The position numbers were made by a program, and so were the translations under genes. A stretch of 63,268 bases of DNA from Candidatus Pacearchaeota archaeon (GTDB lineage: Archaea; Nanobdellota; Nanobdellia; Pacearchaeales; GW2011-AR1), in contig JBNLBP010000001.1 in the NCBI GenBank assembly GCA_050302495.1, positions 1 through 63,268 of the forward strand, given 5' to 3'. How positions within the stretch are numbered: the first letter of the stretch is position 1; each line of letters begins with the position of its first letter. The notes below the pieces were generated by a model. It searched no databases. It was not told the origin of the DNA and saw only the letters and a program-made list of their open reading frames with translations. This document shows, in pieces, positions 1-63,268 of this stretch.

Positions 1-537
1 GAAATAGAAGTTCAGACTTCATTAGGATATGATGACGGAAAGGCGGTTTGTTCTTTCAGTGATACTGGTCAGGAAGGAACATTTATTGGATTCTTCTATG
101 GGCAAGGAGTTGAACCATACACTCAATATATGCACACCCAATCATTAAATTTAGAAGAAGGAGATTATACTTATTACATAAGATGTTCAGATTTGGGTGG
201 AAATGTTGATGAAACAACAATAAGCTTTAGTGTTGAAACTGATTTGAATCCTCCTGAGATAGTGAGGGTTTTCAAAGACCAAGGAAATCTAAAGGTTATA
301 ACTAGTGAAGAAGGAAGATGTGTTTATTCTGACTTTGGTTGTGCTTATGACTTTGATCAAGATGGAACATATATGAGCACTTTGTCCGGAGGAGATGATG
401 CAGAACATTATGCTAGCTGGCCTGAAAATGCCAAGACTACTTATTACATAAAATGTCAAGACTCTTATGGAAATAGACCTCAATCTAACCAGTGTAGTTT
501 AGTTGTAAGACCTTTTGATATACCTGATGTAAGGTAA
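1..537 (+). CDS. C-terminal part of a secreted Cys-rich repeat protein (5' end outside window)
   Basis: Frame 1 is open from nt 1 with no stop before 537; internal repeat TYYIRCSDxGGN / TYYIKCQDSYGN; many Cys; no TM. Confidence 0.5.
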   Translation, partial: EIEVQTSLGYDDGKAVCSFSDTGQEGTFIGFFYGQGVEPYTQYMHTQSLNLEEGDYTYYIRCSDLGGNVDETTISFSVETDLNPPEIVRVFKDQGNLKVITSEEGRCVYSDFGCAYDFDQDGTYMSTLSGGDDAEHYASWPENAKTTYYIKCQDSYGNRPQSNQCSLVVRPFDIPDVR

Positions 538-582
538 TTTCTTAGAGAATAGTTTTATAAAATATATTTGTTATTTTATTAA

Positions 583-1020
583 ATGAAAAGGGTTGATAAG
601 AAAGGGCAATTGAATATTTCTTTTGGTATGATTTTTTCAATTATTCTTGTAGTGGTTTTTCTTGCCTTTGCTTTCTTTGGAATAAAAAAGGTATTATCTA
701 TTCAAGAGACCGCATTGATTTCACAGTTTAAACAAGATGTACAAAACGATATAAATAAAATGTGGAACGGTCCTCAAGGGCAACAACAAGTCAAATATAA
801 ACTCCCAAATAAAATTGAAGGTATTTGTATTGAAGATGAAGCCTCACAGAATTTTTATTTTGTTCCTAGAGGAAAATTTGGAGGAGGGATATTGAATAAT
901 GTTGATTTGGCCAATACTTTAGGGAATAGTGCAAGCCTTTGTATAGAAAGTAAAGAAGGTTATGTGGGCTTCACAATAAAGAAAGATTTTGGAGAAAATT
1001 TGGTAACAATTTTAAGATGA
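583..1020 (+). CDS. archaeal type IV pilin-like protein (class III signal peptide)
   Basis: N-terminus MKRVDKKG|QLNISFGMIFSIILVVV: basic patch, then KG-Q, then hydrophobic helix (DUF361-like prepilin signal); overlaps next gene by 4 nt. Confidence 0.6.
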   Translation: MKRVDKKGQLNISFGMIFSIILVVVFLAFAFFGIKKVLSIQETALISQFKQDVQNDINKMWNGPQGQQQVKYKLPNKIEGICIEDEASQNFYFVPRGKFGGGILNNVDLANTLGNSASLCIESKEGYVGFTIKKDFGENLVTILR

Positions 1021-1976
1021 GAAGCTTAAACAAAAAAGGGGCCTTGGATATGTCTTTCGGATGGATATTTGCAATAATTGCTGGAGGAATAATACTTTCT
1101 TTAGCAATATATGGTGTTGTGAAGTTTACCGATATACAAAAAACTCAACAAAGTGCTGAGACAAGTAAAAATATCGATAGTTTATTGAATCCATTAGAGT
1201 CTAGTTTTGAGACGGGACAAAAAGTAACCATTACTGCACCTGTAGAAACAAGAATTTATGTTAAGTGTAATACAGATGGAGGTTTAGGATCTCAAAGAAT
1301 TCAGACTGCACAGAAAACATTTAATCAATGGTCGGATAACGGCCCAAGCATTTTATCAAAAGATAAATATATATTCGTTGAAAGTCCTGCAGAAGCCGAA
1401 GGATTTACTATATTTTCTAAATCATTCTCATTCCCTACCGATGAATCCTATGAATTTCCATTTAAAGTTGCAGACTTAATCTATTTGATACCAAATACAA
1501 AGACGTATTGTTTCTTGGATTCTCCTCAAGATATTGAAAGTGAGATAAATGATTTGAATATCGATAATGTTAAAACTGAAAATTGTAATTCTGGAGACAT
1601 AAGAGTTTGTTTTGGAAGTTCGGGTGATTGTGATATTGAAGTAGGCTATAGTCAAGGGATAGTTGAGAAGCAATCTAAAAGAGTTTATTTTGAAAGTGAT
1701 GCTCTTATGTATGGTGCAATATTCTCCGATGAAGCGAATTATGAATGTCAGTTAGAAAGATTAATTGGAAGGGCAGAAGATTTATCAAAAATATATCAGG
1801 AAAAGAGTAGAATTGAAAGAGAATTTGGGTGTGATGGTGATTTGGAAAGTGATTTAATTATATTTGAAAACTTGTTGGAGAGTTTTTCAAGTTCAAGAGA
1901 TATTATTGGTATAGGAAATCAGGCAAAGGTATTGAATAAATTAAATTCAAGGTTGGGGGATTGTAAATTATGGTAA
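1017..1976 (+). CDS. archaeal type IV pilin-like protein (class III signal peptide)
   Basis: N-terminus MRSLNKKG|ALDMSFGWIFAIIAGGIIL; Cys-rich extracellular part; translational overlap with flanking genes. Confidence 0.6.
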   Translation: MRSLNKKGALDMSFGWIFAIIAGGIILSLAIYGVVKFTDIQKTQQSAETSKNIDSLLNPLESSFETGQKVTITAPVETRIYVKCNTDGGLGSQRIQTAQKTFNQWSDNGPSILSKDKYIFVESPAEAEGFTIFSKSFSFPTDESYEFPFKVADLIYLIPNTKTYCFLDSPQDIESEINDLNIDNVKTENCNSGDIRVCFGSSGDCDIEVGYSQGIVEKQSKRVYFESDALMYGAIFSDEANYECQLERLIGRAEDLSKIYQEKSRIEREFGCDGDLESDLIIFENLLESFSSSRDIIGIGNQAKVLNKLNSRLGDCKLW

Positions 1977-2491
1977 ACAATAAAGGCCAAATAAAGATCC
2001 AGCAGATGGTTTTTATGATCATTGCTGTGTTCATTTTATTTGTTATAATAGGGGTAATTGTTTTATCTGGAAGAATCTCTAAATTGCAGAATACCGCTGA
2101 AGAAGCCCAGGAATTAAATGCATTGACTCTTGCTTCAAAGATTGCAAATTCTCCTGAGTTTTCTTGTGGGAACAGTTATGGTAACCAGATAAGTGATTGT
2201 GTGGATTTGGACAAAGTAATGGCTCTAAAGGGCTATATTGAGGAATATGAAGACTTCTGGGGGGTGTCTAATATAGAAATAAGAAAAATATATCCTTCTG
2301 AAAAAGAGGTAGAGTGCGATTATACCAACTATCCAGACTGTAATTGGATAAACTTGTTTGATAAAGAGGTTTCGGGGTATTCTGTGAGTAATTATGTTTC
2401 TATTTGTAATAAGAGATTAAATGGCCAGATTGCTTCAAATAATTGTGATTTGGGTAGAATAATTATAAGTTATGAGGGGGTTGAATTATGA
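1970..2491 (+). CDS. archaeal type IV pilin-like protein (class III signal peptide)
   Basis: N-terminus MVNNKG|QIKIQQMVFMIIAVFILFVI; overlapping stop/start with neighbours. Confidence 0.55.
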   Translation: MVNNKGQIKIQQMVFMIIAVFILFVIIGVIVLSGRISKLQNTAEEAQELNALTLASKIANSPEFSCGNSYGNQISDCVDLDKVMALKGYIEEYEDFWGVSNIEIRKIYPSEKEVECDYTNYPDCNWINLFDKEVSGYSVSNYVSICNKRLNGQIASNNCDLGRIIISYEGVEL

Positions 2492-2979
2492 GGAAATTTA
2501 TTAGTAAGAAGGCACAAGAGGAAATAATGGGTTTTGGTATAATACTTTTGTTAATTGCAGTGATAGGGATTGTGTTTTTGAGCATATCAATAAACAAGAA
2601 CGCTCAGAAGCAACAGTTGGAAGATTATGAAATATCTAGCTTTCTTAAAGCAATGATGGAAACTAGTACCAGTTGCGAGAAGAATACAAAGTATTTGTCC
2701 ATAAAGGATATAGCATTTGAATGTCAGAGAAATTATCTTTGTTACGATGGTGATGATTCGTGTGATGTGTTTAATAATACAGTCAAGGAAATAATGAGTG
2801 AAAGTTGGGATGTAGGTGTGAACAACTCAATAAAAGGCTATAATTTGCTAATACAATCGGAAGATGAAACGTTATTGAATATAAGTTCAGGTAGTTCAAC
2901 TTCTTCATATAAGGGGGCTTCTCAAAATTATGCAAAATCTCTTGATGAGATTAATGTTTTCTTAAAAGTATATACTTAA
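2488..2979 (+). CDS. archaeal type IV pilin-like protein (class III signal peptide)
   Basis: N-terminus MRKFISKKA|QEEIMGFGIILLLIAVIGIV; fourth member of the overlapping operon. Confidence 0.5.
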   Translation: MRKFISKKAQEEIMGFGIILLLIAVIGIVFLSISINKNAQKQQLEDYEISSFLKAMMETSTSCEKNTKYLSIKDIAFECQRNYLCYDGDDSCDVFNNTVKEIMSESWDVGVNNSIKGYNLLIQSEDETLLNISSGSSTSSYKGASQNYAKSLDEINVFLKVYT

Positions 2980-3326
2980 ACTTTGAAATGTACAGTTATT
3001 TGATCTGCTATGAGGAAAGGTTTGTGTCTTGTTCGACCGTTTATTACTTCTTCTTTAAATCCAATAAATCCAAATCTTTCAAGTATTTCTAGGTCTCGAG
3101 TTACGGATTTAAAGGTTCTACCTAATTTCTTAGCTAAATCGTAAATTGAGGTAGGATTTCTGGCTTTTATGGTGTGAATAATACGTGCCTTTTCATTACT
3201 CAATAATTGCCTTAGAGCAGAAATTCCAGAGAAATCGTAGTTTGTTTTATCTGGTTGGCTTTTTAGAAGTGAGAAAACCCCTTTGGATTCTTCAATTGTT
3301 ACTTCTCTTATCTTTCTCGTCGGCAT
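2976..3326 (-). CDS. winged helix-turn-helix transcriptional regulator
   Basis: 116 aa; segment IYDLAKKLGRTFKSVTRDLEILERFGFIGF resembles the HTH plus wing of small archaeal regulators; convergent with the pilin operon. Confidence 0.5.
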   Translation of the reverse strand: MPTRKIREVTIEESKGVFSLLKSQPDKTNYDFSGISALRQLLSNEKARIIHTIKARNPTSIYDLAKKLGRTFKSVTRDLEILERFGFIGFKEEVINGRTRHKPFLIADQITVHFKV

Positions 3327-3462
3327 CTTTTATCTTTGTGATTACAGATTTGTTTTAATTATTGAATATCTGTCTTTTCATGATAGATATAATCTTGGAT
3401 TAATAAATGTTTTGGAGACTGAAAAATAAGAGGTATACTTTTTATATAATAGTAACGAAAGC

Positions 3463-3472
3463 TTTATAAATA
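3463..3472 (+). promoter_or_regulatory. candidate archaeal TATA box upstream of the S-layer candidate gene
   Basis: TTTATAAATA in a long AT-rich intergenic region; a second TATA-like element ~20 nt upstream. Confidence 0.3.
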
Positions 3473-3692
3473 ACACCTATAAAAAAGGCAAATAGATGGA
3501 ATGGACCGAAAATAGGGAGAACAAGCTTTTTAAAGGAAAATTCACTCTCCATAATACACCTTAAAGGTGAATAGGGATTAACCTAATGTGTGTTGACAAA
3601 TAGTTCCCTATGCTATGTTAAGACACAGAGGTTGTCATAGACAACAGATACGGACTGGTAACAGTTTAGGAGAGATGAAAGGAGGTCAAAAA

Positions 3693-6080
3693 ATGAAAAA
3701 ATTTAATTTTAAAAAAATAACTGCGCTTGCAGGTAGTTTGCTTATGGCAGGTGCTACAATGGGATTAGCTGCTGCAGCTAGTTACCCTGCTCCATTCGTA
3801 AGTGGAAGCAGCGCTAATGTTGCTATCGTTTACGGTACTGGGACTGGAGTTTCATCTCTAGACCTTATACAAGCAGGTAACTTACAAGCTGATTTACAAG
3901 CTTACTTGGGTACTGACTCTACAAACAGTGGATCAACAGTAACTGGAGGAGACTCATATAAATTTGAGAAGACTTCAACAAAGTTCCACTTAGGAGACAA
4001 CATAACTCAAGTTATCTCATCTAGTGTTGATGATGACGAGTTGCCAACTCTTCTTGCAGATGGAAAATACGTCGACAATGATAACGACGAATTTGACTAC
4101 ACTCAGAAGATTGACATCGGAGCAAACTTACAGCTAGGAATGTTCGAAGATAACGACTACGCTGAAGACCAACCTACAATTGGGTTCAGAGTTGCTTCTG
4201 GTACAGCTGTTCTAACATATACGTTAGATTTCAGTGATGAACCTGTTATCGGAGATCTTCCAACATCTGACTTGCCTATAATGGGTAAAAGCTACTACGT
4301 ATTGTCAAATAGTACAAGTGGAAGTAATATCATTTTAACTTTGTTAGATTCTGCTGATTCAACAATCTTGACAGAAGGAGAATCTGCGACTGTTGATGGT
4401 AAAGAAGTTGTTATAACTTACATAAGTTCTACAGAAGTTAAGTTACAAGTAGATGGACAAACTACAAACAGCTTGGCTGAAGGACAGACTCAAAAATTAA
4501 CTGATGGGTCATATGTAGGTGTAAAGGATATCTTGTACGACGCAAAAGATACTGGTGTTTCAAAAGTTGAATTCAGTATTGGTACAGGAAAATTAACTCT
4601 TACTAGCGGTTCAGATATACAAATGAACGATGAGTCAGTTTCTGGAATTAATGTAACTATTACAAATAGTACAGATAGCTTAAGTGATATTAAAATATCA
4701 TGGCTTGCAGATGATGATTTATTCATCACTGAAGATTCAGAAATTGAGATGCCTGGATTTGAAGCTGTTAAATTATCTTTCGGAGGATTAACTTATCCTT
4801 CTGAGGAGACTGTAACAATTCAACAAGGTGGAGACACTTATGCAGTTTTAGATAACTTCCCTCTTAAGGATGGTGAAGCAGATATAAATCTTTTATACGG
4901 AGCTTCTGGAGCATTTACAGGACTCGGTAAAGATGCTAACAATAAGTTAGTTACTGCTGCTACAGGAAGTACATTTACTTTCGACGGGGACACTGATGAC
5001 TATTTCGTTGCTTCATGGAGTGATGGTAGTGATGGTGAATCTTACCTTATGAGAGCTACAAACTTTGTAGTTGATGGTAGTGATAATAAGACTACTTTCC
5101 AATATTACAAAGATGGTTCTTGGGTGGATACTAAGACTGGAGCTAAAGAAGGAGACACTTTCTCATTAGGAAGTGTTGAAATTGTGGTAGATGTTGTTAA
5201 CAAAACAGATAAAACTGTTTTATTAGGAAACAATAGTGCTAACACAAACTTCAATACGCTTTACTCAAAGACTGGTTTGAAAGTTTTCTTACCTTATGAG
5301 GCAACAAACGCAACAATCGTTACTGGTGCTCCAGGTTCAATTAACTTTACTGCTGTTACAACAGGAGTTGGAGGAGATTTGGGTCTAGGACACAACGCTA
5401 CTTCATTCTATTTAACAATGGTTGAAGAAGACAAAGACGATAACGTTGCTAGCGGAGATACAATCAACGCTACAATTGGTTGGGACAGTTCTACAACTCA
5501 AGAAGTTGAAGTAAGTACCTATACTACTACAAACACTGACGCTACAAAGACTGAAATTGGAGATACAGACGTGTGGAGAGATTTCACATACTCTGCTCTT
5601 GCTACTGAGATATTAAGTAACGAGCCAAGTTCAGGTCAGAAGAGTTTGAAAGTAGTTTACCATGGCGGAGAAGTATCTGCTGATGTTTACATAACATCAC
5701 CGGACGCTACTGTTACAACAACAACTACAGGAGCTGGTTCTCTTGGAGATGTTCTTGTTAAAGATACAGAAGTAAGCTCAGTTTCTACTAAGAACTTGAT
5801 AGTAGTTGGAGGAAGTTGTATTAACTCAGCTGCTGCTTCACTAGTTGGAGGAGCATACTGTGGTGCAATGTTCACAGAACAAACAGGAGTAGGATCAGGA
5901 CAATTTGTAATAAAAGGATATTCTGATTCAACAATAACTAGTAAAATGGCTTTGCTTGTTGCTGGTTATGAAGCTGCTGATACTGTAAACGCTGCAACAT
6001 ACTTGAGAACACAAAAACCTGATACAAGCCAAGCTTGGGTCGGAACATCTTCTTCAAGTGCTACACTTCAGGTTGCGTAA
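3693..6080 (+). CDS. S-layer / major surface (glyco)protein candidate
   Basis: ATG at 3693 preceded by GGAGGT (3681-3686); signal peptide MKKFNFKKITALAGSLLMAGATMGLAAAAS; 795 aa Thr/Ser/Asp-rich with many N-x-S/T sequons; codon usage visibly GC-richer than surrounding genes (high expression); oligo-T terminator downstream. Confidence 0.55.
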   Translation: MKKFNFKKITALAGSLLMAGATMGLAAAASYPAPFVSGSSANVAIVYGTGTGVSSLDLIQAGNLQADLQAYLGTDSTNSGSTVTGGDSYKFEKTSTKFHLGDNITQVISSSVDDDELPTLLADGKYVDNDNDEFDYTQKIDIGANLQLGMFEDNDYAEDQPTIGFRVASGTAVLTYTLDFSDEPVIGDLPTSDLPIMGKSYYVLSNSTSGSNIILTLLDSADSTILTEGESATVDGKEVVITYISSTEVKLQVDGQTTNSLAEGQTQKLTDGSYVGVKDILYDAKDTGVSKVEFSIGTGKLTLTSGSDIQMNDESVSGINVTITNSTDSLSDIKISWLADDDLFITEDSEIEMPGFEAVKLSFGGLTYPSEETVTIQQGGDTYAVLDNFPLKDGEADINLLYGASGAFTGLGKDANNKLVTAATGSTFTFDGDTDDYFVASWSDGSDGESYLMRATNFVVDGSDNKTTFQYYKDGSWVDTKTGAKEGDTFSLGSVEIVVDVVNKTDKTVLLGNNSANTNFNTLYSKTGLKVFLPYEATNATIVTGAPGSINFTAVTTGVGGDLGLGHNATSFYLTMVEEDKDDNVASGDTINATIGWDSSTTQEVEVSTYTTTNTDATKTEIGDTDVWRDFTYSALATEILSNEPSSGQKSLKVVYHGGEVSADVYITSPDATVTTTTTGAGSLGDVLVKDTEVSSVSTKNLIVVGGSCINSAAASLVGGAYCGAMFTEQTGVGSGQFVIKGYSDSTITSKMALLVAGYEAADTVNAATYLRTQKPDTSQAWVGTSSSSATLQVA

Positions 6081-6090
6081 GTAAACACAA

Positions 6091-6123
6091 TTTTTATTTT
6101 TCTTTTTTTCTTTCTTTTTTTTT
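6091..6123 (+). terminator. oligo-T archaeal terminator after the S-layer candidate gene
   Basis: TTTTTATTTTTCTTTTTTTCTTTCTTTTTTTTT directly after stop at 6080. Confidence 0.55.
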
Positions 6124-6204
6124 AACTTCTGGCGATAGCCTTATTGGTTTACCGTCGGCAAAAACAATAAAAACCTTTTTATACTGAAATTCTTTTTATC
6201 CTTC

Positions 6205-6783
6205 ATGAGAAAAATAACTTCTAGAAGAAATGAAATGAGAAAACAGAAGAGGAACGGTACGATCTTAGTTGTTTTCCTTATAGTCGTGTTGTTTGGTAGT
6301 GTTTTTGGAGTTATAGTTAATTCTTTTGGATCTCAAGAAGCAGAAGGAAATTTGAAGTATAAAGGCCATACCTTCTTATACAACAACGGTTTTTGGACTG
6401 TAAAGGATATATCTAATGCGGTATTCACTTATAATCCTCAAGAGACTGAATCAGTAATTCTTGATAGGAAAAATATTGTTTCTGACCTTAGCAAATATTC
6501 TGGAGTTCCCGTTTATATTTATTCGGAAGATTCTGCTTCAGAGCTAGAAATTTATAGGAATTTATTTTACGTATCTGAAAGAATACAAAATGCGTGCCCT
6601 TTAGATAAAGAATGTTCTGAGGATATTCCAACAAAAGACTGCACAAGCAACTTTGTTATAATAGAGGTTTCAAACCAAAGTGAGATATATGAAGACCAAA
6701 ATTGTGTTTATATAAAAGGGCAAAAAGAAAACTTAATAAAGATAAGTGACGAATTCTTATTTAGTTTATATGGAATAAATTAA
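6205..6783 (+). CDS. hypothetical membrane-anchored protein
   Basis: Basic N-terminus plus one TM (ILVVFLIVVLFGSVFGVIV), Cys-containing ectodomain; TATA-like TTTTATAC ~25 nt upstream (possibly leaderless). Confidence 0.5.
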   Translation: MRKITSRRNEMRKQKRNGTILVVFLIVVLFGSVFGVIVNSFGSQEAEGNLKYKGHTFLYNNGFWTVKDISNAVFTYNPQETESVILDRKNIVSDLSKYSGVPVYIYSEDSASELEIYRNLFYVSERIQNACPLDKECSEDIPTKDCTSNFVIIEVSNQSEIYEDQNCVYIKGQKENLIKISDEFLFSLYGIN

Positions 6784-6784
6784 C

Positions 6785-7483
6785 ATGGCAAAGAAAACAA
6801 AGAAGAGCAATAAGAAATCTGTTAAAGAGGTCTTTGAAGTTGAGGATAAAAAGACAGGAGAATCAAAACAGATAGTTAAGAATTCTAAAGAACCTTCCGA
6901 ACATTCAGATAAAAAAGAAATTAAGAGAAATGAAAAACAACTTAAAGTAATACTAATCGTTCTTGGGGCATTAATTGTCTTCTTTTTTATAGTTTTCTTT
7001 GGATTAAACGGCATAAGGAATGCAAAATATGAAAATACTGAGTTTCAGACAGTTCAGGAAGGCCAACTTATATTCTATCAAACTTCAATACCAGTGATTT
7101 ATCAAGGAGCGGTAGTTCCATACAATTTCTACTTGAGAACTCACCCAAGAGATTTGAAGAAGATACCTTTCGAAGGTACGTTGGAACTTAAGAAGGGGTA
7201 TGCTCTTAATGTTACTCAGGACTTTAATTGTTACGGAGATGGGGTTATTGCTTTAGCTAATCTTGTTAAACAGAGAGATGTTATGGGAGTTACTACAATA
7301 AGTGGGGAAGTTGGGTGTGATGCTCAAAGTAGATATAATTATTATGAGATAATCGAGGGAGATGAAACAAAGATAGTTCAGAGAGGAGATACATCTTGTT
7401 ATGATCTTTACGTGAGCGACTGTGAAATTCTTCCGGTAACCGAAAAACTTATGGCAGAGACTTTTGTTAAGTTTAATGAATAA
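6785..7483 (+). CDS. hypothetical membrane-anchored protein with lysine-rich N-terminus
   Basis: KK-rich N-terminal 60 aa, one TM (VILIVLGALIVFFFIVFFGL), Cys-containing C-terminal domain; 1-nt spacing to upstream gene. Confidence 0.5.
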   Translation: MAKKTKKSNKKSVKEVFEVEDKKTGESKQIVKNSKEPSEHSDKKEIKRNEKQLKVILIVLGALIVFFFIVFFGLNGIRNAKYENTEFQTVQEGQLIFYQTSIPVIYQGAVVPYNFYLRTHPRDLKKIPFEGTLELKKGYALNVTQDFNCYGDGVIALANLVKQRDVMGVTTISGEVGCDAQSRYNYYEIIEGDETKIVQRGDTSCYDLYVSDCEILPVTEKLMAETFVKFNE

Positions 7484-8020
7484 TTATTTTATGTTCTTAA
7501 ATAAGAATTTTATATCTGAGTAGAAAGGTATTCCTTTTATCTTATATTTATTTACTTGATAGAACCAAATCAATATTACAAGAACTATGCTGCCAAAATA
7601 CCATAAGAATTTGTGTAGAATATCTGCAACGGGAGAGGTATTTAGGAAAAGAACACCTATTACAAATATTCTAATTATATTGAAAACCAAGAAGATTAAG
7701 AAAGACAATAAAAGGAGTTTTATTCTCTTAGGGAATTTCAATCCAGGAGTGGATAAATTAAGCATCAATAGTAAAAAATAAGCTGATCCAGCTATGCATG
7801 CCCCAATAATCTCTAGGGAAATAGGAAAACCTCTGAAATTTATTATATTTACAGGCGTTACATAAATGTCATAGAAGATATTGAATAAAAAATAAGTAGG
7901 ATATTTTGTAAGGGGTTCAAAGATGAAATAAAGGATAGATAGCCCAGATATTGCTATTATTAATAGAACTGCATATCTTATTACTAAATCAGTAAACCTC
8001 TTTTTGTTTGACTTATTCAT
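7484..8020 (-). CDS. small polytopic membrane protein, possible exosortase/archaeosortase-family protein
   Basis: 178 aa, ~4 TM; Cys in GACIAGS followed ~45 aa later by N-x-x-R (FNIIRIF) inside TM segments, resembling the Cys/Arg core of exosortase/archaeosortase; lies downstream of an adhesin gene with a C-terminal sorting-signal-like tail. Confidence 0.35.
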   Translation of the reverse strand: MNKSNKKRFTDLVIRYAVLLIIAISGLSILYFIFEPLTKYPTYFLFNIFYDIYVTPVNIINFRGFPISLEIIGACIAGSAYFLLLMLNLSTPGLKFPKRIKLLLLSFLIFLVFNIIRIFVIGVLFLNTSPVADILHKFLWYFGSIVLVILIWFYQVNKYKIKGIPFYSDIKFLFKNIK

Positions 8021-8050
8021 AGGTTATTTAGATAAATATAATTTAAAAGA

Positions 8051-8494
8051 TTATAGCTTTATTTCAAGATCTTTGTAATACTCTTCTGGAGACAAAGCCT
8101 CATTGCCATTAATCCCATCCATTTCTGGATCGAATAACAACAATAAATCATCTTTTGGAGGGTCTTGTTTTCCATATTTGTTGAAGATATAAATTATCGG
8201 GAATTGTGATCGAGTTACGCTATCACCTCTTATCTTGAGGGGTGTAAATTCAACAACATCAAATATTGAATCCTTCGGGGAATCTAGGTCATAATAATCC
8301 ACCCTCATAAGATTGCTACCGCTGTTACCAAAATAGTAACCGCTAGAATAATCTGGAACAGGGTTTCTTTTCTGATAACCCTTAAACTTTCCAGGGAGAA
8401 AATCCTGTGAATTAGAATTTGAAGAAAGGGCAAAAAAGGCTAAAGGCAAAATTAATTTAGATAGGCTTTTCATAATAGAATTACTTTCTTGCAA
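8051..8494 (-). CDS. secreted hypothetical protein
   Basis: Signal peptide MKSLSKLILPLAFFALSSNSNS; 14-nt overlap with upstream adhesin gene (operon). Confidence 0.5.
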   Translation of the reverse strand: MQESNSIMKSLSKLILPLAFFALSSNSNSQDFLPGKFKGYQKRNPVPDYSSGYYFGNSGSNLMRVDYYDLDSPKDSIFDVVEFTPLKIRGDSVTRSQFPIIYIFNKYGKQDPPKDDLLLLFDPEMDGINGNEALSPEEYYKDLEIKL

Positions 8495-10061
8495 CTCTTA
8501 CTGCAATTATAATTATAACTATTACAAGGATTAAATTAAGTAATCCAATTCCCCATAAGTGCCAGTTTGATCCACTTATTGCGAATCCAGTTATCAAAGA
8601 TTTCTTTGATACTTCAACAGATACAGGTTGATTTGCAATTAAAGCTCCACTTGAGATAACTTCTATGTTGAATATTTCTTCTCCGAAAGCATCAGATTTA
8701 ACGTCAAGAGTTATCAAAACATCTTCTGATTCTCCAGCGTCAAGAGTCAAAGTAGTCTTAGTTAAGTCAGCTCCATCAGCCCAAGATCCGTAACCTGCAA
8801 CGTTTAAAGTATAAGTAGTAGTTTTTTCTCCTGAATTGATTAATGTAGCTTTAACAGTTAAAGGTTTTCCAGCTTGTCCTCCATCTTGAAGAACTGCGTG
8901 TACTTCAGCATCAGTAGAACTCGAACACTCACCAGAAATTGTTACAGATTGTGAAAATGTAGATAACTCGTCATCATGGTCTGCTTCGTATATGTCTCCG
9001 TCTTCGTCAAGTACAGAGAACTTAAAGTTGTAAGTTCCTGAAGCATCTTCTGGAATTGGAATAGTTAAACTGAATGATTCTGAATTTAAAGCATCAATAT
9101 CTCCAACTGAAACATATTTTTCAATTCCAAGTCTTGATTCAACAACTTTAACTTCTATATCATCTTGGTCTCTGTCTCCAATATTCCAAACGTCTCCTGA
9201 AATAATCATATCAGAACCACATTGAAGATTTTCTGGTAATTTAAGGTCATCTAATACAGCAAAATCTCTTTCAATAATTATATCAACTGATTCAGAAGTG
9301 AAATCACAAGTATTTGGTTTTGAATCAATATCTACTTCACCTGTTGCTCTTGCATATAATTCGTAAGATCCATCTTCAAGATCTTCAAGGTCAATATCTA
9401 AATCATGATCATCAAGTGTGAAGCTGATTGTAACTGTCTCATCATCTCCATCCTTTATTTTAAAGCTATCAACATCATCTATTTCAATAATCCATTCATT
9501 GCTTGAGCTGTCGTAAATACCCCATTCAAGTTCAACATCTCTCAAGTCTTCATCTCCATTGTTTTCGATTCTAACTTCAATTTCTATTTGGTCTAGAGGG
9601 AACCATTCTTCATCGTCACCGATACCTTCTTTTATTTGAATATCTCTTATTTCTATGTCTAAATCTCCCCCATAGTTCTCATATTTACACAAATTAGTGT
9701 TTTGTGCAGTAACTGAGTAAGATAGAGTTTCAGATCCTGATTGAGTTATATCAAATGTAGAAGTGTAAGATTTAAGGAAATCAAAATCTCTTAAATTAAC
9801 TTGAGGAGTAACTGTCAAAACAGTTTCATTGTTAGAGTCAAGTGTTGTATTTCCTGAAACGGCAAAAGTAACCCCATTAATAGTAAAATCACTGTAAGAG
9901 ATATCACTTGAAATATTTGAACTAACAGTAATAGTTTGTGAGTTATTGTTATTAAAGGTTAATGAGGAAGGGCTTACACCTAAAGTTGCACTAGTAAATC
10001 CAGCTAAAAGCAATAATGCAAACATGCTTACAAACACTAAAACTAAATTTTTGTTTTTCAT
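8481..10061 (-). CDS. acidic surface adhesin-like protein (CARDB-like repeats) with C-terminal TM anchor / sorting-signal-like tail
   Basis: Signal peptide MKNKNLVLVFVSMFALLLLAGFTSA; Asp/Glu-rich beta-repeat regions; C-terminus TGFAISGSNWHLWGIGLLNLILVIVIIIIAVRVARK is a short motif + TM helix + basic tail, the tripartite layout of PGF-CTERM-type archaeosortase signals. Confidence 0.55.
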   Translation of the reverse strand: MKNKNLVLVFVSMFALLLLAGFTSATLGVSPSSLTFNNNNSQTITVSSNISSDISYSDFTINGVTFAVSGNTTLDSNNETVLTVTPQVNLRDFDFLKSYTSTFDITQSGSETLSYSVTAQNTNLCKYENYGGDLDIEIRDIQIKEGIGDDEEWFPLDQIEIEVRIENNGDEDLRDVELEWGIYDSSSNEWIIEIDDVDSFKIKDGDDETVTISFTLDDHDLDIDLEDLEDGSYELYARATGEVDIDSKPNTCDFTSESVDIIIERDFAVLDDLKLPENLQCGSDMIISGDVWNIGDRDQDDIEVKVVESRLGIEKYVSVGDIDALNSESFSLTIPIPEDASGTYNFKFSVLDEDGDIYEADHDDELSTFSQSVTISGECSSSTDAEVHAVLQDGGQAGKPLTVKATLINSGEKTTTYTLNVAGYGSWADGADLTKTTLTLDAGESEDVLITLDVKSDAFGEEIFNIEVISSGALIANQPVSVEVSKKSLITGFAISGSNWHLWGIGLLNLILVIVIIIIAVRVARK

Positions 10062-10170
10062 TTGTAATCATTTTGGAGTTACTATGGTTTATAAATATTT
10101 CTATTTTACAAAATATGAATTAATTTTCCTATCTCAAAACATTTATATAATTGTCTGGCTGTAAGTAGAT

Positions 10171-10557
10171 ATGCTTAAGTCAAAAGAGAACGAAATAGGT
10201 GCATGGTCTTTTTTGGTAGGAGTTATTCTTGCTATTTTAATAGGTTTGACTACCTCACTTATCCCCATTCCTGCTTTGGTTAGGTTAAGCTCTCCAATTT
10301 ACGCTCTTTTAGTTATTTTAGGTCTTTTGATAGGGGGTTGGAATGTTCCGAGTGGAAAGGATTCTCAGAAGTTCTTGATTGCGGGAGCAGTATTAGTAAT
10401 AGTTAGTAGATTTGGTATGGATAGTGTTACAGGCTCTTTAATTGGTATTGGAATAGGTGATGCTGTTGCAGCTGTATTTAGTGCTTTATTAGTGTTGTTT
10501 GTGCCTGCTACAATAGTTGTAGCGCTGAAGAACGTGTTTTCTGTGGCAAGAGTTTAG
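10171..10557 (+). CDS. small integral membrane protein
   Basis: 128 aa, 3-4 hydrophobic helices, Gly-rich. Confidence 0.45.
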   Translation: MLKSKENEIGAWSFLVGVILAILIGLTTSLIPIPALVRLSSPIYALLVILGLLIGGWNVPSGKDSQKFLIAGAVLVIVSRFGMDSVTGSLIGIGIGDAVAAVFSALLVLFVPATIVVALKNVFSVARV

Positions 10558-10608
10558 TTTTCAAATTGGAACAATAATGATTATAAATAAGGATCTTCTT
10601 TAGGATGC

Positions 10609-11160
10609 ATGTATTCAGGCCTTAGAGAGAAGTTAATTGGAGAAAAGACCTTTGAAAAGGGAAGATTAATTGATGTCTTGGGAGAAGATGAGTTTGTTAA
10701 AGGGATAAGAAAATTAAATCCGGGGGAGAAATATATTTTTGTATATGAAGACCCAGAAAGAGATTGTAAAATAAACCCAAAGAGTTTTGAAAATTGTTAT
10801 TTTGGTAGGGGAAGTCTTTATTTGAAGAAAGAAGAATCTGAAGAAGAATCTCTTAAAGAAGAGGTTATATACTTTGATAAAGAAATGTTTTTATGGCAAG
10901 GTTCACCTCTTAAAGGTATTCTGGACATAGTTCCAGTGAAGAGCTTTAAAGAAAATAGAGCTAAAGAAGATATGAAGATATACCCTTTTTGGAATGGTTC
11001 GAGCTATATTAAGATAATTCATGTGAATCCTGTTGAAGCTTGGGCAAGCGCATACAAAGAGTCAGAACAAGGCCTTTGGAAAAATCATTTGGGGAAGCCG
11101 GAAAAAATTAAACCAGGGATATTTTCAAAGCATGTAAATAATTCAAATAACGATTGGTAA
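10609..11160 (+). CDS. hypothetical protein
   Basis: 183-aa ORF, no recognisable motif. Confidence 0.4.
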   Translation: MYSGLREKLIGEKTFEKGRLIDVLGEDEFVKGIRKLNPGEKYIFVYEDPERDCKINPKSFENCYFGRGSLYLKKEESEEESLKEEVIYFDKEMFLWQGSPLKGILDIVPVKSFKENRAKEDMKIYPFWNGSSYIKIIHVNPVEAWASAYKESEQGLWKNHLGKPEKIKPGIFSKHVNNSNNDW

Positions 11161-11161
11161 A

Positions 11162-11557
11162 CTAATAGAATTCCATATCTTTCTTTTCTTTTTCAGGCTT
11201 AGGTATATCTTTGTGTACCTTAGCGAAAGAAGGTGTTGCTATAACTAAATTCTCTCCAAATCCAGCAATTGAACCTTCAAGAGCGTCTACAGTCTTTTTT
11301 ACCTTGGAAACGGCTCTCTTTAGTTCAATAGAATCTCTTTGTTTTATAGGTTTTATGTCAATAACAGCAATTGTATAACCTTCTCTTAAAGAATTTAAGA
11401 TTTCGTTAACATCATCGTAGTTTTTTAGTTGAAAAAGCTTAACTACAACCTTGTTATCTTTCTCTTTTTGTTGTTCTAAATCAATTTCTAGGTATTCATC
11501 ACCGTCTTCGGACATTGAAGAATTGGATAGTGCTTTTTTAAGTTTATCAAACATCAT
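11162..11557 (-). CDS. sepF: cell division protein SepF (DUF552)
   Basis: 131 aa; core VVVKLFQLKNYDDVNEILNSLREGYTIAVIDIKPI...ELKRAVSKVKKTVDALEGSIAGFGENLVIATP matches the SepF/DUF552 pattern; FtsZ encoded nearby. Confidence 0.65.
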   Translation of the reverse strand: MMFDKLKKALSNSSMSEDGDEYLEIDLEQQKEKDNKVVVKLFQLKNYDDVNEILNSLREGYTIAVIDIKPIKQRDSIELKRAVSKVKKTVDALEGSIAGFGENLVIATPSFAKVHKDIPKPEKEKKDMEFY

Positions 11558-11625
11558 GGTAAAATGATACCGGACAGATTTATAAAGATTTCGTAATTTG
11601 ATTATGTATAATTCCCGAGGTAGAA

Positions 11626-11937
11626 TTATTTCTTCTCAAATAGACCTTCTCTGAGCTTTTCTATCTGTTCATTTACAGAATCTTCTTGCCCATCAAGGTT
11701 TTTTAGTCTTAATTCAAGCATTTTTTTCTTATTTTCAAGATCTTTTAGAACAGAATCCTTATTTGACTTTATCATTAATTGTCCTACAATCTTAAACACA
11801 TCTTCTTTTGAAGAATTTATCTCTTTTATAGAATTATCAGTTTCAGAAAGTTCCATATTAAAGGCTTGCTTTTGTAGAAGGATATTTTGAAGTGTATTTT
11901 CAAGCATAGGGATTTCTTCGGGAGAATGTTGATCCAT
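11626..11937 (-). CDS. pfdB: prefoldin beta subunit
   Basis: 103 aa coiled-coil / beta-hairpin / coiled-coil with VFKIVGQLMIK hairpin; directly downstream of rpoP as in many archaea. Confidence 0.6.
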   Translation of the reverse strand: MDQHSPEEIPMLENTLQNILLQKQAFNMELSETDNSIKEINSSKEDVFKIVGQLMIKSNKDSVLKDLENKKKMLELRLKNLDGQEDSVNEQIEKLREGLFEKK

Positions 11938-11938
11938 T

Positions 11939-12076
11939 TTATTCTGCCTTTAGAACTTTTACTTTAGTCCTTGGCTTGAAGAAAATCTTACTACCGCAGT
12001 TAGGACAGATAAATCTTTTTTCTAAGTCTTTACTTGTCAACTTCTTTCCACATTTGAAACATTTGTAGTTTGCCAT
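11939..12076 (-). CDS. rpoP: DNA-directed RNA polymerase subunit P (Rpo12/RpoP), zinc ribbon
   Basis: 45-aa ORF (below ORF-track cutoff) MANYKCFKCGKKLTSKDLEKRFICPNCGSKIFFKPRTKVKVLKAE with CxxC-x16-CxxC; sits between L37ae and prefoldin beta. Confidence 0.7.
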   Translation of the reverse strand: MANYKCFKCGKKLTSKDLEKRFICPNCGSKIFFKPRTKVKVLKAE

Positions 12077-12077
12077 T

Positions 12078-12302
12078 TTATTGTTCGTCTAGTGCGTATG
12101 CATTGTCTGCAAAAACTTTACCTGTTTTTGAGCATTTCCAGATTCCAGCTGCAATTCTTTTTGCAACCCCTCTTGGATGGAAGGGAGATTTTTGTTTAAC
12201 TCTTTGTTTTGATTCAACTTGGACCAGTCTATCTCGAACTCTCTTACCATATCTAGGTCCGAATCTTCCTGCTGATTTTGTTTTTTTTGATTTGTTTGGC
12301 AT
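12078..12302 (-). CDS. rpl37ae: ribosomal protein L37Ae (eL43), zinc-free variant
   Basis: Start at internal Met (MPNKSKKTKSAGRFGPRYGKRVRDRL...AAGIWKCSKTGKVFADNAY); the longer 12341 start would overlap the tRNA; three of four Zn-ribbon Cys replaced. Confidence 0.7.
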   Translation of the reverse strand: MPNKSKKTKSAGRFGPRYGKRVRDRLVQVESKQRVKQKSPFHPRGVAKRIAAGIWKCSKTGKVFADNAYALDEQ

Positions 12303-12311
12303 TTTATTAAA

Positions 12312-12385
12312 TGGGGATACGCGGATTTGAACCGCGGTCATGAAGTCCCAAACCTCATAGGCTAACCAGGCTACCCCATATCCCC
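12312..12385 (-). tRNA. tRNA-Pro (anticodon UGG)
   Basis: 74-nt cloverleaf read on minus strand: acceptor GGGGATA/TATCCCC, anticodon stem TGAGG/CTTCA with loop TTTGGGA, T-arm CGCGG-TTCAAAT-CCGCG; no encoded CCA. Confidence 0.8.
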
Positions 12386-12406
12386 ATATGTTTTGGAGAT
12401 TATGGA

Positions 12407-12416
12407 TATTTATAAA
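12407..12416 (-). promoter_or_regulatory. TATA box ~26 nt upstream of tRNA-Pro (minus strand TTTATAAATA)
   Basis: Plus-strand TATTTATAAA at 12407-12416; standard archaeal spacing to the tRNA 5' end at 12385. Confidence 0.45.
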
Positions 12417-12417
12417 G

Positions 12418-13023
12418 CTATTTCTTTGCTTTCTCCTCGGCAGCTTCCTTTGCAGCTTGTTCTTGCTTCATGAGCTTATCTTGTTTTGCTTTTAGTTCTG
12501 CAAAATTTGAATCTAATTCTTTTTTCTTTTCTTCAGGAGTTTCTGTTGACTCTTGAGAAATCTCTTTATCATATTTCCCTTCTTCAATTTCTTTTTCGAT
12601 TTCTTTTGCAGGTTTATTTTCTATCAATATACCTGCACTAACACATGTTCCTACAACAAGTTTAACAGCAGACTTTAGATCTTTAGCTAAAAGGTTCTGC
12701 ATCTTTGTTTTAGCAACAGAAATTATTTGTTCAATTGAAGCATTTGCAACTTGGAATTTCAACTGTTGTCCTGAACCGGTTTTTATGTTTAATTCTTGCT
12801 TTAATAATTCAGAAACAGGAGGTGAGAAAACTTTTATTTCAAAAGTCTTTGTTTTTGGATCAACATCAAGTTCAACGGGAACTTTTAATCCTTTGAAATC
12901 TTTAGTTGCATCATTAACATCTTGTATTACTTTGTTTATCGGTATTCCTGCAGGCCCAAGTTTTTGGCTAAGAGCAGGACCGGGTTTCATACTTCCGCCT
13001 TCTGCTAAAATCTTAATTATCAT
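12418..13023 (-). CDS. rpl11: ribosomal protein L11 (uL11) with acidic/lysine-rich C-terminal extension
   Basis: N-terminal domain GGSMKPGPALSQKLGPAGIPINKVIQDVNDATKDFKG matches uL11; ~40 extra Lys/Glu-rich residues at C-terminus. Confidence 0.85.
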   Translation of the reverse strand: MIIKILAEGGSMKPGPALSQKLGPAGIPINKVIQDVNDATKDFKGLKVPVELDVDPKTKTFEIKVFSPPVSELLKQELNIKTGSGQQLKFQVANASIEQIISVAKTKMQNLLAKDLKSAVKLVVGTCVSAGILIENKPAKEIEKEIEEGKYDKEISQESTETPEEKKKELDSNFAELKAKQDKLMKQEQAAKEAAEEKAKK

Positions 13024-13378
13024 TTTTTATTTTCTCTCTATATTTAATTGATTTTTCAAGGTTGTCTTCTCCAACAGAATAATATACCTCGAGAAAATCG
13101 CTAGTAGAAGATATAATTTTGTCCCTATATACATTAAACAGCCTAATCAAATTTGTGGTGTCTTTATTGGTAAGTTTGAAGTCTATATAAAACGCTTGCA
13201 TTCCATGGTAGAAATTACTTACCATATCCTCTGATGCATTCCCTTCATAGATTTTCTTTTTTACATTTTCCATTTTCTTATTCCAATCTTTAAAATCTTT
13301 TTTGGTTAATCCGACAGCGACCAAACCCTCTAAATTTTCTCTTTTAATCAAATTTATATGATTTCTACTAGTTGTCAT
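13013..13378 (-). CDS. hypothetical protein inserted between Spt5 and L11
   Basis: 121 aa, no TM, no recognised motif; overlaps L11 start by 11 nt and Spt5 end by 4 nt (co-transcribed). Confidence 0.45.
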   Translation of the reverse strand: MTTSRNHINLIKRENLEGLVAVGLTKKDFKDWNKKMENVKKKIYEGNASEDMVSNFYHGMQAFYIDFKLTNKDTTNLIRLFNVYRDKIISSTSDFLEVYYSVGEDNLEKSIKYREKIKNDN

Positions 13379-13824
13379 TCTTCCTCGTCTTCTCTTCTAA
13401 TAACTTTAACGTTATCCAATTTAATTGTAACTGGTAATGGAACAACAGCTCCAAGCAAGCTAACCACAACTTCTTCTTTCTGTTTGTCAATTCTTAAAAC
13501 TTTTGCTTTTTCTTTCTTGAAAGGTTCAGACAAAAGTTCAACAATATCTCCTTCTTTTATTGAGATTGTTTCTACAGAAGGTTGGATCATAGATTCAAGT
13601 TCTTCATAAGCAATTGTCTTTGGTATTATTCCTTTTACATATGGTAAATTGAAAACTGCATCTTCAGCAGAATCCCTATCTTCAGATTCAAGAATAATGT
13701 ATCCTCTTAGTCCTGCCGGTCTTGAAACGGAGTAAACATTAAGGTCTTTTTTCTTAACTCTATCTGAAATCATATCAAGAGCTCTTTCTTCTTTGTTCGT
13801 CGTTACTTTTATAATAAAGATCAT
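13375..13824 (-). CDS. spt5: transcription elongation factor Spt5 (NusG homolog)
   Basis: 149 aa; NGN domain MIFIIKVTTNKEERALDMI... plus KOW motif (GDIVELLSEPFKKEKAKVLRID). Confidence 0.75.
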   Translation of the reverse strand: MIFIIKVTTNKEERALDMISDRVKKKDLNVYSVSRPAGLRGYIILESEDRDSAEDAVFNLPYVKGIIPKTIAYEELESMIQPSVETISIKEGDIVELLSEPFKKEKAKVLRIDKQKEEVVVSLLGAVVPLPVTIKLDNVKVIRREDEEE

Positions 13825-13893
13825 TTTATTCGTTCCACTACGACTTAATACTTAAGAAGTAGTAATAATAATTAAAATTCTTGGTTTATAAAA

Positions 13894-14340
13894 TTATTGT
13901 TTTATCTTTTCTTCCAATAAATCCCTGTAGTAGGACTTTTGGTAGAGAGGGATCTTTACAGGATAATTTCTCCCTAAATTCAAGACATTTCCATTTAATT
14001 TGAAGTCTTTAAACATTCTTATATGAAATCCCTCTTTACATCTTTTGGTTCCTGGGGCTTTCAACAATATTTTTCTTGGAAAAGACAGCTCCAAATTAGA
14101 CTCTCCAAGATAAATTCCTTTGCATTTCTGAGTTGAAGACTCAAAATCATATACTTTCATATATTCTAATTCTAACATAAAAAGATTTTGCATCTGGAGA
14201 TTAATAAGAATTGTTATAGGAAAGACTTCATGATTATTGAGATAAGAAATCCAAGTAACCCAATTATTAAGATACCTATTGCAGAAACCTTGGATATTTG
14301 TTGGAATTCTTCTTTTGTTGGCTTCTTTAATGTGTGCCAA
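13894..14340 (-). CDS. hypothetical protein
   Basis: 148 aa, no TM; occupies the position where SecE is usually found upstream of Spt5 but is not SecE-like. Confidence 0.4.
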   Translation of the reverse strand: MAHIKEANKRRIPTNIQGFCNRYLNNWVTWISYLNNHEVFPITILINLQMQNLFMLELEYMKVYDFESSTQKCKGIYLGESNLELSFPRKILLKAPGTKRCKEGFHIRMFKDFKLNGNVLNLGRNYPVKIPLYQKSYYRDLLEEKIKQ

Positions 14341-14416
14341 ACTCTCTTACATTTCAATAAAAATGATTTTAATGCCATAGCAAATATAGATTGGAGAGGT
14401 TTTTAAAATTATTCAA

Positions 14417-15502
14417 TTACTCATAAAATTCAATGCCCAATTCTTCTTCAATTTCTTTGTGTTTTAGTTCATCTATAGACTCTCCGCCGCCTACTATTTG
14501 GTTACTCTTAACACCTGTAACAATTAGTAAAACTCTTATTGCTTTACCCATGTCTTCTGAGATTTGAGCTCCACCAATAAGCTTAGCATCAGGGCTTAGT
14601 TTATCTCCAACTTCCCCTATGATTGTTTTGTATTCGTCAAGACTCATATTTGCCCCTCCGACTACATTCACCAATGCTCCTGTTGCATTCGATATATCCA
14701 CGTCAAGAAGAGGGTTGTGTATTGCTTTTTCTATTGCATCTTTTGCTCTATTATCTGTATCTGACTCACCCATTCCAATTAATGAAACTCCTCCATTAGA
14801 CATTACGGCTCTTATATCTGCAAAGTCTAGGTTAACTAAACCAGAAGTTGTTACAAGCTCGGTTACACCTTTTACAGCATTTGTTAGAATCTCGTCCGCA
14901 ATTTTAAATGCTGTTTGAAGAGGCAAATCTGGAGCAAGTTCAAGAAGTTTATCATTGGGTATAACAATTAAAGTATCTACAATAGATTCCATTTTTTCAA
15001 GGCCGTTCATAGCATTTTCTATTCTTTTTTGACCTTCTATTGTGAAAGGCATGGTTATTATTCCAATAGTTAATGCATTTTGTTTTTTAGCTAGGCTTGC
15101 TATTACAGGAGCGGCACCTGTACCAGTTCCACCCCCCATACCACAAGTTATGAAAATTAAATCACTTCCAGAAATCTTCTTTTTTATTTCAGATTCGGAT
15201 TCTTTAGCAGATTCTTCACCAACTCTGGGATTACTTCCTGCTCCAAGACCCTGGGTTAATTCTTTACCAATAAGTATCTTTTGATCAGCATTAGCATACA
15301 ACAAATCCTGAGCATCTGTATTTACTGCTATTAATTCGCCACCTTTTATTCCAATTTCACGCATTCTAGATAAAGAATTATTTCCTCCACCACCTACGCC
15401 GATGACTTTTATCTTTGCAGACTGTTTTTTCAATAACTCTGCAAGTTCTTGATCTATATCATTTACCGCAGAAGAAGAACCCGATTCATATATCTCCACC
15501 AT
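14417..15502 (-). CDS. ftsZ: cell division GTPase FtsZ
   Basis: Tubulin signature [11 protein letters not shown]7 loop region, [14 protein letters not shown]-terminal GTP-binding motif. Confidence 0.9.
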
Positions 15503-15558
15503 CTTCTATAGAAGATTTGTTAAGTTTTTAAAAATTGTTGTGTTTTGTTCCAAAGAAA

Positions 15559-16227
15559 TTATTCTGTTTTTGGAGATTCAGTTTGAATTTCATTAACTTC
15601 TAGATCTAAACTAAGGATTTCCTTAAATTTATCTTTAAACATTTCTAAAACAGGTTTCATTTCTTTTTCTGAGTCGATAATCAATTTATTGTTTTCAATT
15701 TTGAAAGGAAATTCTTTTCTGAACAAGAAATCCATTAAAGCTTTCACTTTCTCATTCACATCATCAATTTTACGAAGTATTTCAATATCATAAACTACAT
15801 CTTTTCCTGCTAAAGGGTTATTGAAGTCTACTATAACTCTTCCCCCTGATACAGAAAGTATTTTTCCTATACGACCATCAAAATTAAAGGGCATGCCTTG
15901 AACGGGCCTTAATCCATGTTGGTGGAATACTTTTATTGGCATTAGTTGAACCATTTTTGAGTCTCTTTTTCCAAAAGAGTTCTCGGGAGATAGTTCTATA
16001 TTGTAACTCATAGGGAAATTTGAAATATCCTTTCCAATTAGGTAGTCATCAACACCTTTTAGAAACATTGAGTTTCCGATTGAGAAGATAAATGGTTTTG
16101 ATTGATCTGGGGAAGGATTAGGGTTAAGCTTCTTTAATTCTTCTGGAATGTTTGAATCAAAGACCCCTCCGTCTTTAATTTTTCCAGTGAATTTTATTTC
16201 TATGAAATCATTTTTTTGTAGGTTCAT
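15559..16227 (-). CDS. FKBP-type peptidyl-prolyl cis-trans isomerase (SlyD-like with insert domain)
   Basis: FIEIKFTGKIKDGGVFDSN... FKBP fold signature; ~220 aa typical of archaeal long FKBP. Confidence 0.65.
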   Translation of the reverse strand: MNLQKNDFIEIKFTGKIKDGGVFDSNIPEELKKLNPNPSPDQSKPFIFSIGNSMFLKGVDDYLIGKDISNFPMSYNIELSPENSFGKRDSKMVQLMPIKVFHQHGLRPVQGMPFNFDGRIGKILSVSGGRVIVDFNNPLAGKDVVYDIEILRKIDDVNEKVKALMDFLFRKEFPFKIENNKLIIDSEKEMKPVLEMFKDKFKEILSLDLEVNEIQTESPKTE

Positions 16228-16277
16228 GATTTTGCAATTTACTAAAACTTTATAAATCTATTTTTTTTGAATAATTT

Positions 16278-16670
16278 ATGGTGTTGAAAATTATTGATGC
16301 TACAGAAGCAAGGGTTGGAACAAATATTATTGTTGATGGTATGCCATGTACCGTTAAGAGTATTGATATCTCTAAGACGGGTAAACACGGTCATGCAAAA
16401 TGCCGTATTGAAGCTGTTGGAATAATAACTGGAAGTAAAAAAGTATTTGTAGTTCCAGGACACGATAGACTTGAAGTTCCAAATGTTGAAAAGAGAAAGG
16501 GTCAAGTTCTTTCTAAGGCGGATGGAAGAGTTACTTTAATGGATCTTGAAAGTTTTGAGACAATTGAAGTTCCATGCCCAGAACAAGAGGTATATGATTC
16601 CCTTGAAGAAAGCGGAAATTGTGAATATTGGGATATTGAAGGGGAAAAGATCGTTAAACGGAAACTTTAA
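16278..16670 (+). CDS. eif5a: translation initiation factor 5A (aIF-5A)
   Basis: Hypusine loop SKTGKHGHAKCRIEAVGI; 130 aa. Confidence 0.85.
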   Translation: MVLKIIDATEARVGTNIIVDGMPCTVKSIDISKTGKHGHAKCRIEAVGIITGSKKVFVVPGHDRLEVPNVEKRKGQVLSKADGRVTLMDLESFETIEVPCPEQEVYDSLEESGNCEYWDIEGEKIVKRKL

Positions 16671-16701
16671 AAGCTAAACATTAATTTTATTTCTGATTAA
16701 G

Positions 16702-16872
16702 ATGGCACAAAAAATACCAGAAGCTCAAGCACGAATGACAAAGAATGTTTTTGTCTGTATGAAGTGTGAAGGAAAAATGAGGGCAGATCCTCAGAAGATC
16801 TTGAAAGGTAAAGTTAAGTGTAGAAAAAAAGATTGTAGAGGAAGAAGCTTCAGAATTTTGAAAAAGAAGTAA
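16702..16872 (+). CDS. rpl40e: ribosomal protein L40e
   Basis: 56-aa ORF (below ORF-track cutoff) MAQKIPEAQARMTKNVFVCMKCEGKMRADPQKILKGKVKCRKKDCRG... matches the L40e PEAEAR...C-x2-C...C pattern. Confidence 0.6.
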   Translation: MAQKIPEAQARMTKNVFVCMKCEGKMRADPQKILKGKVKCRKKDCRGRSFRILKKK

Positions 16873-16902
16873 TTTAACTAATTTTAAATAGATAGTGTCT
16901 TT

Positions 16903-17379
16903 TTGGTTTTTATGATTAAAGCGGTTATTTTTGATATTGGAGGCGTTCTTTTAGAGGATCCCAAGGATGCTGAAAAATTCTGGAAGTGGAAGCCCGAATC
17001 AATAGAAATAAGGAAACAATTTGGAGAAAATAAGATATCTATTGAAGAATTTATTTCAAAGGGTTCAAATCTTTTAGGTATGAGTAAAGAAGAGTTTTTG
17101 GATAAATATAAAGAAGAATATTTGGGCACCAAGCCAATGAAGGAAATGTATGACTTTTATTTGGGATTGCAAATTGAAAAATATATACTATCTGATACAA
17201 ATCCTATCTATATGGATTATGTAAAAGAAAATTATAATGAATTGATTGATAGTGCTAAAAAGGCCTATTTTTCTATTGATACAGGGTTGAGGAAAGATAG
17301 TGATGAAGTTTTTAAGAAAGTTCTGAAAGAAATAAATCTTGAGCCGGAAGAGGTAGTATTCATAGATAATAAAGAATAG
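16903..17379 (+). CDS. HAD-superfamily hydrolase-like protein, interrupted by an in-frame TAG (possible pseudogene)
   Basis: Degenerate motif I AVIFDIGGVL; ORF ends VVFIDNKE-TAG and the same frame continues IIDIALGIGINAIQFKS... to 17475, i.e. HAD motif IV is split by the stop. Confidence 0.5.
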   Translation: MVFMIKAVIFDIGGVLLEDPKDAEKFWKWKPESIEIRKQFGENKISIEEFISKGSNLLGMSKEEFLDKYKEEYLGTKPMKEMYDFYLGLQIEKYILSDTNPIYMDYVKENYNELIDSAKKAYFSIDTGLRKDSDEVFKKVLKEINLEPEEVVFIDNKE

Positions 17380-17514
17380 ATAATTGACATTGCTTTGGGA
17401 ATTGGAATAAACGCAATTCAATTTAAGAGCTTAGGAAAATTAAAAGAGGATCTTTCTAAATTTGGAATACAGTAATTTTATAAATGAAATTCTCATTTAG
17501 TTAAAGAGGTCAAA

Positions 17515-18918
17515 ATGAATTTTACGGTTATTGATATTGGTTTGTTAATATTATTTGTAATCTTTATGTCTGTGTTCTTATACAAAAATAAGAAGAATTT
17601 GACAAAAGATGGACTCATGTATTTGTACAGAACAAAATGGGGAATGAATCTTATTGATAAAACAGGAAAGAAATATCAAAAGACTTTGAAGTTCTTGAGT
17701 TACATCTCAATAACTGTTGGCTATATTCTTATGGCAAGTATCCTTTACTTGTTTGGAAAGATAATTTATTTGTATGTTGCATTCCCTTCTATTGTTAAGG
17801 CGATAAAAATCCCTCCGATTACCCCCTTAGTTCCTTATATTGATAAATTAGTACCAGATTTGGGATTACCTAGCTTCAGATTTGTTTATTGGATTATTAT
17901 ATTGGCAATAATTGCGATATCTCATGAGTTTGCTCACGGTATATTTATGAGAAGATATAACATAAAAATAAAATCTACTGGATTCGGGTTTTTTCCTTTC
18001 TTCTTACCTATATTTTTGGCAGCATTTGTTGAGCAAGATGAGAGGAGTATGAATAAATCAACAACTTTCCACCAGCTTTCCGTTTTGTCTGCGGGAACAT
18101 TTGCAAATATATTAACAACAATATTATTTGGACTAATAATGGCCGGATTCTTTGTTTTGAGTTTCTCTGCAGCAGGAGTTCAGTTTAATACGTATGCTTA
18201 TTCTACAATAAATGTATCGGGTATTGATTCGATTAATGGGAATTATCTAGATAATCCGACTTTTGATCAATTATTGGAATTAACTGAAAGTATGGGTTAC
18301 AATAATATAACTTACAATGGAGAGAGTTACTTGATTAAGAAAGACGGTCTTGTTGAATCTAACGGACAAATATTAGCATATTACTCTGCACCTGCAATAA
18401 ATTCTAAGTTAAAGGGTGCAATTACAGGGATAGATGGAATGGAAATAAAAGATTGGAGTGCGTTAGGGGAAGAACTGAACAGACATTCTCCGGGGGATAG
18501 CATTACAATAACAACTACTGAAGGAGATTACAACATTGTTCTTGGAGAAAACCCCGAATATTTGGATAAACCTTGGGCGGGAATAGGATATGTTGAAAAT
18601 GCAAGAAAAGGAATAATTGGGAGATTTATAGGTTGGATATCTTCTTTCAACGATCAAAGTATTTACTACAAGCCAAATTATGAATTTGCAGGATTTATTT
18701 ATGATTTATTGTGGTGGTTGGTATTAATTTCGTTCAGTGTTGCACTAGTTAATATGTTACCTATGGGTATCTTTGATGGAGGAAAATTCTTCTATTTGAC
18801 AATCTTTGCATTAACAGGAAGTAAGAGAAAAGCAGAGAAATGGTTTAAGGGAGTTACAAAATTCTTGTTGTTCTTGTTATTAGTATTAATGGTATTCTGG
18901 GTTATTGGAGTTGTTTAA
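17515..18918 (+). CDS. site-2 protease, M50 family membrane metalloprotease with PDZ domain
   Basis: HExxH (AISHEFAHGIF) in TM segment, later NMLPMGIFDGG (LDG motif), multiple TMs, central PDZ-like region. Confidence 0.8.
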   Translation: MNFTVIDIGLLILFVIFMSVFLYKNKKNLTKDGLMYLYRTKWGMNLIDKTGKKYQKTLKFLSYISITVGYILMASILYLFGKIIYLYVAFPSIVKAIKIPPITPLVPYIDKLVPDLGLPSFRFVYWIIILAIIAISHEFAHGIFMRRYNIKIKSTGFGFFPFFLPIFLAAFVEQDERSMNKSTTFHQLSVLSAGTFANILTTILFGLIMAGFFVLSFSAAGVQFNTYAYSTINVSGIDSINGNYLDNPTFDQLLELTESMGYNNITYNGESYLIKKDGLVESNGQILAYYSAPAINSKLKGAITGIDGMEIKDWSALGEELNRHSPGDSITITTTEGDYNIVLGENPEYLDKPWAGIGYVENARKGIIGRFIGWISSFNDQSIYYKPNYEFAGFIYDLLWWLVLISFSVALVNMLPMGIFDGGKFFYLTIFALTGSKRKAEKWFKGVTKFLLFLLLVLMVFWVIGVV

Positions 18919-19229
18919 TTTTTATTTTCTGAATAAAACTCTTTGTAGAAATTTGTGAAGACTTTTCTTTCTTCATCAGTTAAATATCTCTTTAACTCGA
19001 AAGTGTATCCCGTGTCTCCACCATCGTATTCGACTTTTTGCTTTTTCTCCACAGCTGCAAATGCATTCCAGTCCTGATCAATGGCAATTATTGTTTCAGA
19101 GGGATAAATCCTTAATCCTTCTTTTAACCCCTTGATAAACACCCTTCCCTTGGATTCAATCTCTTTCCTAATCTCTTTTTCCAACTTATTTATTTTCAAG
19201 ACGTGATTGAATTCGAGTTTTGTTCCCAT
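18915..19229 (-). CDS. hypothetical protein
   Basis: 104-aa ORF overlapping the S2P stop by 4 nt. Confidence 0.4.
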   Translation of the reverse strand: MGTKLEFNHVLKINKLEKEIRKEIESKGRVFIKGLKEGLRIYPSETIIAIDQDWNAFAAVEKKQKVEYDGGDTGYTFELKRYLTDEERKVFTNFYKEFYSENKN

Positions 19230-19230
19230 T

Positions 19231-19818
19231 TTATTGGCCCAAAGTATCTTCTTTTATTTTTGTGAGTATTTCTCTTACTTCATCGATATTTGTCCCATCA
19301 TATCTAGTTACTTGAGGGTGGACATAACTTTCGTTTAATTTATTAGCAGGCATGATAACATGTCCATTCTTTCTCCATTTAAGCCATTTCTCAATATACC
19401 CTGGATAGTCATCAACAAGGACCTTTGCATAAACTAAACCCTTGTCTCTTGTAAAAGTACGATCAAAATCTTCTCCAAGATGTTTGTCAATACACTTATG
19501 TTTTCCAGACCAAGCTGCAGATTTTTTTCTTGGTCCTTGAGTTAAGATCATATTTCTATATCCTAAAGATTTTGTGATGTTCAATACATCCCATCCCAAC
19601 TGAAATACAGGCATATCAGCCCAAAAAGATTCTTGACTCGTGATCAAGTCGATTCTATTTTGTAAATAAACCGGATTATCATTAAAATTAAAATCAATTT
19701 TGGGTTCATTTGGAGATCTTATCTTTTCTAACTCAAATTCTAGAGACCCTTCATAATCAAAGAGAGTTCCATCCATATCATATAAAGCTATTAAATCTGG
19801 TTGCATTTTACAAATCAA
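19231..19818 (-). CDS. HAD-superfamily 5'-nucleotidase-like hydrolase (NT5C-like)
   Basis: Motif I LYDMDGTLFDY, motif IV VLVDDYPGYI, ~195 aa as in 5'(3')-deoxyribonucleotidases. Confidence 0.5.
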   Translation of the reverse strand: MICKMQPDLIALYDMDGTLFDYEGSLEFELEKIRSPNEPKIDFNFNDNPVYLQNRIDLITSQESFWADMPVFQLGWDVLNITKSLGYRNMILTQGPRKKSAAWSGKHKCIDKHLGEDFDRTFTRDKGLVYAKVLVDDYPGYIEKWLKWRKNGHVIMPANKLNESYVHPQVTRYDGTNIDEVREILTKIKEDTLGQ

Positions 19819-20158
19819 TAACGCCTTCTTTTGTTAAAGCAGCGAATCTTACTCCAATAGGGAGGTTAATCAAGGCAGAGATTAAAGCCATGTGTTCTTT
19901 TCCATCTCCCGAAGCTATAGAACAAGCAACTTCCATACCTTCAAATTTTCCTTTAAGCTTCTTTTGAAGATCTTCCTTAAGCTCTCTTATCTTTTGATTT
20001 AAATCTACTTTTACAAACTCAAATTTTTTTTCATGAGTGAACTGTTTTGCAAAGTCATCTCCAATAAGAACAATTTTATCCCAATCTCCGTGCTTCATTA
20101 GCCCAGAAACTTGAGCCCAGGTTCCCTCTCCTTTTGATAATAGACAAATTAATTCCAT
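19808..20158 (-). CDS. hypothetical protein
   Basis: 116-aa ORF in operon-like array on minus strand. Confidence 0.4.
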   Translation of the reverse strand: MELICLLSKGEGTWAQVSGLMKHGDWDKIVLIGDDFAKQFTHEKKFEFVKVDLNQKIRELKEDLQKKLKGKFEGMEVACSIASGDGKEHMALISALINLPIGVRFAALTKEGVIDL

Positions 20159-20159
20159 T

Positions 20160-20465
20160 TTAAATTACCCAGTTTGGAACCCCTCTATTTTCTTTCTGCA
20201 CCTCGGAGAGATATCGGGAATTTATCAAGGTGTATGGAGCATCATAAGCTATAGCAAATCCCCTTTCCCAAGAATCAAGATCTTCTTTTGATCTTGATGA
20301 ATCCCCATAAGTTTTTTCCGATAATTTAACATATTTATTGATTAAATTTTTTGCCTTAACTTTATCAAAAACACCTTCATTTGAAAGCATCTCCATTTGT
20401 TCACATATTTCATCTAGCATTCCGATATAGACTTTATCTCTAATAGAATTGTGAGTTGTTTCCAT
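20160..20465 (-). CDS. hypothetical protein
   Basis: 101-aa ORF. Confidence 0.4.
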   Translation of the reverse strand: METTHNSIRDKVYIGMLDEICEQMEMLSNEGVFDKVKAKNLINKYVKLSEKTYGDSSRSKEDLDSWERGFAIAYDAPYTLINSRYLSEVQKENRGVPNWVI

Positions 20466-20544
20466 ATCTTGAAAATGATGATCTTATTTTTAAGGATTGT
20501 TGTATTGGCAAAGATAAATAAATCCGAATTTCCTAATTTGATTT

Positions 20545-21420
20545 ATGGAAAAAAAGGTGTGTTTAGTGACTGGTGCTAATGGAGGGATAGGGAAGGAAAC
20601 ATCTTTGGCTTTTGCTAAGCTTGGATACAAGGTTTTGATGGTTTGTAGGGATAAAGAGAAAGGAGAGGAAGCTAGAAAAAAAGTTATTTCTGAAAGCGAG
20701 AATAAGGACATAGATCTATTGATTGGAGATTTAGGTTCGTTTAAATCAATAAGAAGACTGGCTAAGACTGTTAATTCAAAATATAGGAAATTAGATATTT
20801 TGGTTAATAATGCAGGAATATTCTTTTCGGATCTTGGCTATACCGAGGATAAAATTGAAAGACAGTTTCAGATAAATTATTTATCTCCTTTTTTATTAAC
20901 AAACCTTCTTGAGAAAGCTCTTGAGAGATCGGGACATGCCAAAGTTCTCAATGTAGCATCTCATGCCCATGAAAGAGTTAAAGGGATAAATTTTGGTGAC
21001 ATTTACCTAAAGAAACATTATAATGGTTTGATTGCATACTCTCAATCAAAATTAGCGGTAGTTATGTCTACTTTTGAATTAGCTAAAAGATGGAAGGATA
21101 AAAATATTAGAGTTAATTGTTTACATCCAGGGAAGATTTCTAGCAACATAGCGACTAAACATGCTTCAGGGATATATACTTGGATATGGAAGATTGCGAA
21201 ACCTTTTTTTTCTAGTCCAGAGAAAGCCGCAGAGGCCATCGTCTATATAACAACCTCTAAAGAAACAGAGAATGTTACTGGAGAGTATTTTGTTAAGAAG
21301 AAGGTTAGAAAGAGTTCAAAGGAATCTCATAATCAAGAGTCAATAGACAAATTATGGAAATTGAGCAGGAAATTGGCTAAATTGCCAACCGAGAGATTGT
21401 CTAAGAATCGGGACTTATAG
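20545..21420 (+). CDS. short-chain dehydrogenase/reductase (SDR)
   Basis: TGANGGIGKE Rossmann motif, NNAG, catalytic YSQSK (YxxxK); ends with TAG stop. Confidence 0.85.
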   Translation: MEKKVCLVTGANGGIGKETSLAFAKLGYKVLMVCRDKEKGEEARKKVISESENKDIDLLIGDLGSFKSIRRLAKTVNSKYRKLDILVNNAGIFFSDLGYTEDKIERQFQINYLSPFLLTNLLEKALERSGHAKVLNVASHAHERVKGINFGDIYLKKHYNGLIAYSQSKLAVVMSTFELAKRWKDKNIRVNCLHPGKISSNIATKHASGIYTWIWKIAKPFFSSPEKAAEAIVYITTSKETENVTGEYFVKKKVRKSSKESHNQESIDKLWKLSRKLAKLPTERLSKNRDL

Positions 21421-21499
21421 ATAAAAACAACAACTCTGTCAAATGGCAGGAGTTTTTAGAAATAATATATTTTTTAACTAAGGTTCTTTTAATTTTTCT

Positions 21500-21781
21500 A
21501 TGGGAAAAAAGAAAAATGAAGCAAAAATGAGAGAACTAGGAGATATTTCTCAGGAAGTGAGAAAACTAGAGCGTTCTTTAGATTTTAAAGAAAATTTGGT
21601 TGCAGGGATAATCTCGGGAGTGGTTGTTACCCTATTTTTTACAATTTCAGATTATGCTACTCGCTTTGGATTAACAGGATTTCTTGTTTTTATATTCTTA
21701 ATGATTGTAGGAATAAGACTCTTTACTCTAAAGGAAGAAAAAACAATCAAGCGTTTAAAAAAACGTCTTGCAGAAATTTAA
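21500..21781 (+). CDS. small membrane protein
   Basis: 93 aa, two hydrophobic helices. Confidence 0.4.
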   Translation: MGKKKNEAKMRELGDISQEVRKLERSLDFKENLVAGIISGVVVTLFFTISDYATRFGLTGFLVFIFLMIVGIRLFTLKEEKTIKRLKKRLAEI

Positions 21782-21791
21782 GGAATGATAT

Positions 21792-22181
21792 TTAGAATAC
21801 TGGGTTTTGGAAATAACTTAAAAATAATTGTGCTAAACTGACAACTATAGACATTCCTCCAATAACAACTGCAACCCATTTAAAAATATCTACTCTCTTT
21901 CTGGTTGATAAAGAGGAAGCAAGTTGGGCACCTTTTCCTGTGAGAGAATAACCAAGAACCTCTTTTTCACCTATTTTAATCTTCCAAAATTTTATGATTC
22001 CATCCTCTTTTAGCTGATTCCTTATTTCTGTAGCTACGTCAGGATCGAATTCAGATTCAATAATCCCGTAATATTTATGTGCAGGATAACCTCTTAAGAA
22101 ATCTATCAAAATAGATTTTACTTTCTTGTACATACTTATTTCTCTTATCCTGTCCCCCTTAATGCGTTGTTCCATTTTCAA
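21792..22181 (-). CDS. winged-helix-like protein with C-terminal TM anchor
   Basis: 129 aa; YSLTGKGAQLA wing-like motif; C-terminal TM VAVVIGGMSIVVSLAQLFL. Confidence 0.35.
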   Translation of the reverse strand: MKMEQRIKGDRIREISMYKKVKSILIDFLRGYPAHKYYGIIESEFDPDVATEIRNQLKEDGIIKFWKIKIGEKEVLGYSLTGKGAQLASSLSTRKRVDIFKWVAVVIGGMSIVVSLAQLFLSYFQNPVF

Positions 22182-22437
22182 TACTGTTCAACAGCAAATT
22201 TTCCCATTTATTAACATTATTGAGATGTATACCACATTTCTCAGAAGGTGTTGTTCCATCTCTTACGTTCTTTCTCATAACTCCCGCCATTTGACACCCT
22301 TTTTAGCTCCCGATTTCTTGACAAACCCGGCAACCGAATGATTTATAAATCAAAGAAATCTCTGAAAAACTATCGCTAAACTACATCGTTGATGTATACT
22401 TTCTAGGACATCGGCGCATCATGTAGGAGATAACAAT

Positions 22438-23067
22438 ATGGAATTAGACGAACAGTTTAAGAAGGCATTAGAAGAATTGAAAAATTCTAAGGAAAGAAAG
22501 TTTAATCAGACAGTGGAACTTATAATAAATCTACAGAAATTTGATGTTAAAAAGACTCCTTTGAATATTTTTGTTAATGTTCCTCATAAAGTTAAGGAAA
22601 AAAGAGTAGGTGCATTCTTGGAAAGTAAGAATGATAAAGTTGATACAATTGTTCCAGATCAATTTAAGAAATTTTCTTCTAAAAATGAGTTAAAGAAGCT
22701 TGTTAAGAATTATGATTTCTTTATAGCTCAAGGAAGCCTTATGCCAAAGGTTGCTGCTTCGTTTGGTAGAGCCTTGGGACCTGCGGGAAAAATGCCATCT
22801 CCACAATTAGGAATAATCTTGAATGCTGATGAAAAAACTATTTCTGAACTTAAAGAAAAAATCAATACAAGTGTTAGAATAAGAACTAAAGAATCAAGCA
22901 TAAAACTTGCGGTAGGAAAACAAGATATGAAAACAGAGGATTTGATTGAAAATATGAGTACAATCTTTGCTGAAGTCTTAAAACACCTTCCAAGGGAAAG
23001 AGAGAACATAAAGAATATTGAAGTAAAACTTACAATGAGTAAACCTCAAAAAATAGCAATAAGATAA
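22438..23067 (+). CDS. rpl1: ribosomal protein L1 (uL1)
   Basis: 209 aa; FDVKKTPLNIFVNVPH..., GRALGPAGKMPSPQLG match uL1. Confidence 0.85.
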   Translation: MELDEQFKKALEELKNSKERKFNQTVELIINLQKFDVKKTPLNIFVNVPHKVKEKRVGAFLESKNDKVDTIVPDQFKKFSSKNELKKLVKNYDFFIAQGSLMPKVAASFGRALGPAGKMPSPQLGIILNADEKTISELKEKINTSVRIRTKESSIKLAVGKQDMKTEDLIENMSTIFAEVLKHLPRERENIKNIEVKLTMSKPQKIAIR

Positions 23068-23068
23068 A

Positions 23069-23986
23069 ATGGCAGAAAGTAAAACAGTACCAAATATTCC
23101 AGAATTTAAGAAAGAAACGGTTAGTGAACTTGGAAAGCTGATGAAAGAAAAGGGAACAATTTTAGTTGCATCAATAAAGAACATTCCAGGAAATCAATTT
23201 CAAGAAATTTCTAAGAAATTGAGAGGAAAGGCTATCGTTAAGGTTCCCAAAAAGAGTTTAATATTTAGAGCTATTGAAGGATTAAAAAATGAAGATTTGA
23301 ATAAGATAAAGGAAAACATAGATGATAGTTTTGCACTTTTATTTTCAGATATTGATGCTTTTGAACTTGCAGGAATACTTTTGAGAAATAAGACTCCTGC
23401 TAAAGCTAAACCAGGGCAGATTGCTCCAGAAGATATAGAGATTGAGGCTGGACCAACAGAACTTCTTCCAGGACCAGCTATTTCAGAGTTGGGAGCTGTA
23501 GGATTGAAAGTTCAAGTTGAAGGAGGAAAATTATCAATTAAGGAAAACAAAGTTATAGTTAAGAAAGGGGAAGAAATATCTCAGAAGGCTGCAGATATAA
23601 TGAGCAAATTGGATATTAAGCCATTCTCAATAGGATTTGTTCCATTATGTGGTTTAGACGTTAAGAATAAAGTATTCTACCAAGAAATTGTAATTGATAC
23701 AGAAGGGACACTTGCAAACTTGAAATATGCTTATGGAAAGGCATTGCCATTTGCTGTTGAAATCGGATATATCTCTAATGACACTGTAAAGGTTATGATC
23801 ATGAAGGCTGGATCACAGGCTAAGAGAATTAATAGAATAATTACTGGTGAGCCTGAAGAGGTTGTTCCTGAAACAGGAGTAGAAGAAGTAAAAGAAGAAT
23901 CAAAAGATGCTCAAGAGAGCACAAGCGAAAAAAAGGAGGAGCCTAAGGCGGACGCTGGTGCTGGACTTAGTGCTTTATTCGGATAA
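23069..23986 (+). CDS. rplP0: ribosomal protein L10 / acidic P0 (uL10)
   Basis: 305 aa; C-terminal acidic tail ending GAGLSALFG. Confidence 0.85.
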   Translation: MAESKTVPNIPEFKKETVSELGKLMKEKGTILVASIKNIPGNQFQEISKKLRGKAIVKVPKKSLIFRAIEGLKNEDLNKIKENIDDSFALLFSDIDAFELAGILLRNKTPAKAKPGQIAPEDIEIEAGPTELLPGPAISELGAVGLKVQVEGGKLSIKENKVIVKKGEEISQKAADIMSKLDIKPFSIGFVPLCGLDVKNKVFYQEIVIDTEGTLANLKYAYGKALPFAVEIGYISNDTVKVMIMKAGSQAKRINRIITGEPEEVVPETGVEEVKEESKDAQESTSEKKEEPKADAGAGLSALFG

Positions 23987-23987
23987 A

Positions 23988-24305
23988 ATGACTAATATAG
24001 TAACTTATTTGCAAGATTTTGGAAAATTAGAAACTGGTAGAAAAGATAACAACAATAATTATTATTGTGAGCTTAAATACGGAAATGAGGTTATAAGGGG
24101 CGAGGGTAAGACCCAAGAAGAAGCTAAGGAGAATTTTGTAAAGAAGGTCAATGGTGAAAGAAATAATCTAATAAGAAAATCTTCAGATTTAGAGTATATA
24201 GCTGAAACAATGGTATCTGTAAAAGACCCTGATAAAGCTACAGATTATATTCTTGATTACTTCAAGACTCAAACTCTCCAAAATAAAATGGAGGGAGGAA
24301 ACTAA
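23988..24305 (+). CDS. small hypothetical protein (YegP/DUF1508-like or dsRBD-like motif) inserted between L10 and L12
   Basis: 105 aa from the internal ATG directly after the L10 stop (the 23907 start would overlap L10 out of frame); motif [30 protein letters not shown]. Confidence 0.5.
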
Positions 24306-24307
24306 AA

Positions 24308-24598
24308 ATGGAATACATCTATGCGGCACTTTTACTGCACAAAGCAGGAAAGGAAGTTAATGAAGCGAATGTGAAAAGTGTTGTTGCGGCTGCTGGTGTA
24401 AGTGTTGATGATGCAAAAATCAAATCACTTATCGCTAGTTTAGATGGTGTGGACATAGACAAAGAACTTGAATCTGCAAGTATGATGTCTGCTGCTCCTG
24501 CAAGTGCTAGTGCACCTGCTGAAGCTAAGAAAGAAGAAGCGCCAAAAGAAGAGAAGAAAGAAGCTGCAGCTGAAGGTCTTGGTGCATTGTTCGGTTAA
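24308..24598 (+). CDS. rpl12: ribosomal protein L12 / P1 stalk protein
   Basis: 96 aa; [18 protein letters not shown]-terminus, Ala-rich hinge, C-terminal [16 protein letters not shown]. Confidence 0.85.
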
Positions 24599-24709
24599 GT
24601 TTTGTTAGAATTACAAACGAATGCATCAAGTCAACTTTTCTAGTTGTGCTTGTACATTACTTCCTTGAAGGTTAAGTATAGTTGGCGATTGATCACATTT
24701 TTTTAGAAT

Positions 24710-25033
24710 ATGGCAAAGGAATACTTTATGATTAAAGGGAAGTACAATTTCTATGTTTCAAGGGATGAACAAGGAACAATTGAAGATTTTAGGCACCCTG
24801 GAAACAAACTGGATTTTTTGAAAGTAACTTTAGAAGATGATACTTATTCTTGCAACTTAAAAGATTACAAAATAAAAAAAGTGTCCCGGGAAGATCTTGA
24901 ATGGTCTATAGACGATGAAGCTCAACTTGAAGGGTGGGAAAGATTTTTCAACGCAACTGCGAAGGAAGGCCCGAAATTTTGTTTTGATGAAACAGGCAAC
25001 CTTGTAATGATTGAGGATGTGAAGAAGAGATGA
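24710..25033 (+). CDS. hypothetical protein
   Basis: 107-aa ORF. Confidence 0.4.
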   Translation: MAKEYFMIKGKYNFYVSRDEQGTIEDFRHPGNKLDFLKVTLEDDTYSCNLKDYKIKKVSREDLEWSIDDEAQLEGWERFFNATAKEGPKFCFDETGNLVMIEDVKKR

Positions 25034-25203
25034 ATAAAAAAGAATTATTTGGTTTCTTGACAGTAATTCTCCTTATGGCTGGTTTATTTACACAGCAAGA
25101 TACAGAACAGTGGAAAATTTTGCATTTTTTGGCCTAATTTCTTTAGGTATTTGGTAGTTTATTAAATAGAAAAATATAAAAAAAAGGTTTTGTTCGTAAC
25201 GTT

Positions 25204-25632
25204 ATGAAAAGAGGGACTAGAATAACTTTAATCGTTTTGGGAGTTATAATCTTTCTTGGGATAATCTGGGGATCAATAATCCTTGTAACTACAAACGATA
25301 AAGAATCAGAAACCCCACAAACTCTTGCCGAAAGAGCAATAGAGCAGAATAACGGTTCAATTTGTAATGAAGCTGGAGGCACATATAGAAGCGGGAGGGT
25401 GGATGATTGTCGATTAGAATTTTATATCGCGAAAGGAGATTTACAAGGTTGTGGCAATCTTTATTATCTTGGAGATGAGAAGATTTGCTATGGCAAAATA
25501 ACTCTCAAAGAAGGGGTTGAAAGATGTGAAGAATTGTCTGATGAATATTACAAAGAAATTTGCTATAAGGGATATGAATGTTACCAAATTGGAGAGGGGC
25601 CTGAGAGGTCTGATTGTATTAACCTTGTTTGA
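25204..25632 (+). CDS. membrane-anchored Cys-rich extracellular protein
   Basis: N-terminal TM ITLIVLGVIIFLGIIWGSIILV; 12 Cys in a 110-aa ectodomain. Confidence 0.45.
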   Translation: MKRGTRITLIVLGVIIFLGIIWGSIILVTTNDKESETPQTLAERAIEQNNGSICNEAGGTYRSGRVDDCRLEFYIAKGDLQGCGNLYYLGDEKICYGKITLKEGVERCEELSDEYYKEICYKGYECYQIGEGPERSDCINLV

Positions 25633-25675
25633 ACCTCCACAAAACTTATAACTATGTTTAGTTTTTGAAGGATTC

Positions 25676-27628
25676 ATGGCATGGAACTTGTATGAAGGTG
25701 ATAAATTTCTTGATCCTATGCGGTTTTCAAATGGTAAAACCCAAGAGGATGTTGTTAAAGAGGTTTTGAAAGCTATTGAAGACGGGGAGAAGATAATCTT
25801 CATTCACGGAATGTGTGGAACTGGAAAAAGTGCAATAGCCTTGAATATTGCGCGTGAACTAGGAAAGACTTCTATTGTGGTTCCGATAAAGAACCTTCAG
25901 CAACAATATAAACAAGATTATAGTGGAGAGGGAAGGAAATCTGTTGCGAAAGACAATAAAGAAAAATTAAAGATTTCTGTAATAACTGGAAGAAATAATC
26001 ATAAATGTAAATTCATTGAAGATAATGAAAATGCTATACCTCGGGTTAAGAAAGAGGTAGATTCTAAACTTCATGATATCTTTGAAGGTCGTAGAGAAGA
26101 GAGTAAAGAAAATCTTGGGGATGATATTTCTGCAGATAATCTTAATATACCGTGTAAGATCGAGATAAAAGAAAAGAATTGGGAAAAGATAAAAAGATAT
26201 TTAAGACAAAATCCAAGGATTGATGTAAAAAACTTTACCCAAATATCCGATGTAAAAAGGTTACCTGTTGCGGCAGTTTGTCCGTATTGGAGCCCGGTAT
26301 TTCCTGAAGAATACGATATAAAAGTTCTTGAAGAAGAATCCAGAAGAACTTATAGAGGTTTGAAGGGAAAGAATTTTGTGTTCTACCAAAGGAAGAGAGG
26401 TTGTTCATTTTATGAACAATTTCATTCATACATTGAATCAGATGTAATTGTGTTCAATTCTATGAAGTATCAACTCGAATCTGCACTAAATAGAAAACCG
26501 TATACTGAAGCAGAAATAGTAGATGAATGTGATGAATTCTTGGATAGTTTTTCTAATCAGAGAAATATCAATATTGATAGATTAATTAGTTCTTTGAAAG
26601 GAATATTTTCTACAGATGAGGATAATTTTATGAAAATCTCAGAAGTCCAACAAATATTACAACATCTAAAAAACGATAAGAGGATAAATGATGCTATTTA
26701 CAATAGAGATATCATTCCTTTAAAAGAAACAGGGATTTATGATTTATTCAAGGTATTCATAAAAAATTCAGAATTCTTAGAAGAAGCAGATGAAGAAAGT
26801 TATGTTTTTGATGTAGATAAAACTGCAAAAATGTTTGAGGAATTCTTGAATGATTCTCATGTTATATTTAGTAAGAAAGATGAAGCAATTATTGCAAGTG
26901 TTGTTACTGTTAATCTTTCTAAGAAATTTAAGGAAATGGTTAACAAAAACAAAGTTGTTGTCTTGATGTCAGGAACATTGCATTCGGAGGAAGTTCTTAG
27001 AGATATATTTGGTTTAGATAAATTCAAATTAATACAGGCTGAAGATAAATCTCCTGGAGAAATGTTTGTAAAAAGAACAGGTAAAGAAATGGATTGCAAA
27101 TATTCTAATTTTTCTTCGGGGAAACACACCAGAGAAGAATATCTTAAGGCTCTTGACTTGTGTGTTGGCAATTCAAAGAAGCCTACACTAATTCATGTAA
27201 ATGCGTTTCAAGATCTTCCAACATATCAGGAAATAGATGATTATGATTTGAAGAACCTTGTTTCCCCTGATGAATTGATTCGGGAACAGAAAGAAGATGA
27301 AAACGGTGGACTTATTTCAGACTTTAAATCAGGAAAGAAAGAGGTATTGTTCTCAACAAGAGCTTCAAGAGGGGTAGATTTTCCAGGAGATCAATGTAAT
27401 TCGATAATATTTACAAAGTATCCGAATCCGAATGTTAGAGATCCTTTTTGGCAGATATTAAACAAAACCAAACCTAACCAGTATTGGAGTTTTTACAGAG
27501 ATAAAGCCAAGAGAGAGTTATTGCAGCAAGTTTACAGAGGTTTAAGGTTTAAGGAAGATAAAGTAGAGGTTTGGAGTCCTGACACAAGAGTTTTAGATTT
27601 CTTTGAAGATAGTTCTAATTTTTCTTAG
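25676..27628 (+). CDS. XPD/Rad3-like superfamily 2 helicase (divergent, with Cys-rich putative FeS insert)
   Basis: Walker A GMCGTGKS, DECDEF (DExD-like) box, Cys cluster (HKCKF...PCKIE...VCPYW), C-terminal LFSTRASRGVDFPGDQCNSIIFTKYPNP resembling XPD-family motifs V/VI. Confidence 0.5.
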   Translation: MAWNLYEGDKFLDPMRFSNGKTQEDVVKEVLKAIEDGEKIIFIHGMCGTGKSAIALNIARELGKTSIVVPIKNLQQQYKQDYSGEGRKSVAKDNKEKLKISVITGRNNHKCKFIEDNENAIPRVKKEVDSKLHDIFEGRREESKENLGDDISADNLNIPCKIEIKEKNWEKIKRYLRQNPRIDVKNFTQISDVKRLPVAAVCPYWSPVFPEEYDIKVLEEESRRTYRGLKGKNFVFYQRKRGCSFYEQFHSYIESDVIVFNSMKYQLESALNRKPYTEAEIVDECDEFLDSFSNQRNINIDRLISSLKGIFSTDEDNFMKISEVQQILQHLKNDKRINDAIYNRDIIPLKETGIYDLFKVFIKNSEFLEEADEESYVFDVDKTAKMFEEFLNDSHVIFSKKDEAIIASVVTVNLSKKFKEMVNKNKVVVLMSGTLHSEEVLRDIFGLDKFKLIQAEDKSPGEMFVKRTGKEMDCKYSNFSSGKHTREEYLKALDLCVGNSKKPTLIHVNAFQDLPTYQEIDDYDLKNLVSPDELIREQKEDENGGLISDFKSGKKEVLFSTRASRGVDFPGDQCNSIIFTKYPNPNVRDPFWQILNKTKPNQYWSFYRDKAKRELLQQVYRGLRFKEDKVEVWSPDTRVLDFFEDSSNFS

Positions 27629-28370
27629 AAGAGAATATTATTAGAGCTATGAATAACACTAAATATAATATGCTGAATATTACCATTAATCCAAACAACA
27701 CAGGATGATTCTTTGTTATGATGTCTCCAAAATAAGTTTGTATAAATATCATTGGTATTAACCCGAGCATTGTTGCTAAAAGAAATTTGTAAGTCTTAAT
27801 CTTTGTAAACCCAGATAAGTAACTTACCAGATCAGAAGTTGTAAGAGGATTTATCCTTAATATAAAGATTGATAGTGCTCCGTATTTATCAAAGAATTTG
27901 TTAAATTTCTTTTGCATTCTTTTATCCATTCTATTTTGAATAAAATTTCCATCAAAATTTCTTGCAATCTTAAAATCTATAAAAGCCCCAATAAGATTTC
28001 CCCCAAATACTAGGATCCCCCCATAAAACCCTCCAAACAATGCCCCTGCTACAATATAGAGTATTAGAGGAGGCATAGGTGCTAAAACTACTTCAAGAAT
28101 AACTAGTAAAACAAATATTATTTCTGTAAAACCTTCAAAAGACTTCAAGAATAAAAGTAGATTTTCAACATCTCCTTTTATTAAAATATAAATTAAGCTT
28201 TTATTAATATAAGAATAAACCATCCATGCAATTAGTATTAAAAACATGGTTAAGATTAACCAATGCTTTTGAAAGAAATTTTTACCTCTTTTCATAAATG
28301 CTTTAGGAAAATATTCTATATAAGTCTTAAGGAATAAACGCCCCCGCCAGGAGTCGAACCTGGTTGCCAA
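27615..28370 (-). CDS. DedA / SNARE-associated (TVP38/TMEM64) family membrane protein
   Basis: VLAPMPPLILYIVAGALFGGFYGGILVFGGNLIGAFIDFKIARNFG matches the DedA core; 251 aa, multiple TMs. Confidence 0.7.
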   Translation of the reverse strand: MATRFDSWRGRLFLKTYIEYFPKAFMKRGKNFFQKHWLILTMFLILIAWMVYSYINKSLIYILIKGDVENLLLFLKSFEGFTEIIFVLLVILEVVLAPMPPLILYIVAGALFGGFYGGILVFGGNLIGAFIDFKIARNFDGNFIQNRMDKRMQKKFNKFFDKYGALSIFILRINPLTTSDLVSYLSGFTKIKTYKFLLATMLGLIPMIFIQTYFGDIITKNHPVLFGLMVIFSILYLVLFIALIIFSSKKN

Positions 28371-28417
28371 AAGGCCCAGTTCTCAAGACTGGTGCACGAC
28401 CGTTATGCGTCGGAGGC
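28339..28417 (-). tRNA. tRNA-Ser (anticodon UGA), long variable arm
   Basis: Minus-strand cloverleaf: acceptor GCCTCCG/CGGGGGC, anticodon stem CCAGT/ACTGG with loop CTTGAGA, 12-nt variable arm GCCTTTTGGCAA, T-arm CCAGG-TTCGACT-CCTGG; no encoded CCA. Confidence 0.75.
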
Positions 28418-28453
28418 GTAATTATAAAATTAAAGAGTAGATTAAAAAGATTT

Positions 28454-28729
28454 CTATTGCTTGAATAGTCTCTTCCACCAAGGCTTCTTTCTTATCTTAA
28501 CGGGTTGATCGTATTCGTCAACCAAAGTATAGCTTATTTTGGGTTTTTCCTTTACAACTGGAGCTTCCTGAGCTAGTTCTTTTATCGCTACCTCATAAGC
28601 ACTTTCTATCAAAATTCGGGAGTATCCTTGGTTCACAAGAGCCCAATGTAAAGCTTCTCCGGTGTAACCTTTACGTAGATTTTTCTTGAAATAGTTTACA
28701 AGCTTCCTCTTATAGTCTTCTGCCATCAA
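28454..28729 (-). CDS. hypothetical small basic protein
   Basis: 91-aa ORF. Confidence 0.35.
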   Translation of the reverse strand: MMAEDYKRKLVNYFKKNLRKGYTGEALHWALVNQGYSRILIESAYEVAIKELAQEAPVVKEKPKISYTLVDEYDQPVKIRKKPWWKRLFKQ

Positions 28730-28756
28730 AAAACATGGGAATATATGTTTAAAAAA

Positions 28757-30244
28757 TTAGTTGTATTTGATTATAACGGGTTTTTGTTTTCGATAGTATG
28801 AAATTGCCTCTTTCAAACGAGGTTTTGATTCTGAATAAATTGTAAGTATCTTATCACCTTTCTTTAGTCTTGTTCCAACATGATTGTACAAATATAGTCC
28901 AGAGGATTTATCTAAAGGGCATCCCGCAACTCTTGCAAGTGTATTAATCTCGACGTTATTTATCTCGGAAATCGTTCCATTTCTTTGTGCAATGATCTCT
29001 TTTTTGAATTTTGCGGGCTTTAGATTCTTTAAGCTTCCTTTTTGCGTCTTTATTATCTGCATGAACTTCTCAAAAGCTTTACCTGAATTGAGTATTTCTC
29101 TTGCTTTTTCAGTCCCTTTTCCGGGTTTTGCTTTCTTTGTCATTTCGAGTATTTGTCCTGCAAGAAAGGCTGACTTCTCGCTAAGGTCTTCTGGACCTTC
29201 TTCGGAAGGATTGAGAACTTTGATTATGTCAATTAGTTCTAGGATGGGCCCAATTCCATTTCCTATAGGCTCGTTTCCATTTGTCAAAACAACTTTTATG
29301 TTTATTTTGAAGTGTTTCCCTAATTTTTCAAAATCTTTCTTAAGCTTTAGTGCTTCAATTTTTCCAACTTTTGCGGTTTTACCGTAAGGGATATCAATTA
29401 GAATGTGTTTGCTTCCTGCAGCAATTTTCTTGGACATTATTGAAGCTAATAACTGTGATCTTGGATCAACTTTTAGCATCTTTTCTACTTTAAGGATTTT
29501 AGAATCAGCGGGCACAAGGCCTAAAGAACCTCCCCAAATAAGGAATGCTCCCGTCTTCTTTATTATGCTCTTGAGTTCTTTTAGATTAAACTCTACTTTT
29601 GCAATCGCCTCTATCACATCTGCAGTTCCAGCCGCACTTGTAATTGCCTTTGAAGAAGATTTAGGAAATATCAGTCCTGATGCGGCACAAATTGCAACTA
29701 CGATAGGAGTTGTTCTGTTTCCAGGAATTCCCCCAATACAATGCTTATCTACAACTATCCCTCTACTGAATTTCAAAATGTTTCCAAATTTTAGGAAAGA
29801 ATTTATTGTGCTCACTGTTTCTTTAAAATTCATTTTATTTTGGTATATTGCAGAAATGAACAGAGCTATTTCTGGTTCAGAAAGAGAATTATCTACTACG
29901 TCTTTTACAATTTCATCTATTTCTTGGGGAGTCAATCTTTTTCCATTTAGTTTTTTTCTTATGTAGCTTAAACTCATAGGAGATTTAGCAAGGTTAACAT
30001 CTATTTTTTGTCCATCTCTTAAACCCAAATGATTTGTTATTTCTGTAGATATTCCAAGCTCACCTTTTTTTACTAACTTATTTACAATATCAACAATAGT
30101 AGAAAACTCCCCATCTTTTTTTGATAGAGGGGTTATTGAAATTCTATCGCCTTCATGAACTCCAATTTCTGAAGAAGTATCCCTATGAAGCATAGCAACA
30201 GGCAATCCGGCAGACCAATCTAGAATTTTTACTTTTAATTCCAT
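28757..30244 (-). CDS. AMP phosphorylase / thymidine phosphorylase family (DeoA-like with N-terminal extension)
   Basis: 495 aa; DKHCIGGIPGNRTT corresponds to the KHSTGGVGD phosphate-binding motif of pyrimidine-nucleoside phosphorylases; length and N-terminal domain match archaeal AMP phosphorylases. Confidence 0.7.
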   Translation of the reverse strand: MELKVKILDWSAGLPVAMLHRDTSSEIGVHEGDRISITPLSKKDGEFSTIVDIVNKLVKKGELGISTEITNHLGLRDGQKIDVNLAKSPMSLSYIRKKLNGKRLTPQEIDEIVKDVVDNSLSEPEIALFISAIYQNKMNFKETVSTINSFLKFGNILKFSRGIVVDKHCIGGIPGNRTTPIVVAICAASGLIFPKSSSKAITSAAGTADVIEAIAKVEFNLKELKSIIKKTGAFLIWGGSLGLVPADSKILKVEKMLKVDPRSQLLASIMSKKIAAGSKHILIDIPYGKTAKVGKIEALKLKKDFEKLGKHFKINIKVVLTNGNEPIGNGIGPILELIDIIKVLNPSEEGPEDLSEKSAFLAGQILEMTKKAKPGKGTEKAREILNSGKAFEKFMQIIKTQKGSLKNLKPAKFKKEIIAQRNGTISEINNVEINTLARVAGCPLDKSSGLYLYNHVGTRLKKGDKILTIYSESKPRLKEAISYYRKQKPVIIKYN

Positions 30245-30247
30245 TGT

Positions 30248-31282
30248 TTATCTTGGGCTTTCTATAAATGCCCCTGGAACTTTTTTATCTCTATAAATTT
30301 CAAGAACTATAAGCAAGTAAGCTAGTATTAACGGCCCCAAAATAATTCCCATTATTCCGAATAAGAATAATCCTCCAATCATACCTATAAGTATAACAGA
30401 AGAATTCATTTGAGTTCTTCTTGATACAAACACTGGTTTTATGAAGTTCTCTATGATTGAAGATATCACCCCAAATATTGCAACACCAAATGCACCAAAG
30501 GTATTTCCACCTATGAGAAGATATATTGTAACGGGGATCCAAATAATGGTCGTACCAATTATAGGGAATATACCTGCAAGAGCTGCAAGGGCGGTAAGCA
30601 ATAACGCGTTAGGAACTTTAAACAAGTAGAAACCAATACCTGCAACAATACCCTGCACAATACCAATAATTATTTGTCCGTATAAAACAGAAAGTGTTAT
30701 GTCTTTAGAAGATTTGAATAATTTCTTTTCTACTTCTTTAGAGAAAGGTATCAAACTTTGTATATAGGCTATCATTTCTTTTTTGTCCCTTAAAACAAAA
30801 TAGAAAGTGAAGAAGGTTACCAATAATTGTAAAAATAATGTTGGGAAATTTAAAATCAAGTTAGAAAGAGAATTTGTCATAGAATTTGTTGTTCTTGTTA
30901 CAAAGGTTCTTATGGCAGATCCAATTTCATTTGAGAATGCTTCAGATTGGAATAGCGAAGGGAAAATCTTTTGGAAAGGTGTAACAAAATCAATTTGTTG
31001 TGAAGCTAAGTAGAATTTTATTGACTGCTGAATCATTATTGGAGCAAGGTACCAAATAGGCAAGACTATCAAAACCAATAAAATCAAACAAACAATCGTA
31101 GCAGAAATATCCTTAGAACGTAACATTTTGTAGAGCCATTGATATATTGGCATAAAAATAAAGGCCAATAATATACCTATGATAATTGCCATTAGTATCG
31201 GTTTTAGAAGTAGAAAAGATAAAACTATCAAAACTGCTAGAATAATTGTTGTGGAAATCTTTTTGAAATAATCGTCAACCAT
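30248..31282 (-). CDS. AI-2E family transporter (PerM/UPF0118)
   Basis: 344 aa, ~8 TM, long loop between TM clusters, topology typical of the AI-2E family. Confidence 0.6.
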   Translation of the reverse strand: MVDDYFKKISTTIILAVLIVLSFLLLKPILMAIIIGILLAFIFMPIYQWLYKMLRSKDISATIVCLILLVLIVLPIWYLAPIMIQQSIKFYLASQQIDFVTPFQKIFPSLFQSEAFSNEIGSAIRTFVTRTTNSMTNSLSNLILNFPTLFLQLLVTFFTFYFVLRDKKEMIAYIQSLIPFSKEVEKKLFKSSKDITLSVLYGQIIIGIVQGIVAGIGFYLFKVPNALLLTALAALAGIFPIIGTTIIWIPVTIYLLIGGNTFGAFGVAIFGVISSIIENFIKPVFVSRRTQMNSSVILIGMIGGLFLFGIMGIILGPLILAYLLIVLEIYRDKKVPGAFIESPR

Positions 31283-31388
31283 TTTTTTAACCTCTTTTAA
31301 CGTTAATGGGAAGAAGATTGTATATTTAAAGTTTGTCCATATAAGAATGGTTAAAAAAATTTATAAAGACAGTTGATAGAATCTATTT

Positions 31389-32096
31389 ATGAATTTCATA
31401 AAAAAAGTTGCTGATAAGCATTTTGATGAGTCTGTTCATTTGCAGTTTCAAAAATTCTCTAAAGGAGAGTTCAGAAATAGGGCTATAATTGAAGCTAAAA
31501 ATTCTAAAGGAAAATATACAATCAAAACTTCTGCGGAATTCTCCAATGAACTCGTTAGAGATGTTGCTGAAAAACTTGGAAGTAATAAATCAAAAATTAC
31601 AGGAGCGATTGTTTCTACCTCTGATCTAAAGGGAGAGTTAGAATTTAAAGAAGTTAAGCAATTTCAAGGCGTTAAAAGATATTTGATTGATAGTGAAATG
31701 TCGGGCGAGGAGATTATCAAGTTATTGGATAAATTCCCAAAGAATTTCTTTGCACTTTCTTTCAAATTGGAAGATGGAACTGAACTTAAGATAAAACCCA
31801 AAGCTCCTAAATCAGGAAAACCGGGGAAGGGAGAGGAAGCTCCTAAAGCAGATTTCTGTGTTTTGAAAACCACAGATAAAGATTTAGCAGAAGGATTTAT
31901 CTTTGAGCAACCAATGTTTAAGACTGCAAAGATTAATCATACTTTCTTTATTGATAAAATAGAGATACCAGAAGATTTGAAGAGTTCTAAAGATTTTGCA
32001 ATGATAAGGGAAATGTCAAAAAGAATTGGGAGAATTATAAGAAATGCTGAAATTGATGATAAAAAGCTTGAGGAAGAATTGAGCTTTGAGGCTTAA
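31389..32096 (+). CDS. hypothetical protein upstream of the r-protein operon
   Basis: 235-aa ORF, Lys-rich, no recognisable motif. Confidence 0.4.
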   Translation: MNFIKKVADKHFDESVHLQFQKFSKGEFRNRAIIEAKNSKGKYTIKTSAEFSNELVRDVAEKLGSNKSKITGAIVSTSDLKGELEFKEVKQFQGVKRYLIDSEMSGEEIIKLLDKFPKNFFALSFKLEDGTELKIKPKAPKSGKPGKGEEAPKADFCVLKTTDKDLAEGFIFEQPMFKTAKINHTFFIDKIEIPEDLKSSKDFAMIREMSKRIGRIIRNAEIDDKKLEEELSFEA

Positions 32097-32240
32097 ATGA
32101 GGATTAGGCCTTTATTTGCATGGTATGATTTTTGGGTTGGATTATTTTGGGATAAAAACAAGAAAATACTCTATTTCTTTCCTATTCCCATGTTTGGACT
32201 AAAGTTCGTGTTCTGATCTATGGGATCTACCCACACAAGG

Positions 32241-32248
32241 TTTATAAA
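32241..32248 (+). promoter_or_regulatory. candidate TATA box of the L3 r-protein operon
   Basis: GGTTTATAAACC ~70 nt upstream of the L3 ATG; a second TATA-like TTTATATT at 32265. Confidence 0.3.
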
Positions 32249-32318
32249 CCGAAATTTTCTATGATTTATATTCCAGGGTAGGACAAAATGAGATCCGCAT
32301 CATTGACAATTATAGAAA

Positions 32319-33275
32319 ATGCCAACAAGAAAATCACCAAGAAAAGGAAGCTTGCAATTTTGGCCTCGAAAGAGGATCAACAAATTTTTGCCTAGAGTTA
32401 ACTGGAGTGCTATTAATTCTGATAAGAAATTGAAGGGATTTGTTGGATATAAGGCAGGGATGGTTTCTGTTGAAGTTAAGGATTTAACTGCCAATTCAAT
32501 GACTAAAGATAAGAAGATAATTATTCCGGCTACAGTTATTGAATGTCCTAAGATGAAAATCTTTTCGGTTAGATTCTACAAAAATGGGGTCGTTAAGAAG
32601 GATGTTTTAGCTGAACAATTCGACAAGGAACTTAAGAAAAAGGTTAAGGTTCCAAAAGAGAATAAATTGAAGCTTGATTCTGTAAAAAGTGAGAATTATG
32701 ATGATGTTTCTGTTATTGCTTATACTGTTGTTAAGAAAACAGGATTGAAGAAGAAACCAGATATGGCTGAAATTGGTATTTCAGGTTCAAGTGTTGATGA
32801 GAAATTAAGTTTTGTTAAAGAGAATTTGAATAAAGAGTTGAGTGTTACGGATTTATTCGCTTCAGGAGATTTAGTTGACTTTAGAGGTTTAACTAAAGGT
32901 AAAGGTCTTGTTGGTCCTGTAAAGAGATTTGGAATTACATTAAAAGCTCATAAGTCGGAGAAAGGTGTTAGAAGACCAGGTAATGTTGGTCCGTGGCATC
33001 CTGCAAGAGTTACTTTTAGAATCCCTATGGCAGGTCAATTAGGGAAGTTTACAAGAGTACATTATAATCAAAAAGTTATTGTAACTGGAAATGATGAAGA
33101 AGTTAAGAAATCTTTGAAAGCGATAAAGAACTATGGAAATGTTAACATGGATTATGTTATTGTTTCTGGTTCAGTTCAAGGTCCAGCAAAGAGACAAGTG
33201 TTTATTACTGCTCCTTTGAGAAAAAGTAAAATGTCTGCAAAGAAGAATTATGAATTCGGGAGAATATTGAGATAA
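32319..33275 (+). CDS. rpl3: ribosomal protein L3 (uL3)
   Basis: MPTRKSPRKGSLQFWPRKR... and FVGYKAGMVSV match uL3. Confidence 0.9.
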   Translation: MPTRKSPRKGSLQFWPRKRINKFLPRVNWSAINSDKKLKGFVGYKAGMVSVEVKDLTANSMTKDKKIIIPATVIECPKMKIFSVRFYKNGVVKKDVLAEQFDKELKKKVKVPKENKLKLDSVKSENYDDVSVIAYTVVKKTGLKKKPDMAEIGISGSSVDEKLSFVKENLNKELSVTDLFASGDLVDFRGLTKGKGLVGPVKRFGITLKAHKSEKGVRRPGNVGPWHPARVTFRIPMAGQLGKFTRVHYNQKVIVTGNDEEVKKSLKAIKNYGNVNMDYVIVSGSVQGPAKRQVFITAPLRKSKMSAKKNYEFGRILR

Positions 33276-33276
33276 A

Positions 33277-33522
33277 ATGGATATTGGAGAATCAATGGCG
33301 AAGAGAAAAATGATTGAAGAATTTAAGAAGTTAGAAATTGTAGCAGAAGCATTTTCTGAGGTTAAGGGGAATGTTGCTAAAGACAAAGATCTTGGGATGA
33401 GGATTGATGAAACAACAGAATTTCATTATAATATTAAAACAAATTATGAAGAAGCAAAGGGAAAATTCGTTGGAGAAGATGGAATGCAATATGCTTTTGA
33501 AATAAGGAGATATAACGATTAA
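33277..33522 (+). CDS. small hypothetical protein inserted between L3 and L4 (YegP/DUF1508-like motif)
   Basis: 81 aa; 1-nt spacers to both neighbours; motif FHYNIKTNYEEAKGKFVGEDGMQYAFEIRRY. Confidence 0.55.
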   Translation: MDIGESMAKRKMIEEFKKLEIVAEAFSEVKGNVAKDKDLGMRIDETTEFHYNIKTNYEEAKGKFVGEDGMQYAFEIRRYND

Positions 33523-33523
33523 A

Positions 33524-34363
33524 ATGAAAACTAAAACATACGATTTAACAGGGAAAGAAAAAGCAGAAATTGCATTACCCAAAGAATTTAGTTCTAAGGT
33601 AAGAGAAGATATTGTTTCTAAAGTTCTTGAAGCTGCAAAGAAACATCAACCTTACTCTCCAAGTCCTGTTGCAGGAAAACAACATTCTGCCAAAGGAAAG
33701 ATTGTACATAGAAGACATGTTTGGAGAAGTGGTTATGGTAGAGGAGCATCAAGAGTACCAAGAAAAATATTCTCACAGAAAGGTTCAAGATTTAATTGGG
33801 AAGCTGCAGAAGTTCCATTCGCAAGAGGCGGTATGAGAGCTCACCCTCCAAAGATAGAACACTTCTTAAAAGAACTTAAGATCAATAAGAAAGAATTAAA
33901 GATTGCTTTTGTATCTGCATTGAGTGCAACAGCTTCTGAAAAATATGTTGTTGATAAATATGCTACAGTAAATAAATTGAATAAAAAAGTGCCATTCATC
34001 TTAACTCTTGGAAATACTGAAAACTTGAAAGTTAAAGATTTACTTAATGGTTTGAAAGGTATGCTTGGAGAAGAACTTTACAATATTGCAATAAAGAAAA
34101 AATCAATTAGGGCTGGAAAAGGAACAATGAGAGGTAGAAAATACAAATCAAATGCAGGTATGCTTTTAGTTGTTGGAAAAGATGAAATTGGAAAAGTAAA
34201 AACTAAAATGTTTGAAGTTGTTTCGGCTGGAGAACTTGGAGTTACAGATCTTGCCCGAGGAGGATTAGGAAGATTAACTGTTTATACTGAAAATTCTGTT
34301 AAAGAATTAGAAAATAAGTTTAATGGTAAAACTGAAAAGAAAGTGGAGGAAAAGAAAAAATGA
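33524..34363 (+). CDS. rpl4: ribosomal protein L4 (uL4)
   Basis: 279 aa; HRRHVWRSGYGRGASRVPR typical of uL4. Confidence 0.9.
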   Translation: MKTKTYDLTGKEKAEIALPKEFSSKVREDIVSKVLEAAKKHQPYSPSPVAGKQHSAKGKIVHRRHVWRSGYGRGASRVPRKIFSQKGSRFNWEAAEVPFARGGMRAHPPKIEHFLKELKINKKELKIAFVSALSATASEKYVVDKYATVNKLNKKVPFILTLGNTENLKVKDLLNGLKGMLGEELYNIAIKKKSIRAGKGTMRGRKYKSNAGMLLVVGKDEIGKVKTKMFEVVSAGELGVTDLARGGLGRLTVYTENSVKELENKFNGKTEKKVEEKKK

Positions 34364-34692
34364 ATAGTGTAGAAATTAAAGTTGTTGAAAATTGGGAAAA
34401 ACCTGAAGTTTTCAGGACTTTAAAAGAAAAAGATTTGATAAGTGATAAAGAAGTTGTATTTGAATCCTTCAAGTTGAGAGGAGAAGGAACTTCTTTAATT
34501 CATACGCTCCAGAGAGTCAAGCCAGGAATTGTGAAGGTTAAAAAATATTATTTTGAATCAGGTAAATTGAGCAGTAACGCAGGAGTGGATTATTGGACCA
34601 ATTCACTGGATATAGGATATAATCCAGAAGCAAAATCAGATCAAATACTTTATGATGCAGAAGATAAATTCCTAAGAGAGGCAGGATTATGA
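34360..34692 (+). CDS. small hypothetical protein inserted between L4 and L23
   Basis: 110 aa; ATGA overlaps at both ends; motif KKYYFESGKLSSNAGVDYWTNSLDIGY. Confidence 0.55.
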   Translation: MNSVEIKVVENWEKPEVFRTLKEKDLISDKEVVFESFKLRGEGTSLIHTLQRVKPGIVKVKKYYFESGKLSSNAGVDYWTNSLDIGYNPEAKSDQILYDAEDKFLREAGL

Positions 34693-34925
34693 GACCAATA
34701 GCAACTGAAAAAGCAGTAATGAAAATTGAAGCAGAGAATGTAATGACCTTTGAATTTGATAAAAGAATGAATAAAGAGGACATTAAGAAAGAAATTGAAG
34801 AGCTTTTAGATGTTAAAGTTGATTCGGTTAAAACGCAAATAAGAAAGAACAAGAAAATTGTTTACGCTAAATTAAATAAGAAGAACCTTGCAATTGATCT
34901 TGCAACTAAATTAGGAATGATGTAA
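34689..34925 (+). CDS. rpl23: ribosomal protein L23 (uL23)
   Basis: 78 aa; typical uL23 size and basic beta-rich sequence. Confidence 0.85.
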   Translation: MRPIATEKAVMKIEAENVMTFEFDKRMNKEDIKKEIEELLDVKVDSVKTQIRKNKKIVYAKLNKKNLAIDLATKLGMM

Positions 34926-34926
34926 A

Positions 34927-35625
34927 ATGGGAAAGAGAATAATACAACAGGCACGGGGAAAGGGAAGTTCAACTTATAGAGTTAAGAGAAAAGCTTTCAG
35001 TCACAAAATCCAATATCCAAGAGGATTAACTGGAGAAGGAAGAATTGTAAAGTTATTCTTAACTGGTGGACATAGTGCTCCGCTTGCAAAGATAAACTGG
35101 TCTGGAGAGAGTTTTTATGTTCCTGCATTCAAAGGAATGGTTCAAGGAGAGAAGATTAATTTTGATTCAAAAGAAATTGTTAAAGGAAGTATCCTTGAGT
35201 TAGGAGATATTCCACTTAAGACAAAGATATTTTGCATTGAATCGAGACCTGGAGATGGTGGAAAGTTCATAAAGACTGCAGGAAGTTCTGCAGAAGTTGT
35301 TAGAAGGGTCGGCAAAAATGTTCATGTATTAATGCCGTCGAAAAAAGAAAAACCTTTTAACCCGAAATGTCGGGCTATTATTGGTGAAGCTGCTGGTCAT
35401 GGTAGAACAGACAAACCAATAATGAAAGCTGGAAAGCAACATCATATTAAGAAAGCAAAAAGTAAATTATGGCCAAGAACAGGTGCATTGAAAGTTAATG
35501 CTATCGATCATCCTTTCGGTTCAGGTAGAGGAAAGAACCCTAAGAGCAAGATTGCAAAGAGAAATTCAGCTCCTGGTCAAAAGGTTGGTTTATTGAGACC
35601 AAGAAGGACAGGTAAGAGAAAGTAA
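34927..35625 (+). CDS. rpl2: ribosomal protein L2 (uL2)
   Basis: 232 aa; GRNSAPGQKVGLLRPRRTG and conserved His region match uL2. Confidence 0.9.
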   Translation: MGKRIIQQARGKGSSTYRVKRKAFSHKIQYPRGLTGEGRIVKLFLTGGHSAPLAKINWSGESFYVPAFKGMVQGEKINFDSKEIVKGSILELGDIPLKTKIFCIESRPGDGGKFIKTAGSSAEVVRRVGKNVHVLMPSKKEKPFNPKCRAIIGEAAGHGRTDKPIMKAGKQHHIKKAKSKLWPRTGALKVNAIDHPFGSGRGKNPKSKIAKRNSAPGQKVGLLRPRRTGKRK

Positions 35626-35626
35626 A

Positions 35627-35995
35627 ATGGAAATGAAATTACAAACAACTGGAATAAAGTATGAAAATCTAGTTGGAAAAGGATTAGAACTTTTTTGTGA
35701 AAGTGCGGTCAATAAAGATGAAAATGTTGTGGGAAGGTATCTTCCTGGAATTGAGGGACAAGAGATAACCTATTTAGGAAATTTAGGACATAGATTCGGA
35801 GAAAGAGATTTATTTGGATTTGAAGAAGACAATAAATTGACTGTCCTTGTTGGAAACATAAAAGACATTACTGGAAACAGGGCAACGTTAAGCACCTTTG
35901 TTCAAAGCATTTCCCCAAATTTTTACGGAACTGAAAATTTGAGTGATGAGATTTTAAAACAATGCAAAGAGATTTTGTCAGGAGTAAAAGAATAA
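35627..35995 (+). CDS. small hypothetical protein inserted between L2 and S19
   Basis: 122 aa; 1-nt spacers on both sides; Gly-rich, no TM. Confidence 0.5.
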   Translation: MEMKLQTTGIKYENLVGKGLELFCESAVNKDENVVGRYLPGIEGQEITYLGNLGHRFGERDLFGFEEDNKLTVLVGNIKDITGNRATLSTFVQSISPNFYGTENLSDEILKQCKEILSGVKE

Positions 35996-35996
35996 A

Positions 35997-36401
35997 ATGG
36001 TAGATATAGGATCACAAAAGAAACAATTCAAGTATCGAGGCAAAGATATTGAAGAGTTGAAGGCTTTAGATACTCGAGAGGTTGCAAAATACCTTGATTC
36101 GAGAGCTAGAAGAACTGTACTTAGAAACTTCCAAGAAATTGAGGATTTCCTTCAGAGAGCTAAGAGAAAACAATCAAAGAATAAGAAGATTAAAACTCAT
36201 AAGAGAAAATTGATAGTTGTTCCTCAAATGGTTGGAATGCAAATCCAAGTACATAACGGAAGAATGTTTATTCCAATTGAGGTTGTCCCGGAGATGATCG
36301 GACATTATTTGGGAGAATTTTCATTAACAAGGGCAAAAGCTTCACATAGTAAATCAGGAGTTGGTGCTACTAAGGGTAGTAGAGCCAAATCCAAGAAGTA
36401 A
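35997..36401 (+). CDS. rps19: ribosomal protein S19 (uS19)
   Basis: 134 aa; HNGRMFIPIEVVPEMIGHYLGEFSLTR matches uS19. Confidence 0.9.
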   Translation: MVDIGSQKKQFKYRGKDIEELKALDTREVAKYLDSRARRTVLRNFQEIEDFLQRAKRKQSKNKKIKTHKRKLIVVPQMVGMQIQVHNGRMFIPIEVVPEMIGHYLGEFSLTRAKASHSKSGVGATKGSRAKSKK

Positions 36402-36406
36402 GTAAA

Positions 36407-37018
36407 ATGACAGAAAAACAATACGCTCCAAGTGCTAAAGAAAAGAAGATGTCTACAAAGAAAGTAGAATCCCCAGTAGCAGAAGCTCCTAAAAAGGTTG
36501 AAGCTAAAGAAAATAAAACTGAAGAGAAAAAAGTTGAAGAAAAGAAAACAGAAGTAAAGCAACCTGTTAAAGTTACAAAAGTTAAGAAAGATCTTGCTGT
36601 AGTTAATGCAAACAATTCAAAAGTTTCATTAAAATATGCAATAAGCATTTGTAAATTCATTAAAGGCAAAAGAATTGGCGATGCGATAAGAGATTTAGAA
36701 GCAGTTGTTGTTAAGAAAAAGGCAGTTCCAATGACTGGAGAGTATGCGCATAAGAAAAGTGTAAAGAAATATGCATCAGGTGCTGGAAAATACCCTGTTA
36801 ATGCTGCAAAGGCTTTCCTTGTGTTGGTTAAAAGCCTTTTAGGAAATGCTAATGCAAATGACATAAATGAACCTGTAATCACTGAATGTATTGCAAACAA
36901 AGCCCCCAAACCAATGGGAAGATTTGGAAGATGGGAAAGAAAAAGATGCCACATCAAATTGGTTGCAAGAGAAATTAAAGTTAAAGAGAATAAAGCTAAG
37001 ACAGAGGAAAAGAAATAA
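36407..37018 (+). CDS. rpl22: ribosomal protein L22 (uL22) with ~55-aa Lys/Glu-rich N-terminal extension
   Basis: C-terminal 150 aa match uL22; N-terminal KKVEAKENKTEEKKVEEKK low-complexity extension. Confidence 0.85.
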   Translation: MTEKQYAPSAKEKKMSTKKVESPVAEAPKKVEAKENKTEEKKVEEKKTEVKQPVKVTKVKKDLAVVNANNSKVSLKYAISICKFIKGKRIGDAIRDLEAVVVKKKAVPMTGEYAHKKSVKKYASGAGKYPVNAAKAFLVLVKSLLGNANANDINEPVITECIANKAPKPMGRFGRWERKRCHIKLVAREIKVKENKAKTEEKK

Positions 37019-37019
37019 A

Positions 37020-37712
37020 ATGGAAGAAAAACAAACTGTAAAATTCAAGAAGGAAGACTTTGCTATAAAGGAAATCATAAGAAAGACAATTGGAAAGGGA
37101 AAGATGAGCAGAGTTAGAATTGAATATACTCCGGTTGGAGAAAAAGTAATAATCTCCACAGATAAACCAGGTTTGGTTATTGGAAGGGGTGGAGAGAGTT
37201 TGAACGAATTAAGTGATATGCTTAGAAAGAATTTCAAATTCCAAAATTTACATATTGAAATTGAAGAAATAAAAGAACCTGAATTTGACTCTCAAACTAT
37301 TGCAGATGAGATTGCTTTAGGTTTAGAGAGAGCTGGACCATTAAAGTTCAAGGTTATTGCTTACAGAACACTTGAGAAAGTGATGAAAGCGGGAGCATTA
37401 GGTTGTGAAATAAGATTAAGCGGAAAACTTCCAAGTTCAAGAGCTAAGACATGGAGATTCGCTCAAGGATATTTAAAGAAAACAGGAGACTCTGCAAAGG
37501 TTGTAAGTCGTGCTCAAGCAAGAGCTGAGACTAAGCCGGGAACTGTGGGAGTTAAGGTTAGTATATTATCACCGCATGCAATATTGAAAGATAGAATAAA
37601 GATCAACGAAGATTTGATAAACCAGTTGAAAGAAAACGCTGAAAAATTAAATGAAGTTCCAGAGAAGAAAACTAAGAAAAAAGCTAAGACTGCTAAGGAG
37701 AGTAAAAAATGA
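37020..37712 (+). CDS. rps3: ribosomal protein S3 (uS3)
   Basis: Start at ATG 37020 directly after the L22 stop (the 36891 start overlaps L22); KH motif VIGRGGESLNEL; Lys-rich C-tail. Confidence 0.9.
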   Translation: MEEKQTVKFKKEDFAIKEIIRKTIGKGKMSRVRIEYTPVGEKVIISTDKPGLVIGRGGESLNELSDMLRKNFKFQNLHIEIEEIKEPEFDSQTIADEIALGLERAGPLKFKVIAYRTLEKVMKAGALGCEIRLSGKLPSSRAKTWRFAQGYLKKTGDSAKVVSRAQARAETKPGTVGVKVSILSPHAILKDRIKINEDLINQLKENAEKLNEVPEKKTKKKAKTAKESKK

Positions 37713-37903
37713 AACACTCAGAAGTAAAGAAATTAAGTAAGACAGACAGAGATAAGAAATTAAAAGAACTAAAGTTGGAATTAGTTAAAGAAAACGTATC
37801 AAAGCAAGGCGGAAATAAATCTGCTAAAATAAGAAAAATAATCGCAAGAATACACACACTCAACAACATGGAAAATAAACCCAAGGAGTTGAATAACAAA
37901 TAA
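37709..37903 (+). CDS. rpl29: ribosomal protein L29 (uL29)
   Basis: 64 aa helical, KLKELKLELVK pattern; ATGA overlap with S3. Confidence 0.8.
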   Translation: MKHSEVKKLSKTDRDKKLKELKLELVKENVSKQGGNKSAKIRKIIARIHTLNNMENKPKELNNK

Positions 37904-37907
37904 AACA

Positions 37908-38207
37908 ATGGAAATAGATCCAAAAACAGGATTGCCAGTTCAGGCAATGGAGTGGGAAGACCTTGCAAAGGGTTCCCAAAAAATACGGGTAACGACCGAT
38001 AAAAAAAGATACGGAAAGATCGTTACTCTAGTGAGTGGTTTCGACAAAGGAATCGACATAAAGAAAACCGCAAAGGCATTGAAGAATGAACTTGCGTGTG
38101 GCGGGACCTTTAAGGACGATGCAGTTGAACTGCAAGGAGACCACACAAAGAAAGTAAAGCAAGTCCTTGTAAAAATGGGATTTGACGAAAGCTCCATAGA
38201 AGACTGA
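37908..38207 (+). CDS. sui1: translation initiation factor SUI1 (aSUI1/eIF1)
   Basis: 99 aa; IRVTTDKKRYGKIVTLVSGF...LACGGT matches the SUI1 fold; canonical position after L29. Confidence 0.8.
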   Translation: MEIDPKTGLPVQAMEWEDLAKGSQKIRVTTDKKRYGKIVTLVSGFDKGIDIKKTAKALKNELACGGTFKDDAVELQGDHTKKVKQVLVKMGFDESSIED

Positions 38208-38225
38208 AGAGGTGAAAAATAAAAA

Positions 38226-38570
38226 ATGGAAAGTAAGAAAATGAAAAAAACAGAAGTAAAAGAATCAAAAATAGTTGGAACTGAAAAGAGTATAAACCCA
38301 AGAGGAAAGATCTTCGAGGGAGTTGTAACAGCAAAGTTCCACAAGAGAATAACAATCGAATTCGAAAGAATGGTTTATATTAGAAAGTATGAAAGATATG
38401 CAAAGTCGAAGACAAAAATCCATGCAAGACTCCCAGTTTCAATGGAAAACGAAGTTAATGTTGGAGATTTGATAAGAGTTCAAGAGTGTAGACCTTTAAG
38501 TAAGATAATCCATTTCATCGTGGTTAAGAAATTAAAAGATGCTTCAGAAATTTTAGGAGGAAAGAAATAA
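38226..38570 (+). CDS. rps17: ribosomal protein S17 (uS17)
   Basis: 114 aa; GKIFEGVVTAKFHKRITIEFERMVYIRKYERY matches uS17. Confidence 0.9.
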   Translation: MESKKMKKTEVKESKIVGTEKSINPRGKIFEGVVTAKFHKRITIEFERMVYIRKYERYAKSKTKIHARLPVSMENEVNVGDLIRVQECRPLSKIIHFIVVKKLKDASEILGGKK

Positions 38571-38571
38571 G

Positions 38572-38973
38572 ATGAAAGCAATAAGTTCAAGAGCTACAGA
38601 AGGATTGAATTTGGGGGCAATAATGGTTGCTGCAGACAATAGTGGGGCTAAAGTTGTAAAATTAGTTTCGGTTAAGAAAGCTAAAGCTAAGAAGGGAAAA
38701 CAAGTTGCTGGAAAGATTGCTGACTGGGTTAAAGTATCCGTAAGAAAAGGTGTTCCAGATATGAAAGGAAAAGTGTTTGATGCAGTAATAGTTAGACAGA
38801 AAAAACCATGGAGAAGGAATACGGGGGAGAGAGTTGCATTTGAAGATAACGCTGTTGCAATCTTGAAAGACGATAAAGGTAATCCGAAAGGAACTCAAAT
38901 TAAAGGACCAATTGCAAGGGAGGTTCAGGAGCGATGGCAATCTGTTGCTAAAATAGCTCAAACTGTTTATTAA
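38572..38973 (+). CDS. rpl14: ribosomal protein L14 (uL14)
   Basis: 133 aa; LNLGAIMVAADNSGAK matches uL14. Confidence 0.9.
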   Translation: MKAISSRATEGLNLGAIMVAADNSGAKVVKLVSVKKAKAKKGKQVAGKIADWVKVSVRKGVPDMKGKVFDAVIVRQKKPWRRNTGERVAFEDNAVAILKDDKGNPKGTQIKGPIAREVQERWQSVAKIAQTVY

Positions 38974-38974
38974 A

Positions 38975-39472
38975 ATGAAGAACAAATTTTCAACAAAATG
39001 GAAGGCAAGTAAGAGACCTTCAAAGCAGAGAAAGTATTTAGCAAATGCTCCTTTACATATAAAGGCAAAACTAGTTAGCGTAAATCTTGCAAAACCTCTT
39101 AGAAAGACTTCAGAAAAGAGAAATGTTCCAGTAAGAAAGGATGACAAGGTAAAGATTATGAGAGGTAAATTCAAAGGGAAAGAAGGAAAGGTTTTGAGTG
39201 TAAGTACAAAATATTCAAAAGTAATTGTCGAAGGAATAACAATCAAGAAAATGGATGGTTCACAAGCAAATGTTCCATTAAAACCTTCAAACTTACAGAT
39301 AATTGAGATGACAGATAGAAAACAAAAAGCAGTTTCTGAGAAGAAGACTGAAGTAAAAAAAAGAGTCTCTGAAACAAAGTCTCAGGACTCATCCGCTGTA
39401 GCGACGTCGAACGAAACACCTAAAAAGGAAGTTAAAGAAGTAAAAGATAAAGGTAAGGAGAATAAAAAATGA
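38975..39472 (+). CDS. rpl24: ribosomal protein L24 (uL24) with Lys-rich C-terminal extension
   Basis: KOW motif KDDKVKIMRGKFKGKEGKV; ~50 extra C-terminal residues. Confidence 0.85.
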   Translation: MKNKFSTKWKASKRPSKQRKYLANAPLHIKAKLVSVNLAKPLRKTSEKRNVPVRKDDKVKIMRGKFKGKEGKVLSVSTKYSKVIVEGITIKKMDGSQANVPLKPSNLQIIEMTDRKQKAVSEKKTEVKKRVSETKSQDSSAVATSNETPKKEVKEVKDKGKENKK

Positions 39473-40119
39473 AACATCTAAAGAGAGAAGTAGTACCAAA
39501 GAGTTGGCCAGTTCCAAGGAAAGGAACAACTTTTGTAGTTAGATCTAACTCAAATCCTGAAAAGGGTGTTCCAATGTTGATATTCCTTAGAGATATGGTA
39601 AAGGTTTCTCAAAATAGAAAAGAAGTGAAGAGAGCTTTAGTTAACAAGAATATTCTAATTAATGGAAAATACGTTTCAGATGAGAAAAACGCAGTTGTAT
39701 TACTTGATGTTGTTACAATTGTTCCATCAAAGAAATATTTCGTTCTTGATTTAACAGAAAACGGAAAGTTCGTTGCTAGAGAAATATCTGAGAAAGAGTC
39801 AATGAATAAAGTTTCAAAGATTACCGGAAAGAAATCTCTAAGAGGGAAGAAAACTCAAATTAATTTGATAGACGGAAGAAATTTCATCTCAAATGTAAAA
39901 TGTGTAGTAGGAGATTCTGTTTTGATTGATTTCAAAGGAAATAAAATTGAGAAATGTGTTCCATTGAAAGATAAAGCGAAAGTAATTATTTTTGCAGGAA
40001 AACACGCAGGAATGAAAGGAGAAATAGAAAAGATTGACGAGGAAAGAAAGATGGCTTCAGTGTCTTCAAATGGAGAAAAAATAAATGTTCTTGTTGAACA
40101 ACTAATGGTAACAGAATAA
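39469..40119 (+). CDS. rps4e: ribosomal protein S4e (eS4)
   Basis: 216 aa; MKHLKREVVPKSWPVPRKGTTFVV matches eS4. Confidence 0.9.
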   Translation: MKHLKREVVPKSWPVPRKGTTFVVRSNSNPEKGVPMLIFLRDMVKVSQNRKEVKRALVNKNILINGKYVSDEKNAVVLLDVVTIVPSKKYFVLDLTENGKFVAREISEKESMNKVSKITGKKSLRGKKTQINLIDGRNFISNVKCVVGDSVLIDFKGNKIEKCVPLKDKAKVIIFAGKHAGMKGEIEKIDEERKMASVSSNGEKINVLVEQLMVTE

Positions 40120-40120
40120 A

Positions 40121-40639
40121 ATGGCAGAAGAAAAAACTGAAAAAGTAAACCCTATGAATGAGGTTAAAATTGAAAAGGTAGTTTTAAGCATAGGTGGGAC
40201 TGGAGATTATTTGGATAGAGGTTACAGATTGTTGAAATATCTTACAGGAAAGAATCCTATGAAGACAAAGGCTCAGAAAAGAATTCCAGCATGGGGGGTT
40301 AGACCTGGTTTGGAAGTTGGAGCAACAGTAACATTAAGGAAAGATGCTATTGATTTTTTGAAGAGAATGTTGGTTACAATAGATAATAACTTGAAAAAGA
40401 AGCAAGTAAGTGAAAATAGTCTTTCATTTGGAATAAAAGAGTATATTGAAATACCTGATGTAGAATATCAAAGGGATATCGGTATAATGGGGTTCGATGT
40501 AACAATAACATTTAAGAGATCAGGAAGAAGAGTTAAATTAAGAAAGATAAAATCTGGAAAAGTTGGAAAAAAACAGATTATAAAGAAGGAAGAAATAGTA
40601 AAATATATGGAGGATAATTTCGGAACGGAATTTATATAA
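40121..40639 (+). CDS. rpl5: ribosomal protein L5 (uL5)
   Basis: 172 aa; NPMNEVKIEKVVLSIGGTG matches uL5. Confidence 0.9.
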   Translation: MAEEKTEKVNPMNEVKIEKVVLSIGGTGDYLDRGYRLLKYLTGKNPMKTKAQKRIPAWGVRPGLEVGATVTLRKDAIDFLKRMLVTIDNNLKKKQVSENSLSFGIKEYIEIPDVEYQRDIGIMGFDVTITFKRSGRRVKLRKIKSGKVGKKQIIKKEEIVKYMEDNFGTEFI

Positions 40640-40640
40640 A

Positions 40641-40907
40641 ATGGCAAATAAAATAACTTTAAAGAATAGGGAGAAATTGAGGGAAGAGCTTGAGAAGTTA
40701 GTTGTACAAGTTGATGAGATAAACGACTTCATGGGGCAGTTACCTCATAACAATCATGGGCAGGCAACTAGGAGCTTAAACCCTAAGAAAGGTGAATATT
40801 TAAGTCACTTTGATGGAAATAGCGAAGGCATAGTTGGAAAATATCGTTCAAAAAATGGAGAGGTTTATACTATTAGCGTATCAAAAGAATACGGAGGTGG
40901 AAAATAA
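40641..40907 (+). CDS. small hypothetical protein inserted between L5 and S14 (YegP/DUF1508-like motif)
   Basis: 88 aa; 1-nt spacers to both neighbours; N-terminal helix then GIVGKYRSKNGEVYTISVSKEY. Confidence 0.55.
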   Translation: MANKITLKNREKLREELEKLVVQVDEINDFMGQLPHNNHGQATRSLNPKKGEYLSHFDGNSEGIVGKYRSKNGEVYTISVSKEYGGGK

Positions 40908-40908
40908 A

Positions 40909-41139
40909 ATGACAGCAAGCAATTACGAAAAGATGTTGAAGCAATTAAGAAGCAAACCTGCAAAGATGCAGAGATACTTGAAGCACAATAAGCCAAAAAC
41001 TAGAACTACTGGTAAGGCTTTGAGAAGATGTGAACAGACGGGACAATTCGGAGGACACATAAAAATGTACGGATTGAACTTATGTAGACAGGCATTCAGA
41101 GAAATAGCGGAGGAATTAGGATTTAAGAAATACTCTTAA
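40909..41139 (+). CDS. rps14: ribosomal protein S14 (uS14), zinc-free variant
   Basis: Internal start MTASNYEKMLKQ... directly after the upstream stop; C-terminus YGLNLCRQAFREIAEELGFKKY matches uS14, but the CxxC pairs are RRCEQTG / LCRQAF (Zn ligands lost). Confidence 0.8.
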   Translation: MTASNYEKMLKQLRSKPAKMQRYLKHNKPKTRTTGKALRRCEQTGQFGGHIKMYGLNLCRQAFREIAEELGFKKYS

Positions 41140-41153
41140 ATTGCAAAAGTAAA

Positions 41154-41534
41154 ATGAGTCACGATGTTGTAGCAGATGGATTGAATATGTTGAGAAATGC
41201 AGCTGTAGCTGGAAAAGAAACCGTGAAGATAAATAGAATCTCAAATGTTTTGATAGAAGTTCTTAAAATAATGAAGCAAGATGGAGCAATAAAGAAATAT
41301 AAAATAGATTCTGAAGATAAATCTCTTACAGTTACAATAGACAAATTAGATGAATGTAAGGCAATAAAACCAAGATTCACTTGTGATGTTTCGCAAATAG
41401 AGAACTATAGAAGAAGATATCTTCCAGCAAGAGATGTTGGAACAATGATACTTTCTACAAACAAAGGGTTAATGACTCACAAAGAGGCAACAGAAGAAAA
41501 TATTGGAGGATGCCTAATTGCATATTTCTATTAA
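41154..41534 (+). CDS. rps8: ribosomal protein S8 (uS8)
   Basis: 126 aa; DGLNMLRNA N-terminus and C-terminal GGCLIAYFY match uS8. Confidence 0.9.
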   Translation: MSHDVVADGLNMLRNAAVAGKETVKINRISNVLIEVLKIMKQDGAIKKYKIDSEDKSLTVTIDKLDECKAIKPRFTCDVSQIENYRRRYLPARDVGTMILSTNKGLMTHKEATEENIGGCLIAYFY

Positions 41535-41535
41535 A

Positions 41536-42078
41536 ATGAAAAAACCTTTATCAAAAATAATTGAAATTCCTGAAGGAGTGGAAGTTGCTCTAGATGGAAG
41601 AGATGTTAAGGTAAAAGGCCCAGAAGGAGAGATAACTAAAGATTTTGATTTTGGGACTTTAGATATTGTTATCAAAGATGGAAAGATAGAATTAAGCCAT
41701 AAAAGTGCAACAAAGACTGAAAAGAGAACAATGAATACTTTTGCAGCGCATATACTAAACATGATTAAAGGTGTTCAAGAGAAATTCGAATATACGCTTA
41801 AGGTTGCTTCAAGCCACTTCCCTATGACTGTGAAGGTAGAAGGAAACATTGCAACAATAAAGAATTATTACGGAGAAAAAACTGATAGAAAAACAAAAAT
41901 TCCGAAAGGAGTTGAGGTAGAAGTTAACAAAGATTCAATTGTTGTTAAGTCTGTTGATAAAGAACTTGCAGGTCAGGCTGCAGCAAATTTCGAGAACGCT
42001 ACAAAAGTTAGAAATAGGGATAGAAGAATTTTCCAAGATGGAATTTACATAACTAAAAAACACGATAAAGCTATTTAA
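41536..42078 (+). CDS. rpl6: ribosomal protein L6 (uL6)
   Basis: Start MKKPLSKIIEIPEGVEV immediately after the S8 stop; two-domain uL6 pattern. Confidence 0.85.
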   Translation: MKKPLSKIIEIPEGVEVALDGRDVKVKGPEGEITKDFDFGTLDIVIKDGKIELSHKSATKTEKRTMNTFAAHILNMIKGVQEKFEYTLKVASSHFPMTVKVEGNIATIKNYYGEKTDRKTKIPKGVEVEVNKDSIVVKSVDKELAGQAAANFENATKVRNRDRRIFQDGIYITKKHDKAI

Positions 42079-42083
42079 TTAAA

Positions 42084-42488
42084 ATGACCGAAAAGAAAAA
42101 ACCAAATTTCAAGAGAAAGGACTCACACAAGTATTCTAAGCTTGGAAAGTCAAGAAAGAATAAACAGAAGTGGAAGAAACCTACTGGAAGAGATAACAAA
42201 ATGCGTGAGAAGAAGAAGGGTCATCCAGCGGTTGTTTCAATAGGGTATAAGACAAACACTTCAATAAGAGGAAAAGTGGAAGAAAAGAAACCAGTTTATG
42301 TTTACAACATCAAGGATTTGGAAAATGTAAACACAAATGAAATTGTAATTGTTGGAAATGTTGGGATGAAGAAGAAAGTAGAAATTACAAAGGTTGCAAA
42401 AGAAAAGAAAATCAAAATAAAAAACATTAATGAGAAAAAATTAATGAAGAAAGTTAAGAAAAAAACAACTAAGGAGAGTAAAAAATGA
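42084..42488 (+). CDS. rpl32e: ribosomal protein L32e (eL32)
   Basis: 134 aa; FKRKDSHKYSKLGKSRKNKQKWKKPTGRDNKMR matches eL32. Confidence 0.85.
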   Translation: MTEKKKPNFKRKDSHKYSKLGKSRKNKQKWKKPTGRDNKMREKKKGHPAVVSIGYKTNTSIRGKVEEKKPVYVYNIKDLENVNTNEIVIVGNVGMKKKVEITKVAKEKKIKIKNINEKKLMKKVKKKTTKESKK

Positions 42489-42952
42489 ATTTGAGATCAA
42501 AGAAGGAGCTAGCTGCAAGAACATTCAAGGTTGGTAAAGAAAGAATTACTTTCATTAAAGAAAGATTGGATGAAGTAAAAGAAGCTATAACTAAACAAGA
42601 TATGATTGGTTTGGAGAAAGACGGAGCAATAAAGGTAAAGGAAGTAAGTGGGAGAAAGAAGGTACATACTGTAAGAAATAGAAGCCCAGGGAACGTAAGA
42701 AAGAAGGTTAACACTAGAAAAAGGGACTATGTTATCATGACTAGAAAGCTTAGACAACACGTTAGACACCTTAAATCCAATGGAGAATTAAGCCCTGAAG
42801 AAGTTAAAGAAATAAGAAAAAGAATAAGAAACAAAGGATTTAAGAGTAAAGCACATATGAAAGAACAGATAGCAACAAAGAATTATTCCTCTGTTCAAGT
42901 ATCAGGAAAATCAAAAAATAAAAAAACTAAATCAAGTAAAAAGAAAAAATGA
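42485..42952 (+). CDS. rpl19e: ribosomal protein L19e (eL19)
   Basis: 155 aa; LRSKKELAARTFKVGKERI N-terminus typical of eL19. Confidence 0.85.
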   Translation: MNLRSKKELAARTFKVGKERITFIKERLDEVKEAITKQDMIGLEKDGAIKVKEVSGRKKVHTVRNRSPGNVRKKVNTRKRDYVIMTRKLRQHVRHLKSNGELSPEEVKEIRKRIRNKGFKSKAHMKEQIATKNYSSVQVSGKSKNKKTKSSKKKK

Positions 42953-43437
42953 AAGTACAAAAACGAAGAAGAAGAGAAAATAAGACAGACTATCTTAAGA
43001 GAATGAAGCTTCTTAAGAGCGCAAAGCCAAGAGTAGTATTCAGAAAAACAAACAAATATGTTATTGCGCAATATGTTGTTAGTGATGAAGCTAAAGATAA
43101 AGTTGTATTTGGAGTAAGTTCAAAAGATTTGTTAAAGAAAGGTTGGGATGAAAATGCTAAAGGATCTTTGAAGTCAATACCTGCAACATATTTAACAGGG
43201 TATTATGCTGGTAAAAAAATCTTGAAAGAAGGGCTTGAAACTCCAATAGTGGATTTAGGTATGATAAAAACTTTACATAAAACAAAGGTTTTTGCTTTTA
43301 TCAAAGGTTTAATTGATTCTGGAGTAGAAATTGGATCAAAAGAAGAAGCATTCCCTGAAGAAGAAAGAATAAATGGAGAAAGTTTAAAGAACAAGGTAGA
43401 CATTCAAAAAATTAAATCAAGTTTAGATAAAGAATAA
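42949..43437 (+). CDS. rpl18: ribosomal protein L18 (uL18)
   Basis: 162 aa; RRRRENKTDYLKRMKLLKS...PRVVFRKTNKYVIAQ matches uL18. Confidence 0.85.
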   Translation: MKVQKRRRRENKTDYLKRMKLLKSAKPRVVFRKTNKYVIAQYVVSDEAKDKVVFGVSSKDLLKKGWDENAKGSLKSIPATYLTGYYAGKKILKEGLETPIVDLGMIKTLHKTKVFAFIKGLIDSGVEIGSKEEAFPEEERINGESLKNKVDIQKIKSSLDKE

Positions 43438-43438
43438 A

Positions 43439-44305
43439 ATGACCGAAAAAGAACTTAATAAAAAAACTGCAGAAGCATACAAAGATAATTTGAATACTGA
43501 CGCGGAAGAAGCTACAGAGAAAATGATAAAGGATGAAGAAAATGATGAATATGCAGAAGTTCCTGAAGAAGTTTTAGATGAGAAAGAACTTAAGGAATTA
43601 AAAGAGATGGAAAAGGACACTAAGAAGCCTGGAAGGGACAGAAGAGATAGCGCTCCTGCAGAAGCATGGTCTCCTATTACAAAGTTAGGGGTTGCTGTAA
43701 AAGAAGGAACAATCAAAGATATTGATGAAATTATTGAGAAAAAAATGAAGATCCTTGAACCAGAAATAGTTGATAAATTAATACCTGTTGAATCAGATTT
43801 AATTTCTATAGGGCAATCTAAAGGTAAGTTTGGTGGTGGAAAAAGGAGAGCATGGAGACAGACTCAAAGAAAAAAGAAGGAAGGAAATGTTGCTACATTC
43901 TCAGCTATGGCCGTTATTGGCGATGGTAATGGTCATGTGGGTATTGGAACAGGAAAGTCTACAGAGACTCTTCCAGCAAGAGATAAAGCTACAAGAAAAG
44001 CTAAAATTAATGTAATAAAAATTATTAGGGGGGATGGAAGTTTCGATTCTGTTGGAGGAGGAAATACAAGTATTCCATTCAAAGTTTCAGGTCAAGCAGG
44101 AAGTGTAAGAATTACTTTAATGCCTGCTGCTCCAGGTACAGGTCTTGTTGCAGGGGATGAAATGAAGAAGATACTTAGAATTGCAGGAATAAAAGATATA
44201 TACTCAAAAACAGAAGGAAAATTGTCTACAAAGTTTAACCTTGCAAAAGCAACAATAGATGCACTTAAGAAAACAAATCCTTTGTATAAGAGGGCAAAAC
44301 AATAA
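43439..44305 (+). CDS. rps5: ribosomal protein S5 (uS5) with ~65-aa acidic N-terminal extension
   Basis: Core AEAWSPITKLG...GKFGGGKRRAW...; extra N-terminal D/E/K-rich segment. Confidence 0.85.
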   Translation: MTEKELNKKTAEAYKDNLNTDAEEATEKMIKDEENDEYAEVPEEVLDEKELKELKEMEKDTKKPGRDRRDSAPAEAWSPITKLGVAVKEGTIKDIDEIIEKKMKILEPEIVDKLIPVESDLISIGQSKGKFGGGKRRAWRQTQRKKKEGNVATFSAMAVIGDGNGHVGIGTGKSTETLPARDKATRKAKINVIKIIRGDGSFDSVGGGNTSIPFKVSGQAGSVRITLMPAAPGTGLVAGDEMKKILRIAGIKDIYSKTEGKLSTKFNLAKATIDALKKTNPLYKRAKQ

Positions 44306-44306
44306 A

Positions 44307-44669
44307 ATGAAAATCGCAGTAATAAGGATAAAAGGAATGGTTGGACTAAAAACAGACATAGCTGAGACTTTGGATAGATTAAGATTGAGAAGAAAATATG
44401 CGTGTGTGGTTATAGAAGATACACCAGAGAATTTAGGAATGATAAAGAAGGTTGGAGACTTTGTTGCACATGGCCCTATTGATGAAAAAACCTACAAAGA
44501 ATTAGTTGATAAGAGAGGAAAGAAAGATTCTGAAGGCAAACTTAAACCATTCTTTAGATTGCACCCTGCTAGAGGCGGAATGGAAACTAAAAAACACTTT
44601 GGAGTGGGTAAAGGAGTTTTAGGAAATAATAAAGATAAAATAAATGAATTAATAGGGAGGATGTTGTGA
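44307..44669 (+). CDS. rpl30: ribosomal protein L30 (uL30)
   Basis: Internal start MKIAVIRIKGMVGLK directly after the S5 stop; uL30 ferredoxin-like pattern. Confidence 0.8.
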   Translation: MKIAVIRIKGMVGLKTDIAETLDRLRLRRKYACVVIEDTPENLGMIKKVGDFVAHGPIDEKTYKELVDKRGKKDSEGKLKPFFRLHPARGGMETKKHFGVGKGVLGNNKDKINELIGRML

Positions 44670-44670
44670 A

Positions 44671-44889
44671 GTGTCCGAGTACTATAAGGGCAAAAAAATT
44701 AATGGCGAGCTTATTTGCGGAGTGAGTGATCAGGGAAACTACAATCCTATAATTACAACCGTTTCAAAGTCAGAGGACGAGAATTTAAGGAATACTTATG
44801 TTCTCAAAGAAGACATCCTTGAGTTTGTCAAGGCCGATCCGCTAACAGACAAACAAGCTAGAAATTACATAAACAAATCAAAAAGATAA
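44671..44889 (+). CDS. small hypothetical protein inserted between L30 and L15 (YegP/DUF1508-like motif), GTG start
   Basis: 72 aa; GTG start 10 nt after GGGAGG; motif YYKGKKINGELICGVSDQGNY; locally GC-richer codons. Confidence 0.5.
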   Translation: MSEYYKGKKINGELICGVSDQGNYNPIITTVSKSEDENLRNTYVLKEDILEFVKADPLTDKQARNYINKSKR

Positions 44890-44890
44890 A

Positions 44891-45382
44891 ATGGCGCAAA
44901 GAACACATAAAAGAAAAAAATCAACAAGATACCATGGAAGGAATATGGGTACTTCTAGCAATGGTTCTAGAAAAACACATAGAAGTTCAGGTAATAAAGG
45001 TGGAACGGGATTATCTGGTACTGGAAAGAGAGCAGACCATAAGAAAACATTGATAAACAAATTATACGGAAATAATTACTTTGGGAAACAAGGAATTACC
45101 TCTAAGAAGACTCAGAGAGATAAGAGATTAAGAATAACTCTTTCTCAAATAATGAATAACCTTGAAAGCTATGGAAAAAAGACTGCAAAAGGTTGGGAAA
45201 TTGATTTAAGCAAGTACAAAATACTTGGTAAAATTGAAGTTAAGGAAAAATTAATAATAAAGGCTCTTGAAGCATCAAAAGGAGCAATTGAATCGGTTAA
45301 GAAATCTGGTGGAGAGATAGTTTTGCCTGTTCCTAAAAAGAAGGTTGAAGTCAAAAGTTCCGACGATGGCAAAGAAGAATAG
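44891..45382 (+). CDS. rpl15: ribosomal protein L15 (uL15)
   Basis: 163 aa; Gly/basic-rich N-terminus TRYHGRNMGTSSNGSRKTHRSSGNKGGTG typical of uL15; precedes secY. Confidence 0.85.
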   Translation: MAQRTHKRKKSTRYHGRNMGTSSNGSRKTHRSSGNKGGTGLSGTGKRADHKKTLINKLYGNNYFGKQGITSKKTQRDKRLRITLSQIMNNLESYGKKTAKGWEIDLSKYKILGKIEVKEKLIIKALEASKGAIESVKKSGGEIVLPVPKKKVEVKSSDDGKEE

Positions 45383-45413
45383 TTTTAAAAACACTCTTTC
45401 TTAATTCTATACT

Positions 45414-46808
45414 ATGGCAAATCTTACGAAGATATTCTCTTTAATTCCTGAAGTTAGGAATCCAGATGAAAAGAAGCTAGCTTTTAATGTGAAGCTTAAG
45501 TGGACACTTGTTGTATTGATAGGATTTTTTATTTTAGCAAACATACCTTTGTTTGGTTTGACGAATAATGCTTTGGAGAGATTCCAATATTTAGCTATAA
45601 TTTTAGGGACAGATTTTGGTTCAATAATTTCTTTAGGTATTGGTCCGATCGTTATGGCTTCGATTATATTGCAGTTGTTAACGGGAGCGGGTATTTTAAA
45701 CATAAATACAAACACTGCAGAAGGAAAGAAGTTTTTCCAAGGAGTTCAGAAATTAATGGTGTTCTTCTTTATATTATTTGAAGCCACAGTTTATGTATTA
45801 ATGAAAGGTCTTGAAGCTGCCCCTGGACTTGCAGGAATAGTTATCTTCCAACTTATAATTGGAGGTATTGCGATTTACTATATGAATGAACTTTGTGAAA
45901 AATGGGGATTCGGTTCGGGAGTTAGTTTGTTCATTGCAGCGGGAGTATCTTGGAATCTATTTACTGGTGCATTCCAGTTCATAAATCAGCAAGGTAGAAA
46001 CTGTCTTGCAGATTTCTCGGGAACTGCATGTTCAGGAAAGATTTTCGTATTAATACAATCAATTGTGAATAAGTACCCTGTTGAATTTATGTCCGCACTT
46101 GGGGCTATTGTAGCAACGGTTGCTATATTTTTGTTGGTAGTTTGGGCCCAATCGCTTAAGGTAGAAATTCCTTTGAGTTTTGGAAGAATTAGAGGATATG
46201 GTGTAAAGTGGCCTTTGAGTTTCTTCTACGCTTCAGTTATCCCTGTTATTTTAACTGCTGCTTTAGTTGCAAACATACAACTATTTGGAGGGCTTTTGGA
46301 GAATTGGAGAGGTCATGCAACATTCCTAGGTCATTTCGTAAATGGTCAGGCAGTGTCCGGTTTAGGGTTCTGGCTTGGGCATACGAATTTGCTTGAATTG
46401 GCAATAAGAGGAGGATTCTTACCTAGGTTCTTAGTCCAAGGATTGACGCACATAATATTCTATACTGGACTTGCAATGTTGTTCTCGATATTTTGGGTTA
46501 AAAGTTCTGGAATGGACTCAAAAGCTCAAGCTCAAAAGATATCTTCATCAGGATTACAAGTTGCAGGTTTCAGACAAGATAACAGAGTTTTGGAAAGCAT
46601 ATTAGATAGATATATAATGCCTTTAACAGTTATGGGAGGAGCGGCAATAGGATTGCTAGCTGCTTTAACAGACTTGTTAGGTGCTATGGTTTCAGGAACA
46701 GCGATACTTTTGGTTATCATGATAATGTTCCAATTCTATCAGAGTATTGCACAACAACACATGACAGATATGAATCCTGCTATGAGGAAGTTTATGGGAA
46801 ATGCATAA
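45414..46808 (+). CDS. secY: protein translocase subunit SecY
   Basis: 464 aa, 10 TM; conserved position after L15. Confidence 0.9.
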   Translation: MANLTKIFSLIPEVRNPDEKKLAFNVKLKWTLVVLIGFFILANIPLFGLTNNALERFQYLAIILGTDFGSIISLGIGPIVMASIILQLLTGAGILNINTNTAEGKKFFQGVQKLMVFFFILFEATVYVLMKGLEAAPGLAGIVIFQLIIGGIAIYYMNELCEKWGFGSGVSLFIAAGVSWNLFTGAFQFINQQGRNCLADFSGTACSGKIFVLIQSIVNKYPVEFMSALGAIVATVAIFLLVVWAQSLKVEIPLSFGRIRGYGVKWPLSFFYASVIPVILTAALVANIQLFGGLLENWRGHATFLGHFVNGQAVSGLGFWLGHTNLLELAIRGGFLPRFLVQGLTHIIFYTGLAMLFSIFWVKSSGMDSKAQAQKISSSGLQVAGFRQDNRVLESILDRYIMPLTVMGGAAIGLLAALTDLLGAMVSGTAILLVIMIMFQFYQSIAQQHMTDMNPAMRKFMGNA

Positions 46809-47523
46809 GATGACAGAAGAAGAAAATACAAAAAAAGAGGAAGTGGACGATACTGTTTCTGAAGAAGTTTTGAAGGTTGAAGAGAAAACTCCCGAGGAAG
46901 ATAAAAAAACTGAAGAAGTTAAAGAGGAAATTGTTCAAGAGAAAAAAACTGATCCAAGGAATTCAAGCAACCTTATGAAAGATAAGAATGCTAAAGAAGG
47001 AAGTTTTACACCATTAGTTTTGATTATGATTGCTTCACTAGTTATTGCATTTTATTGGGATAAAATATCATTCATAAAAGAAGCGATACACTTTATTTTT
47101 AATCCAACCGCTGGAGCATTATTGGATTGGAATTTAAACATTGGTATGTTGATTATAGTTTTTATTATTTCTATTATTACAACACTAGTTCAGAAATATG
47201 CAACGGACCAAGATAAGTTGAAAGAATTGAAGAAAGAGCAGAAAGAAATACAAAAGCAGATGAAAGAGTTCAAGAATCATCCTGAGAAAATCATGGAGTT
47301 GCAGAAAAAACAATTTGCAATGATGCCAAAGCAGATGAAGTTGTCTATGAGAGGTATTGCTTATACAGGTATACCGTTTATATTGTTCTTTAGATGGTTT
47401 AATGATTATTTCTTAGCTGCAGGAAATCCAAAATTCATTCTTGGATTGAGTTGGTTCTGGTTCTATTTGATATTTGCAATGGTATTCAGTTCTATCCTTA
47501 GGAAGAAAATGGATGTTGTTTAG
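46801..47523 (+). CDS. DUF106-family membrane protein (archaeal YidC/Oxa1/EMC3-like insertase homolog) with acidic N-terminal extension
   Basis: Two N-terminal TM helices, Lys/Glu-rich coiled-coil (KLKELKKEQKEIQKQMKEFK), then two C-terminal TMs, the DUF106 topology; located after secY as in other archaea. Confidence 0.5.
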   Translation: MHKMTEEENTKKEEVDDTVSEEVLKVEEKTPEEDKKTEEVKEEIVQEKKTDPRNSSNLMKDKNAKEGSFTPLVLIMIASLVIAFYWDKISFIKEAIHFIFNPTAGALLDWNLNIGMLIIVFIISIITTLVQKYATDQDKLKELKKEQKEIQKQMKEFKNHPEKIMELQKKQFAMMPKQMKLSMRGIAYTGIPFILFFRWFNDYFLAAGNPKFILGLSWFWFYLIFAMVFSSILRKKMDVV

Positions 47524-47565
47524 ACCATTCAAAACCCTTAAAAATGCTTTTTATCTGGATTATTC

Positions 47566-47967
47566 ATGGCTAAAAGTGAGAAATCAGAACAAGAACTTAT
47601 GATGAAGTTTAGTATGTTTGAACAGCAAATAAGACTAATTCAAGATCAACTTCAGGCAGTTGAACAGAAAATACTAGAATTGAAAGATATAGAATTAGGC
47701 CTTGAAGAATTAATCGGTAAAGCGAACTCAGAAATCTATGCTCCAGTTGGAAGCGGAATATATGTTAAAGCAAAATTGGAATCAGAAGAGTTATTAGTTA
47801 ATGTTGGAGGGAGAAACCTTATTTCAAAAGATATTCCTGAAACAAGAAAGATTTTACAAGAACAAATAAAGAAATTAGAGGGAATAAGAGGGGACTTGAA
47901 TAAAGAAATGGATAAAATCAATGACGAAGTAACTAAGGTTTTTATGGAACACAAAGAAAATAACTAA
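47566..47967 (+). CDS. pfdA: prefoldin alpha subunit
   Basis: 133 aa; coiled coil flanking two beta-hairpins (IYAPVGSGIYVKAKL...VNVGGRNLIS). Confidence 0.65.
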   Translation: MAKSEKSEQELMMKFSMFEQQIRLIQDQLQAVEQKILELKDIELGLEELIGKANSEIYAPVGSGIYVKAKLESEELLVNVGGRNLISKDIPETRKILQEQIKKLEGIRGDLNKEMDKINDEVTKVFMEHKENN

Positions 47968-47970
47968 TAA

Positions 47971-48789
47971 TTATTTCATCATTTTTCTTATGAAAGTATT
48001 GTAGGACATAAAACCCTCTTCAGTTATTATTCCAGAAATGTATTTTTTATCGATAAATTCAAATGCGGGATTTTTTATTTTTATTTTTCTTGGAGCGTTA
48101 TCCCAAATTTCATTTAATTTTCTTTGTTCAATAGGCACAGGGCTTTTTGTGAATTTCCAAGAGTCTGCAACTATGTAAAAAGGTATTTTTTCGTCCTTGG
48201 CGATTCTGGCTACAAGTTCCGAACCCACTTTATTGATAACTCCATTTTTTGTCAGGGCATCGGCTCCAAGAAAGACAATTGAGACTTTTTTTGTTCCTTG
48301 TTCCTTCCCAAGTGCAATTCCAATAGCAGAATCTACAAACATAGTAACTTTTATTCCTGCTTTACGAAGTTCTTTTGAAGTTTTTCTTCCTTGGAATAGA
48401 GGTCGAGTCTCAGTGTTATACACTTCAAACTTTTTTCCCTTATTATGAGAATATTTTAGAGCATTAGAAACATTTGTAGAATGGCAATGTGTGAATATTA
48501 CTGAATTTGGTTTTATTATTTTATGAACGTAAGAATTTATTTTATCTTGAGCGGAATCAAAATGGTATAGAATTGTCTCTTTTGGAATTCCCAATTCGGC
48601 CATTTCCAACACATTTTCCATCATTGGCTCGGTAGGTCTAGATTTAAGGAGGGCTTTCTTTGATTTCTTTGAAGGAACTAAGAAATAAGCTTTTATTGCT
48701 GCTTTAGCAACATTACGCGCCCCTTGTATTTTTACGGATTTTATATCCCTTACAACTTTATCAAACTTCTTTTGTTTTGAAAACATCAT
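47971..48789 (-). CDS. eIF-2B alpha/beta/delta-family protein (aIF-2B subunit or ribose-1,5-bisphosphate isomerase-like)
   Basis: 272 aa; Rossmann-like core VIFTHCHSTNV...IVFLGADALTKNGVINKVGS typical of the e2b2/MtnA family. Confidence 0.6.
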   Translation of the reverse strand: MMFSKQKKFDKVVRDIKSVKIQGARNVAKAAIKAYFLVPSKKSKKALLKSRPTEPMMENVLEMAELGIPKETILYHFDSAQDKINSYVHKIIKPNSVIFTHCHSTNVSNALKYSHNKGKKFEVYNTETRPLFQGRKTSKELRKAGIKVTMFVDSAIGIALGKEQGTKKVSIVFLGADALTKNGVINKVGSELVARIAKDEKIPFYIVADSWKFTKSPVPIEQRKLNEIWDNAPRKIKIKNPAFEFIDKKYISGIITEEGFMSYNTFIRKMMK

Positions 48790-48899
48790 ACACCTCTTTG
48801 AGTCTTAAGAAAGATGAATATAAAAATTGTTCGTAAGAATATTATTTCTAATGTGTCCAACCTAAGAACATTTAAAAATATCTTTTATTATTTTTAGTT

Positions 48900-49766
48900 A
48901 TGCTTGAAAGAATAATAAGCCCAAAAACAGGTGAGAAATATCCGTGGAGAATGTTCTTTGTAGGAATAATTTACGCTTCTCTTTCACTATTGCTTGTTCA
49001 TTGGTTGTTTGGAGATGACCCTAGTCTGTCTGGAGCATCAGGGATGATGGTTGTTCTATTTTGCATAATGTTTACATTACCTTATATGTATTTTATAATA
49101 CGTAGAGAGGAAAGAGAAGACGAAGGCGTAGAGGGTTTCTTTGGTGTTTGGAAAGTTCATAAAGACGCAATTTATTCCCTTATGTGGTTGTTCTTTGGTT
49201 TTATAGTTGCTTTTGCTTTCTGGAATATGATCTTGCAAGACCCAAATCTTCTAAATTTCCAAGTTCAAACTTACTGTCAAATAAATGATCCTGCAAATGT
49301 TTCAAGATGTGTCTCTGACTATTCATTTGAAAGTATTGGGCAGTCTCTTGGAACTGGTGCTGCAACAAAGGAATTAAGATTGTTGGCAATTATCGAAAAT
49401 AATGTATATGTTATGATCTTTACTTTAATATTTTCATTGTTGTTTGGTGCTGGAGCAATATTTATTTTGGTATGGAATGCTAGCGTTATATCCGCAGCAA
49501 TAGGTATTTTCTCCAGATATAATCTGAAAGATCTTCCATTGGGCATTGCAAGATATATGATCCATGGATTCCCTGAAATCGCAGCTTACTTCATAACGGC
49601 TCTTGCAGGAGGAATGTTTGGAGTAGGAATTTTAAGGCATGGCTTCAAGGATAAAAGAACACTTAGAGTAATTGAGAATTCTATAATACTTCTGTTTATT
49701 GCAATAATTGTAATTATTCTTGCAGGGATTATTGAGGTTTATATAACTCCTCTTCTGTTTGGGTAG
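48900..49766 (+). CDS. SpoIIM-like (DUF95) family membrane protein
   Basis: 288 aa, ~6 TM; HGFPEIAAYFITALAGGMFG resembles the DUF95/SpoIIM signature. Confidence 0.45.
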   Translation: MLERIISPKTGEKYPWRMFFVGIIYASLSLLLVHWLFGDDPSLSGASGMMVVLFCIMFTLPYMYFIIRREEREDEGVEGFFGVWKVHKDAIYSLMWLFFGFIVAFAFWNMILQDPNLLNFQVQTYCQINDPANVSRCVSDYSFESIGQSLGTGAATKELRLLAIIENNVYVMIFTLIFSLLFGAGAIFILVWNASVISAAIGIFSRYNLKDLPLGIARYMIHGFPEIAAYFITALAGGMFGVGILRHGFKDKRTLRVIENSIILLFIAIIVIILAGIIEVYITPLLFG

Positions 49767-49796
49767 ATTTAAAAAAACCCAAATCAATAGAAAAGT

Positions 49797-50783
49797 ATGG
49801 AACCCTTAATTGCAATAACAATTTTTGCGAGTTTTTTTTGCTCATTTTTGATAACACCCCTTTGGATAAGGAAAGCCAAGTCTTTAGGGTTAACAGGTAA
49901 AGATATTCACAAGAAAAAATCTGAAGAGGTAGCAGAAGGGGGAGGAGTAGGTATCTTGTTTGGATTTACAATAGGCGTTTTACTTTATGTTGCAATAAAT
50001 ACGTTCTACTTTAACAATACTACCAAACTTACAGAAATATTTGCTTTACTTTGTGTTATATTCATAGGGTCAATTGTAGGAATAGTTGATGATTTGACTG
50101 GATGGAAAAAGGGGTTGAGTAGGAAGATAAGAATTGCGATAGTTGTATTTGCTGCAATTCCTTTAATGGTTATAAACGCGGGGGAATCTTCTATACTTGG
50201 AATAAATCTGGGCATATTCTTCCCATTGATAGTTATACCTCTTGGGATTGTTGGGGCGACAACAGTTTACAACACTCTAGCTGGATACAATGGTCTTGAA
50301 ACTTCGCAAGGTATGCTTTTACTTGGAGCTTTGGCTTATATTACATACATTACGGGAAACCCTTGGTTAAGTGTTGTTGCATTGTGTATGGTTGCTGCTC
50401 TTCTTGCATTCTACTTTTTCAATATGAATCCTGCTAAAATCTTCCCAGGAGATATTACAACATACTCAATTGGGGCTCTATTTGGGGGGATTGCTATAAT
50501 TGGAAATGTAGAAAAAATAGCTTTGTTCTTTTTCATACCCTATATATTTGAGATCATATTAAAGATCAGAGGTAAATTGGAAAAGGAGAGTTTTGGTAAA
50601 TTAAACCAAGATGGAGAAAGTCTTGATTTGAGGTATAATAAGATATATGGTCTTGAACATCTTGCTATAAAAATATTAAAGAAAGTCAAGAAATCTGGAA
50701 AAGCATACGAAAACGAAGTGGTCTGGTTGATAAATGGTTTCCAATTATTAATAATTATTCTTGGACTTTTGATATTCTTTTAA
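49797..50783 (+). CDS. aglH: UDP-GlcNAc:dolichyl-phosphate GlcNAc-1-phosphate transferase (AglH/GPT, MraY-WecA family)
   Basis: 328 aa polytopic; VGIVDDL (DDxxD) and NGLE motifs of polyprenyl-phosphate sugar-1-P transferases. Confidence 0.75.
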   Translation: MEPLIAITIFASFFCSFLITPLWIRKAKSLGLTGKDIHKKKSEEVAEGGGVGILFGFTIGVLLYVAINTFYFNNTTKLTEIFALLCVIFIGSIVGIVDDLTGWKKGLSRKIRIAIVVFAAIPLMVINAGESSILGINLGIFFPLIVIPLGIVGATTVYNTLAGYNGLETSQGMLLLGALAYITYITGNPWLSVVALCMVAALLAFYFFNMNPAKIFPGDITTYSIGALFGGIAIIGNVEKIALFFFIPYIFEIILKIRGKLEKESFGKLNQDGESLDLRYNKIYGLEHLAIKILKKVKKSGKAYENEVVWLINGFQLLIIILGLLIFF

Positions 50784-50820
50784 TAAAAAAGGTTTTAAAT
50801 GATCATTATTTATCAAGAAG

Positions 50821-53562
50821 ATGAGTGATAAAGAATTTTCCCTAAATGTTAAGGAAATTAAGAGTAGTTACAAAAAATCTAAGCATTTCTTTATGGACAA
50901 AAGAGTACAATTAATCCTTACTGCAGTTATTTTTCTTATTATACTAATATCTGCTTCTGTAATAAGAACCTCCAATTTGGACAATCTTAAAGACATGACT
51001 ACCGGAAACTATTCTGCAGCAGATCCAGATGCTCTTTATTTCCTAAGGCTGTCCCACGTTGTTCTTGACCAAGGAAATTTAAATGGTGTTGATGCTTTAA
51101 GGGCTCCAGGTTTAAACATACCTTATCTTAAGGAGATTGCCCCTTACACAATTGTTGGAATTTACAAAATAGCTAGTGTGTTTAGCCAGGGGGCAGATCT
51201 TAACTTCATTGCGGTAATTTCGCCAGTAATATTCTTCATTTTGGGACTAATTGTCTTTTTCTTTCTCTGTTATTATTTAACAAAATCAAAACTTGTTGCT
51301 TTACTTTCTTCCGCATTTTTAGCATTTTCACCTGCATATTTGTTTAGAACTATGTCTGGAGTTTTAGATCACGATTCTATAGGTATGTTGGGAATATTTG
51401 CGACACTACTCGTTTTTGCTGTAGGCTCTAAGAGATATAATAAATCAAAAAATAAAACTTTGTTGTGGGGAGGAATTTTGGGCCTATCAACAGCATTCGC
51501 ATTGGGAGCATGGGCAGGAGGGGTTACATTCTTGTTTATGATTATACCTCTTGCAATAATTGTTAATTACTTGTTTAACCTTGAAGGGAAAAAGGAGGAA
51601 AAAGAGAAACTAATTTTATTCAATATAACTTGGCTTGTTTCATATGTAATCTTCACTAGAATCATTGGATTTGCTATGTCTGATATACTTAATCGGTTGA
51701 CAAATCCTTCAAGTATGTTGGTATTACTCGTCTTAGGTTTTATCGTGGTGGATTATCTTGTTGAAAGAAACATGAAGAAGTTGAAAATGATTAAAGAAGA
51801 AAATAGGGTTGCTTATTCTATTGTTGCAGCAATAATTTTGGGAATCTTATTATTGACTTTGACGGGAAACAATTTCTTCTCTATGGTCTCTCAAATATAT
51901 TATAAAATCTTGAATCCTTTCGGTTACGGAGGAAGATTAGGTTCCACCGTTTCAGAAAATGCCCAACCGTATCTAACCTCTTGGATAAGCCAAATAGGAA
52001 AGGGTCTGTTCGCTTTATTCTTTGCAGGAATGGTTCTTATGGGGTTTGATTTTTCTAAGAAGATCGGCTCTAAAAAACACCGTATTTATTTTGTTGCGTT
52101 TTGGATAATCCTTATATCAGGGATATTATTTAGTAGAATCTCTCAAGGCCATATACTAAACGGAGAAAATTTCATAAGTCAAATATTTTACATTGGAGGA
52201 TTTTTATTATTCCTTATTTATTTCGTAAGACTATATTTCAAAAACAGATTTGAGATAGACAAAGACATGATCTTGGTTTTCTCTTGGATGTTATTCATGT
52301 TAGTTCTTAGTAGGGCTGCTGCAAGAACAATATTTGTTGCAACACCCTTTGCATGTTTCGCTGCAAGCTATTTGCTTGTTGGGTTGGGAAAGAGATTGAG
52401 AAAACCTAGAGAAGATACGATGAAAATGATTCTTTGGTTAATTTTCATAATAGGAGTTATACTTGCATTCGTTTCTTTATTTGGAAACCCTTTAACTCAG
52501 TCTCCAGGTACGTATCAAATACTTAAGAATCAGGCGTCAGGCATCGGTCAAGCAGCAAATTATCAATGGCAATACGCAATGGAGTGGGCAAGAGATAATA
52601 CTGGAGAAGGAGATATTTTTGTACACTGGTGGGATTATGGGTATCTCGTCCAAACCCTAGCAAATAGAAAGACCGTTAGTGATGGAGGTCATGCTGCAGG
52701 AGATTCAGGAGACCATAATGTAGGGAGATACATCTTAACAACCCCTAACCCTATTACTGCCTTGAGCTATATGAAGACTTGGAATGTTTCCTATTTGATA
52801 ATTGATCCAACAGATCTTGGAAAATATGGAGCATATTCAAAGATTGGAAGTGATAAGGATTATGATAGATACTCAGCTCCATTTGCTTTAGCAAAAGAAG
52901 ATAGTCAAACTGTTGAAACTTCTTCAGGAAACAAATTTGTTTACCAAGGAAGTAGTTTTGTTGACGGAGATATCAGCTATCAAGATATATTCATCCCTGG
53001 ACCAAGCTTTACAGAATCAGGACAAGCAACTGCGAACGCATACATTATAGGATTACTTTTAGAAACCTCCGATGTGTCGGAAGGAAGAACCGAGATAAAA
53101 CAACCCCAAGCAGTATTCTACTATAAAGATAAACAATATCAAATTCCCATAAGATATGTGTATTATCAAGGAAGGATTATGGATTTCCAATCAGGTATAG
53201 AATCAACATTCGTTTTGATTCCTAAAGTAAATGAAGACTCTTTAGGGTCAATAGGCATTGATTATACAGGGGCAGGAATGTATTTATCAGAAAAAGTCTC
53301 CGATAGTCTATTTGCAAACCTTTATTTGATGGATGATCCATTCAATAAATACCCTACAATCACTCTTGCAAATTCTGAAGATGATTACGTTGTTAATGCT
53401 TTGAAACAACAGGGTGCAGAGGTTGGGGACTTTGTATATTATGGTGGTTTCAGAGGTCCTTTAAAAATTTGGAAAGTAGAATACCCTCAAGGAACTGAAA
53501 CACATGATGAATTCTTGCAGTTGACTTCTAATTGGGAAGGAGAATTAGATAAATTATTTTGA
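50821..53562 (+). CDS. aglB: archaeal oligosaccharyltransferase AglB (STT3 family)
   Basis: 913 aa; 13-TM N-terminal domain, WWDYGY motif (IFVHWWDYGYLV), large C-terminal soluble domain. Confidence 0.9.
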   Translation: MSDKEFSLNVKEIKSSYKKSKHFFMDKRVQLILTAVIFLIILISASVIRTSNLDNLKDMTTGNYSAADPDALYFLRLSHVVLDQGNLNGVDALRAPGLNIPYLKEIAPYTIVGIYKIASVFSQGADLNFIAVISPVIFFILGLIVFFFLCYYLTKSKLVALLSSAFLAFSPAYLFRTMSGVLDHDSIGMLGIFATLLVFAVGSKRYNKSKNKTLLWGGILGLSTAFALGAWAGGVTFLFMIIPLAIIVNYLFNLEGKKEEKEKLILFNITWLVSYVIFTRIIGFAMSDILNRLTNPSSMLVLLVLGFIVVDYLVERNMKKLKMIKEENRVAYSIVAAIILGILLLTLTGNNFFSMVSQIYYKILNPFGYGGRLGSTVSENAQPYLTSWISQIGKGLFALFFAGMVLMGFDFSKKIGSKKHRIYFVAFWIILISGILFSRISQGHILNGENFISQIFYIGGFLLFLIYFVRLYFKNRFEIDKDMILVFSWMLFMLVLSRAAARTIFVATPFACFAASYLLVGLGKRLRKPREDTMKMILWLIFIIGVILAFVSLFGNPLTQSPGTYQILKNQASGIGQAANYQWQYAMEWARDNTGEGDIFVHWWDYGYLVQTLANRKTVSDGGHAAGDSGDHNVGRYILTTPNPITALSYMKTWNVSYLIIDPTDLGKYGAYSKIGSDKDYDRYSAPFALAKEDSQTVETSSGNKFVYQGSSFVDGDISYQDIFIPGPSFTESGQATANAYIIGLLLETSDVSEGRTEIKQPQAVFYYKDKQYQIPIRYVYYQGRIMDFQSGIESTFVLIPKVNEDSLGSIGIDYTGAGMYLSEKVSDSLFANLYLMDDPFNKYPTITLANSEDDYVVNALKQQGAEVGDFVYYGGFRGPLKIWKVEYPQGTETHDEFLQLTSNWEGELDKLF

Positions 53563-54368
53563 GAACAATGGATGGCAAAATTAAGAATAGCTTGAAAGAG
53601 AACTATGTCAAAAGAATAGCTAATAGAGTGATGAACACGCTTTATATCTACCCTTTCTTCAAACTAAAGGGTCCTTTGAAAGGCCATACGGCAAAAATAA
53701 TTAATTTGCATTACATAGAGAGGGCTCCAGAAACTCAAGTTGCGGAAATAATTGAGAGTAAAGTAAACCTCGGAGACAAGGTAATTGATGTGGGAACACA
53801 TTTTGGATACTATACCTTACTCATGGCAAAGAAGGTTGGATCGGAAGGAAAAGTCATATGTTTTGAGCCTTCTAAAGAGACAAGAAATATTCTTAGGAAC
53901 AATATTAAGAAAAATAAATACCAAGATAGAACAATAATTGAGAGCAAAGGCGTTTCCAATGAAAGAAAAACTCTCCCATTTAGCGTTAGGAAATTTAGTC
54001 CAATGAATACTTTTACGATTGAGGAATATGGAAATGTCAAAAAAATTGAATGTATTGATTTAGACACTTATTGTAAAGAGAAGGATATTACCCCTTCTTT
54101 CCTAAAGATTGATGTAGAGGGTGTGGAAAAAGAAGTTATTGAAGGTATGAAGAAGCTAATAAGAATAAGTAAACCAAAGGTTCTCCTTGAAGCTTCAAAA
54201 GAAACAGAAGGTATGGAAGAAATATTTGATATGTTTATTAAAAATGGATACAAAGTTTACACTTGGAGAACAAGGGTTGATGAGGACTCTTGGAAAGATC
54301 TGGTTGAAATAAAAAGGCCAGGAGAAGTGATTACAAAACACATCTACTTCGAGTATCCTCTTTTCTAG
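53559..54368 (+). CDS. FkbM-family methyltransferase
   Basis: VIDVGTHFGYYT (SAM-binding) and FLKIDVEGVE motifs; 4-nt overlap with aglB; TAG stop. Confidence 0.7.
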   Translation: MRTMDGKIKNSLKENYVKRIANRVMNTLYIYPFFKLKGPLKGHTAKIINLHYIERAPETQVAEIIESKVNLGDKVIDVGTHFGYYTLLMAKKVGSEGKVICFEPSKETRNILRNNIKKNKYQDRTIIESKGVSNERKTLPFSVRKFSPMNTFTIEEYGNVKKIECIDLDTYCKEKDITPSFLKIDVEGVEKEVIEGMKKLIRISKPKVLLEASKETEGMEEIFDMFIKNGYKVYTWRTRVDEDSWKDLVEIKRPGEVITKHIYFEYPLF

Positions 54369-55471
54369 TTTATCGCTTTAGAATATATTTCTCTTAGAAT
54401 TTCATTTCTTTTTTCTATGGAAAATTTCTCTTTTGATTCTTTTATAGCATTCTTAGACATTTTATTAAGTAGTTTTTTATTCTTTATTAGCAATGAAGTT
54501 TTCTCAACAAGATTACTTATGAACGTTTCATCCATTTCAGCATACCCTTTCCAATTTTTAGGAAGATCTATTAGAAAACCTGTTTTCCCTTCAGAAACCA
54601 ATTCTGATTTTGCAAAACTATTTGTTGTTATTACAGGTAATCCGTACGCCAATGCTTCTGGAACTGCAAAACCATAAGAATCTCCAAACCCGGGGTAAAA
54701 GAATATATCTGAAGAAGGATAAATTTCTTTGAATAACTTCTCTTGAGGAATAAGGTCCATTATTTTTATCTGTTTGTTTTTAGAATACTTATCTTTAAAC
54801 TCCTTTGGAATCGGACAGAGAAATATAAATTCAACATTCTTATGATTTTTTGATAAACGATCAAAGACCTCCAAAGTTTGACGGCCCCCTTTTGCATCAA
54901 ACCACCTTGCAACGAATAAAACTCTTGTTTTTTTGTGAGGTATTTTCTTAAAATTAACGGGAGGTGTTGCGAAAGGCACAATAGCCATTTTGTCTAAGAT
55001 CTTTCTATTTCTATGGAATGCTTTTTCAAAAGTTTTTTTGCAATCTTCTGACCAAACCAATATTTTCTTACAATATTTACTCTCTAGCCTATTTCTTATT
55101 ATTGCTTTTCCTAAGCCCTTTGTGGCAGTATTTCTACCTGCAGAAGCTAATTGATCATAAACTTCAGTATCTACCACCCATGGTTTCCTATTTAAGCTTA
55201 AACAGTGAGCACAATGAATTAGATCAAAATTTCTTGAGGTAGTAAAGGTTAAGTTAGGCAAGTGGATCAGCCTCAATAATTTCCTTATTCTATTTTTGAA
55301 AACCCTCATAGATTCGAATTTCCTTCCAGATCCAATAATTTCCATTTTCTTTGAATTCTTTTTGTAGTTAACATAACTAATATTTTTTGGAGGAAAATCA
55401 AGAATGTTTTTGTAGTATGAACTATCTGGAAATTTCCATGGATATTGCAGATGAACCTTGATTTCTTTCAT
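54365..55471 (-). CDS. glycosyltransferase family 4 (GT-B, retaining)
   Basis: C-terminal YPGFGDSYGFAVPEALAYGLPVITT...GKTGFLI matches the GT4 E-x7-E region. Confidence 0.8.
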   Translation of the reverse strand: MKEIKVHLQYPWKFPDSSYYKNILDFPPKNISYVNYKKNSKKMEIIGSGRKFESMRVFKNRIRKLLRLIHLPNLTFTTSRNFDLIHCAHCLSLNRKPWVVDTEVYDQLASAGRNTATKGLGKAIIRNRLESKYCKKILVWSEDCKKTFEKAFHRNRKILDKMAIVPFATPPVNFKKIPHKKTRVLFVARWFDAKGGRQTLEVFDRLSKNHKNVEFIFLCPIPKEFKDKYSKNKQIKIMDLIPQEKLFKEIYPSSDIFFYPGFGDSYGFAVPEALAYGLPVITTNSFAKSELVSEGKTGFLIDLPKNWKGYAEMDETFISNLVEKTSLLIKNKKLLNKMSKNAIKESKEKFSIEKRNEILREIYSKAIN

Positions 55472-55523
55472 ATATATTTTGCATACCAGAAGAGTTTATA
55501 AAATTATAACCTTGATAATAAGT

Positions 55524-56717
55524 ATGGTTAAGGAAGTGGACGCGGTTTACGTTGTTGCATCCAAATTGGGAAGTATTGGAATGGGTTCTGCAGCATATAG
55601 TGCTATAAAAGGTATTGATAAATCAAAAGACATATCTTATAGAATTTTCTGTAGAGGATATAATTCTAAAGTTAAAATAAATAAAAAAAATCTTATTTCT
55701 TATGGATATTTAGAATATCTTTCTTACCCTTTTCGTTTTTTGGAGAAAAAACTTAAGATAAAGATTGATTCATTCAAATGGGTAAACTATCTTTTTGGCA
55801 AAAGAATTTATAAAAATCTGCCAAAGTGTAAGATCTACCATACTTGGATGGGGATATCTCCAGAAGCGATAAAAAAGGCAAAAAAGAACGGAGCAATATT
55901 GATTCTAGAAGCGGCAAATTCCCACCCCCTAAATTTCTTAAATCTTATTAATGAAGAATACAAAACTTTTGATTGCGATAAATTCATTTTAGAAACTGAA
56001 AAATTTAAGAAAGATGTGGAATACATAAAATCATTTGACTATATTTCTTGCCCGTCTGATTTCGTTTATAATTCTTTTTTGGAAGAAGGCTTTGCAAAAG
56101 AAAAACTAATAAAGATTAACTATGGGGTTGATGTGGACAAATTTTCTCCTTCTAGAAGAAAGAAAGATAAGAAATTTCGGGTGTTATTTGTGGGATCAAT
56201 ACAAATGAGAAAAGGAATTCCTTATTTACTAAAAGCGTGGGAAGAATTGAATTTAAAAGATTCTGAACTAGTTGTTGTAGGAAGTGTTTATCCTGAAGCT
56301 GTTCAAATTATTAAGAAATATTTAAAAAACCCTTCAATAAAATTCTGCGGTTTTAACCCTGATTTGAGGGAATACTATTCAAATGCGGATGTTTTTGTAT
56401 TTCCTTCTATTGAAGAGGGTTCTGCTTTAGTTAATTATGAGGCTATGGCTTCAGGTTTACCATTAATCACAACATTTAATTCAGGAAGTGTTGCAAGAGA
56501 CGGAAAGGAGGGATTTATTATACCTATAAGAAATACAGAGAAGTTAAAAGAAAAAATAAAATTTATGCATGACAACCCTAAAAAACGTATTCAAATGGGC
56601 AAAAATGCTAGAAAAAGAATCGAAGAATTTACTTGGGACATATACGGAAAGAAGTTATCAAATCTTTATCGAGATCTCCTGAAGAAATCAAAATATACTT
56701 CTCTTACAATTATTTAA
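55524..56717 (+). CDS. glycosyltransferase family 4
   Basis: Start chosen at MVKEVDAVYVV (the 55458 start overlaps the convergent gene); FPSIEEGSALVNYEAMASGLPLITT...GKEGFII GT4 signature. Confidence 0.8.
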   Translation: MVKEVDAVYVVASKLGSIGMGSAAYSAIKGIDKSKDISYRIFCRGYNSKVKINKKNLISYGYLEYLSYPFRFLEKKLKIKIDSFKWVNYLFGKRIYKNLPKCKIYHTWMGISPEAIKKAKKNGAILILEAANSHPLNFLNLINEEYKTFDCDKFILETEKFKKDVEYIKSFDYISCPSDFVYNSFLEEGFAKEKLIKINYGVDVDKFSPSRRKKDKKFRVLFVGSIQMRKGIPYLLKAWEELNLKDSELVVVGSVYPEAVQIIKKYLKNPSIKFCGFNPDLREYYSNADVFVFPSIEEGSALVNYEAMASGLPLITTFNSGSVARDGKEGFIIPIRNTEKLKEKIKFMHDNPKKRIQMGKNARKRIEEFTWDIYGKKLSNLYRDLLKKSKYTSLTII

Positions 56718-56736
56718 GAATAATAATGTTTATTAA

Positions 56737-57759
56737 ATGTCATTTTTTGAGGTTCTTATGGATTTAACAAATGAATATTTGAATAAAAAAGTATTGATTA
56801 CAGGCGGTGGCGGCTTTATTGGAAGCAACCTTGCAATAAAATTAGTAGAATTAGGCGCAGAAGTTTCGGTAATGGATTCGAAATTAAAGCCTTATGGGTT
56901 TAATTTGTTTAATCTTGATCCAGTGTTGGATAAAATAAATATAGATTATTCGGATATAAGGGATAGAAATGCTGTTGAAAGGAATATTGCTGGACAAGAT
57001 ATAATCTTTAATTTGGCTGCACAGGTAGGTGAAAAAGTAGGAGAGGAAAATCCTTTTTTAGACTGGGACATAAATGTTAGAGGGCACATGGAAGTATTAA
57101 ATGCATGCAAAAACAAAAATAAAGAAGCAAGAATAATATTTCCAGGTTCAAGGTTACAATATGGTAAGACAAATGGGGCAGAGATAATTTCTGAAAGCCA
57201 CCCCATGAACCCCTTAACTAATTATGCCAGAAACAAAGTCGTGGGGGAAGAAATGTACCAAAAACTTAACAAAGAGGGTTTAGAAACGGTAACATTTAGA
57301 ATTGCTAATCCTTTCGGTCCTCGTGCATCAATTAATAATCCTGGTTATTGTATTGTCAATTGGTTTATTGGTAGGGCCTTGGATGGAAAAGATTTACCCA
57401 TTTATGGAGAAGGGTCTCAGGCAAGAGATTATATTTTTATAGAAGATTTAACAGATGCTATGGCAATCGCAGGAGTCCATAAAAATTCTCCAGGAAACAC
57501 TTACAATTTAGGGTCAGGCCAGAAGACTTTATTCAAAGATATGGCTGAGAAAATAGTTGCACTTTCAGAAAATAATTATTCAAAAATAAATTTTGTTGAA
57601 TGGCCAAAAGATGCAAAAGAAAGAGAGACTGGAAATTTTGTCGCAGATATCTCAAAGATAGAAAGAGAATTGGGTTGGAAGCCTAAGTATAGTTTAGAAG
57701 AGGGTCTGAAAAGAACAATTGAATTTTATAGAGAAAATAAGAACAATTATATTGGATAA
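56737..57759 (+). CDS. NAD-dependent epimerase/dehydratase (extended SDR; UDP-sugar 4-epimerase/decarboxylase-like)
   Basis: VLITGGGGFIGSNL Rossmann motif, YARNKVVGE (YxxxK). Confidence 0.75.
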   Translation: MSFFEVLMDLTNEYLNKKVLITGGGGFIGSNLAIKLVELGAEVSVMDSKLKPYGFNLFNLDPVLDKINIDYSDIRDRNAVERNIAGQDIIFNLAAQVGEKVGEENPFLDWDINVRGHMEVLNACKNKNKEARIIFPGSRLQYGKTNGAEIISESHPMNPLTNYARNKVVGEEMYQKLNKEGLETVTFRIANPFGPRASINNPGYCIVNWFIGRALDGKDLPIYGEGSQARDYIFIEDLTDAMAIAGVHKNSPGNTYNLGSGQKTLFKDMAEKIVALSENNYSKINFVEWPKDAKERETGNFVADISKIERELGWKPKYSLEEGLKRTIEFYRENKNNYIG

Positions 57760-57841
57760 AATCACGAGAATATTTATAAAATAGAAAAAAATTCTAGATG
57801 AATGAGGAATAATTTTATTACATTTTGTAGGAGGTTATTGG

Positions 57842-58426
57842 ATGGAAGATCAAGAAAGTAAAGTTTATTTTTCGATTGGGGAGAGTATAAATGCAAAAAA
57901 ATCTTTTTATAGTCGCCCAAAAGATCTTGTTGATATTTCAAACAAAATTTATGAGTCTTTAAATAAAGGTCAAAAAATACTTGTTTTTGGGAATGGAGGT
58001 AGTGCGGCAGATGCACAACACATTGCAGGAGAGTTAGTTGGAAGGTTTAAGAAAGAACGTAAAGCTTTAGCAGCAATGGCTTTAACCACAGATACATCCG
58101 TAATAACATCATTATCTAATGATTATGATTATTCAAAGGTATTCGAGAGGCAAATTGAAGCATTTGCTAGGGAAGGAGATATTTTATGGGGAATTTCAAC
58201 CTCAGGAAACTCGGAAAACGTTATTAAAGGTCTTGAAAAAGGAAGAGAAATAGGCACTTATAATTTTTCTATGACTGGTAAAGATGGAGGCATAGTAAAG
58301 AAATTAAGTGATTTTAATATAAATATTGATTCTAAAAACACTCCAAGAATTCAGGAAGCACATCAATTGGCGTACCATATTATTTGCGAATTGGTTGAAG
58401 ATAAAATATATCATAATAATCTTTAA
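57842..58426 (+). CDS. gmhA: SIS-domain phosphoheptose isomerase (GmhA-like)
   Basis: 194 aa; ILVFGNGGSAADAQHIAGEL matches GmhA/SIS; GGAGGT 7 nt upstream. Confidence 0.7.
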   Translation: MEDQESKVYFSIGESINAKKSFYSRPKDLVDISNKIYESLNKGQKILVFGNGGSAADAQHIAGELVGRFKKERKALAAMALTTDTSVITSLSNDYDYSKVFERQIEAFAREGDILWGISTSGNSENVIKGLEKGREIGTYNFSMTGKDGGIVKKLSDFNINIDSKNTPRIQEAHQLAYHIICELVEDKIYHNNL

Positions 58427-58452
58427 AAAGAAAAACAAAGTTTTAGGAAGGT

Positions 58453-59433
58453 ATGGTAAGAAATCTTATAACAGGCACTACAGGGATGGTGGGTTCTCAT
58501 TTGGCAGAATTTCTTTTGGACAAAGGGGAAGAAGTTTATGGAACACGTCGTTGGCGAAGTAGGATGGATAATTGTAGAGGATTTGAGGACAAAATAAATT
58601 GGGTGAATATGGAATTAATTGACGCCCATTCTGTTAGAAATGCTATTGAAAGTGTAAGACCTGATGTGATCTATCATCTTGCTGCACAAAGCTATGTTGT
58701 TGATTCAAAAGATGAGCCTGTAGCCACAATGGAAATTAACGCCCATGGAACTGCTCATATTCTTGAAACCGTGAAGGAAATGAAGAAAAGAGATGGGTAC
58801 AACCCTGTTATTCATGTTTGTAGTAGTAGTGAAGTTTATGGGCAGGTGAATCCGGACGAAGTTCCAATAAAAGAAACAAACCAATATCGACCGGCCTCTC
58901 CTTATGCGATAGGAAAGCTAGGAGCAGATATGCTTGCTAGGTGGTATTTTGAAGAATATGATCTGAAGACGATACGTACAAGAATGTTTACTCATACAGG
59001 GCCAAGAAGAGGGGATGTTTTTGTAGTTTCAGCTTTTGCCAAACAAATTGCAAAAATTGAGAAAGGATTACAAAAACCAAAATTAAAAGTAGGTAATCTA
59101 GAATCTGTTAGGACTTTTGCAGATGTTAGAGATACTGTGCATGCATACTATCTCTTAACTAAGCATTGTAAGCCTGGAGAAGTCTATAACATAGGAGGAA
59201 ATAGAACAATGAAGATTGGAGAGATGTTGGATATCCTTTTAAGCTACTCTCCAATGAAAGATAAAATAGAAGTTGAAGTGGATCCGAATCTTCTAAGAAA
59301 AACTGATGTAACATATCAAATACCCGACACATCTAAGTTCAAAAAAGAAACCGGATGGGATAGCCCAATTCCTCTTGAGAAGACTTTAGAAGACACCCTA
59401 GACTATTGGAGAGGGGAATTTAAGAATGAGTAA
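58453..59433 (+). CDS. gmd: GDP-mannose 4,6-dehydratase family (NDP-sugar 4,6-dehydratase)
   Basis: LITGTTGMVGSHLAEFLLDKGEEVYG and catalytic ASPYAIGKLGADMLARWY closely follow Gmd motifs (ITG-TGQDGSYLAEFLL, SPYAxAKLY). Confidence 0.8.
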   Translation: MVRNLITGTTGMVGSHLAEFLLDKGEEVYGTRRWRSRMDNCRGFEDKINWVNMELIDAHSVRNAIESVRPDVIYHLAAQSYVVDSKDEPVATMEINAHGTAHILETVKEMKKRDGYNPVIHVCSSSEVYGQVNPDEVPIKETNQYRPASPYAIGKLGADMLARWYFEEYDLKTIRTRMFTHTGPRRGDVFVVSAFAKQIAKIEKGLQKPKLKVGNLESVRTFADVRDTVHAYYLLTKHCKPGEVYNIGGNRTMKIGEMLDILLSYSPMKDKIEVEVDPNLLRKTDVTYQIPDTSKFKKETGWDSPIPLEKTLEDTLDYWRGEFKNE

Positions 59434-60496
59434 AGAAGTAAAAGTAAAATTAAATCATTTTTCTGGGGAATATGAAAATGATGAAGAGTATTATGAGAAA
59501 TATTGGTCAATTAAAGTTTTGTTAGATAATTTTAATGTAAAAATTGTAGATAATGTGAAAGAGGCGGATGTTATATTTGAACAGTGTACAAGAGGAAGTA
59601 ATTATAATTTTTTAAATGAAAAGAATAAAAAAATAGTGCTCTTTTCTTCAGAAGATCTATATAAAAAAAGAGATATTTTTAATTTAATAGAATCCTTTCT
59701 TTATAAGGTAGGATTGGGGGATAAAAAGTGGAAAATTATAGATAAACTAGATAGTATTATTCCTTCAAGTATCTCAAGCATTCCATTGAAATATTTTCTA
59801 CCAAAACATTTGAAGTTTGTGAGAAAAATTTCAGAAGGAAAAATAAAAAATGCATACGCAATTGTTCAAAATGATATAAAAGGGGAAAACATCTTGATAA
59901 TTCCCTGTTTCTTGCATGTTTTTTATTATAATTTGAAAGATTTCACAAAAAAGAAAAAACAGGAATCAAGTAAAAGGAAGAAATTTTGTGCGTTTATTGT
60001 ATCTAGCAATTCCTCTAGGGAAAGGGTTAAATTTTTTAAGAAATTGTCCAAATACAAGAAAATTGATTCTTATGGAAGGGTCATGAATAATATGGGAGAT
60101 AGTATTTTTAATGGCCACTGGAGTGGAACCCACCCGGAGATATATAAAGACTATAAATTCGTGATTTGTTTTGAGAATAGTTTTACAAAAGAGTATATTT
60201 GTGAGAAATTGCCTAGGACTATGCTTTCTGGAGCAATACCTATATTCAGAGGTGCTCCAAACATTGGAGAATATTTCAATAAAAAATCTTTCATTAATTA
60301 TGATAATTATGGAAGTTATGAAAATATGATAAAGAAAATTATTGAGTTGGATAGTGATGATAAAAGATATGAATCATTCCTAAGAGAACCTTGGTTCAAA
60401 GATAACAAGATTCCAAAGATATTTAGAGATAAAGAGAAAGAATTAATTCAATTTTATACCAAGATTTTTGGACCTCCAAAGAGAAAATTAAAATGA
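59426..60496 (+). CDS. glycosyltransferase family 10-like alpha-(1,3)-fucosyltransferase homolog
   Basis: Both FucT signature regions present: KKFCAFIVSSNSSRERVKFFKKL...GRVMNNMG and YKFVICFENSFTKEYICEKL...GAIPIFRG (cf. H. pylori FASFVASN...R..F / YKFSLAFENS..YVTEK..IPIY-G). Confidence 0.7.
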   Translation: MSKEVKVKLNHFSGEYENDEEYYEKYWSIKVLLDNFNVKIVDNVKEADVIFEQCTRGSNYNFLNEKNKKIVLFSSEDLYKKRDIFNLIESFLYKVGLGDKKWKIIDKLDSIIPSSISSIPLKYFLPKHLKFVRKISEGKIKNAYAIVQNDIKGENILIIPCFLHVFYYNLKDFTKKKKQESSKRKKFCAFIVSSNSSRERVKFFKKLSKYKKIDSYGRVMNNMGDSIFNGHWSGTHPEIYKDYKFVICFENSFTKEYICEKLPRTMLSGAIPIFRGAPNIGEYFNKKSFINYDNYGSYENMIKKIIELDSDDKRYESFLREPWFKDNKIPKIFRDKEKELIQFYTKIFGPPKRKLK

Positions 60497-61149
60497 ACAA
60501 TATTTTTTATGGAATACTTTCTGTAGGGTTTGACATCGATCAAACAATGTACGCAAAAAATAGTGAAATAGACTTAATTATTCAAGATGAAATTGCGAGG
60601 AAGATTCTTGAAATAAAACCTTCTTTCAATAATCTTGAATCAGCAAAAGAATTTTCTGAAAGAAGATATTCTGAATTAGGGAGCCGAACAAGTGTGTTAG
60701 AAGAGGTTGGCTATAAAAATGCTCAAGAAATCTTGTACGGATGCATTTCAAGTGATAAAACAATAAACCCTCTCCAGAAAGACGAAAGGCTTCAGGAAAT
60801 GATTTCAAGATTGGGACATAAATATGATCTTTTTTTAATAACTAATAATTCGGAGGATATTGCGACTAAAAAATTAGATCGATTAGGTGTTGACAAGTCT
60901 TTATTTAACCTAAAATTTTATGGAGACACATTACCTGGAATAAAAAAATCTGATGGTTCTTTGTTCAAATATTTCCTAAGTAGGTCCAAACATTCCCCTG
61001 AAAACCACATATATGTCGGAGATAGCCTTAATGCAGACATAATCCCTTCTAAAAAGCTAGGTTTCAAAACAATTTGTGTAGGAAATCACTTTCTTGAAGC
61101 GAATTATTCTGTTAAAGAAATTTATGATATAGAAAATCTTCTTCTATAA
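60493..61149 (+). CDS. HAD-superfamily hydrolase (subfamily IA-like)
   Basis: Motif I VGFDIDQTM, motif IV YVGDSLNADI; 4-nt overlap with upstream gene. Confidence 0.6.
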   Translation: MNNIFYGILSVGFDIDQTMYAKNSEIDLIIQDEIARKILEIKPSFNNLESAKEFSERRYSELGSRTSVLEEVGYKNAQEILYGCISSDKTINPLQKDERLQEMISRLGHKYDLFLITNNSEDIATKKLDRLGVDKSLFNLKFYGDTLPGIKKSDGSLFKYFLSRSKHSPENHIYVGDSLNADIIPSKKLGFKTICVGNHFLEANYSVKEIYDIENLLL

Positions 61150-61208
61150 GGCAATTTAGGGTAACCTAGGACATAAATTCTTTTAAAGGAATCACCCATC
61201 AAATATTA

Positions 61209-62996
61209 ATGAAGTTAGCAGATTATGTTATTGATTATTTTGGAGATAAGGGAGTGAAGGATATATTTGAGGTCTATGGTGCTGCGAATGGTGATTTGAT
61301 TGATGCTTTTACGAGAACAGATAAAACAAGATATGTTGCTATAATGCACGAACAAGCTGCAGGGTTTGCTACAGAATGTTATTCTAAGATCAGCGGTAAG
61401 CCAGGTGTTGCGATAGCCACAAGTGGCCCTGGAGGCCAGAATTTTGTGACTCCAATTGCAAATTGTTATTATGATTCTGTTCCGGCAATTTTTATAACAG
61501 GTCAGGTAAACTCCAGATTTTTAAGGCCTGATGAAAGTATAAGACAGAGAGGATTCCAAGAAACCCCTATTGCAGAAATTGTTGCTCCCATAACAAAATA
61601 TTCTAAAATGATTACAGACCCAAGCACAATAAAACATGAACTTGAAAAAGCATGGTATATTTCCCAAGAAGGAAGACCAGGCCCAATTCTTCTTGATCTT
61701 CCGATAGATATTCAAAAAGCGGAAGTAGATCCGTCAAAACTATTTGGGTTTAATTCAGAAACTTATAAAACCAATTTTAATATGGAACAGGTTAATAACC
61801 AGATAGACCACTATCTTGAAGACTTGTCCCGTGCTGAAAGACCAGTTATTCTTGTTGGAGGAGGAGTAAGACCTTCAGGAGGAATAGAAAAACTTCTGAG
61901 TTTGGGAGAGAAATTAAAAATTCCGATGTTCCCCACATGGAATTCATTAGATATTGTTACTTCTGATTACAATTACTATGGAGGAAGGGTTGGAACTTAT
62001 GGCGGAAAAGGAAGAAACTTTGGTTTGCAGAACTCCGATTTAGTTTTGGCTTTGGGAAGCAGAATTTCTGGAAGACTTTATGGAAGCCAGACAAAGGCTT
62101 TCTTAAGAGATGCAAAGAAATATGTAGTAGATATTGATAAAGCTAACTTACAACAAATATTCCAAGAAGTTCCCTTTGACGAGAACATTTTTTGTGACGC
62201 GAAAACTTTTATAGAAAGTTTAGATAAAAAGTTGGAAGGTGTTCCTAAGAAAGATTTCTCTTCATGGACAAGTAAAGTTATGGGTTGGAGAAACAAGTAT
62301 GACCCTGTAAAGAAAGAATTTTTTGAGGCTAATGAGAATGCAAACCCCTATGCTTTTTTTAGAACACTTTCTCAAGAAATGAAATCTGGAGATATCCTTG
62401 TGGGAGACTGTGGGGGAAATATTGTTGTTGCTAGTCACGCTTTTGAAACAAAGAAAGGGCAAAGATTCATTACAAATAATGGAAACTCCCCTATGGGATT
62501 TTCATTTTCAGGAGCCATGGGGGCCTACCTTGCTGCAAATGAAGGCCAAAATGTAGTTTGCACGATTGGAGATGGAGGTTTCAATATGAATATCCAAGAA
62601 CTACAAACTTTAAAGAATTATGATCTAAATTTCAAGACATTCATAATTAACAATGGAATTTATGGTATCACTAAAGCATTCCAAGAAAAGAAGTTTGAGG
62701 GTAGGGCTGAAGCATGTGGTCCAAAAGGCTATGTTCCTCCTAATTTTATGGCCATATGTGATGCTTACGGAATTAAAACCGAATCTATAAAAGGAAATGA
62801 TATTGATAGCATGAGAGAGAAAATTGGAGATGTTTTGAATTCAAAAGGTCCTGTTGTGTGTGATGTAAGTTGTCCAGACTGGCATACTTACGAACCAACA
62901 GTTTTTGGATCAGTCCCAATCGAAGAAATGCACCCTCAGTTGCCTGAAGAAGAATTCAGAGAAAATATGATTATAAAACCTTGGAAAAAGAAATAA
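61209..62996 (+). CDS. thiamine-diphosphate-dependent enzyme of the acetolactate-synthase/POX family
   Basis: 595 aa; N-terminal PYR domain (IMHEQAAGFATECYSKISGKPGVAIATSGPGGQN), C-terminal ThDP motif GDGGFNMNIQELQT...NNGIYG. Confidence 0.8.
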   Translation: MKLADYVIDYFGDKGVKDIFEVYGAANGDLIDAFTRTDKTRYVAIMHEQAAGFATECYSKISGKPGVAIATSGPGGQNFVTPIANCYYDSVPAIFITGQVNSRFLRPDESIRQRGFQETPIAEIVAPITKYSKMITDPSTIKHELEKAWYISQEGRPGPILLDLPIDIQKAEVDPSKLFGFNSETYKTNFNMEQVNNQIDHYLEDLSRAERPVILVGGGVRPSGGIEKLLSLGEKLKIPMFPTWNSLDIVTSDYNYYGGRVGTYGGKGRNFGLQNSDLVLALGSRISGRLYGSQTKAFLRDAKKYVVDIDKANLQQIFQEVPFDENIFCDAKTFIESLDKKLEGVPKKDFSSWTSKVMGWRNKYDPVKKEFFEANENANPYAFFRTLSQEMKSGDILVGDCGGNIVVASHAFETKKGQRFITNNGNSPMGFSFSGAMGAYLAANEGQNVVCTIGDGGFNMNIQELQTLKNYDLNFKTFIINNGIYGITKAFQEKKFEGRAEACGPKGYVPPNFMAICDAYGIKTESIKGNDIDSMREKIGDVLNSKGPVVCDVSCPDWHTYEPTVFGSVPIEEMHPQLPEEEFRENMIIKPWKKK

Positions 62997-63268
62997 TTAA
63001 ATTAATATTTTCTCTAATTCGTTTATAAATTTCTTTGAACCTTTACGAACTATTTTTTTATCTAAATAATTTTCTTCGGTATTGAGAACTAAATAGGAAA
63101 CAAAATCAACCCCTGGATATTTGAAGTCAAGGTCTATATCTTCCCAGTACTTTGCTGTTTTATCCCAAACAGATACGTCTGAAGGATCTGAGATAAGTCC
63201 ATCTGAAGGGGGCCTAGATTTCATTCTTTTCTTTGCTTCAGCCTCAGAACAAACACATTCTACAACAA
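62997..63268 (-). CDS. C-terminal part of a hypothetical protein (5' end outside window)
   Basis: Minus-strand frame stays open upstream of Met 63224 to the window edge (...VVECVCSEAEAKKRMKSRPP...). Confidence 0.4.
   Translation of the reverse strand, partial: VVECVCSEAEAKKRMKSRPPSDGLISDPSDVSVWDKTAKYWEDIDLDFKYPGVDFVSYLVLNTEENYLDKKIVRKGSKKFINELEKILI

Follow-up and report, generated by a model that had tools for sequence, protein, structure and literature searches.

What is an open reading frame of 81 codons doing between the genes for ribosomal proteins L3 and L4, and by what route may it have arrived there? In this work, we have addressed this question in a stretch of DNA of 63,268 nucleotides (the window), which has a GC content of about 33% and belongs to a DPANN archaeon of the Pacearchaeota/Woesearchaeota type. 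Its gene cluster holds archaeal-type genes (P0/L10, L12/P1, SUI1, S4e, L32e and L19e), and the closest L3 sequences, 87% and 81% identical, come from MAGs labelled Woesearchaeota or Pacearchaeota, the first value being that of the nearest genome, L002. We propose, with a probability of roughly 0.6, that the reading frame, which we call insA, is a lineage-specific orphan, a fast-turnover passenger cistron in the main ribosomal protein (r-protein) operon of this archaeon. Its product would be an accessory protein of individual strains, which the cell can do without and which profits from strong constitutive expression.

The insA reading frame and its putative expression signals

The insA orphan frame runs from ATG to TAA at positions 33277..33522 of the forward strand. 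Its upstream neighbour on the same strand is the uL3 gene (32319..33275, 318 aa; Pfam Ribosomal_L3, PF00297, E=3.6e-56) and its downstream neighbour the uL4 gene (33524..34363, + strand, 279 aa; Pfam Ribosomal_L4, PF00573, E=5.5e-17). The L3 stop codon TAA (33273-33275) is separated by a single base, A (33276), from the insA ATG, and the insA stop codon TAA (33520-33522) by another single A (33523) from the L4 ATG at 33524. As read from the sequence, both borders on the + strand spell TAAAATG, at 33273..33279 and at 33520..33526, the former in the context GAGATAA-A-ATGGAT and the latter in the context GATTAA-A-ATGAAA. The first-pass annotation had described an 81-aa ORF with a gap of one nucleotide on each side between L3 and L4, and both its coordinates and its translation are borne out.

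Our results show that insA is a real coding gene, native-looking and adapted to its host, rather than a frame that happens to be open in AT-rich DNA. Of mononucleotide shuffles, a fraction of only 1.2e-4 stays stop-free, and the five other reading frames of insA contain 2-12 stops. The GC content at codon positions 1, 2 and 3 is 0.46, 0.26 and 0.24, respectively, and G at the first position reaches 0.42, against 0.27 expected from stop avoidance alone. With codon-usage log-odds learned from 26 long genes of the window, insA scores +0.43 bits per codon in frame 0, compared with -0.53 and -1.35 in the other frames; among real in-frame chunks of 81 codons this is the 81st percentile, and it exceeds all out-of-frame chunks. 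The sequence is moreover present in two independent assemblies, a Logan contig of SRR36185838 and a 268-kb NCBI contig. That insA might be a chance ORF or an assembly artefact, as its lack of cluster mates and of an annotation name could be taken to hint, is therefore extremely unlikely, given the low stop-free probability, the strong frame-specific codon bias, its recovery in two assemblies and the analogous packed ORFs found in many independent genomes. A structured RNA in place of a gene was likewise rejected, since the Rfam search of the region returned no match and its fold z-score of -2.05 is unremarkable. insA is a genuine extra cistron, at a junction that is normally closed across archaea.

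How would such a cistron be expressed? Two Shine-Dalgarno (SD)-like motifs on the + strand, read from the sequence (the 16S 3΄ end lies outside the window), frame the two starts at the same distance: GGGAGA (33258..33263), in the 3΄ end of L3, lies 13 nt upstream of the insA ATG, in whose initiation it probably plays a role, and AGGAGA (33505..33510), formed by codons Arg77-Arg78 in the 3΄ end of insA itself, lies 13 nt upstream of the L4 ATG. In this part of the operon a GGAG-type motif precedes each cistron start, and the arrangement TAA-A-ATG recurs at the L23–L2, L2–insC, insC–S19 and S19–L22 junctions (insC is a further insert, described below). No terminator-like site was found on the + strand between L3 and L4, and promoter-like matches there occur at chance level only. 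We propose that insA, lacking a promoter and a terminator of its own, is transcribed together with L3 and L4, and that it is translated by coupling through the L3 TAA, the single base, the ATG and the GGGAGA motif located 13 nt upstream. Since the last codons of insA provide the AGGAGA motif 13 nt before the L4 start, L4 expression would be preserved. Most of the junction ORFs that we found in relatives also carry, in their 3΄ end and at similar spacing, a GGAG-type motif for the next gene. Owing to these SD-like 3΄ ends, peptides such as REAGL and KEAGL recur at the C-termini. Almost every insert boundary has coupling signals.

Families, homologues and fold of the insA protein

The first-pass annotation had likened the C-terminal segment of insA to one YegP/DUF1508 repeat, a likeness that no search reproduced, whether against Pfam, PDB sequences or by Foldseek. 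In the Pfam-A hmmscan no family matched at E<=1 (nor, likewise, at E<=0.01), in NCBIfam none at E<=10 and in PHROGs none, and no PADLOC model of anti-phage defence recognized the protein. insA matches none of the r-protein profiles of Pfam and NCBIfam, and no transposase, integrase or nuclease domain was detected in it with Pfam, PHROG or NCBIfam. Searches for individual homologues gave the same picture: phmmer over 1.84 billion representatives (standing for ~15 billion proteins) and a word-indexed search of 5.8 billion clusters both returned insA only, its protein cluster has a single member, and no relatives were found in viral contigs. Sensitive blastn and tblastn revealed neither a paralogue nor source DNA in the 63-kb window or in the ~90 related loci. 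Profile searches had been proposed in the first-pass annotation as a check on insA, with the absence of homologues elsewhere counting against its reading; at the sequence level such homologues are indeed absent, insA finding only itself. As far as these searches reach, insA is a strict ORFan with no detectable relative.

An AlphaFold2 single-sequence model, of low confidence (mean pLDDT 53), places a helix at residues 3-29 and strands at residues 38-42, 48-53, 59-65 and 71-77. This agrees with the N-terminal helix and distinct C-terminal segment that had been read from the sequence, the latter being beta in the model, within the limits of a pLDDT of 53. When this model was compared with the PDB by Foldseek, there was no match at E<=0.001, the TM-scores did not exceed 0.42 and no YegP entry appeared among the best 50. 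Because the pLDDT of the model is only 53, this fold test is a weak one; no fold can be assigned, and insA could still have a known fold. What then of the proposal that insA is a diverged YegP/DUF1508 repeat protein? In its favour are a visual impression of a beta-rich C-terminal segment and the four strands of the low-confidence model, so that the likeness amounts to that of a small protein with a predicted beta-rich segment. There is, however, no PF07411 match at E<=1, no YegP-like chain in the PDB search at E<=10 and none among the Foldseek matches. With no YegP/DUF1508 entry in any search, whether by profile, sequence or fold, the suggestion fails its defining test, and we rejected this assignment as one with next to no probability.

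The only match in the PDB phmmer search at E<=10 was the Rhs protein 8h8b (E=0.09; domain E of 4-5), in which insA residues 40-79 align to one YD-type hairpin (GxxxDxxTxxHYNxxxxYxxxxGxF). We treated this as chance, because no RHS profile matches (neither Pfam RHS_repeat nor the NCBIfam Rhs core), and an Rhs/YD-repeat assignment was discarded: the E-value is at chance level, and a protein of 81 aa is too small for an Rhs shell.

The predicted pI of insA is 5.1, whereas the r-proteins of the same cluster range from 8.7 to 11.0. Being acidic among basic r-proteins, insA does not look like a ribosomal protein, and we rejected this possibility on the grounds of its pI, of the absence of any profile match and of a junction which in relatives is either empty or otherwise occupied.

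Occupants of ribosomal-operon junctions in relatives

Is an ORF between L3 and L4 a peculiarity of this genome? Using L3 we retrieved 80 loci from genomes and, using L4, 9 from metagenomes; the core genes were then mapped in them, and gaps of at least 120 nt between neighbouring genes were scored. The order L3-L4-L23-L2-S19-L22 was kept in 81 loci. The L3–L4 gap reached 120 nt in 15 of these 81 and stayed below it in the other 66; one of the wide gaps, in L075, is an artefact of an N-terminal extension at the L4 start. Each of the remaining wide gaps (about 14 loci) contains one tightly packed ORF of 75-161 aa, whose stop and start codons usually overlap or abut those of its neighbours. All the loci with an L3–L4 ORF are DPANN (labelled Pacearchaeota, Woesearchaeota or Nanoarchaeota), while the non-DPANN loci, L075 left out, are all closed at this point (Hadarchaeota, Thorarchaeota, Bathyarchaeia, Methanocellales and other groups). 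The first-pass annotation had called an extra gene here unexpected; this holds for archaea at large, with the junction closed in 66 of 81 loci, but not for this clade, in which such ORFs are common. It had also proposed to look for an ORF at this junction in related genomes, and ORFs are found there in about 14 loci, but they encode unrelated proteins. What is conserved is therefore the occupied position and not the gene.

Other junctions are affected too. Gaps of at least 120 nt were found in 13 of 80 cases at L4–L23, in 12 of 74 at L23–L2 and in 9 of 65 at L2–S19, and are rarer further downstream. Of 85 such ORFs, 67 take up roughly 90% or more of their gap. Acidic products predominate among the junction ORFs (36/57), and at L3–L4 in particular 11 of the 12 distinct ORFs scored have a pI below 7. 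All-against-all phmmer comparison of the junction ORFs gave 41 clusters, 31 of them singletons, and the sole large cluster is, we presume, the ordinary Rpp29 gene of non-DPANN archaea. Among the occupants, Pfam recognized only a DEDD exonuclease, found at L4–L23 in six loci, and a single HAD hydrolase, at L23–L2 (L007:8022-8471, in GW2011_AR19). Taken together, the junction ORFs are a large, heterogeneous and mostly acidic set of ORFs of 50-270 aa, distributed patchily over the r-protein junctions of this clade.

Two of these genes deserve a separate description. The exonuclease is a conserved DEDD-type 3΄-5΄ enzyme of ~200 aa (Pfam Rv2179c-like/RNase_T) and is present in six Pacearchaeota-like loci (L009:3200-3856, L011:7951-8571, L013:4702-5295, L015:7788-8525, L087:4804-5481 and L090:374-1027). 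The gene of the large cluster, which encodes 58-100 aa, comes from 27 non-DPANN archaeal loci (among L028-L081), where its neighbours are SUI1 and S17; from its position we take it to be, most probably, Rpp29, a subunit of RNase P. No representative of the family came from a Pacearchaeota-like locus, and in the window (37908-38570) S17 directly follows SUI1 with no such member between them.

In the window itself, insA is one of seven Pfam-less ORFs between translation genes. Two others lie in the same operon, both on the + strand and each the only member of its cluster: insB (34360-34692, 110 aa, pI 5.5) at L4–L23, whose start overlaps the L4 stop (ATGA), and insC (35627-35995, 122 aa, pI 4.9) at L2–S19, with TAA-A-ATG on both sides. 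The remaining four are found between Spt5/NusG and L11 (13013-13378, - strand, 121 aa), L10 and L12 (23988-24305, + strand, 105 aa), L5 and S14 (40641-40907, + strand, 88 aa, which overlaps the start called for S14) and L30 and L15 (44671-44889, + strand, 72 aa, with a GTG start). A 13-gene glycosylation cluster of the same window (48900-62996) contains no such inserted ORFs. Directly upstream of L3 there is also a 235-aa Pfam-less ORF (31389-32096, + strand), present at the same position in most Pacearchaeota-like relatives with 46-73% identity; its sole family match, to the Crn1 ring nuclease, is faint and below threshold (E=0.0045, with 16.7 bits where the cutoff is 125).

None of the occupants could be related to insA. 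Against the other L3–L4 occupants Smith-Waterman z-scores were at most 3.5, the hhalign probability was 11% with the L023/L026 profile, and it did not exceed 3% with 53 junction ORFs. DNA-level z-scores between insA and the occupants were not significant either, in a comparison of little power, since it also missed the true L002/L085 pair described below. The occupants L002_108 and L003_113 are ORFans too, with no wider family in the search of 5.8 billion clusters.

The closest relatives of the window give a view of how fast these ORFs change. A neighbour-joining tree of L3 and L4 has the topology (L003,(window,(L019,(L002,L084)))), with L4 80-88% identical inside the inner clade. Along this tree the L3–L4 junction is empty in L003, holds insA in the window, is empty again in L019 and carries ORFs of 108 aa in L002 and of 121 aa in L084; in both L019 (L4 82% identical) and L003, L3 directly abuts L4. 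No two of these genomes are closer than L002 and L084 (L4 identity 88%), yet beyond the first few codons their L3–L4 occupants are unrelated; the ORF of L002 has its homologue in L085, which is more distant (z=5.9, ~37% identity, against 81% for L4). insB is homologous between the window and L002 at the same L4–L23 junction (z=11.5, ~40% identity, against 83% for L4) and missing from the nested L019 and L084, which implies that clean losses or allele swaps occur. insC has no homologue in L002, the L2–S19 junction of which contains an unrelated ORF of 127 aa with a weak 2TM-type match. In two cases one ORF family was found at two different junctions, namely L23–L2 of L003 with L4–L23 of L085, and L22–S3 of L012 with L23–L2 of L021. 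insA may thus either have replaced an earlier occupant or be an orthologue that has diverged beyond recognition.

Such divergence raises the question of whether the peptides matter at all. The junction ORFs could be translated spacers, that is, DNA that landed in the operon and was kept open for no other reason than to let ribosomes pass from L3 to L4, which would preserve coupling and avoid polarity while the peptide itself is functionless. This would account for ORFs that fill their gaps exactly and keep the SD for the next gene, for the preponderance of singletons among the occupants, and for identities of ~40% (insB) and ~37% (the L002/L085 occupants) next to L4 identities of 83% and 81%. 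Against it, the composition of insA goes beyond stop avoidance (0.42 against 0.27 for G at the first codon position), its codon score falls at the 81st percentile of real genes, and as judged from the sequence and the model of pLDDT 53 its strands show an alternating hydrophobic pattern and its helix is amphipathic. We regard this explanation as rather improbable for insA.

A second explanation starts from the acidity of the products. insA might encode a factor that is associated with the ribosome and specific to this lineage, such as an acidic protein that escorts or chaperones uL3 and uL4, both of which are very basic. Its place in the operon, with a predicted co-expression at matching stoichiometry, would suit such a role, as would a pI of 5.1 beside neighbours of pI about 10, the pI below 7 of 11 of the 12 L3–L4 occupants, and the location of the seven ORFs of the window between translation genes, with none in the 13-gene glycosylation cluster. 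However, there is no sequence conservation between occupants, the junction is empty in the nearest relatives L019 and L003, and insA matches no ribosomal or chaperone family, so that we consider this possibility, which is argued by analogy, unlikely. The analogy is with Rrb1 and Acl4, which are dedicated eukaryotic chaperones of uL3 and uL4, respectively. The sole parallel is a functional one, an acidic protein made together with very basic uL3 or uL4; unlike Rrb1 and Acl4, which show no homology to it, insA is much smaller and is not conserved even among close relatives.

A broader form of this idea can also be put forward. The r-protein junctions of Pacearchaeota-type DPANN archaea might serve as a dedicated nursery, or landing pad, for small proteins, most of them acidic, that are made in step with the r-proteins and have these or the ribosome as their targets. 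Such proteins would be ribosome accessory factors specific to a strain, or escorts of uL3, uL4 and other r-proteins, with insA as the L3–L4 representative; rapid replacement would then reflect conflict or adaptation of the translation apparatus and not neutral hitch-hiking. This is a speculation to which we give a low probability.

The features of insA itself fit the passenger reading that we prefer: no outside homologues, the same strand as the operon, spacing of 1 nt, and a junction that is empty in close relatives. In opposition to the passenger reading, the recurrence of acidic ORFs of similar size at the same junction could reflect a position-specific function.

Probable route of insertion and comparison with known systems

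How could these ORFs enter such a tightly packed operon? The empty L3–L4 site of L019 reads GAGATAAAATGAAAAC and contains TAAAATG once, whereas insA is flanked by TAAAATG on both sides. As this is the generic junction of the operon, the flanking copies are no proof of a target-site duplication. A repeat search of positions 33150-33650 found no terminal inverted repeats at the ends of insA, and an origin of insA as an IS or MITE was rejected on this basis. The possibility that the L3–L4 occupants, insA included, derive from partial duplication of L3 or L4 was also rejected, because no similarity beyond chance was found.

A perfect 12-nt direct repeat, ATGAAAACTAAA, brackets the 121-aa L3–L4 insert of L084 (L084:1520-1531 and 1887-1898). 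The repeat corresponds to the L4 start (MKTK), so the insert's own first four codons are those of L4. This repeat suggests that microhomology or duplication accompanied insertion, at least in L084. The inserts of L002, L085 and L084 are the only ones that share their first few codons with the L4 start, and they go on with (K)YEI, resembling the L4 residues TYD(I/L).

A further indication comes from the population to which L002 belongs. The metagenome contigs L083 and L082 are identical to L002 over several kb, all four inserts included, except for short divergent patches (L002:6413-6957, 9211-9610 and 10013-10412) of 400-550 nt and 4-7% divergence, which lie in the 3΄ ends of L3 and L2 and in the 5΄ end of S19 and adjoin the inserts. 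These patches may be recombination tracts that end in conserved flanks, although assembly path-switching between strains would look alike. Given the patchy phylogenetic distribution of the inserts and this mosaic divergence next to them, we infer that the most likely route is homologous recombination with the highly conserved flanking r-protein genes as arms, by which junction inserts would be gained, swapped and lost quickly.

In the window, an imperfect direct repeat of ~45 nt brackets insA, with one copy in the L3 3΄ region (33156-33200) and the other, ~450 nt away, in the L4 5΄ region (33608-33648); it consists of a 10-nt exact core, TATTGTTTCT, and a 24-nt stretch at 71% identity. Both copies fall inside conserved-looking protein motifs, REDIV.KVLEA in L4 (as seen across loci) and IVSGSVQGPAKR in L3 (by reading), and the repeat is therefore probably coincidental.

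Could insA be the cargo or remnant of a mobile or selfish element that targets r-protein junctions, be it by homing-type insertion, as a cassette or as a gene of immunity or anti-defence conflict? The patchy distribution, the presence of the same family at different junctions, the perfect repeat ATGAAAACTAAA of L084, the TAAAATG on both sides of insA with one copy at the empty site, and the divergent patches adjoining inserts are all compatible with such an origin. Nevertheless, insA and nearly all the other occupants lack nuclease, transposase and integrase domains, insA has neither a PADLOC match nor terminal inverted repeats, viral contigs yielded no relative, and TAAAATG is the generic junction of the operon. 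We therefore hold this origin to be quite unlikely, and continue to favour a passenger cistron carried between the conserved genes.

What known systems resemble this one? ORFans are often inserted in native operons and expressed from the native promoter, as in the E. coli sdhCDAB-b0725-sucABCD and flhBAE (flhE) operons, and the place of such an ORFan in an operon does not mean that it shares a function with its neighbours (Price, Arkin & Alm 2006, PMC1480536). Like these, insA has no outside homologues and lies on the same strand with tight spacing in an older operon, presumably under the native promoter, and its function need not be related to that of its neighbours. Unlike them, it resides in the most conserved gene array known, at an internal site between coupled r-protein cistrons, and the phenomenon recurs with unrelated ORFs across one archaeal clade, with seven cases in the window. 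A second comparison is with phage morons, extra genes between conserved syntenic genes which typically have their own promoter and terminator. Both systems present variable, unrelated small genes between conserved neighbours that differ in close relatives; insA differs from the morons in that it would depend on coupling, with no promoter or terminator of its own, and in that its host is a cellular r-protein operon.

On its own, insA is of modest interest, and the clade-wide pattern is the more notable result. In a full-text literature search of incomplete coverage we found no description of inserts in DPANN r-protein operons, and the clade-wide colonization of these junctions appears to be undescribed in the literature searched. 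The pattern also carries a warning against annotating junction ORFs by their position or by a faint motif likeness such as that to YegP. The L3-L4-L23-L2-S19 array is among the most conserved gene orders and is the backbone of phylogenomic marker sets, yet it has been repeatedly invaded by orphans, which indicates that the r-protein operon tolerates, or perhaps attracts, new cistrons in tiny, promoter-poor genomes. If it is true that the junction proteins bind ribosomes or r-proteins, they would represent a new class of lineage-specific DPANN translation factors. In either case, these junctions offer a natural system for the study of orphan-gene birth, coupled expression, exchange and loss.

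Follow-up and report, generated by a model that had tools for sequence, protein, structure and literature searches.

An orphan small gene at a probable cassette-insertion hot spot in the spc operon of a Pacearchaeota/Woesearchaeota-like DPANN archaeon

The window, that is, the whole stretch of 63,268 nucleotides analyzed here, contains a complete archaeal S10-spc-type operon on the forward strand, which extends from L3 (32319) to L15 and SecY (46808) and has a GC content of 33%. The S10-spc cluster is a textbook case of frozen gene order, and is used in phylogenomics and binning. In the window, five ORFs that do not encode ribosomal proteins (r-proteins), referred to as insA to insE, fill gaps between r-protein genes exactly (Table 1). 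The first-pass annotation had assigned a shared motif to these inserts. This assignment did not hold up: MAFFT alignments and phmmer searches showed no significant similarity among insA–insE, or between them and the window translated in six frames, and insA gave no BLASTP match to insD. One of the inserts, insD, is an orphan in an index of 5.8 billion proteins; it ends in ...GGGK, which supplies a GGAGGTG upstream of S14. As a comparison set, 80 related loci were retrieved on the basis of SecY; they derive from Candidatus Woesearchaeota, Pacearchaeota or Nanoarchaeota MAGs, i.e., from DPANN archaea. When all window proteins were compared with these 80 loci by tblastn, the r-proteins were found everywhere while insA–insE were absent. 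The present analysis concerns insE, the insert between L30 and L15.

Table 1. Coordinates of insE, its neighbors and the other inserts in the window.
Feature	Position	Strand	Remarks
insA, 81-aa gap-filling ORF	33277..33522	+	Between L3 and L4
insB, 110-aa ORF	34360..34692	+	Between L4 and L23; ATGA overlaps on both sides
insC, 122-aa ORF	35627..35995	+	Between L2 and S19
insD, 88-aa ORF	40641..40907	+	Between L5 and S14
L30 ribosomal protein gene, 120 aa	44307..44669	+	PF00327; 3′ end kept in 67 relatives
18-nt direct repeat, copy 1 (AAATAATAAAGATAAAAT)	44624..44641	+	In the L30 3′ region
GGGAGG, Shine-Dalgarno-like hexamer	44655..44660	+	Encodes Gly-Arg in the L30 tail; 10 nt upstream of the insE GTG
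insE, 72-aa orphan protein gene	44671..44889	+	GTG start 44671–44673, TAA stop 44887–44889
18-nt direct repeat, copy 2 (AAATCAAAAAGATAAAAT)	44875..44892	+	Spans the insE stop and the L15 start
TAAAATG, stop/start junction from insE to L15	44887..44893	+	Heptamer found at most operon junctions
L15 ribosomal protein gene, 163 aa	44891..45382	+	PF00828

The L30 gene ends with ATA GGG AGG ATG TTG TGA (...IGRML*), with the TGA at 44667–44669. A single A separates this stop codon from the GTG of insE, and a single A likewise separates the TAA of insE from the ATG of L15 at 44891; the N-terminus of L15, RTHKRKKSTRYHGRN, is conserved with that of genome L082. The frame of insE is closed upstream by a TAG at 44653–44655 and is devoid of ATG, so that GTG is the only possible start; the protein thus has no internal methionine. 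Its orthologue from the sister species, P0002, begins with ATG, one codon off the insE GTG in the alignment. The first-pass annotation had described a 72-aa ORF at 44671–44889 (+) that starts with GTG and lacks an in-frame ATG, and the sequence bears this out. Both spacings that it gave for the GTG are also right, namely 1 nt past the L30 stop and 10 nt past GGGAGG, and the stretch YYKGKKINGELICGVSDQGNY that it attributed to the ORF is present as residues 4–24. The sequence NTYVLKEDILEFVK is a further peptide of insE.

The same annotation had interpreted GGGAGG as a Shine-Dalgarno (SD)-like element. The position of this element stands, but it is not a feature of the insert, as it corresponds to the Gly-Arg codons of L30 and is present at empty junctions as well. 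Across 67 genomes, L30 always ends with ...(G/E)RML*, encoded by ...GAGGATGTTRTAA, and empty L30-L15 junctions carry the same GAGGATGTT sequence, which is there located about 10 nt before the ATG of L15. Because the L30 tail is conserved with or without an insert, we conclude that the purine-rich hexamer is conserved L30 coding sequence.

In about half of the genes of the operon, 4 nt or more match an SD-like motif 7–14 nt upstream of the start, and TAAAATG occurs at almost every operon junction. No SD-like motif precedes L15 in the window. Apart from the single nucleotides on either side of insE there is no intergenic space, and insE contains no run of four or more T; such oligo-T (T4+) runs are the archaeal termination signal. 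From this junction geometry, and from the lack of an oligo-T run, we infer that L30, insE and L15 are co-transcribed and translationally coupled. That is, insE would have neither a promoter nor a terminator of its own and would ride on the operon transcript. A ribosome ending L30 at the TGA would re-initiate 1 nt downstream at the GTG of insE, and the GGAGG within the final L30 codons, which at empty junctions would serve L15, would aid this step. L15 would in turn be translated by re-initiation at TAAAATG after insE, with no SD motif involved.

An exhaustive phmmer search of 1.84 billion cluster representatives identified P0002 as the only true relative of insE (72 aa, E = 5e-15, 55–56% identity). 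Word-index, profile and exhaustive phmmer searches, covering about 15 billion proteins, revealed no homologues beyond P0001 and P0002; the word-index search with insE returned the insE protein alone, and a profile search from the insE family gave no further member. There was likewise no match in a JGI metagenome scan or among GenBank phages. A match in IMG/VR, L088, was dropped, as it is essentially an occurrence of the search pattern CG.SDQGNYNP in an unrelated 143-aa zinc-ribbon-like phage protein; its score of 32 bits is not significant for a scan of the whole collection, and it is regarded as a chance match. The insert found at the L30-L15 junction of L008 and L048 was rejected as a homologue of insE, with an hhalign probability of 4%.

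Seven contigs of another species encode P0002, each time between L30 and L15. In a neighbor-joining tree of 9 concatenated proteins (2,199 columns), the window organism and L082 are sisters and L008 is the next branch, each with a bootstrap of 100/100. Among 68 related genomes insE is present in two, namely the window and the sister lineage. The two copies are equal in length and are separated by one compensated indel. At the first, second and third codon positions, their nucleotide identity amounts to 0.68, 0.70 and 0.38, and pN is 0.31 while pS is 0.86, i.e., saturated; these estimates of selection are based on a single pair with saturated dS, in a family of two members. The dN of insE is 0.40, compared with 0.15 for L30 or L15 and 0.34 for L32e, so that insE evolves 2–3 times faster than L30 and L15 and at roughly the pace of L32e. 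At the split between the window organism and its sister, saturation at synonymous sites extends to all flanking genes. Based on the codon-position identities, and on pN relative to the saturated pS, we conclude that insE is a true, translated protein-coding gene under purifying selection. The comparative genomics of the L30-L15 junction proposed in the first-pass annotation thus finds the ORF conserved, with its sister orthologue at the same junction, and shows, on the sequence evidence, that the last ancestor shared by the window organism and the sister species already had insE.

No usable match to the insE protein was found in Pfam, NCBIfam, PHROGs or PADLOC, and no match by sequence in the PDB. 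The protein is near-neutral and predicted to be soluble, with one conserved Cys. An AlphaFold2 model based on the two-sequence alignment consists of five β-strands and a C-terminal helix, but its confidence is low (pLDDT 63), and Foldseek detected no neighbor of this model in the PDB below E = 1. Resemblances to PC4/Sub1-like or PH-like folds (TM 0.4–0.5) were set aside because of this pLDDT. A PqqD/RRE peptide chaperone was also considered and rejected, as it scores 15.6 bits where the cut-off is 110 and the orthologue has no match. P0003, a protein with three HTH_17-like repeats, was matched at E = 7e-4. The alignment covers 22 residues of insE (46–67) and helices 1–2 of the P0003 repeat, with an hhalign probability of 12%, and it overlaps the conserved C-terminal segment of insE (L50, F52, V53, D56–T59, K61, Q62 and R64–Y66). 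Assignment to the HTH DNA-binding class was rejected, since the alignment ends before the third (recognition) helix and there is no Pfam HTH match; the likeness to P0003 is therefore a lead, not a classification. Our best guess, and a weak one, is that insE is a small binding or adaptor protein, predicted to be β-rich with a C-terminal helix, and not a ribosomal protein.

As an individual ORFan, insE is ordinary; it is remarkable for the phenomenon that surrounds it. Among 67 genomes compared, the spacing of L30 and L15 is −4 to +2 nt in 34, 12–75 nt in 7, and 163–893 nt in 26. Inserts of at least 120 nt are found at about 20 operon junctions, of which L30-L15 is the most often occupied. Of the 46 genomes that are complete between S17 and L15, 26 have at least one insert in that interval, with up to eight in L008. 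Nearly all of these inserts are ORFs read in the direction of the operon. Such ORFs take up at least 95% of the sequence in 85 of 91 inserted segments, versus 8 of 91 for ORFs of the opposite strand, and the spacing to the neighbors is typically 1 nt, or an ATGA or TAATG overlap. Clustering of the 102 insert proteins gave 77 groups, even though the phmmer threshold, which had been checked against shuffled sequences, was permissive. A Pfam domain is present in only about 8 of 80 insert proteins, and the domains found are MazG, 2-thiouracil desulfurase/DUF523, B3_4, DUF5680, NT5C deoxynucleotidase and nucleoside 2-deoxyribosyltransferase. Several of the Pfam-positive inserts also match phage PHROGs. 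A marginal PADLOC match among the inserts (E = 4e-4) was not taken as evidence of a known defence family.

The same families recur at different junctions, with MazG-like proteins at L30-L15 and L32e-L19e, DUF523 at L30-L15 and L14-L24, and the DUF5680 family likewise at different sites, and many sister pairs differ in insert occupancy. Within the window's own clade, the L30-L15 junction is occupied by an unrelated 80-aa gene in L008, by a 60-aa ORF in L017, and by a 75-nt non-coding element in genome L030. Because the occupants are unrelated and sisters differ in occupancy, the L30-L15 junction is, across the genomes compared, an insertion hot spot with fast turnover, and insE is an occupant that has persisted across one speciation. 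The first-pass annotation had hinted at a different origin of the ORF, and in one sense this is supported: with L30 and L15 contiguous in 34 of 67 genomes and insE limited to two lineages, the gene is foreign to the r-protein set. Taken together, we consider it likely that insE is a genuine orphan small gene at a cassette-insertion hot spot in the spc operon of a Pacearchaeota/Woesearchaeota-like DPANN archaeon. A full-text literature search found no published account of inserts in DPANN r-protein operons. We regard the pervasive and seamless insertion of small genes into this operon as a variant of insertion-hot-spot, moron or cassette behavior for which no description was found in the literature.

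The first-pass annotation had also remarked on the GC-richer codons of insE and proposed a comparison of GC3 with the flanking r-protein genes. The excess is real. The GC3 of insE is 0.411, against a mean of 0.265 (sd 0.052) for the window and of about 0.24–0.25 for the operon; this places insE in the top 1.4–1.7% of 73-codon windows (binomial P = 0.005). The excess is seen in every codon class and is strongest at four-fold sites, and in a sliding plot the GC3 island begins and ends at the borders of the ORF. Within the same operon, S14 (0.416) and SUI1 (0.42) equal insE. The orthologue in the sister genome has a host-like GC3 of 0.233, in a context of 34% GC. GC3 is ordinary in insA–insD (0.23–0.33), and inserts as a class are slightly poorer in GC3 than their hosts, by 0.03 on average; among 94 inserts the excess of insE is the largest, apart from one ORF that is probably spurious.

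Repeated flanks were found around several inserts in related genomes. In L039 and L035, two or three cassettes stand in tandem at the L30-L15 junction, each of which closes with the L30 tail copied in frame (...GRML, ...EGML, ...GGML), and the first is flanked by a 27–31-nt direct repeat of the L30 3′ end. The 3′ end of the upstream gene is also duplicated around inserts in L031 (L32e-L19e, 23/24 nt) and L027 (S5-L30, 19/19 nt). At the L30-L15 junction of L063, L077 and genome L030, which represent two separate clades, an element of 66–75 nt with two hairpins is followed by a second copy of AGAGGATGTTRTAA. Over all 94 inserts, however, flank similarity does not exceed that of shuffled pairings, a handful of clear cases aside. 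The duplication signature therefore either decays or is not universal. Near insE, the two copies of the 18-nt repeat (Table 1) agree at 16 of 18 positions, and copy 1 is located 29 nt before the L30 stop. Copy 1 is the only match to the 3′ 18-mer of insE with at most two mismatches in the entire window of 63 kb, where 0.12 are expected. This repeat is A-rich and of low complexity, and its register does not fit a simple duplication of the target; it is only suggestive. No terminal inverted repeats of insE were found; the only inverted pair is 9 nt long (44711/44895) and is not at a cassette end.

The view that insE is a genuine gene may be set against the possibility that it is no gene at all, but spacer DNA whose frame is open by accident, or a structured regulatory RNA. 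The GTG start and the lack of an annotated name or family match would agree with this notion. The probability of a 72-codon open frame at the base composition of the operon is, however, only about 0.0014, and the ORF fits its gap exactly; it has an orthologue of equal length with coding-type substitutions; no Rfam family matches it and its fold z-score is −1.4; and the 85 of 91 analogous inserts are likewise gap-filling ORFs on the operon strand. We therefore consider this notion to be effectively refuted, with a very small residual probability. If insE is a gene, it could encode a lineage-specific ribosomal or ribosome-associated protein, such as an assembly or hibernation factor, placed in the operon so as to be synthesized in step with the r-proteins. 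Its operon position and the tight translational coupling suggested by the geometry point in this direction, as do its conservation across a deep split and its basic C-terminal tail (NKSKR/NKIKK). Against this idea, the pI of insE is 7.8, versus 9.9–10.3 for L30, L15, S14 and L29; no r-protein profile of Pfam or NCBIfam matches it; and the gene is confined to 2 of 68 genomes, with the slot filled elsewhere by unrelated genes that include MazG enzymes. A ribosomal role thus seems quite improbable.

The genuine gene that we favor could nevertheless have arrived recently. In this scenario insE, or its allele in the window, is an un-ameliorated horizontal import from a GC-richer donor, which possibly entered by homologous recombination via L30 and L15. 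The contrast in GC3 (0.41 versus 0.25) speaks for it, together with the four-fold sites (9 of 24 GC, versus an expected level of about 0.11; P = 6.5e-4), the coincidence of the island with the ORF borders, and the rank of insE among the 94 inserts. The sister copy is moreover host-like, and vertical descent over a time sufficient to saturate dS should have ameliorated both copies. Yet insE occupies the same site in the sister lineage, which makes the locus old. S14 and SUI1 match its GC3, and 6.6% of the small r-protein genes in the relatives exceed their own operon mean by at least 0.15. In addition, insE has just 73 codons, was chosen post hoc among many genes, and has no GC-richer donor or third homologue in any database searched. 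The recent acquisition hinted at in the first-pass annotation is hence not supported by codon GC, given the host-like orthologue, the low GC3 of inserts as a class and the age of the locus, which predates the saturated split, and we regard a recent import as unlikely. The GC3 excess is a real feature of the window allele only, and is no evidence of a recent arrival of the gene. The sharply bounded island is mildly unexplained other than by chance or by import of an allele; at most, it hints that the window allele may later have been re-imported from a GC-richer relative by recombination in the conserved flanks. We rank such an allele replacement as the most economical reading of the island other than chance. 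A further proposal concerns the means of insertion: insE may be a selfish, non-autonomous mobile cassette, specific for sites at the 3′ ends of r-protein genes and mobilized in trans by a putative recombinase, with an attachment site provided either by GAGGATGTTRTRA, the tail of L30, or by the TAAAATG that recurs generically at junctions. The in-frame L30 tails that end the cassettes of L039 and L035, the 19–31-nt direct repeats around several inserts, the hairpin element with its duplicated L30 end in two separate clades, the recurrence of families at different junctions, and the many sister pairs with different occupancy are all consistent with it. On the other hand, most of the 94 inserts do no better than shuffled flank pairings, and insE itself has only the low-complexity repeat and lacks inverted repeats at its termini. 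The best 25 of 53 Pfam families in the 60 other ORFs of the window include neither an integrase nor a transposase; the purifying selection on insE fits a useful gene; and homologous recombination via conserved flanks explains the spread of inserts with no dedicated machinery. Both kinds of mechanism fit the data, but we favor illegitimate or homologous recombination, via conserved r-protein flanks and the recurrent TAAAATG, as the default, and hold the selfish cassette to be a doubtful, if still conceivable, account.

If insE is indeed an orphan gene at an insertion hot spot, the implications extend beyond this locus. Over half of the related genomes have one to eight unrelated orphan ORFs fitted seamlessly into the S10-spc cluster, and sister species show a rapid turnover of these ORFs. 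In these extremely reduced symbiont genomes, new genes may exploit the strong expression signals of the operon and use it as a nursery or parking place. The inserts provide a defined set of genes, young or orphan and sampled in a comparable way, whose expression would follow from operon position, as well as a natural test of the tolerance of translational coupling for insertions. The 3′-end duplication marks a candidate new mechanism of cassette insertion. For annotation, there is a warning that small ORFs with GTG or TTG starts in DPANN operons are real genes. A bolder proposal, which we advance only tentatively, is that the r-protein operon of Pacearchaeota/Woesearchaeota-like DPANN archaea is a landing pad for a new class of promoterless, ORF-precise cassettes, which would integrate at gene 3′ ends with target duplication, be exchanged between species and be shuffled between junctions; insE would be one of them, and its GC3 island the trace of a recent allele exchange. 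If this were true, hypervariable orphan proteins would be made in amounts like those of r-proteins, and they might serve in host interaction or in defence against viruses.

Several known systems resemble these inserts in part. In phage morons and hyperplastic regions, accessory ORFs are inserted between conserved syntenic genes. Like the inserts, these are unrelated, mostly orphan small ORFs on the same strand, scattered between genes that relatives keep side by side, and their presence varies even among close relatives; the inserts also include nucleotide enzymes of the phage-accessory type (MazG, deoxynucleotidase, nucleoside deoxyribosyltransferase). Unlike morons, the inserts sit in an r-protein operon of a cellular archaeal chromosome, with 1-nt or ATGA-overlap spacing and a composition that is not atypical as a class, and insE, given its 1-nt spacing and the lack of a T-run, is predicted to have neither promoter nor terminator. 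Integron gene cassettes are promoterless single-ORF units, diverse and largely orphan, that lie in one orientation behind a resident promoter. The inserts are similarly diverse orphans that fill gaps in the same orientation (85 of 91 on the + strand), and the tandem arrays of two or three in L039 and L035, in which each unit ends with the same short sequence, strengthen the likeness. In contrast to integrons, there is no attC-type inverted repeat at the 3′ end of insE, no integron integrase was seen among the best 25 of 53 Pfam families of the 60 other window ORFs, and the inserts occupy many junctions, rather than one attI, in an archaeal lineage.

In fungal and algal organelles, mobile ORFs insert at gene 3′ ends, with duplication of the segment that encodes the C-terminus; Allomyces atp6, in work of Paquin et al. 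from 1994, is reportedly an example. The in-frame copies of the upstream tail (..GRML) and the 27–31-nt L30 repeats in L039 and L035 are similar to this arrangement, as are the duplications in L031 and L027. The flank of insE, however, shows just the A-rich 16/18 repeat, and unlike the organelle elements, neither insE nor any of the 80 inserts scanned with Pfam and PHROG profiles contains a homing-endonuclease domain (LAGLIDADG, GIY-YIG, HNH etc.). At prokaryotic integration hot spots, a few intervals between core genes concentrate gene gain and loss. The L30-L15 junction shares with them conserved flanks that are substrates for homologous recombination, but it lies inside an operon that is normally inviolate, and the inserts are single tiny ORFs, not islands, that keep translational coupling intact. 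Finally, archaeal r-protein operons have known passengers, namely SUI1/aIF1, the RNase P protein Rpp29, adenylate kinase and EMC3/DUF106-like proteins, which are co-transcribed non-r-protein genes, as insE presumably is. These belong to recognized families found in wide clades, whereas insE belongs to no family and is limited to two species. Two such passengers are present in the window, SUI1 between L29 and S17 and an EMC3-like gene after SecY.

Four non-ribosomal ORFs, insA to insD, each fit exactly into a junction of the window's r-protein operon (see table). They returned no family matches, show no resemblance to one another and are absent from all 80 related DPANN loci; insD is an orphan without relatives in an index of 5.8 billion proteins. 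Across the operon (32319-45382), most junctions have the text TAAAATG, i.e., a stop, one A and a start, from which the start junction of insE, the 72-aa orphan ORF between L30 and L15, departs (TGAAGTG). The C-terminal ends of the inserts are rich in Gly and Glu, and look like Shine-Dalgarno sequences selected for the r-protein gene downstream; the end of insD, ...GGGK, encodes GGAGGTG.

Positions of inserts, small elements and associated features of the operon
Feature	Locus	Position	Description
insA	window	33277-33522	L3/L4 junction; 81 aa
insB	window	34360-34692	L4/L23 junction; 110 aa
insC	window	35627-35995	L2/S19 junction; 122 aa
insD	window	40641-40907	L5/S14 junction; 88 aa
SUI1/aIF1	window	37908-38207	between L29 and S17
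L15/SecY spacer	window	45383-45413	31 nt
Tandem cassettes	L039	8766-9491	L30/L15 junction; two or three
Tandem cassettes	L035	1934-2437	L30/L15 junction; two or three
Neighbouring insert ORFs	L056	2260-2869	S17/L14 junction; 107 and 99 aa
Non-coding element	L063	7055-7120	L30/L15 junction; 66-75 nt
Non-coding element	L077	5149-5214	L30/L15 junction; 66-75 nt
Non-coding element	L030	9396-9470	L30/L15 junction; 66-75 nt
Mini-ORF	L019	180-221	L30/L15 junction; 42-nt gap, 12 codons
Mini-ORF	L024	9214-9280	L30/L15 junction; 67-nt gap, 21 codons

Among the related loci, MazG-like nucleotide pyrophosphohydrolases recur as inserts, at L30/L15 in L025, L046, L059, L061 and L069, and at L32e/L19e in L031. 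They belong to two subtypes, come from branches that lie far apart on the tree and occupy two junctions, a distribution that suggests either transfer of cassettes or repeated capture. Loss is seen at S8/L6, where L008 and L082 have a homologous insert in common and the window has none. Since L082 is nonetheless nearer to the window than to L008 on the tree, we conclude that this cassette was lost in the window lineage.

Where cassettes stand in tandem at L30/L15 (L039 and L035), every cassette ORF closes with the tail of L30 repeated in frame (..GRML, ..EGML, ..GGML), and the first cassette is flanked by 27-31 nt from the 3' end of L30 as a direct repeat. At S17/L14 of L056, the two neighbouring insert ORFs are paralogous, which indicates that a cassette was duplicated in tandem at this site.

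The non-coding elements at L30/L15, found in two separate clades, form two hairpins with some compensatory changes and carry the 3' end of L30, AGAGGATGTTRTAA, a second time. Such an element could be either a miniature mobile element or the footprint of a lost cassette. The mini-ORFs of L019 and L024 fill their gaps, beginning directly 3' of the L30 stop; even tiny inserts appear to preserve translation across L30/L15.

SUI1/aIF1, kept in the same place in 45 related loci, is the sole operon gene besides insE with GC-rich four-fold sites (GC of 0.33 at these sites; GC3, 0.42).

L15 lies at 1345-1836 of Logan contig L001 (window 44891-45382), where its publicly available gene call begins 54 nt 3' of the true ATG, as the conservation of the N-terminus RTHKRKKSTRYHGRN places the start further upstream; L083 and L086 have similarly late calls. 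The spacer between L15 and SecY is highly variable too: 18 of the 69 genomes compared have one of 120 nt or more, with a maximum of 3.4 kb; that of the window is among the features tabulated, and is short.

Follow-up and report, generated by a model that had tools for sequence, protein, structure and literature searches.

The locus analyzed here raises the question of what a relative of the fucose-adding glycosyltransferases of family GT10 does within an archaeal N-glycosylation (agl) cluster, and which sugar it transfers. The window, the whole 63,268-nucleotide stretch analyzed from a Candidatus Pacearchaeota archaeon, carries an intact 356-aa open reading frame with an ATG start on the plus strand at 59,426–60,496, predicted to encode an inverting GT-B glycosyltransferase of the GT10 family. 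In a Pfam search, the 356-aa protein matched PF00852, the GT10 C-terminal domain and the Pfam counterpart of CAZy GT10, at 88.9 bits (E = 4.2e-25; cutoff 23.9) over residues 183–338, and no other family at E ≤ 0.01. The initial annotation had described the protein as a GT10-like homolog on the basis of two signature blocks, and both are present: the first consists of KKFCAFIVSSNSSRERVKFFKKL from residue 185 and GRVMNNMG at 217–224, the second of YKFVICFENSFTKEYICEKL at 243–262 and GAIPIFRG at 269–276. HMMER aligned the donor domain with Helicobacter pylori FucT (HpFucT; PDB 2NZW, E = 1.2e-12) and the protein with human FUT9 (8D0O, E = 6.6e-14), in both cases in the register that had been proposed from the motifs, and the PDB matches found with phmmer also included AtFUT11. 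The presence of the reading frame and of both motif blocks is far above chance.

The N-terminal half behaved differently from the donor domain. Residues 1–180 gave no Pfam match even at E ≤ 10, neither to FucT_N (PF18025), found in HpFucT, nor to Glyco_tran_10_N (PF17039), found in the eukaryotic enzymes. Among the matches listed, PF00852 was found in all 120 homologs and PF18025 was confined to distant bacterial matches (P0108–P0120). As the N-terminal acceptor domain falls outside both known GT10 N-domain families, the acceptor is not inferable by homology; the missing match leaves the GT10 membership unaffected. With a maximum hydropathy of 1.1 and neither a transmembrane segment nor a signal peptide, the enzyme is predicted to be soluble or peripheral and cytoplasmic.

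The predicted fold agreed with the profile and sequence searches. The AlphaFold (AF2) model (pLDDT 92.5, pTM 0.90) retrieved only GT10 structures at ranks 1–18 in a Foldseek search of the PDB, with other GT-B families beginning at E = 6e-5. The top match was HpFucT (2NZW/2NZX/2NZY; E = 3.7e-19, TM 0.61), which aligned over ~390 columns across both domains although the overall identity is only ~18%. FUT9 followed with E = 1.4e-9, and AtFUT11 (9S6A, the plant core α-1,3-fucosyltransferase) and mango FUT13 (7YRO) were also among the top ranks, the archaeal protein sharing family and fold with all three.

Six active-site residues of HpFucT are matched. R200, N251, Y257, E260, and K261 stand in the HMMER alignment in register with Arg195, Asn240, Tyr246, Glu249, and Lys250, the GDP-sugar binding residues of the HpFucT structure; across 40 homologs, R200 and E260 do not vary, conservation of N251 and K261 reaches at least 90%, and Y257 is the majority residue. 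The sixth, E76, is the predicted catalytic base: it lies at the end of strand 69–73 in the AF2 model, is conserved in at least 90% of the 40 homologs, and aligns with HpFucT Glu95, the counterpart of FUT9 Glu137, in a HMMER alignment that is weak in the N-terminal domain (−1.4 bits). FUT9 Glu137, Arg202, Asn246, and Lys256, with their catalytic and diphosphate-contacting roles (PMC12717137), are all kept in the archaeal protein. The residues given in this source are catalytic and diphosphate-contacting ones only, with none named at the C6-methyl of fucose by which an enlarged donor pocket might be recognized. In the mechanism predicted by homology, E76 takes the proton from the acceptor hydroxyl, the charge of the GDP diphosphate leaving group is neutralized by R200 and K261, N251 forms a hydrogen bond to the donor, and Y257 and E260 contact the GDP-sugar; a metal would not be needed, as for HpFucT and FUT9. 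The profile, sequence, fold, and catalytic-residue tests thus agree and argue that the product of 59,426–60,496 is truly related to the GT10 enzymes that add fucose.

The surrounding genes place this protein in an agl cluster, as had been proposed. The GT10 gene lies ~6 kb downstream of a gene for an AglB oligosaccharyltransferase of the STT3 family (50,821–53,562, plus strand, 913 aa; Pfam STT3 and STT3-PglB_core) with WWDYG at residue 603 and ~13 hydrophobic segments. It is preceded by a gene for an AglH/Alg7-like, initiating polyprenyl-phosphate sugar-1-phosphate transferase (49,797–50,783, plus strand; PF00953 Glycos_transf_4, 99.5 bits), which adjoins AglB also in relatives at 46–59% identity. 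The AglB stop is overlapped by the start of an FkbM-family methyltransferase gene (53,559–54,368, plus strand; Pfam Methyltransf_21, 82 bits), after which come two GT4-type glycosyltransferase genes. One is in divergent orientation (54,365–55,471, minus strand; Glycos_transf_1, 67.9 bits) and its protein is 41–75% identical in relatives; the other (55,458–56,717, plus strand; Glycos_transf_1, Pfam 115.7 bits) is 55–67% identical in eight related loci (designated L001, L004, L006, L007, L027, L029, L031, and L032) and across the clade is kept immediately upstream of GT10 or of the SDR genes associated with it. We have high confidence that the protein belongs to GT10 and has a role in the agl cluster.

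In the pathway proposed here, dolichyl phosphate would receive the first sugar from the AglH-like enzyme, the lipid-linked glycan would be lengthened at the cytoplasmic face by GT10 and both GT4-type enzymes, the FkbM methyltransferase may modify it, and AglB would move the finished glycan onto Asn of surface proteins. The layout is that of the characterized Agl pathways of Haloferax, Methanococcus, and Sulfolobus, in which the genes next to aglB encode an initiating phosphosugar transferase, soluble glycosyltransferases, methyltransferases, and sugar-nucleotide enzymes (PMC11407970). Alternatively, the GT10 enzyme might act outside N-glycosylation, on an O-glycan, glycolipid, or polysaccharide or, like POFUT3/4, directly on a protein, its proximity to aglB being a glycosylation-island effect. 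A published FUT phylogeny groups archaeal homologs together with POFUT3/4 (PMC12717137). The window yielded no flippase, and in general archaeal glycosylation genes of separate pathways are often clustered. We consider such a role very improbable, as GT10 remains linked to AglH, AglB, and both GT4 genes from 76% down to ~45% GT10 identity despite rearrangements, and a protein with neither signal peptide nor transmembrane segment is what would be expected if the glycan is assembled in the cytoplasm on a lipid carrier.

The same linkage recurs across a large archaeal clade. The protein falls within a group of more than 55 clusters from MAGs of Woesearchaeota, Pacearchaeota, and Nanoarchaeota (DPANN), and for some of its members NCBI already uses the name "glycosyltransferase family 10"; the neighbor-joining tree was built without bootstrap support and shows grouping only. 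Of 22 distinct archaeal loci, 14 have AglB no more than 10 kb from GT10, and the order AglH-AglB-GT-GT-(SDR)-GT10 is seen again down to 48% GT10 identity. The earlier statement that GT10 enzymes are rare in archaea is thus misleading for the DPANN lineage, where the AglB locus includes the gene as a conserved component. A scan of metagenomes returned mostly short contigs, duplicates, and distant bacterial matches covering only the C terminus, the informative loci being L037 and L042–L045. A recent, isolated transfer of GT10 into this genome was considered and rejected: the locus sits beside a core of ribosomal-protein, SecY, prefoldin, and aIF-2B genes, and the same backbone is found in L034 at 48% GT10 identity.

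The question of the donor turns on the gene just upstream, which at 58,453–59,433 on the plus strand encodes a Gmd-like dehydratase. Its stop and the GT10 start overlap by 8 nt (ATGAGTAA), bearing out the overlap reported initially, and in five relatives (L027, L029, L031, L032, and L037) the dehydratase is 85–91% identical and directly upstream of GT10. Its best PDB match is 7US5, the Campylobacter jejuni GDP-D-glycero-D-manno-heptose 4,6-dehydratase (2e-88, 300 bits, full length, with 49% identity in 319 aligned columns), followed by Rmd (2PK3, 230 bits), whereas true GMDs in the PDB scored 115–145 bits. Identity as a true GDP-mannose dehydratase was rejected, TIGR01472 (gmd) giving 159 bits against a cutoff of 415. 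The PDB and TIGRFAM comparisons together assign the protein to the DmhA/Rmd-like "short GMD" type of GDP-sugar 4,6-dehydratases, with GDP-heptose as the predicted preferred substrate (DmhA/DdahA type), and not to the GMDs. DmhA-type dehydratases accept GDP-mannose too in vitro.

Some of the neighboring genes are candidates for a heptose pathway. Adjoining the dehydratase gene, at 57,842–58,426 on the plus strand, is a predicted GmhA-type sedoheptulose-7-phosphate isomerase, the enzyme with which heptose synthesis begins (TIGR00441 gmhA at 201.3 bits, just under the cutoff of 209.45; Pfam SIS_2 at 91 bits), which is not found at the same position in close relatives. Upstream of it, an extended SDR epimerase/dehydratase/reductase of 340 aa (56,737–57,759, plus strand; Pfam Epimerase, 151 bits) matched UDP-Glc 4-epimerase-like, UXS, and RmlB enzymes in the PDB at ~110 bits and has counterparts of 61–73% identity in L027, L029, and L031; at 49.7 bits, it is not Fcl-like. 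The GT10 stop is overlapped (ATGA) by the start of a gene for a HAD-IA phosphatase of 218 aa (60,493–61,149, plus strand; Pfam HAD_2 and Hydrolase). The HAD-IA protein is 54–57% identical in the five relatives named above, which have no GmhB-type HAD, while L034 and L004 have a GmhB-type HAD in its place; it may be a replacement for the heptose-1,7-bisphosphate phosphatase GmhB.

Within the 63-kb window, we found no true Gmd, Fcl, ManC, or PMM, and no HddA, HddC, or C4 reductase, the window stopping 270 bp past the next gene, that of a thiamine-diphosphate enzyme (see below). Candidate genes for these later steps are present in relatives, and for the genome analyzed here they are predicted from the syntenic L027. 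L027, L029, L031, and L036 encode a fusion of an NTP-transferase and a GHMP kinase, the best matches of which are HddC (195 bits, equivalog cutoff 300) and HddA (223 bits, cutoff 600), both scores thus lying below their cutoffs; in the PDB, it matched best heptose-7-P kinase 4N3O and HddC 5XHW. In L036, the fusion occurs together with a DmhA-like gene, and GT10 is followed at 1 kb by a strong homolog of Fcl; in L034 and L004 a TAL-GmhA-HddA-GmhB-HddC operon of separate genes lies 5 kb from GT10. Fcl-like genes were also found in L027 (142 and 148 bits) and L001, and relatives carry an RfbH/ColD-like PLP enzyme among the pathway genes.

Whether the donor was GDP-fucose or another GDP-6-deoxyhexose or -heptose had been left open initially. 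Of the two branches, the heptose one is favored by the dehydratase scores (300 vs. ~145 bits) and the adjacent GmhA-type gene. The heptose-type dehydratase, the neighboring GmhA-type gene, and the HddC-HddA-like and Fcl-like genes of the relatives point to GDP-6-deoxyheptose as the likely donor, and we have about even confidence that the donor is of the heptose type. The sugar would come, GDP-activated, from the co-transcribed genes by a route from sedoheptulose-7-P through GmhA, activation of the HddA/HddC type, the DmhA-like 4,6-dehydratase, and Fcl-like reductases, giving a 6-deoxyheptose that would be either the seven-carbon analogue of L-fucose or a form modified further, such as the 3,6-dideoxy sugar. 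The corresponding enzyme chemistry for GDP-6-deoxy- and 3,6-dideoxy-heptose is established for the C. jejuni capsule (PMC10440746, PMC10680097), where the pathway consists of the 4,6-dehydratase (7US5), a PLP C3-dehydratase, epimerases, and Fcl-like C4-reductases. The archaeal loci resemble it in the GT10-overlapping dehydratase and in the HddA/HddC-like, RfbH/ColD-like, and Fcl-like genes that relatives add; they differ from it in the fusion of HddC and HddA, in the HAD-IA protein that may stand for GmhB, and in serving an archaeal N-glycan in place of a bacterial capsule. A heptose is also a component of the Thermoplasma N-glycan (PMC11407970).

The initial annotation called the protein an α-1,3-fucosyltransferase homolog, for which that activity and linkage would be putative. 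A classical L-fucosyltransferase would receive GDP-L-fucose from the DmhA-like enzyme, or a Gmd encoded elsewhere, and an Fcl-like reductase, and would attach α-L-fucose to the N-glycan on its lipid carrier. The heptose genes would then belong with a different transferase, and either of the two GT4 enzymes could be the one that uses their product. The donor-binding residues are all canonical, with no sequence sign of an altered donor, and to our knowledge every characterized GT10 enzyme is a fucosyltransferase using GDP-L-fucose. In addition to the Fcl-like genes of L027 and L001, some members of the clade have hexose-type genes beside GT10: in L044 a Gmd that scores close to the threshold (408 bits, cutoff 415), in L013 a gene resembling Gmd, and in L043 one resembling Fcl (413 bits). 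In the bacterial relatives L016 and L014, GT10 adjoins both Gmd and Fcl. We nevertheless regard this as a rather unlikely account of the present locus, given the heptose-type dehydratase overlapping GT10, the GmhA-type gene inserted right beside it, the lack of true Gmd, Fcl, ManC, and PMM in the window, and the HddC-HddA-like rather than mannose-specific enzymes of the closest relatives. The Gmd and Fcl homologs beside GT10 in L044, L013, and L043 suggest that the ancestral donor of the clade may have been fucose.

A donor foreign to the neighboring pathway, such as GDP-mannose, GDP-D-rhamnose, or unmodified GDP-heptose, could also be imagined for an enzyme of this fold. Among the PDB matches of the dehydratase, second place goes to Rmd, the reductase that belongs to GDP-D-rhamnose synthesis; the GT10 protein is novel in sequence over its N-terminal half; and the clusters hold many further tailoring genes. 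This appears improbable, as GT10 stays with GDP-4-keto-6-deoxy-sugar genes in the hexose and heptose versions of the pathway alike, and the overlap between their reading frames speaks for a functional link of GT10 with the dehydratase. Returning to the heptose-type donor, we tentatively propose that a vertically inherited, AglB-linked GT10 clade of Woesearchaeota and Pacearchaeota carries out a "fucosylation-like" step on the lipid-linked precursor of the N-glycan, and that the sublineage of the window may have switched from GDP-L-fucose to GDP-6-deoxy-L-heptose or a 3,6-dideoxy or branched derivative. We consider this full scenario possible, though short of an even chance. In the literature searched, we found nothing relevant on "GT10" together with "heptose," no report of a GT10 heptosyltransferase, and no N-glycan structure from DPANN archaea. 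The review of archaeal N-glycosylation in PMC11407970 does not mention GT10, and the sole fucose it names is the 6-C-sulfo-D-fucose of the Thermoplasma glycan.

Among the characterized GT10 enzymes, the archaeal protein can be compared with two groups. Like HpFucT, it is prokaryotic and predicted to be soluble, with no N-terminal membrane anchor; HpFucT transfers fucose in the Lewis-antigen mimicry of LPS, whereas the archaeal enzyme belongs to an AglB N-glycosylation locus and likely transfers 6-deoxyheptose. The eukaryotic GT10 FUTs likewise decorate N-glycans, but as type-II membrane proteins of the Golgi they modify glycans already transferred to protein, while the archaeal enzyme, predicted to be cytoplasmic, would act on the lipid-linked precursor before AglB.

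DPANN cell surfaces mediate host contact, on which these reduced-genome archaea are thought to depend. The conservation of GT10 beside AglB throughout a major lineage of DPANN archaea predicts N-glycans capped by a sugar of the fucose type or by a 6-deoxyheptose. A deoxyheptose donor would extend the range of donors known for GT10, a gain for chemo-enzymatic glycan synthesis, with the coupled pathway genes coming as a ready set; if the sublineage did switch donors, this would be the first GT10 heptosyltransferase and would place a deoxyheptose-capped N-glycan on DPANN surface proteins. The archaeal clade also adds prokaryotic data on the origin of the eukaryotic GT10 N-glycan fucosyltransferases. 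In relatives, a weakly GnT-I-like GT-A protein is encoded beside GT10, and with the two together, the families of eukaryotic Golgi N-glycan processing could have prokaryotic counterparts in archaeal N-glycan assembly.

The clusters of the relatives are rich in tailoring genes, among them those for TPP, B12-radical SAM, and PLP enzymes and methyltransferases. In the window, a thiamine-diphosphate enzyme of the acetolactate-synthase family is encoded at 61,209–62,996 on the plus strand (Pfam TPP_enzyme N, M, and C; TIGR00118 at 365 bits against a cutoff of 538); it is probably involved in sugar tailoring. Over 56–63 kb, a sigma-70 scan, a model unsuited to an archaeon, gave fewer promoter-like matches than shuffles (18 vs. 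28), and terminator-like matches, from a scan equally unsuited and given no weight, were about equal to shuffles. The TPP enzyme is 78% identical in L027, where its position is kept, and the gene that follows it there matches with 56% identity over 89 aa a KTI12/AAA_33-like kinase gene that is truncated at the end of the window and retains its C-terminal part (63,000–63,268, minus strand), the synteny with L027 thus running to the last base of the window.

The open reading frame at 59426–60496 (+), which starts with ATG and encodes 356 residues, lies exactly where the initial annotation had placed a GT10-like alpha-(1,3)-fucosyltransferase, and both motif blocks quoted for it were found, at residues 185–224 and 243–276. 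A Pfam search assigned residues 183–338 to the GT10 catalytic domain (PF00852; 88.9 bits against a gathering cutoff of 23.9, E 4.2e-25) and the protein to no other family. In the PDB, sequence searches matched human FUT9 (E 6.6e-14), H. pylori FucT (E 1.2e-12), Arabidopsis core alpha-1,3-FucT and mango FUT13, the sole non-GT10 match being unrelated and marginal (E 0.005), and the alignments to the GT10 enzymes reproduced the proposed pairing of the motifs with known fucosyltransferases. The domain score and these matches bear out the claimed homology, and we consider it very probable that the protein is a GT10 member with a role in the AglB cluster.

An AlphaFold2 model based on 40 homologs (pLDDT 92.5, pTM 0.90) retrieved GT10 structures at ranks 1–18 of a Foldseek search against the PDB. 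The top match was H. pylori FucT (E 3.7e-19, TM 0.61), aligned over ~390 columns spanning both Rossmann-like domains; non-GT10 families of the GT-B type appeared from E 6e-5 only. According to HMMER alignments, Glu95, the base of H. pylori FucT, corresponds to E76 of the window protein, and Arg195, Asn240, Tyr246, Glu249 and Lys250 to R200, N251, Y257, E260 and K261; FUT9 Glu137, Arg202, Asn246 and Lys256 fall on the same positions as their H. pylori counterparts. The roles given to these residues follow PMC12717137. Across the 40 homologs, R200 and E260 never vary, and conservation reaches at least 90% at E76, N251 and K261. Hydrophobic segments are absent (19-residue hydropathy peaks at 1.1). 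As Pfam assigns the first 180 residues to no family even at E ≤ 10, the GT10 N-domain families included, the acceptor domain has the right fold and a novel sequence.

The description of the surroundings as an archaeal agl cluster was correct, as agl-type genes precede GT10 and the remaining window carries core archaeal genes (ribosomal proteins L1, L3, L4, L10 and L11, FtsZ, SecY, prefoldin and aIF-2B). Upstream lie an AglH/Alg7-like phosphosugar transferase (49797–50783, +), AglB (50821–53562, +; STT3 domains, WWDYG at residue 603, ~13 TM segments), an FkbM methyltransferase whose start overlaps the AglB stop (53559–54368, +), two GT4-type transferases (54365–55471, −; 55458–56717, +), an SDR (56737–57759, +), a putative GmhA (57842–58426, +; TIGR00441 at 201 bits, cutoff 209) and, directly before GT10, the 'Gmd-like' dehydratase (58453–59433, +). 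The GT10 stop overlaps (ATGA) the start of a HAD-IA phosphatase (60493–61149, +), which is followed by an acetolactate-synthase-like ThDP enzyme (61209–62996, +; TIGR00118 at 365 bits, cutoff 538) and the cut-off end of a KTI12-like kinase gene (−). In relatives, methyltransferases of differing families fill the AglB–FkbM region, an arrangement suggesting that the N-glycan contains a methylated sugar.

AglB lies less than 10 kb from GT10 in 14 of the 22 distinct archaeal loci, the window included, and the order AglH–AglB–GT4–GT4–(SDRs)–GT10 is repeated across relatives at 76% down to 48% GT10 identity. The recurring order, together with a SecY–EMC3–prefoldin–aIF2B–SpoIIM backbone common to the window and the more distant relative L034, speaks for vertical inheritance of an N-glycan assembly module and against a recent import. 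The window protein is present in NCBI without a name. Among its 166 homologs in a large protein collection, the first ~57 span 64–99% of the query, a few fragments excepted, and all named ones among them come from MAGs labelled Nanoarchaeota, 'archaeon', Woesearchaeota or Pacearchaeota; two homologs are already called 'glycosyltransferase family 10'. In a neighbour-joining tree without support values, these archaeal sequences form one large clade, outside which the bacterial GT10s branch (Spirochaetota, Gammaproteobacteria, FucT_N-bearing), one Methylophagaceae sequence excepted. A published phylogeny contains six archaeal FUT homologs, grouped with FUT10/11, now called POFUT3/4 (PMC12717137). 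Given the homolog list, the tree and the published homologs, GT10 in this archaeal lineage is uncharacterised, not rare as had been proposed for archaea in general. One Spirochaetota MAG (L015, 8348–12871) carries four GT10 paralogs in tandem (P0099, P0103, P0104 and P0105) on a bacterial chromosome.

The overlap of the dehydratase stop with the GT10 start was confirmed (ATGAGTAA), but the Gmd nature of the enzyme was not: its 159 bits on TIGR01472 (cutoff 415) rule out a Gmd equivalog. By far its best solved relative is 7US5, the C. jejuni GDP-D-glycero-D-manno-heptose 4,6-dehydratase (2e-88, 300 bits, 49% identity over 319 columns), followed by the Rmd reductase 2PK3 at 230 bits, with true GMDs at 115–145 bits. 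In five close relatives (L027, L029, L031, L032 and L037) the dehydratase is 85–91% identical, directly upstream of GT10 and more conserved than GT10 itself. Close relatives also carry, ~7 kb downstream, an NTP-transferase/GHMP-kinase fusion of 680–690 aa; for its two halves the top matches are HddC (195 bits) and HddA (223 bits), and in the PDB 5XHW/6JQ8 and 4N3O. L027 additionally has two Fcl-like SDRs and an RfbH/ColD-like PLP enzyme. More distantly, L034 and L004 show a transaldolase–GmhA–HddA–GmhB–HddC operon 5 kb from GT10, and L036 unites the fusion with a DmhA-like gene (52%) and, 1 kb past GT10, a strong Fcl homolog. Loci with heptose-type genes make up 9 of the 22 archaeal ones; other members of the clade have hexose-type neighbours. 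Since the gene order of the window matches that of L027 to the last base, the missing heptose-pathway steps probably lie just past the window end.

In our estimate, the chances are about even that the GT10 donor is GDP-6-deoxyheptose or a derivative. In the established C. jejuni route, GDP-heptose first undergoes 4,6-dehydration; optional PLP C3-dehydration and epimerisation follow, and Fcl-like C4 reduction comes last (PMC10440746, PMC10680097). From the 4-keto-6-deoxyheptose, an Fcl-type enzyme would make GDP-6-deoxy-beta-L-galacto-heptose, whose sugar, L-fucose with CH2CH2OH replacing CH3, would be a natural GT10 substrate analogue. Classical fucosyl transfer from GDP-L-fucose seems rather unlikely to us and yet stays a live rival, because every donor-contact residue is canonical and our literature search found no GT10 heptosyltransferase on record. 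It is also favoured by a Gmd beside GT10 in L044 (408 bits, cutoff 415), a Gmd-like gene in L013 (44% identical to a verified Gmd), an Fcl-like gene (413 bits) with an RfbH-like enzyme in L043, and Gmd/Fcl-type pairs near GT10 in the gammaproteobacterial L016 and L014, the former directly after GT10 (565 bits, cutoff 415; 486 bits, cutoff 500). Other sugars or other acceptors take the rest of the probability. What holds across loci is that a GDP-4-keto-6-deoxy-sugar pathway, hexose or heptose, accompanies GT10, and this strengthens the case for GT10 using what its neighbouring genes produce. The initial interpretation is supported overall, with archaeal rarity and the dehydratase corrected; for DPANN N-glycans it yields a prediction that can be tested, and the deoxyheptose donor would possibly extend the GT10 donor range.

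Among close relatives, GmhA stands between two SDR genes in the window only, which suggests an insertion; it scores 201 bits on the curated GmhA model versus 88 bits for the SIS protein of the L034 heptose operon (mutual identity 28%). The HAD-IA phosphatase, translationally coupled to the window GT10, occurs in the window and the five close relatives, all without a GmhB-type HAD-IIIA; in L034 and L004 the heptose operon includes a GmhB-type HAD and the HAD-IA of the window type is missing, and L036 has neither within 10 kb. The HAD-IA enzyme may thus stand in, without being orthologous, for the heptose-1,7-bisphosphate phosphatase. As an IS6-family transposase (6211–7086, −) adjoins the near-threshold Gmd gene of L044, there is a hint that mobile elements swap sugar-nucleotide genes around a fixed AglB–GT–GT–GT10 core.

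ThDP enzymes recur in the sugar clusters (window 61209–62996, +; L027 11771–13582; L029 12379–13577; L033 18864–20626; L036 6018–7137): the acetolactate-synthase-like proteins of the window and L027 are 78% identical, L029 and L031 encode a split transketolase and an aldo-keto reductase, and L033 and L036 E1-type pairs. Their recurrence, often with B12-radical SAM enzymes and several methyltransferases close by, points to tailoring towards branched-chain or C-methylated sugars; the role of the ThDP enzymes may be YerE-like. A conserved protein of ~300 aa, absent from the window, directly follows or overlaps the GT10 3' end in the archaeal relatives of greater distance; in L027, L029 and L031 it is encoded further downstream (L034 11026–11934; L004 10971–11837; L035 11038–11871; L036 11031–11906; L044 2290–3165; L027 20289–21056; 43–60% identity across loci). 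It shows an EDD motif and, in Pfam, sub-threshold signals only (GNT-I (GT13) or GT2, 14 bits). A GT-A glycosyltransferase is its probable identity, and its gene may lie beyond the window end.

Elsewhere in the window, no Pfam family matched either of two large ORFs of 821 aa (3615–6080, +) and 319 aa (1017–1976, +) at E ≤ 1e-5, and a protein of 526 aa (8481–10061, −) carries a CARDB domain; all three are possibly surface proteins and hence candidate N-glycosylation targets. ARAGORN predicted a tRNA-Ser(TGA) at 28338–28418 (−), overlapping the 5' end of a VTT-domain ORF (27615–28370) and not reported by Rfam at the gathering threshold; tRNA-Pro (12311–12386) was called by both.
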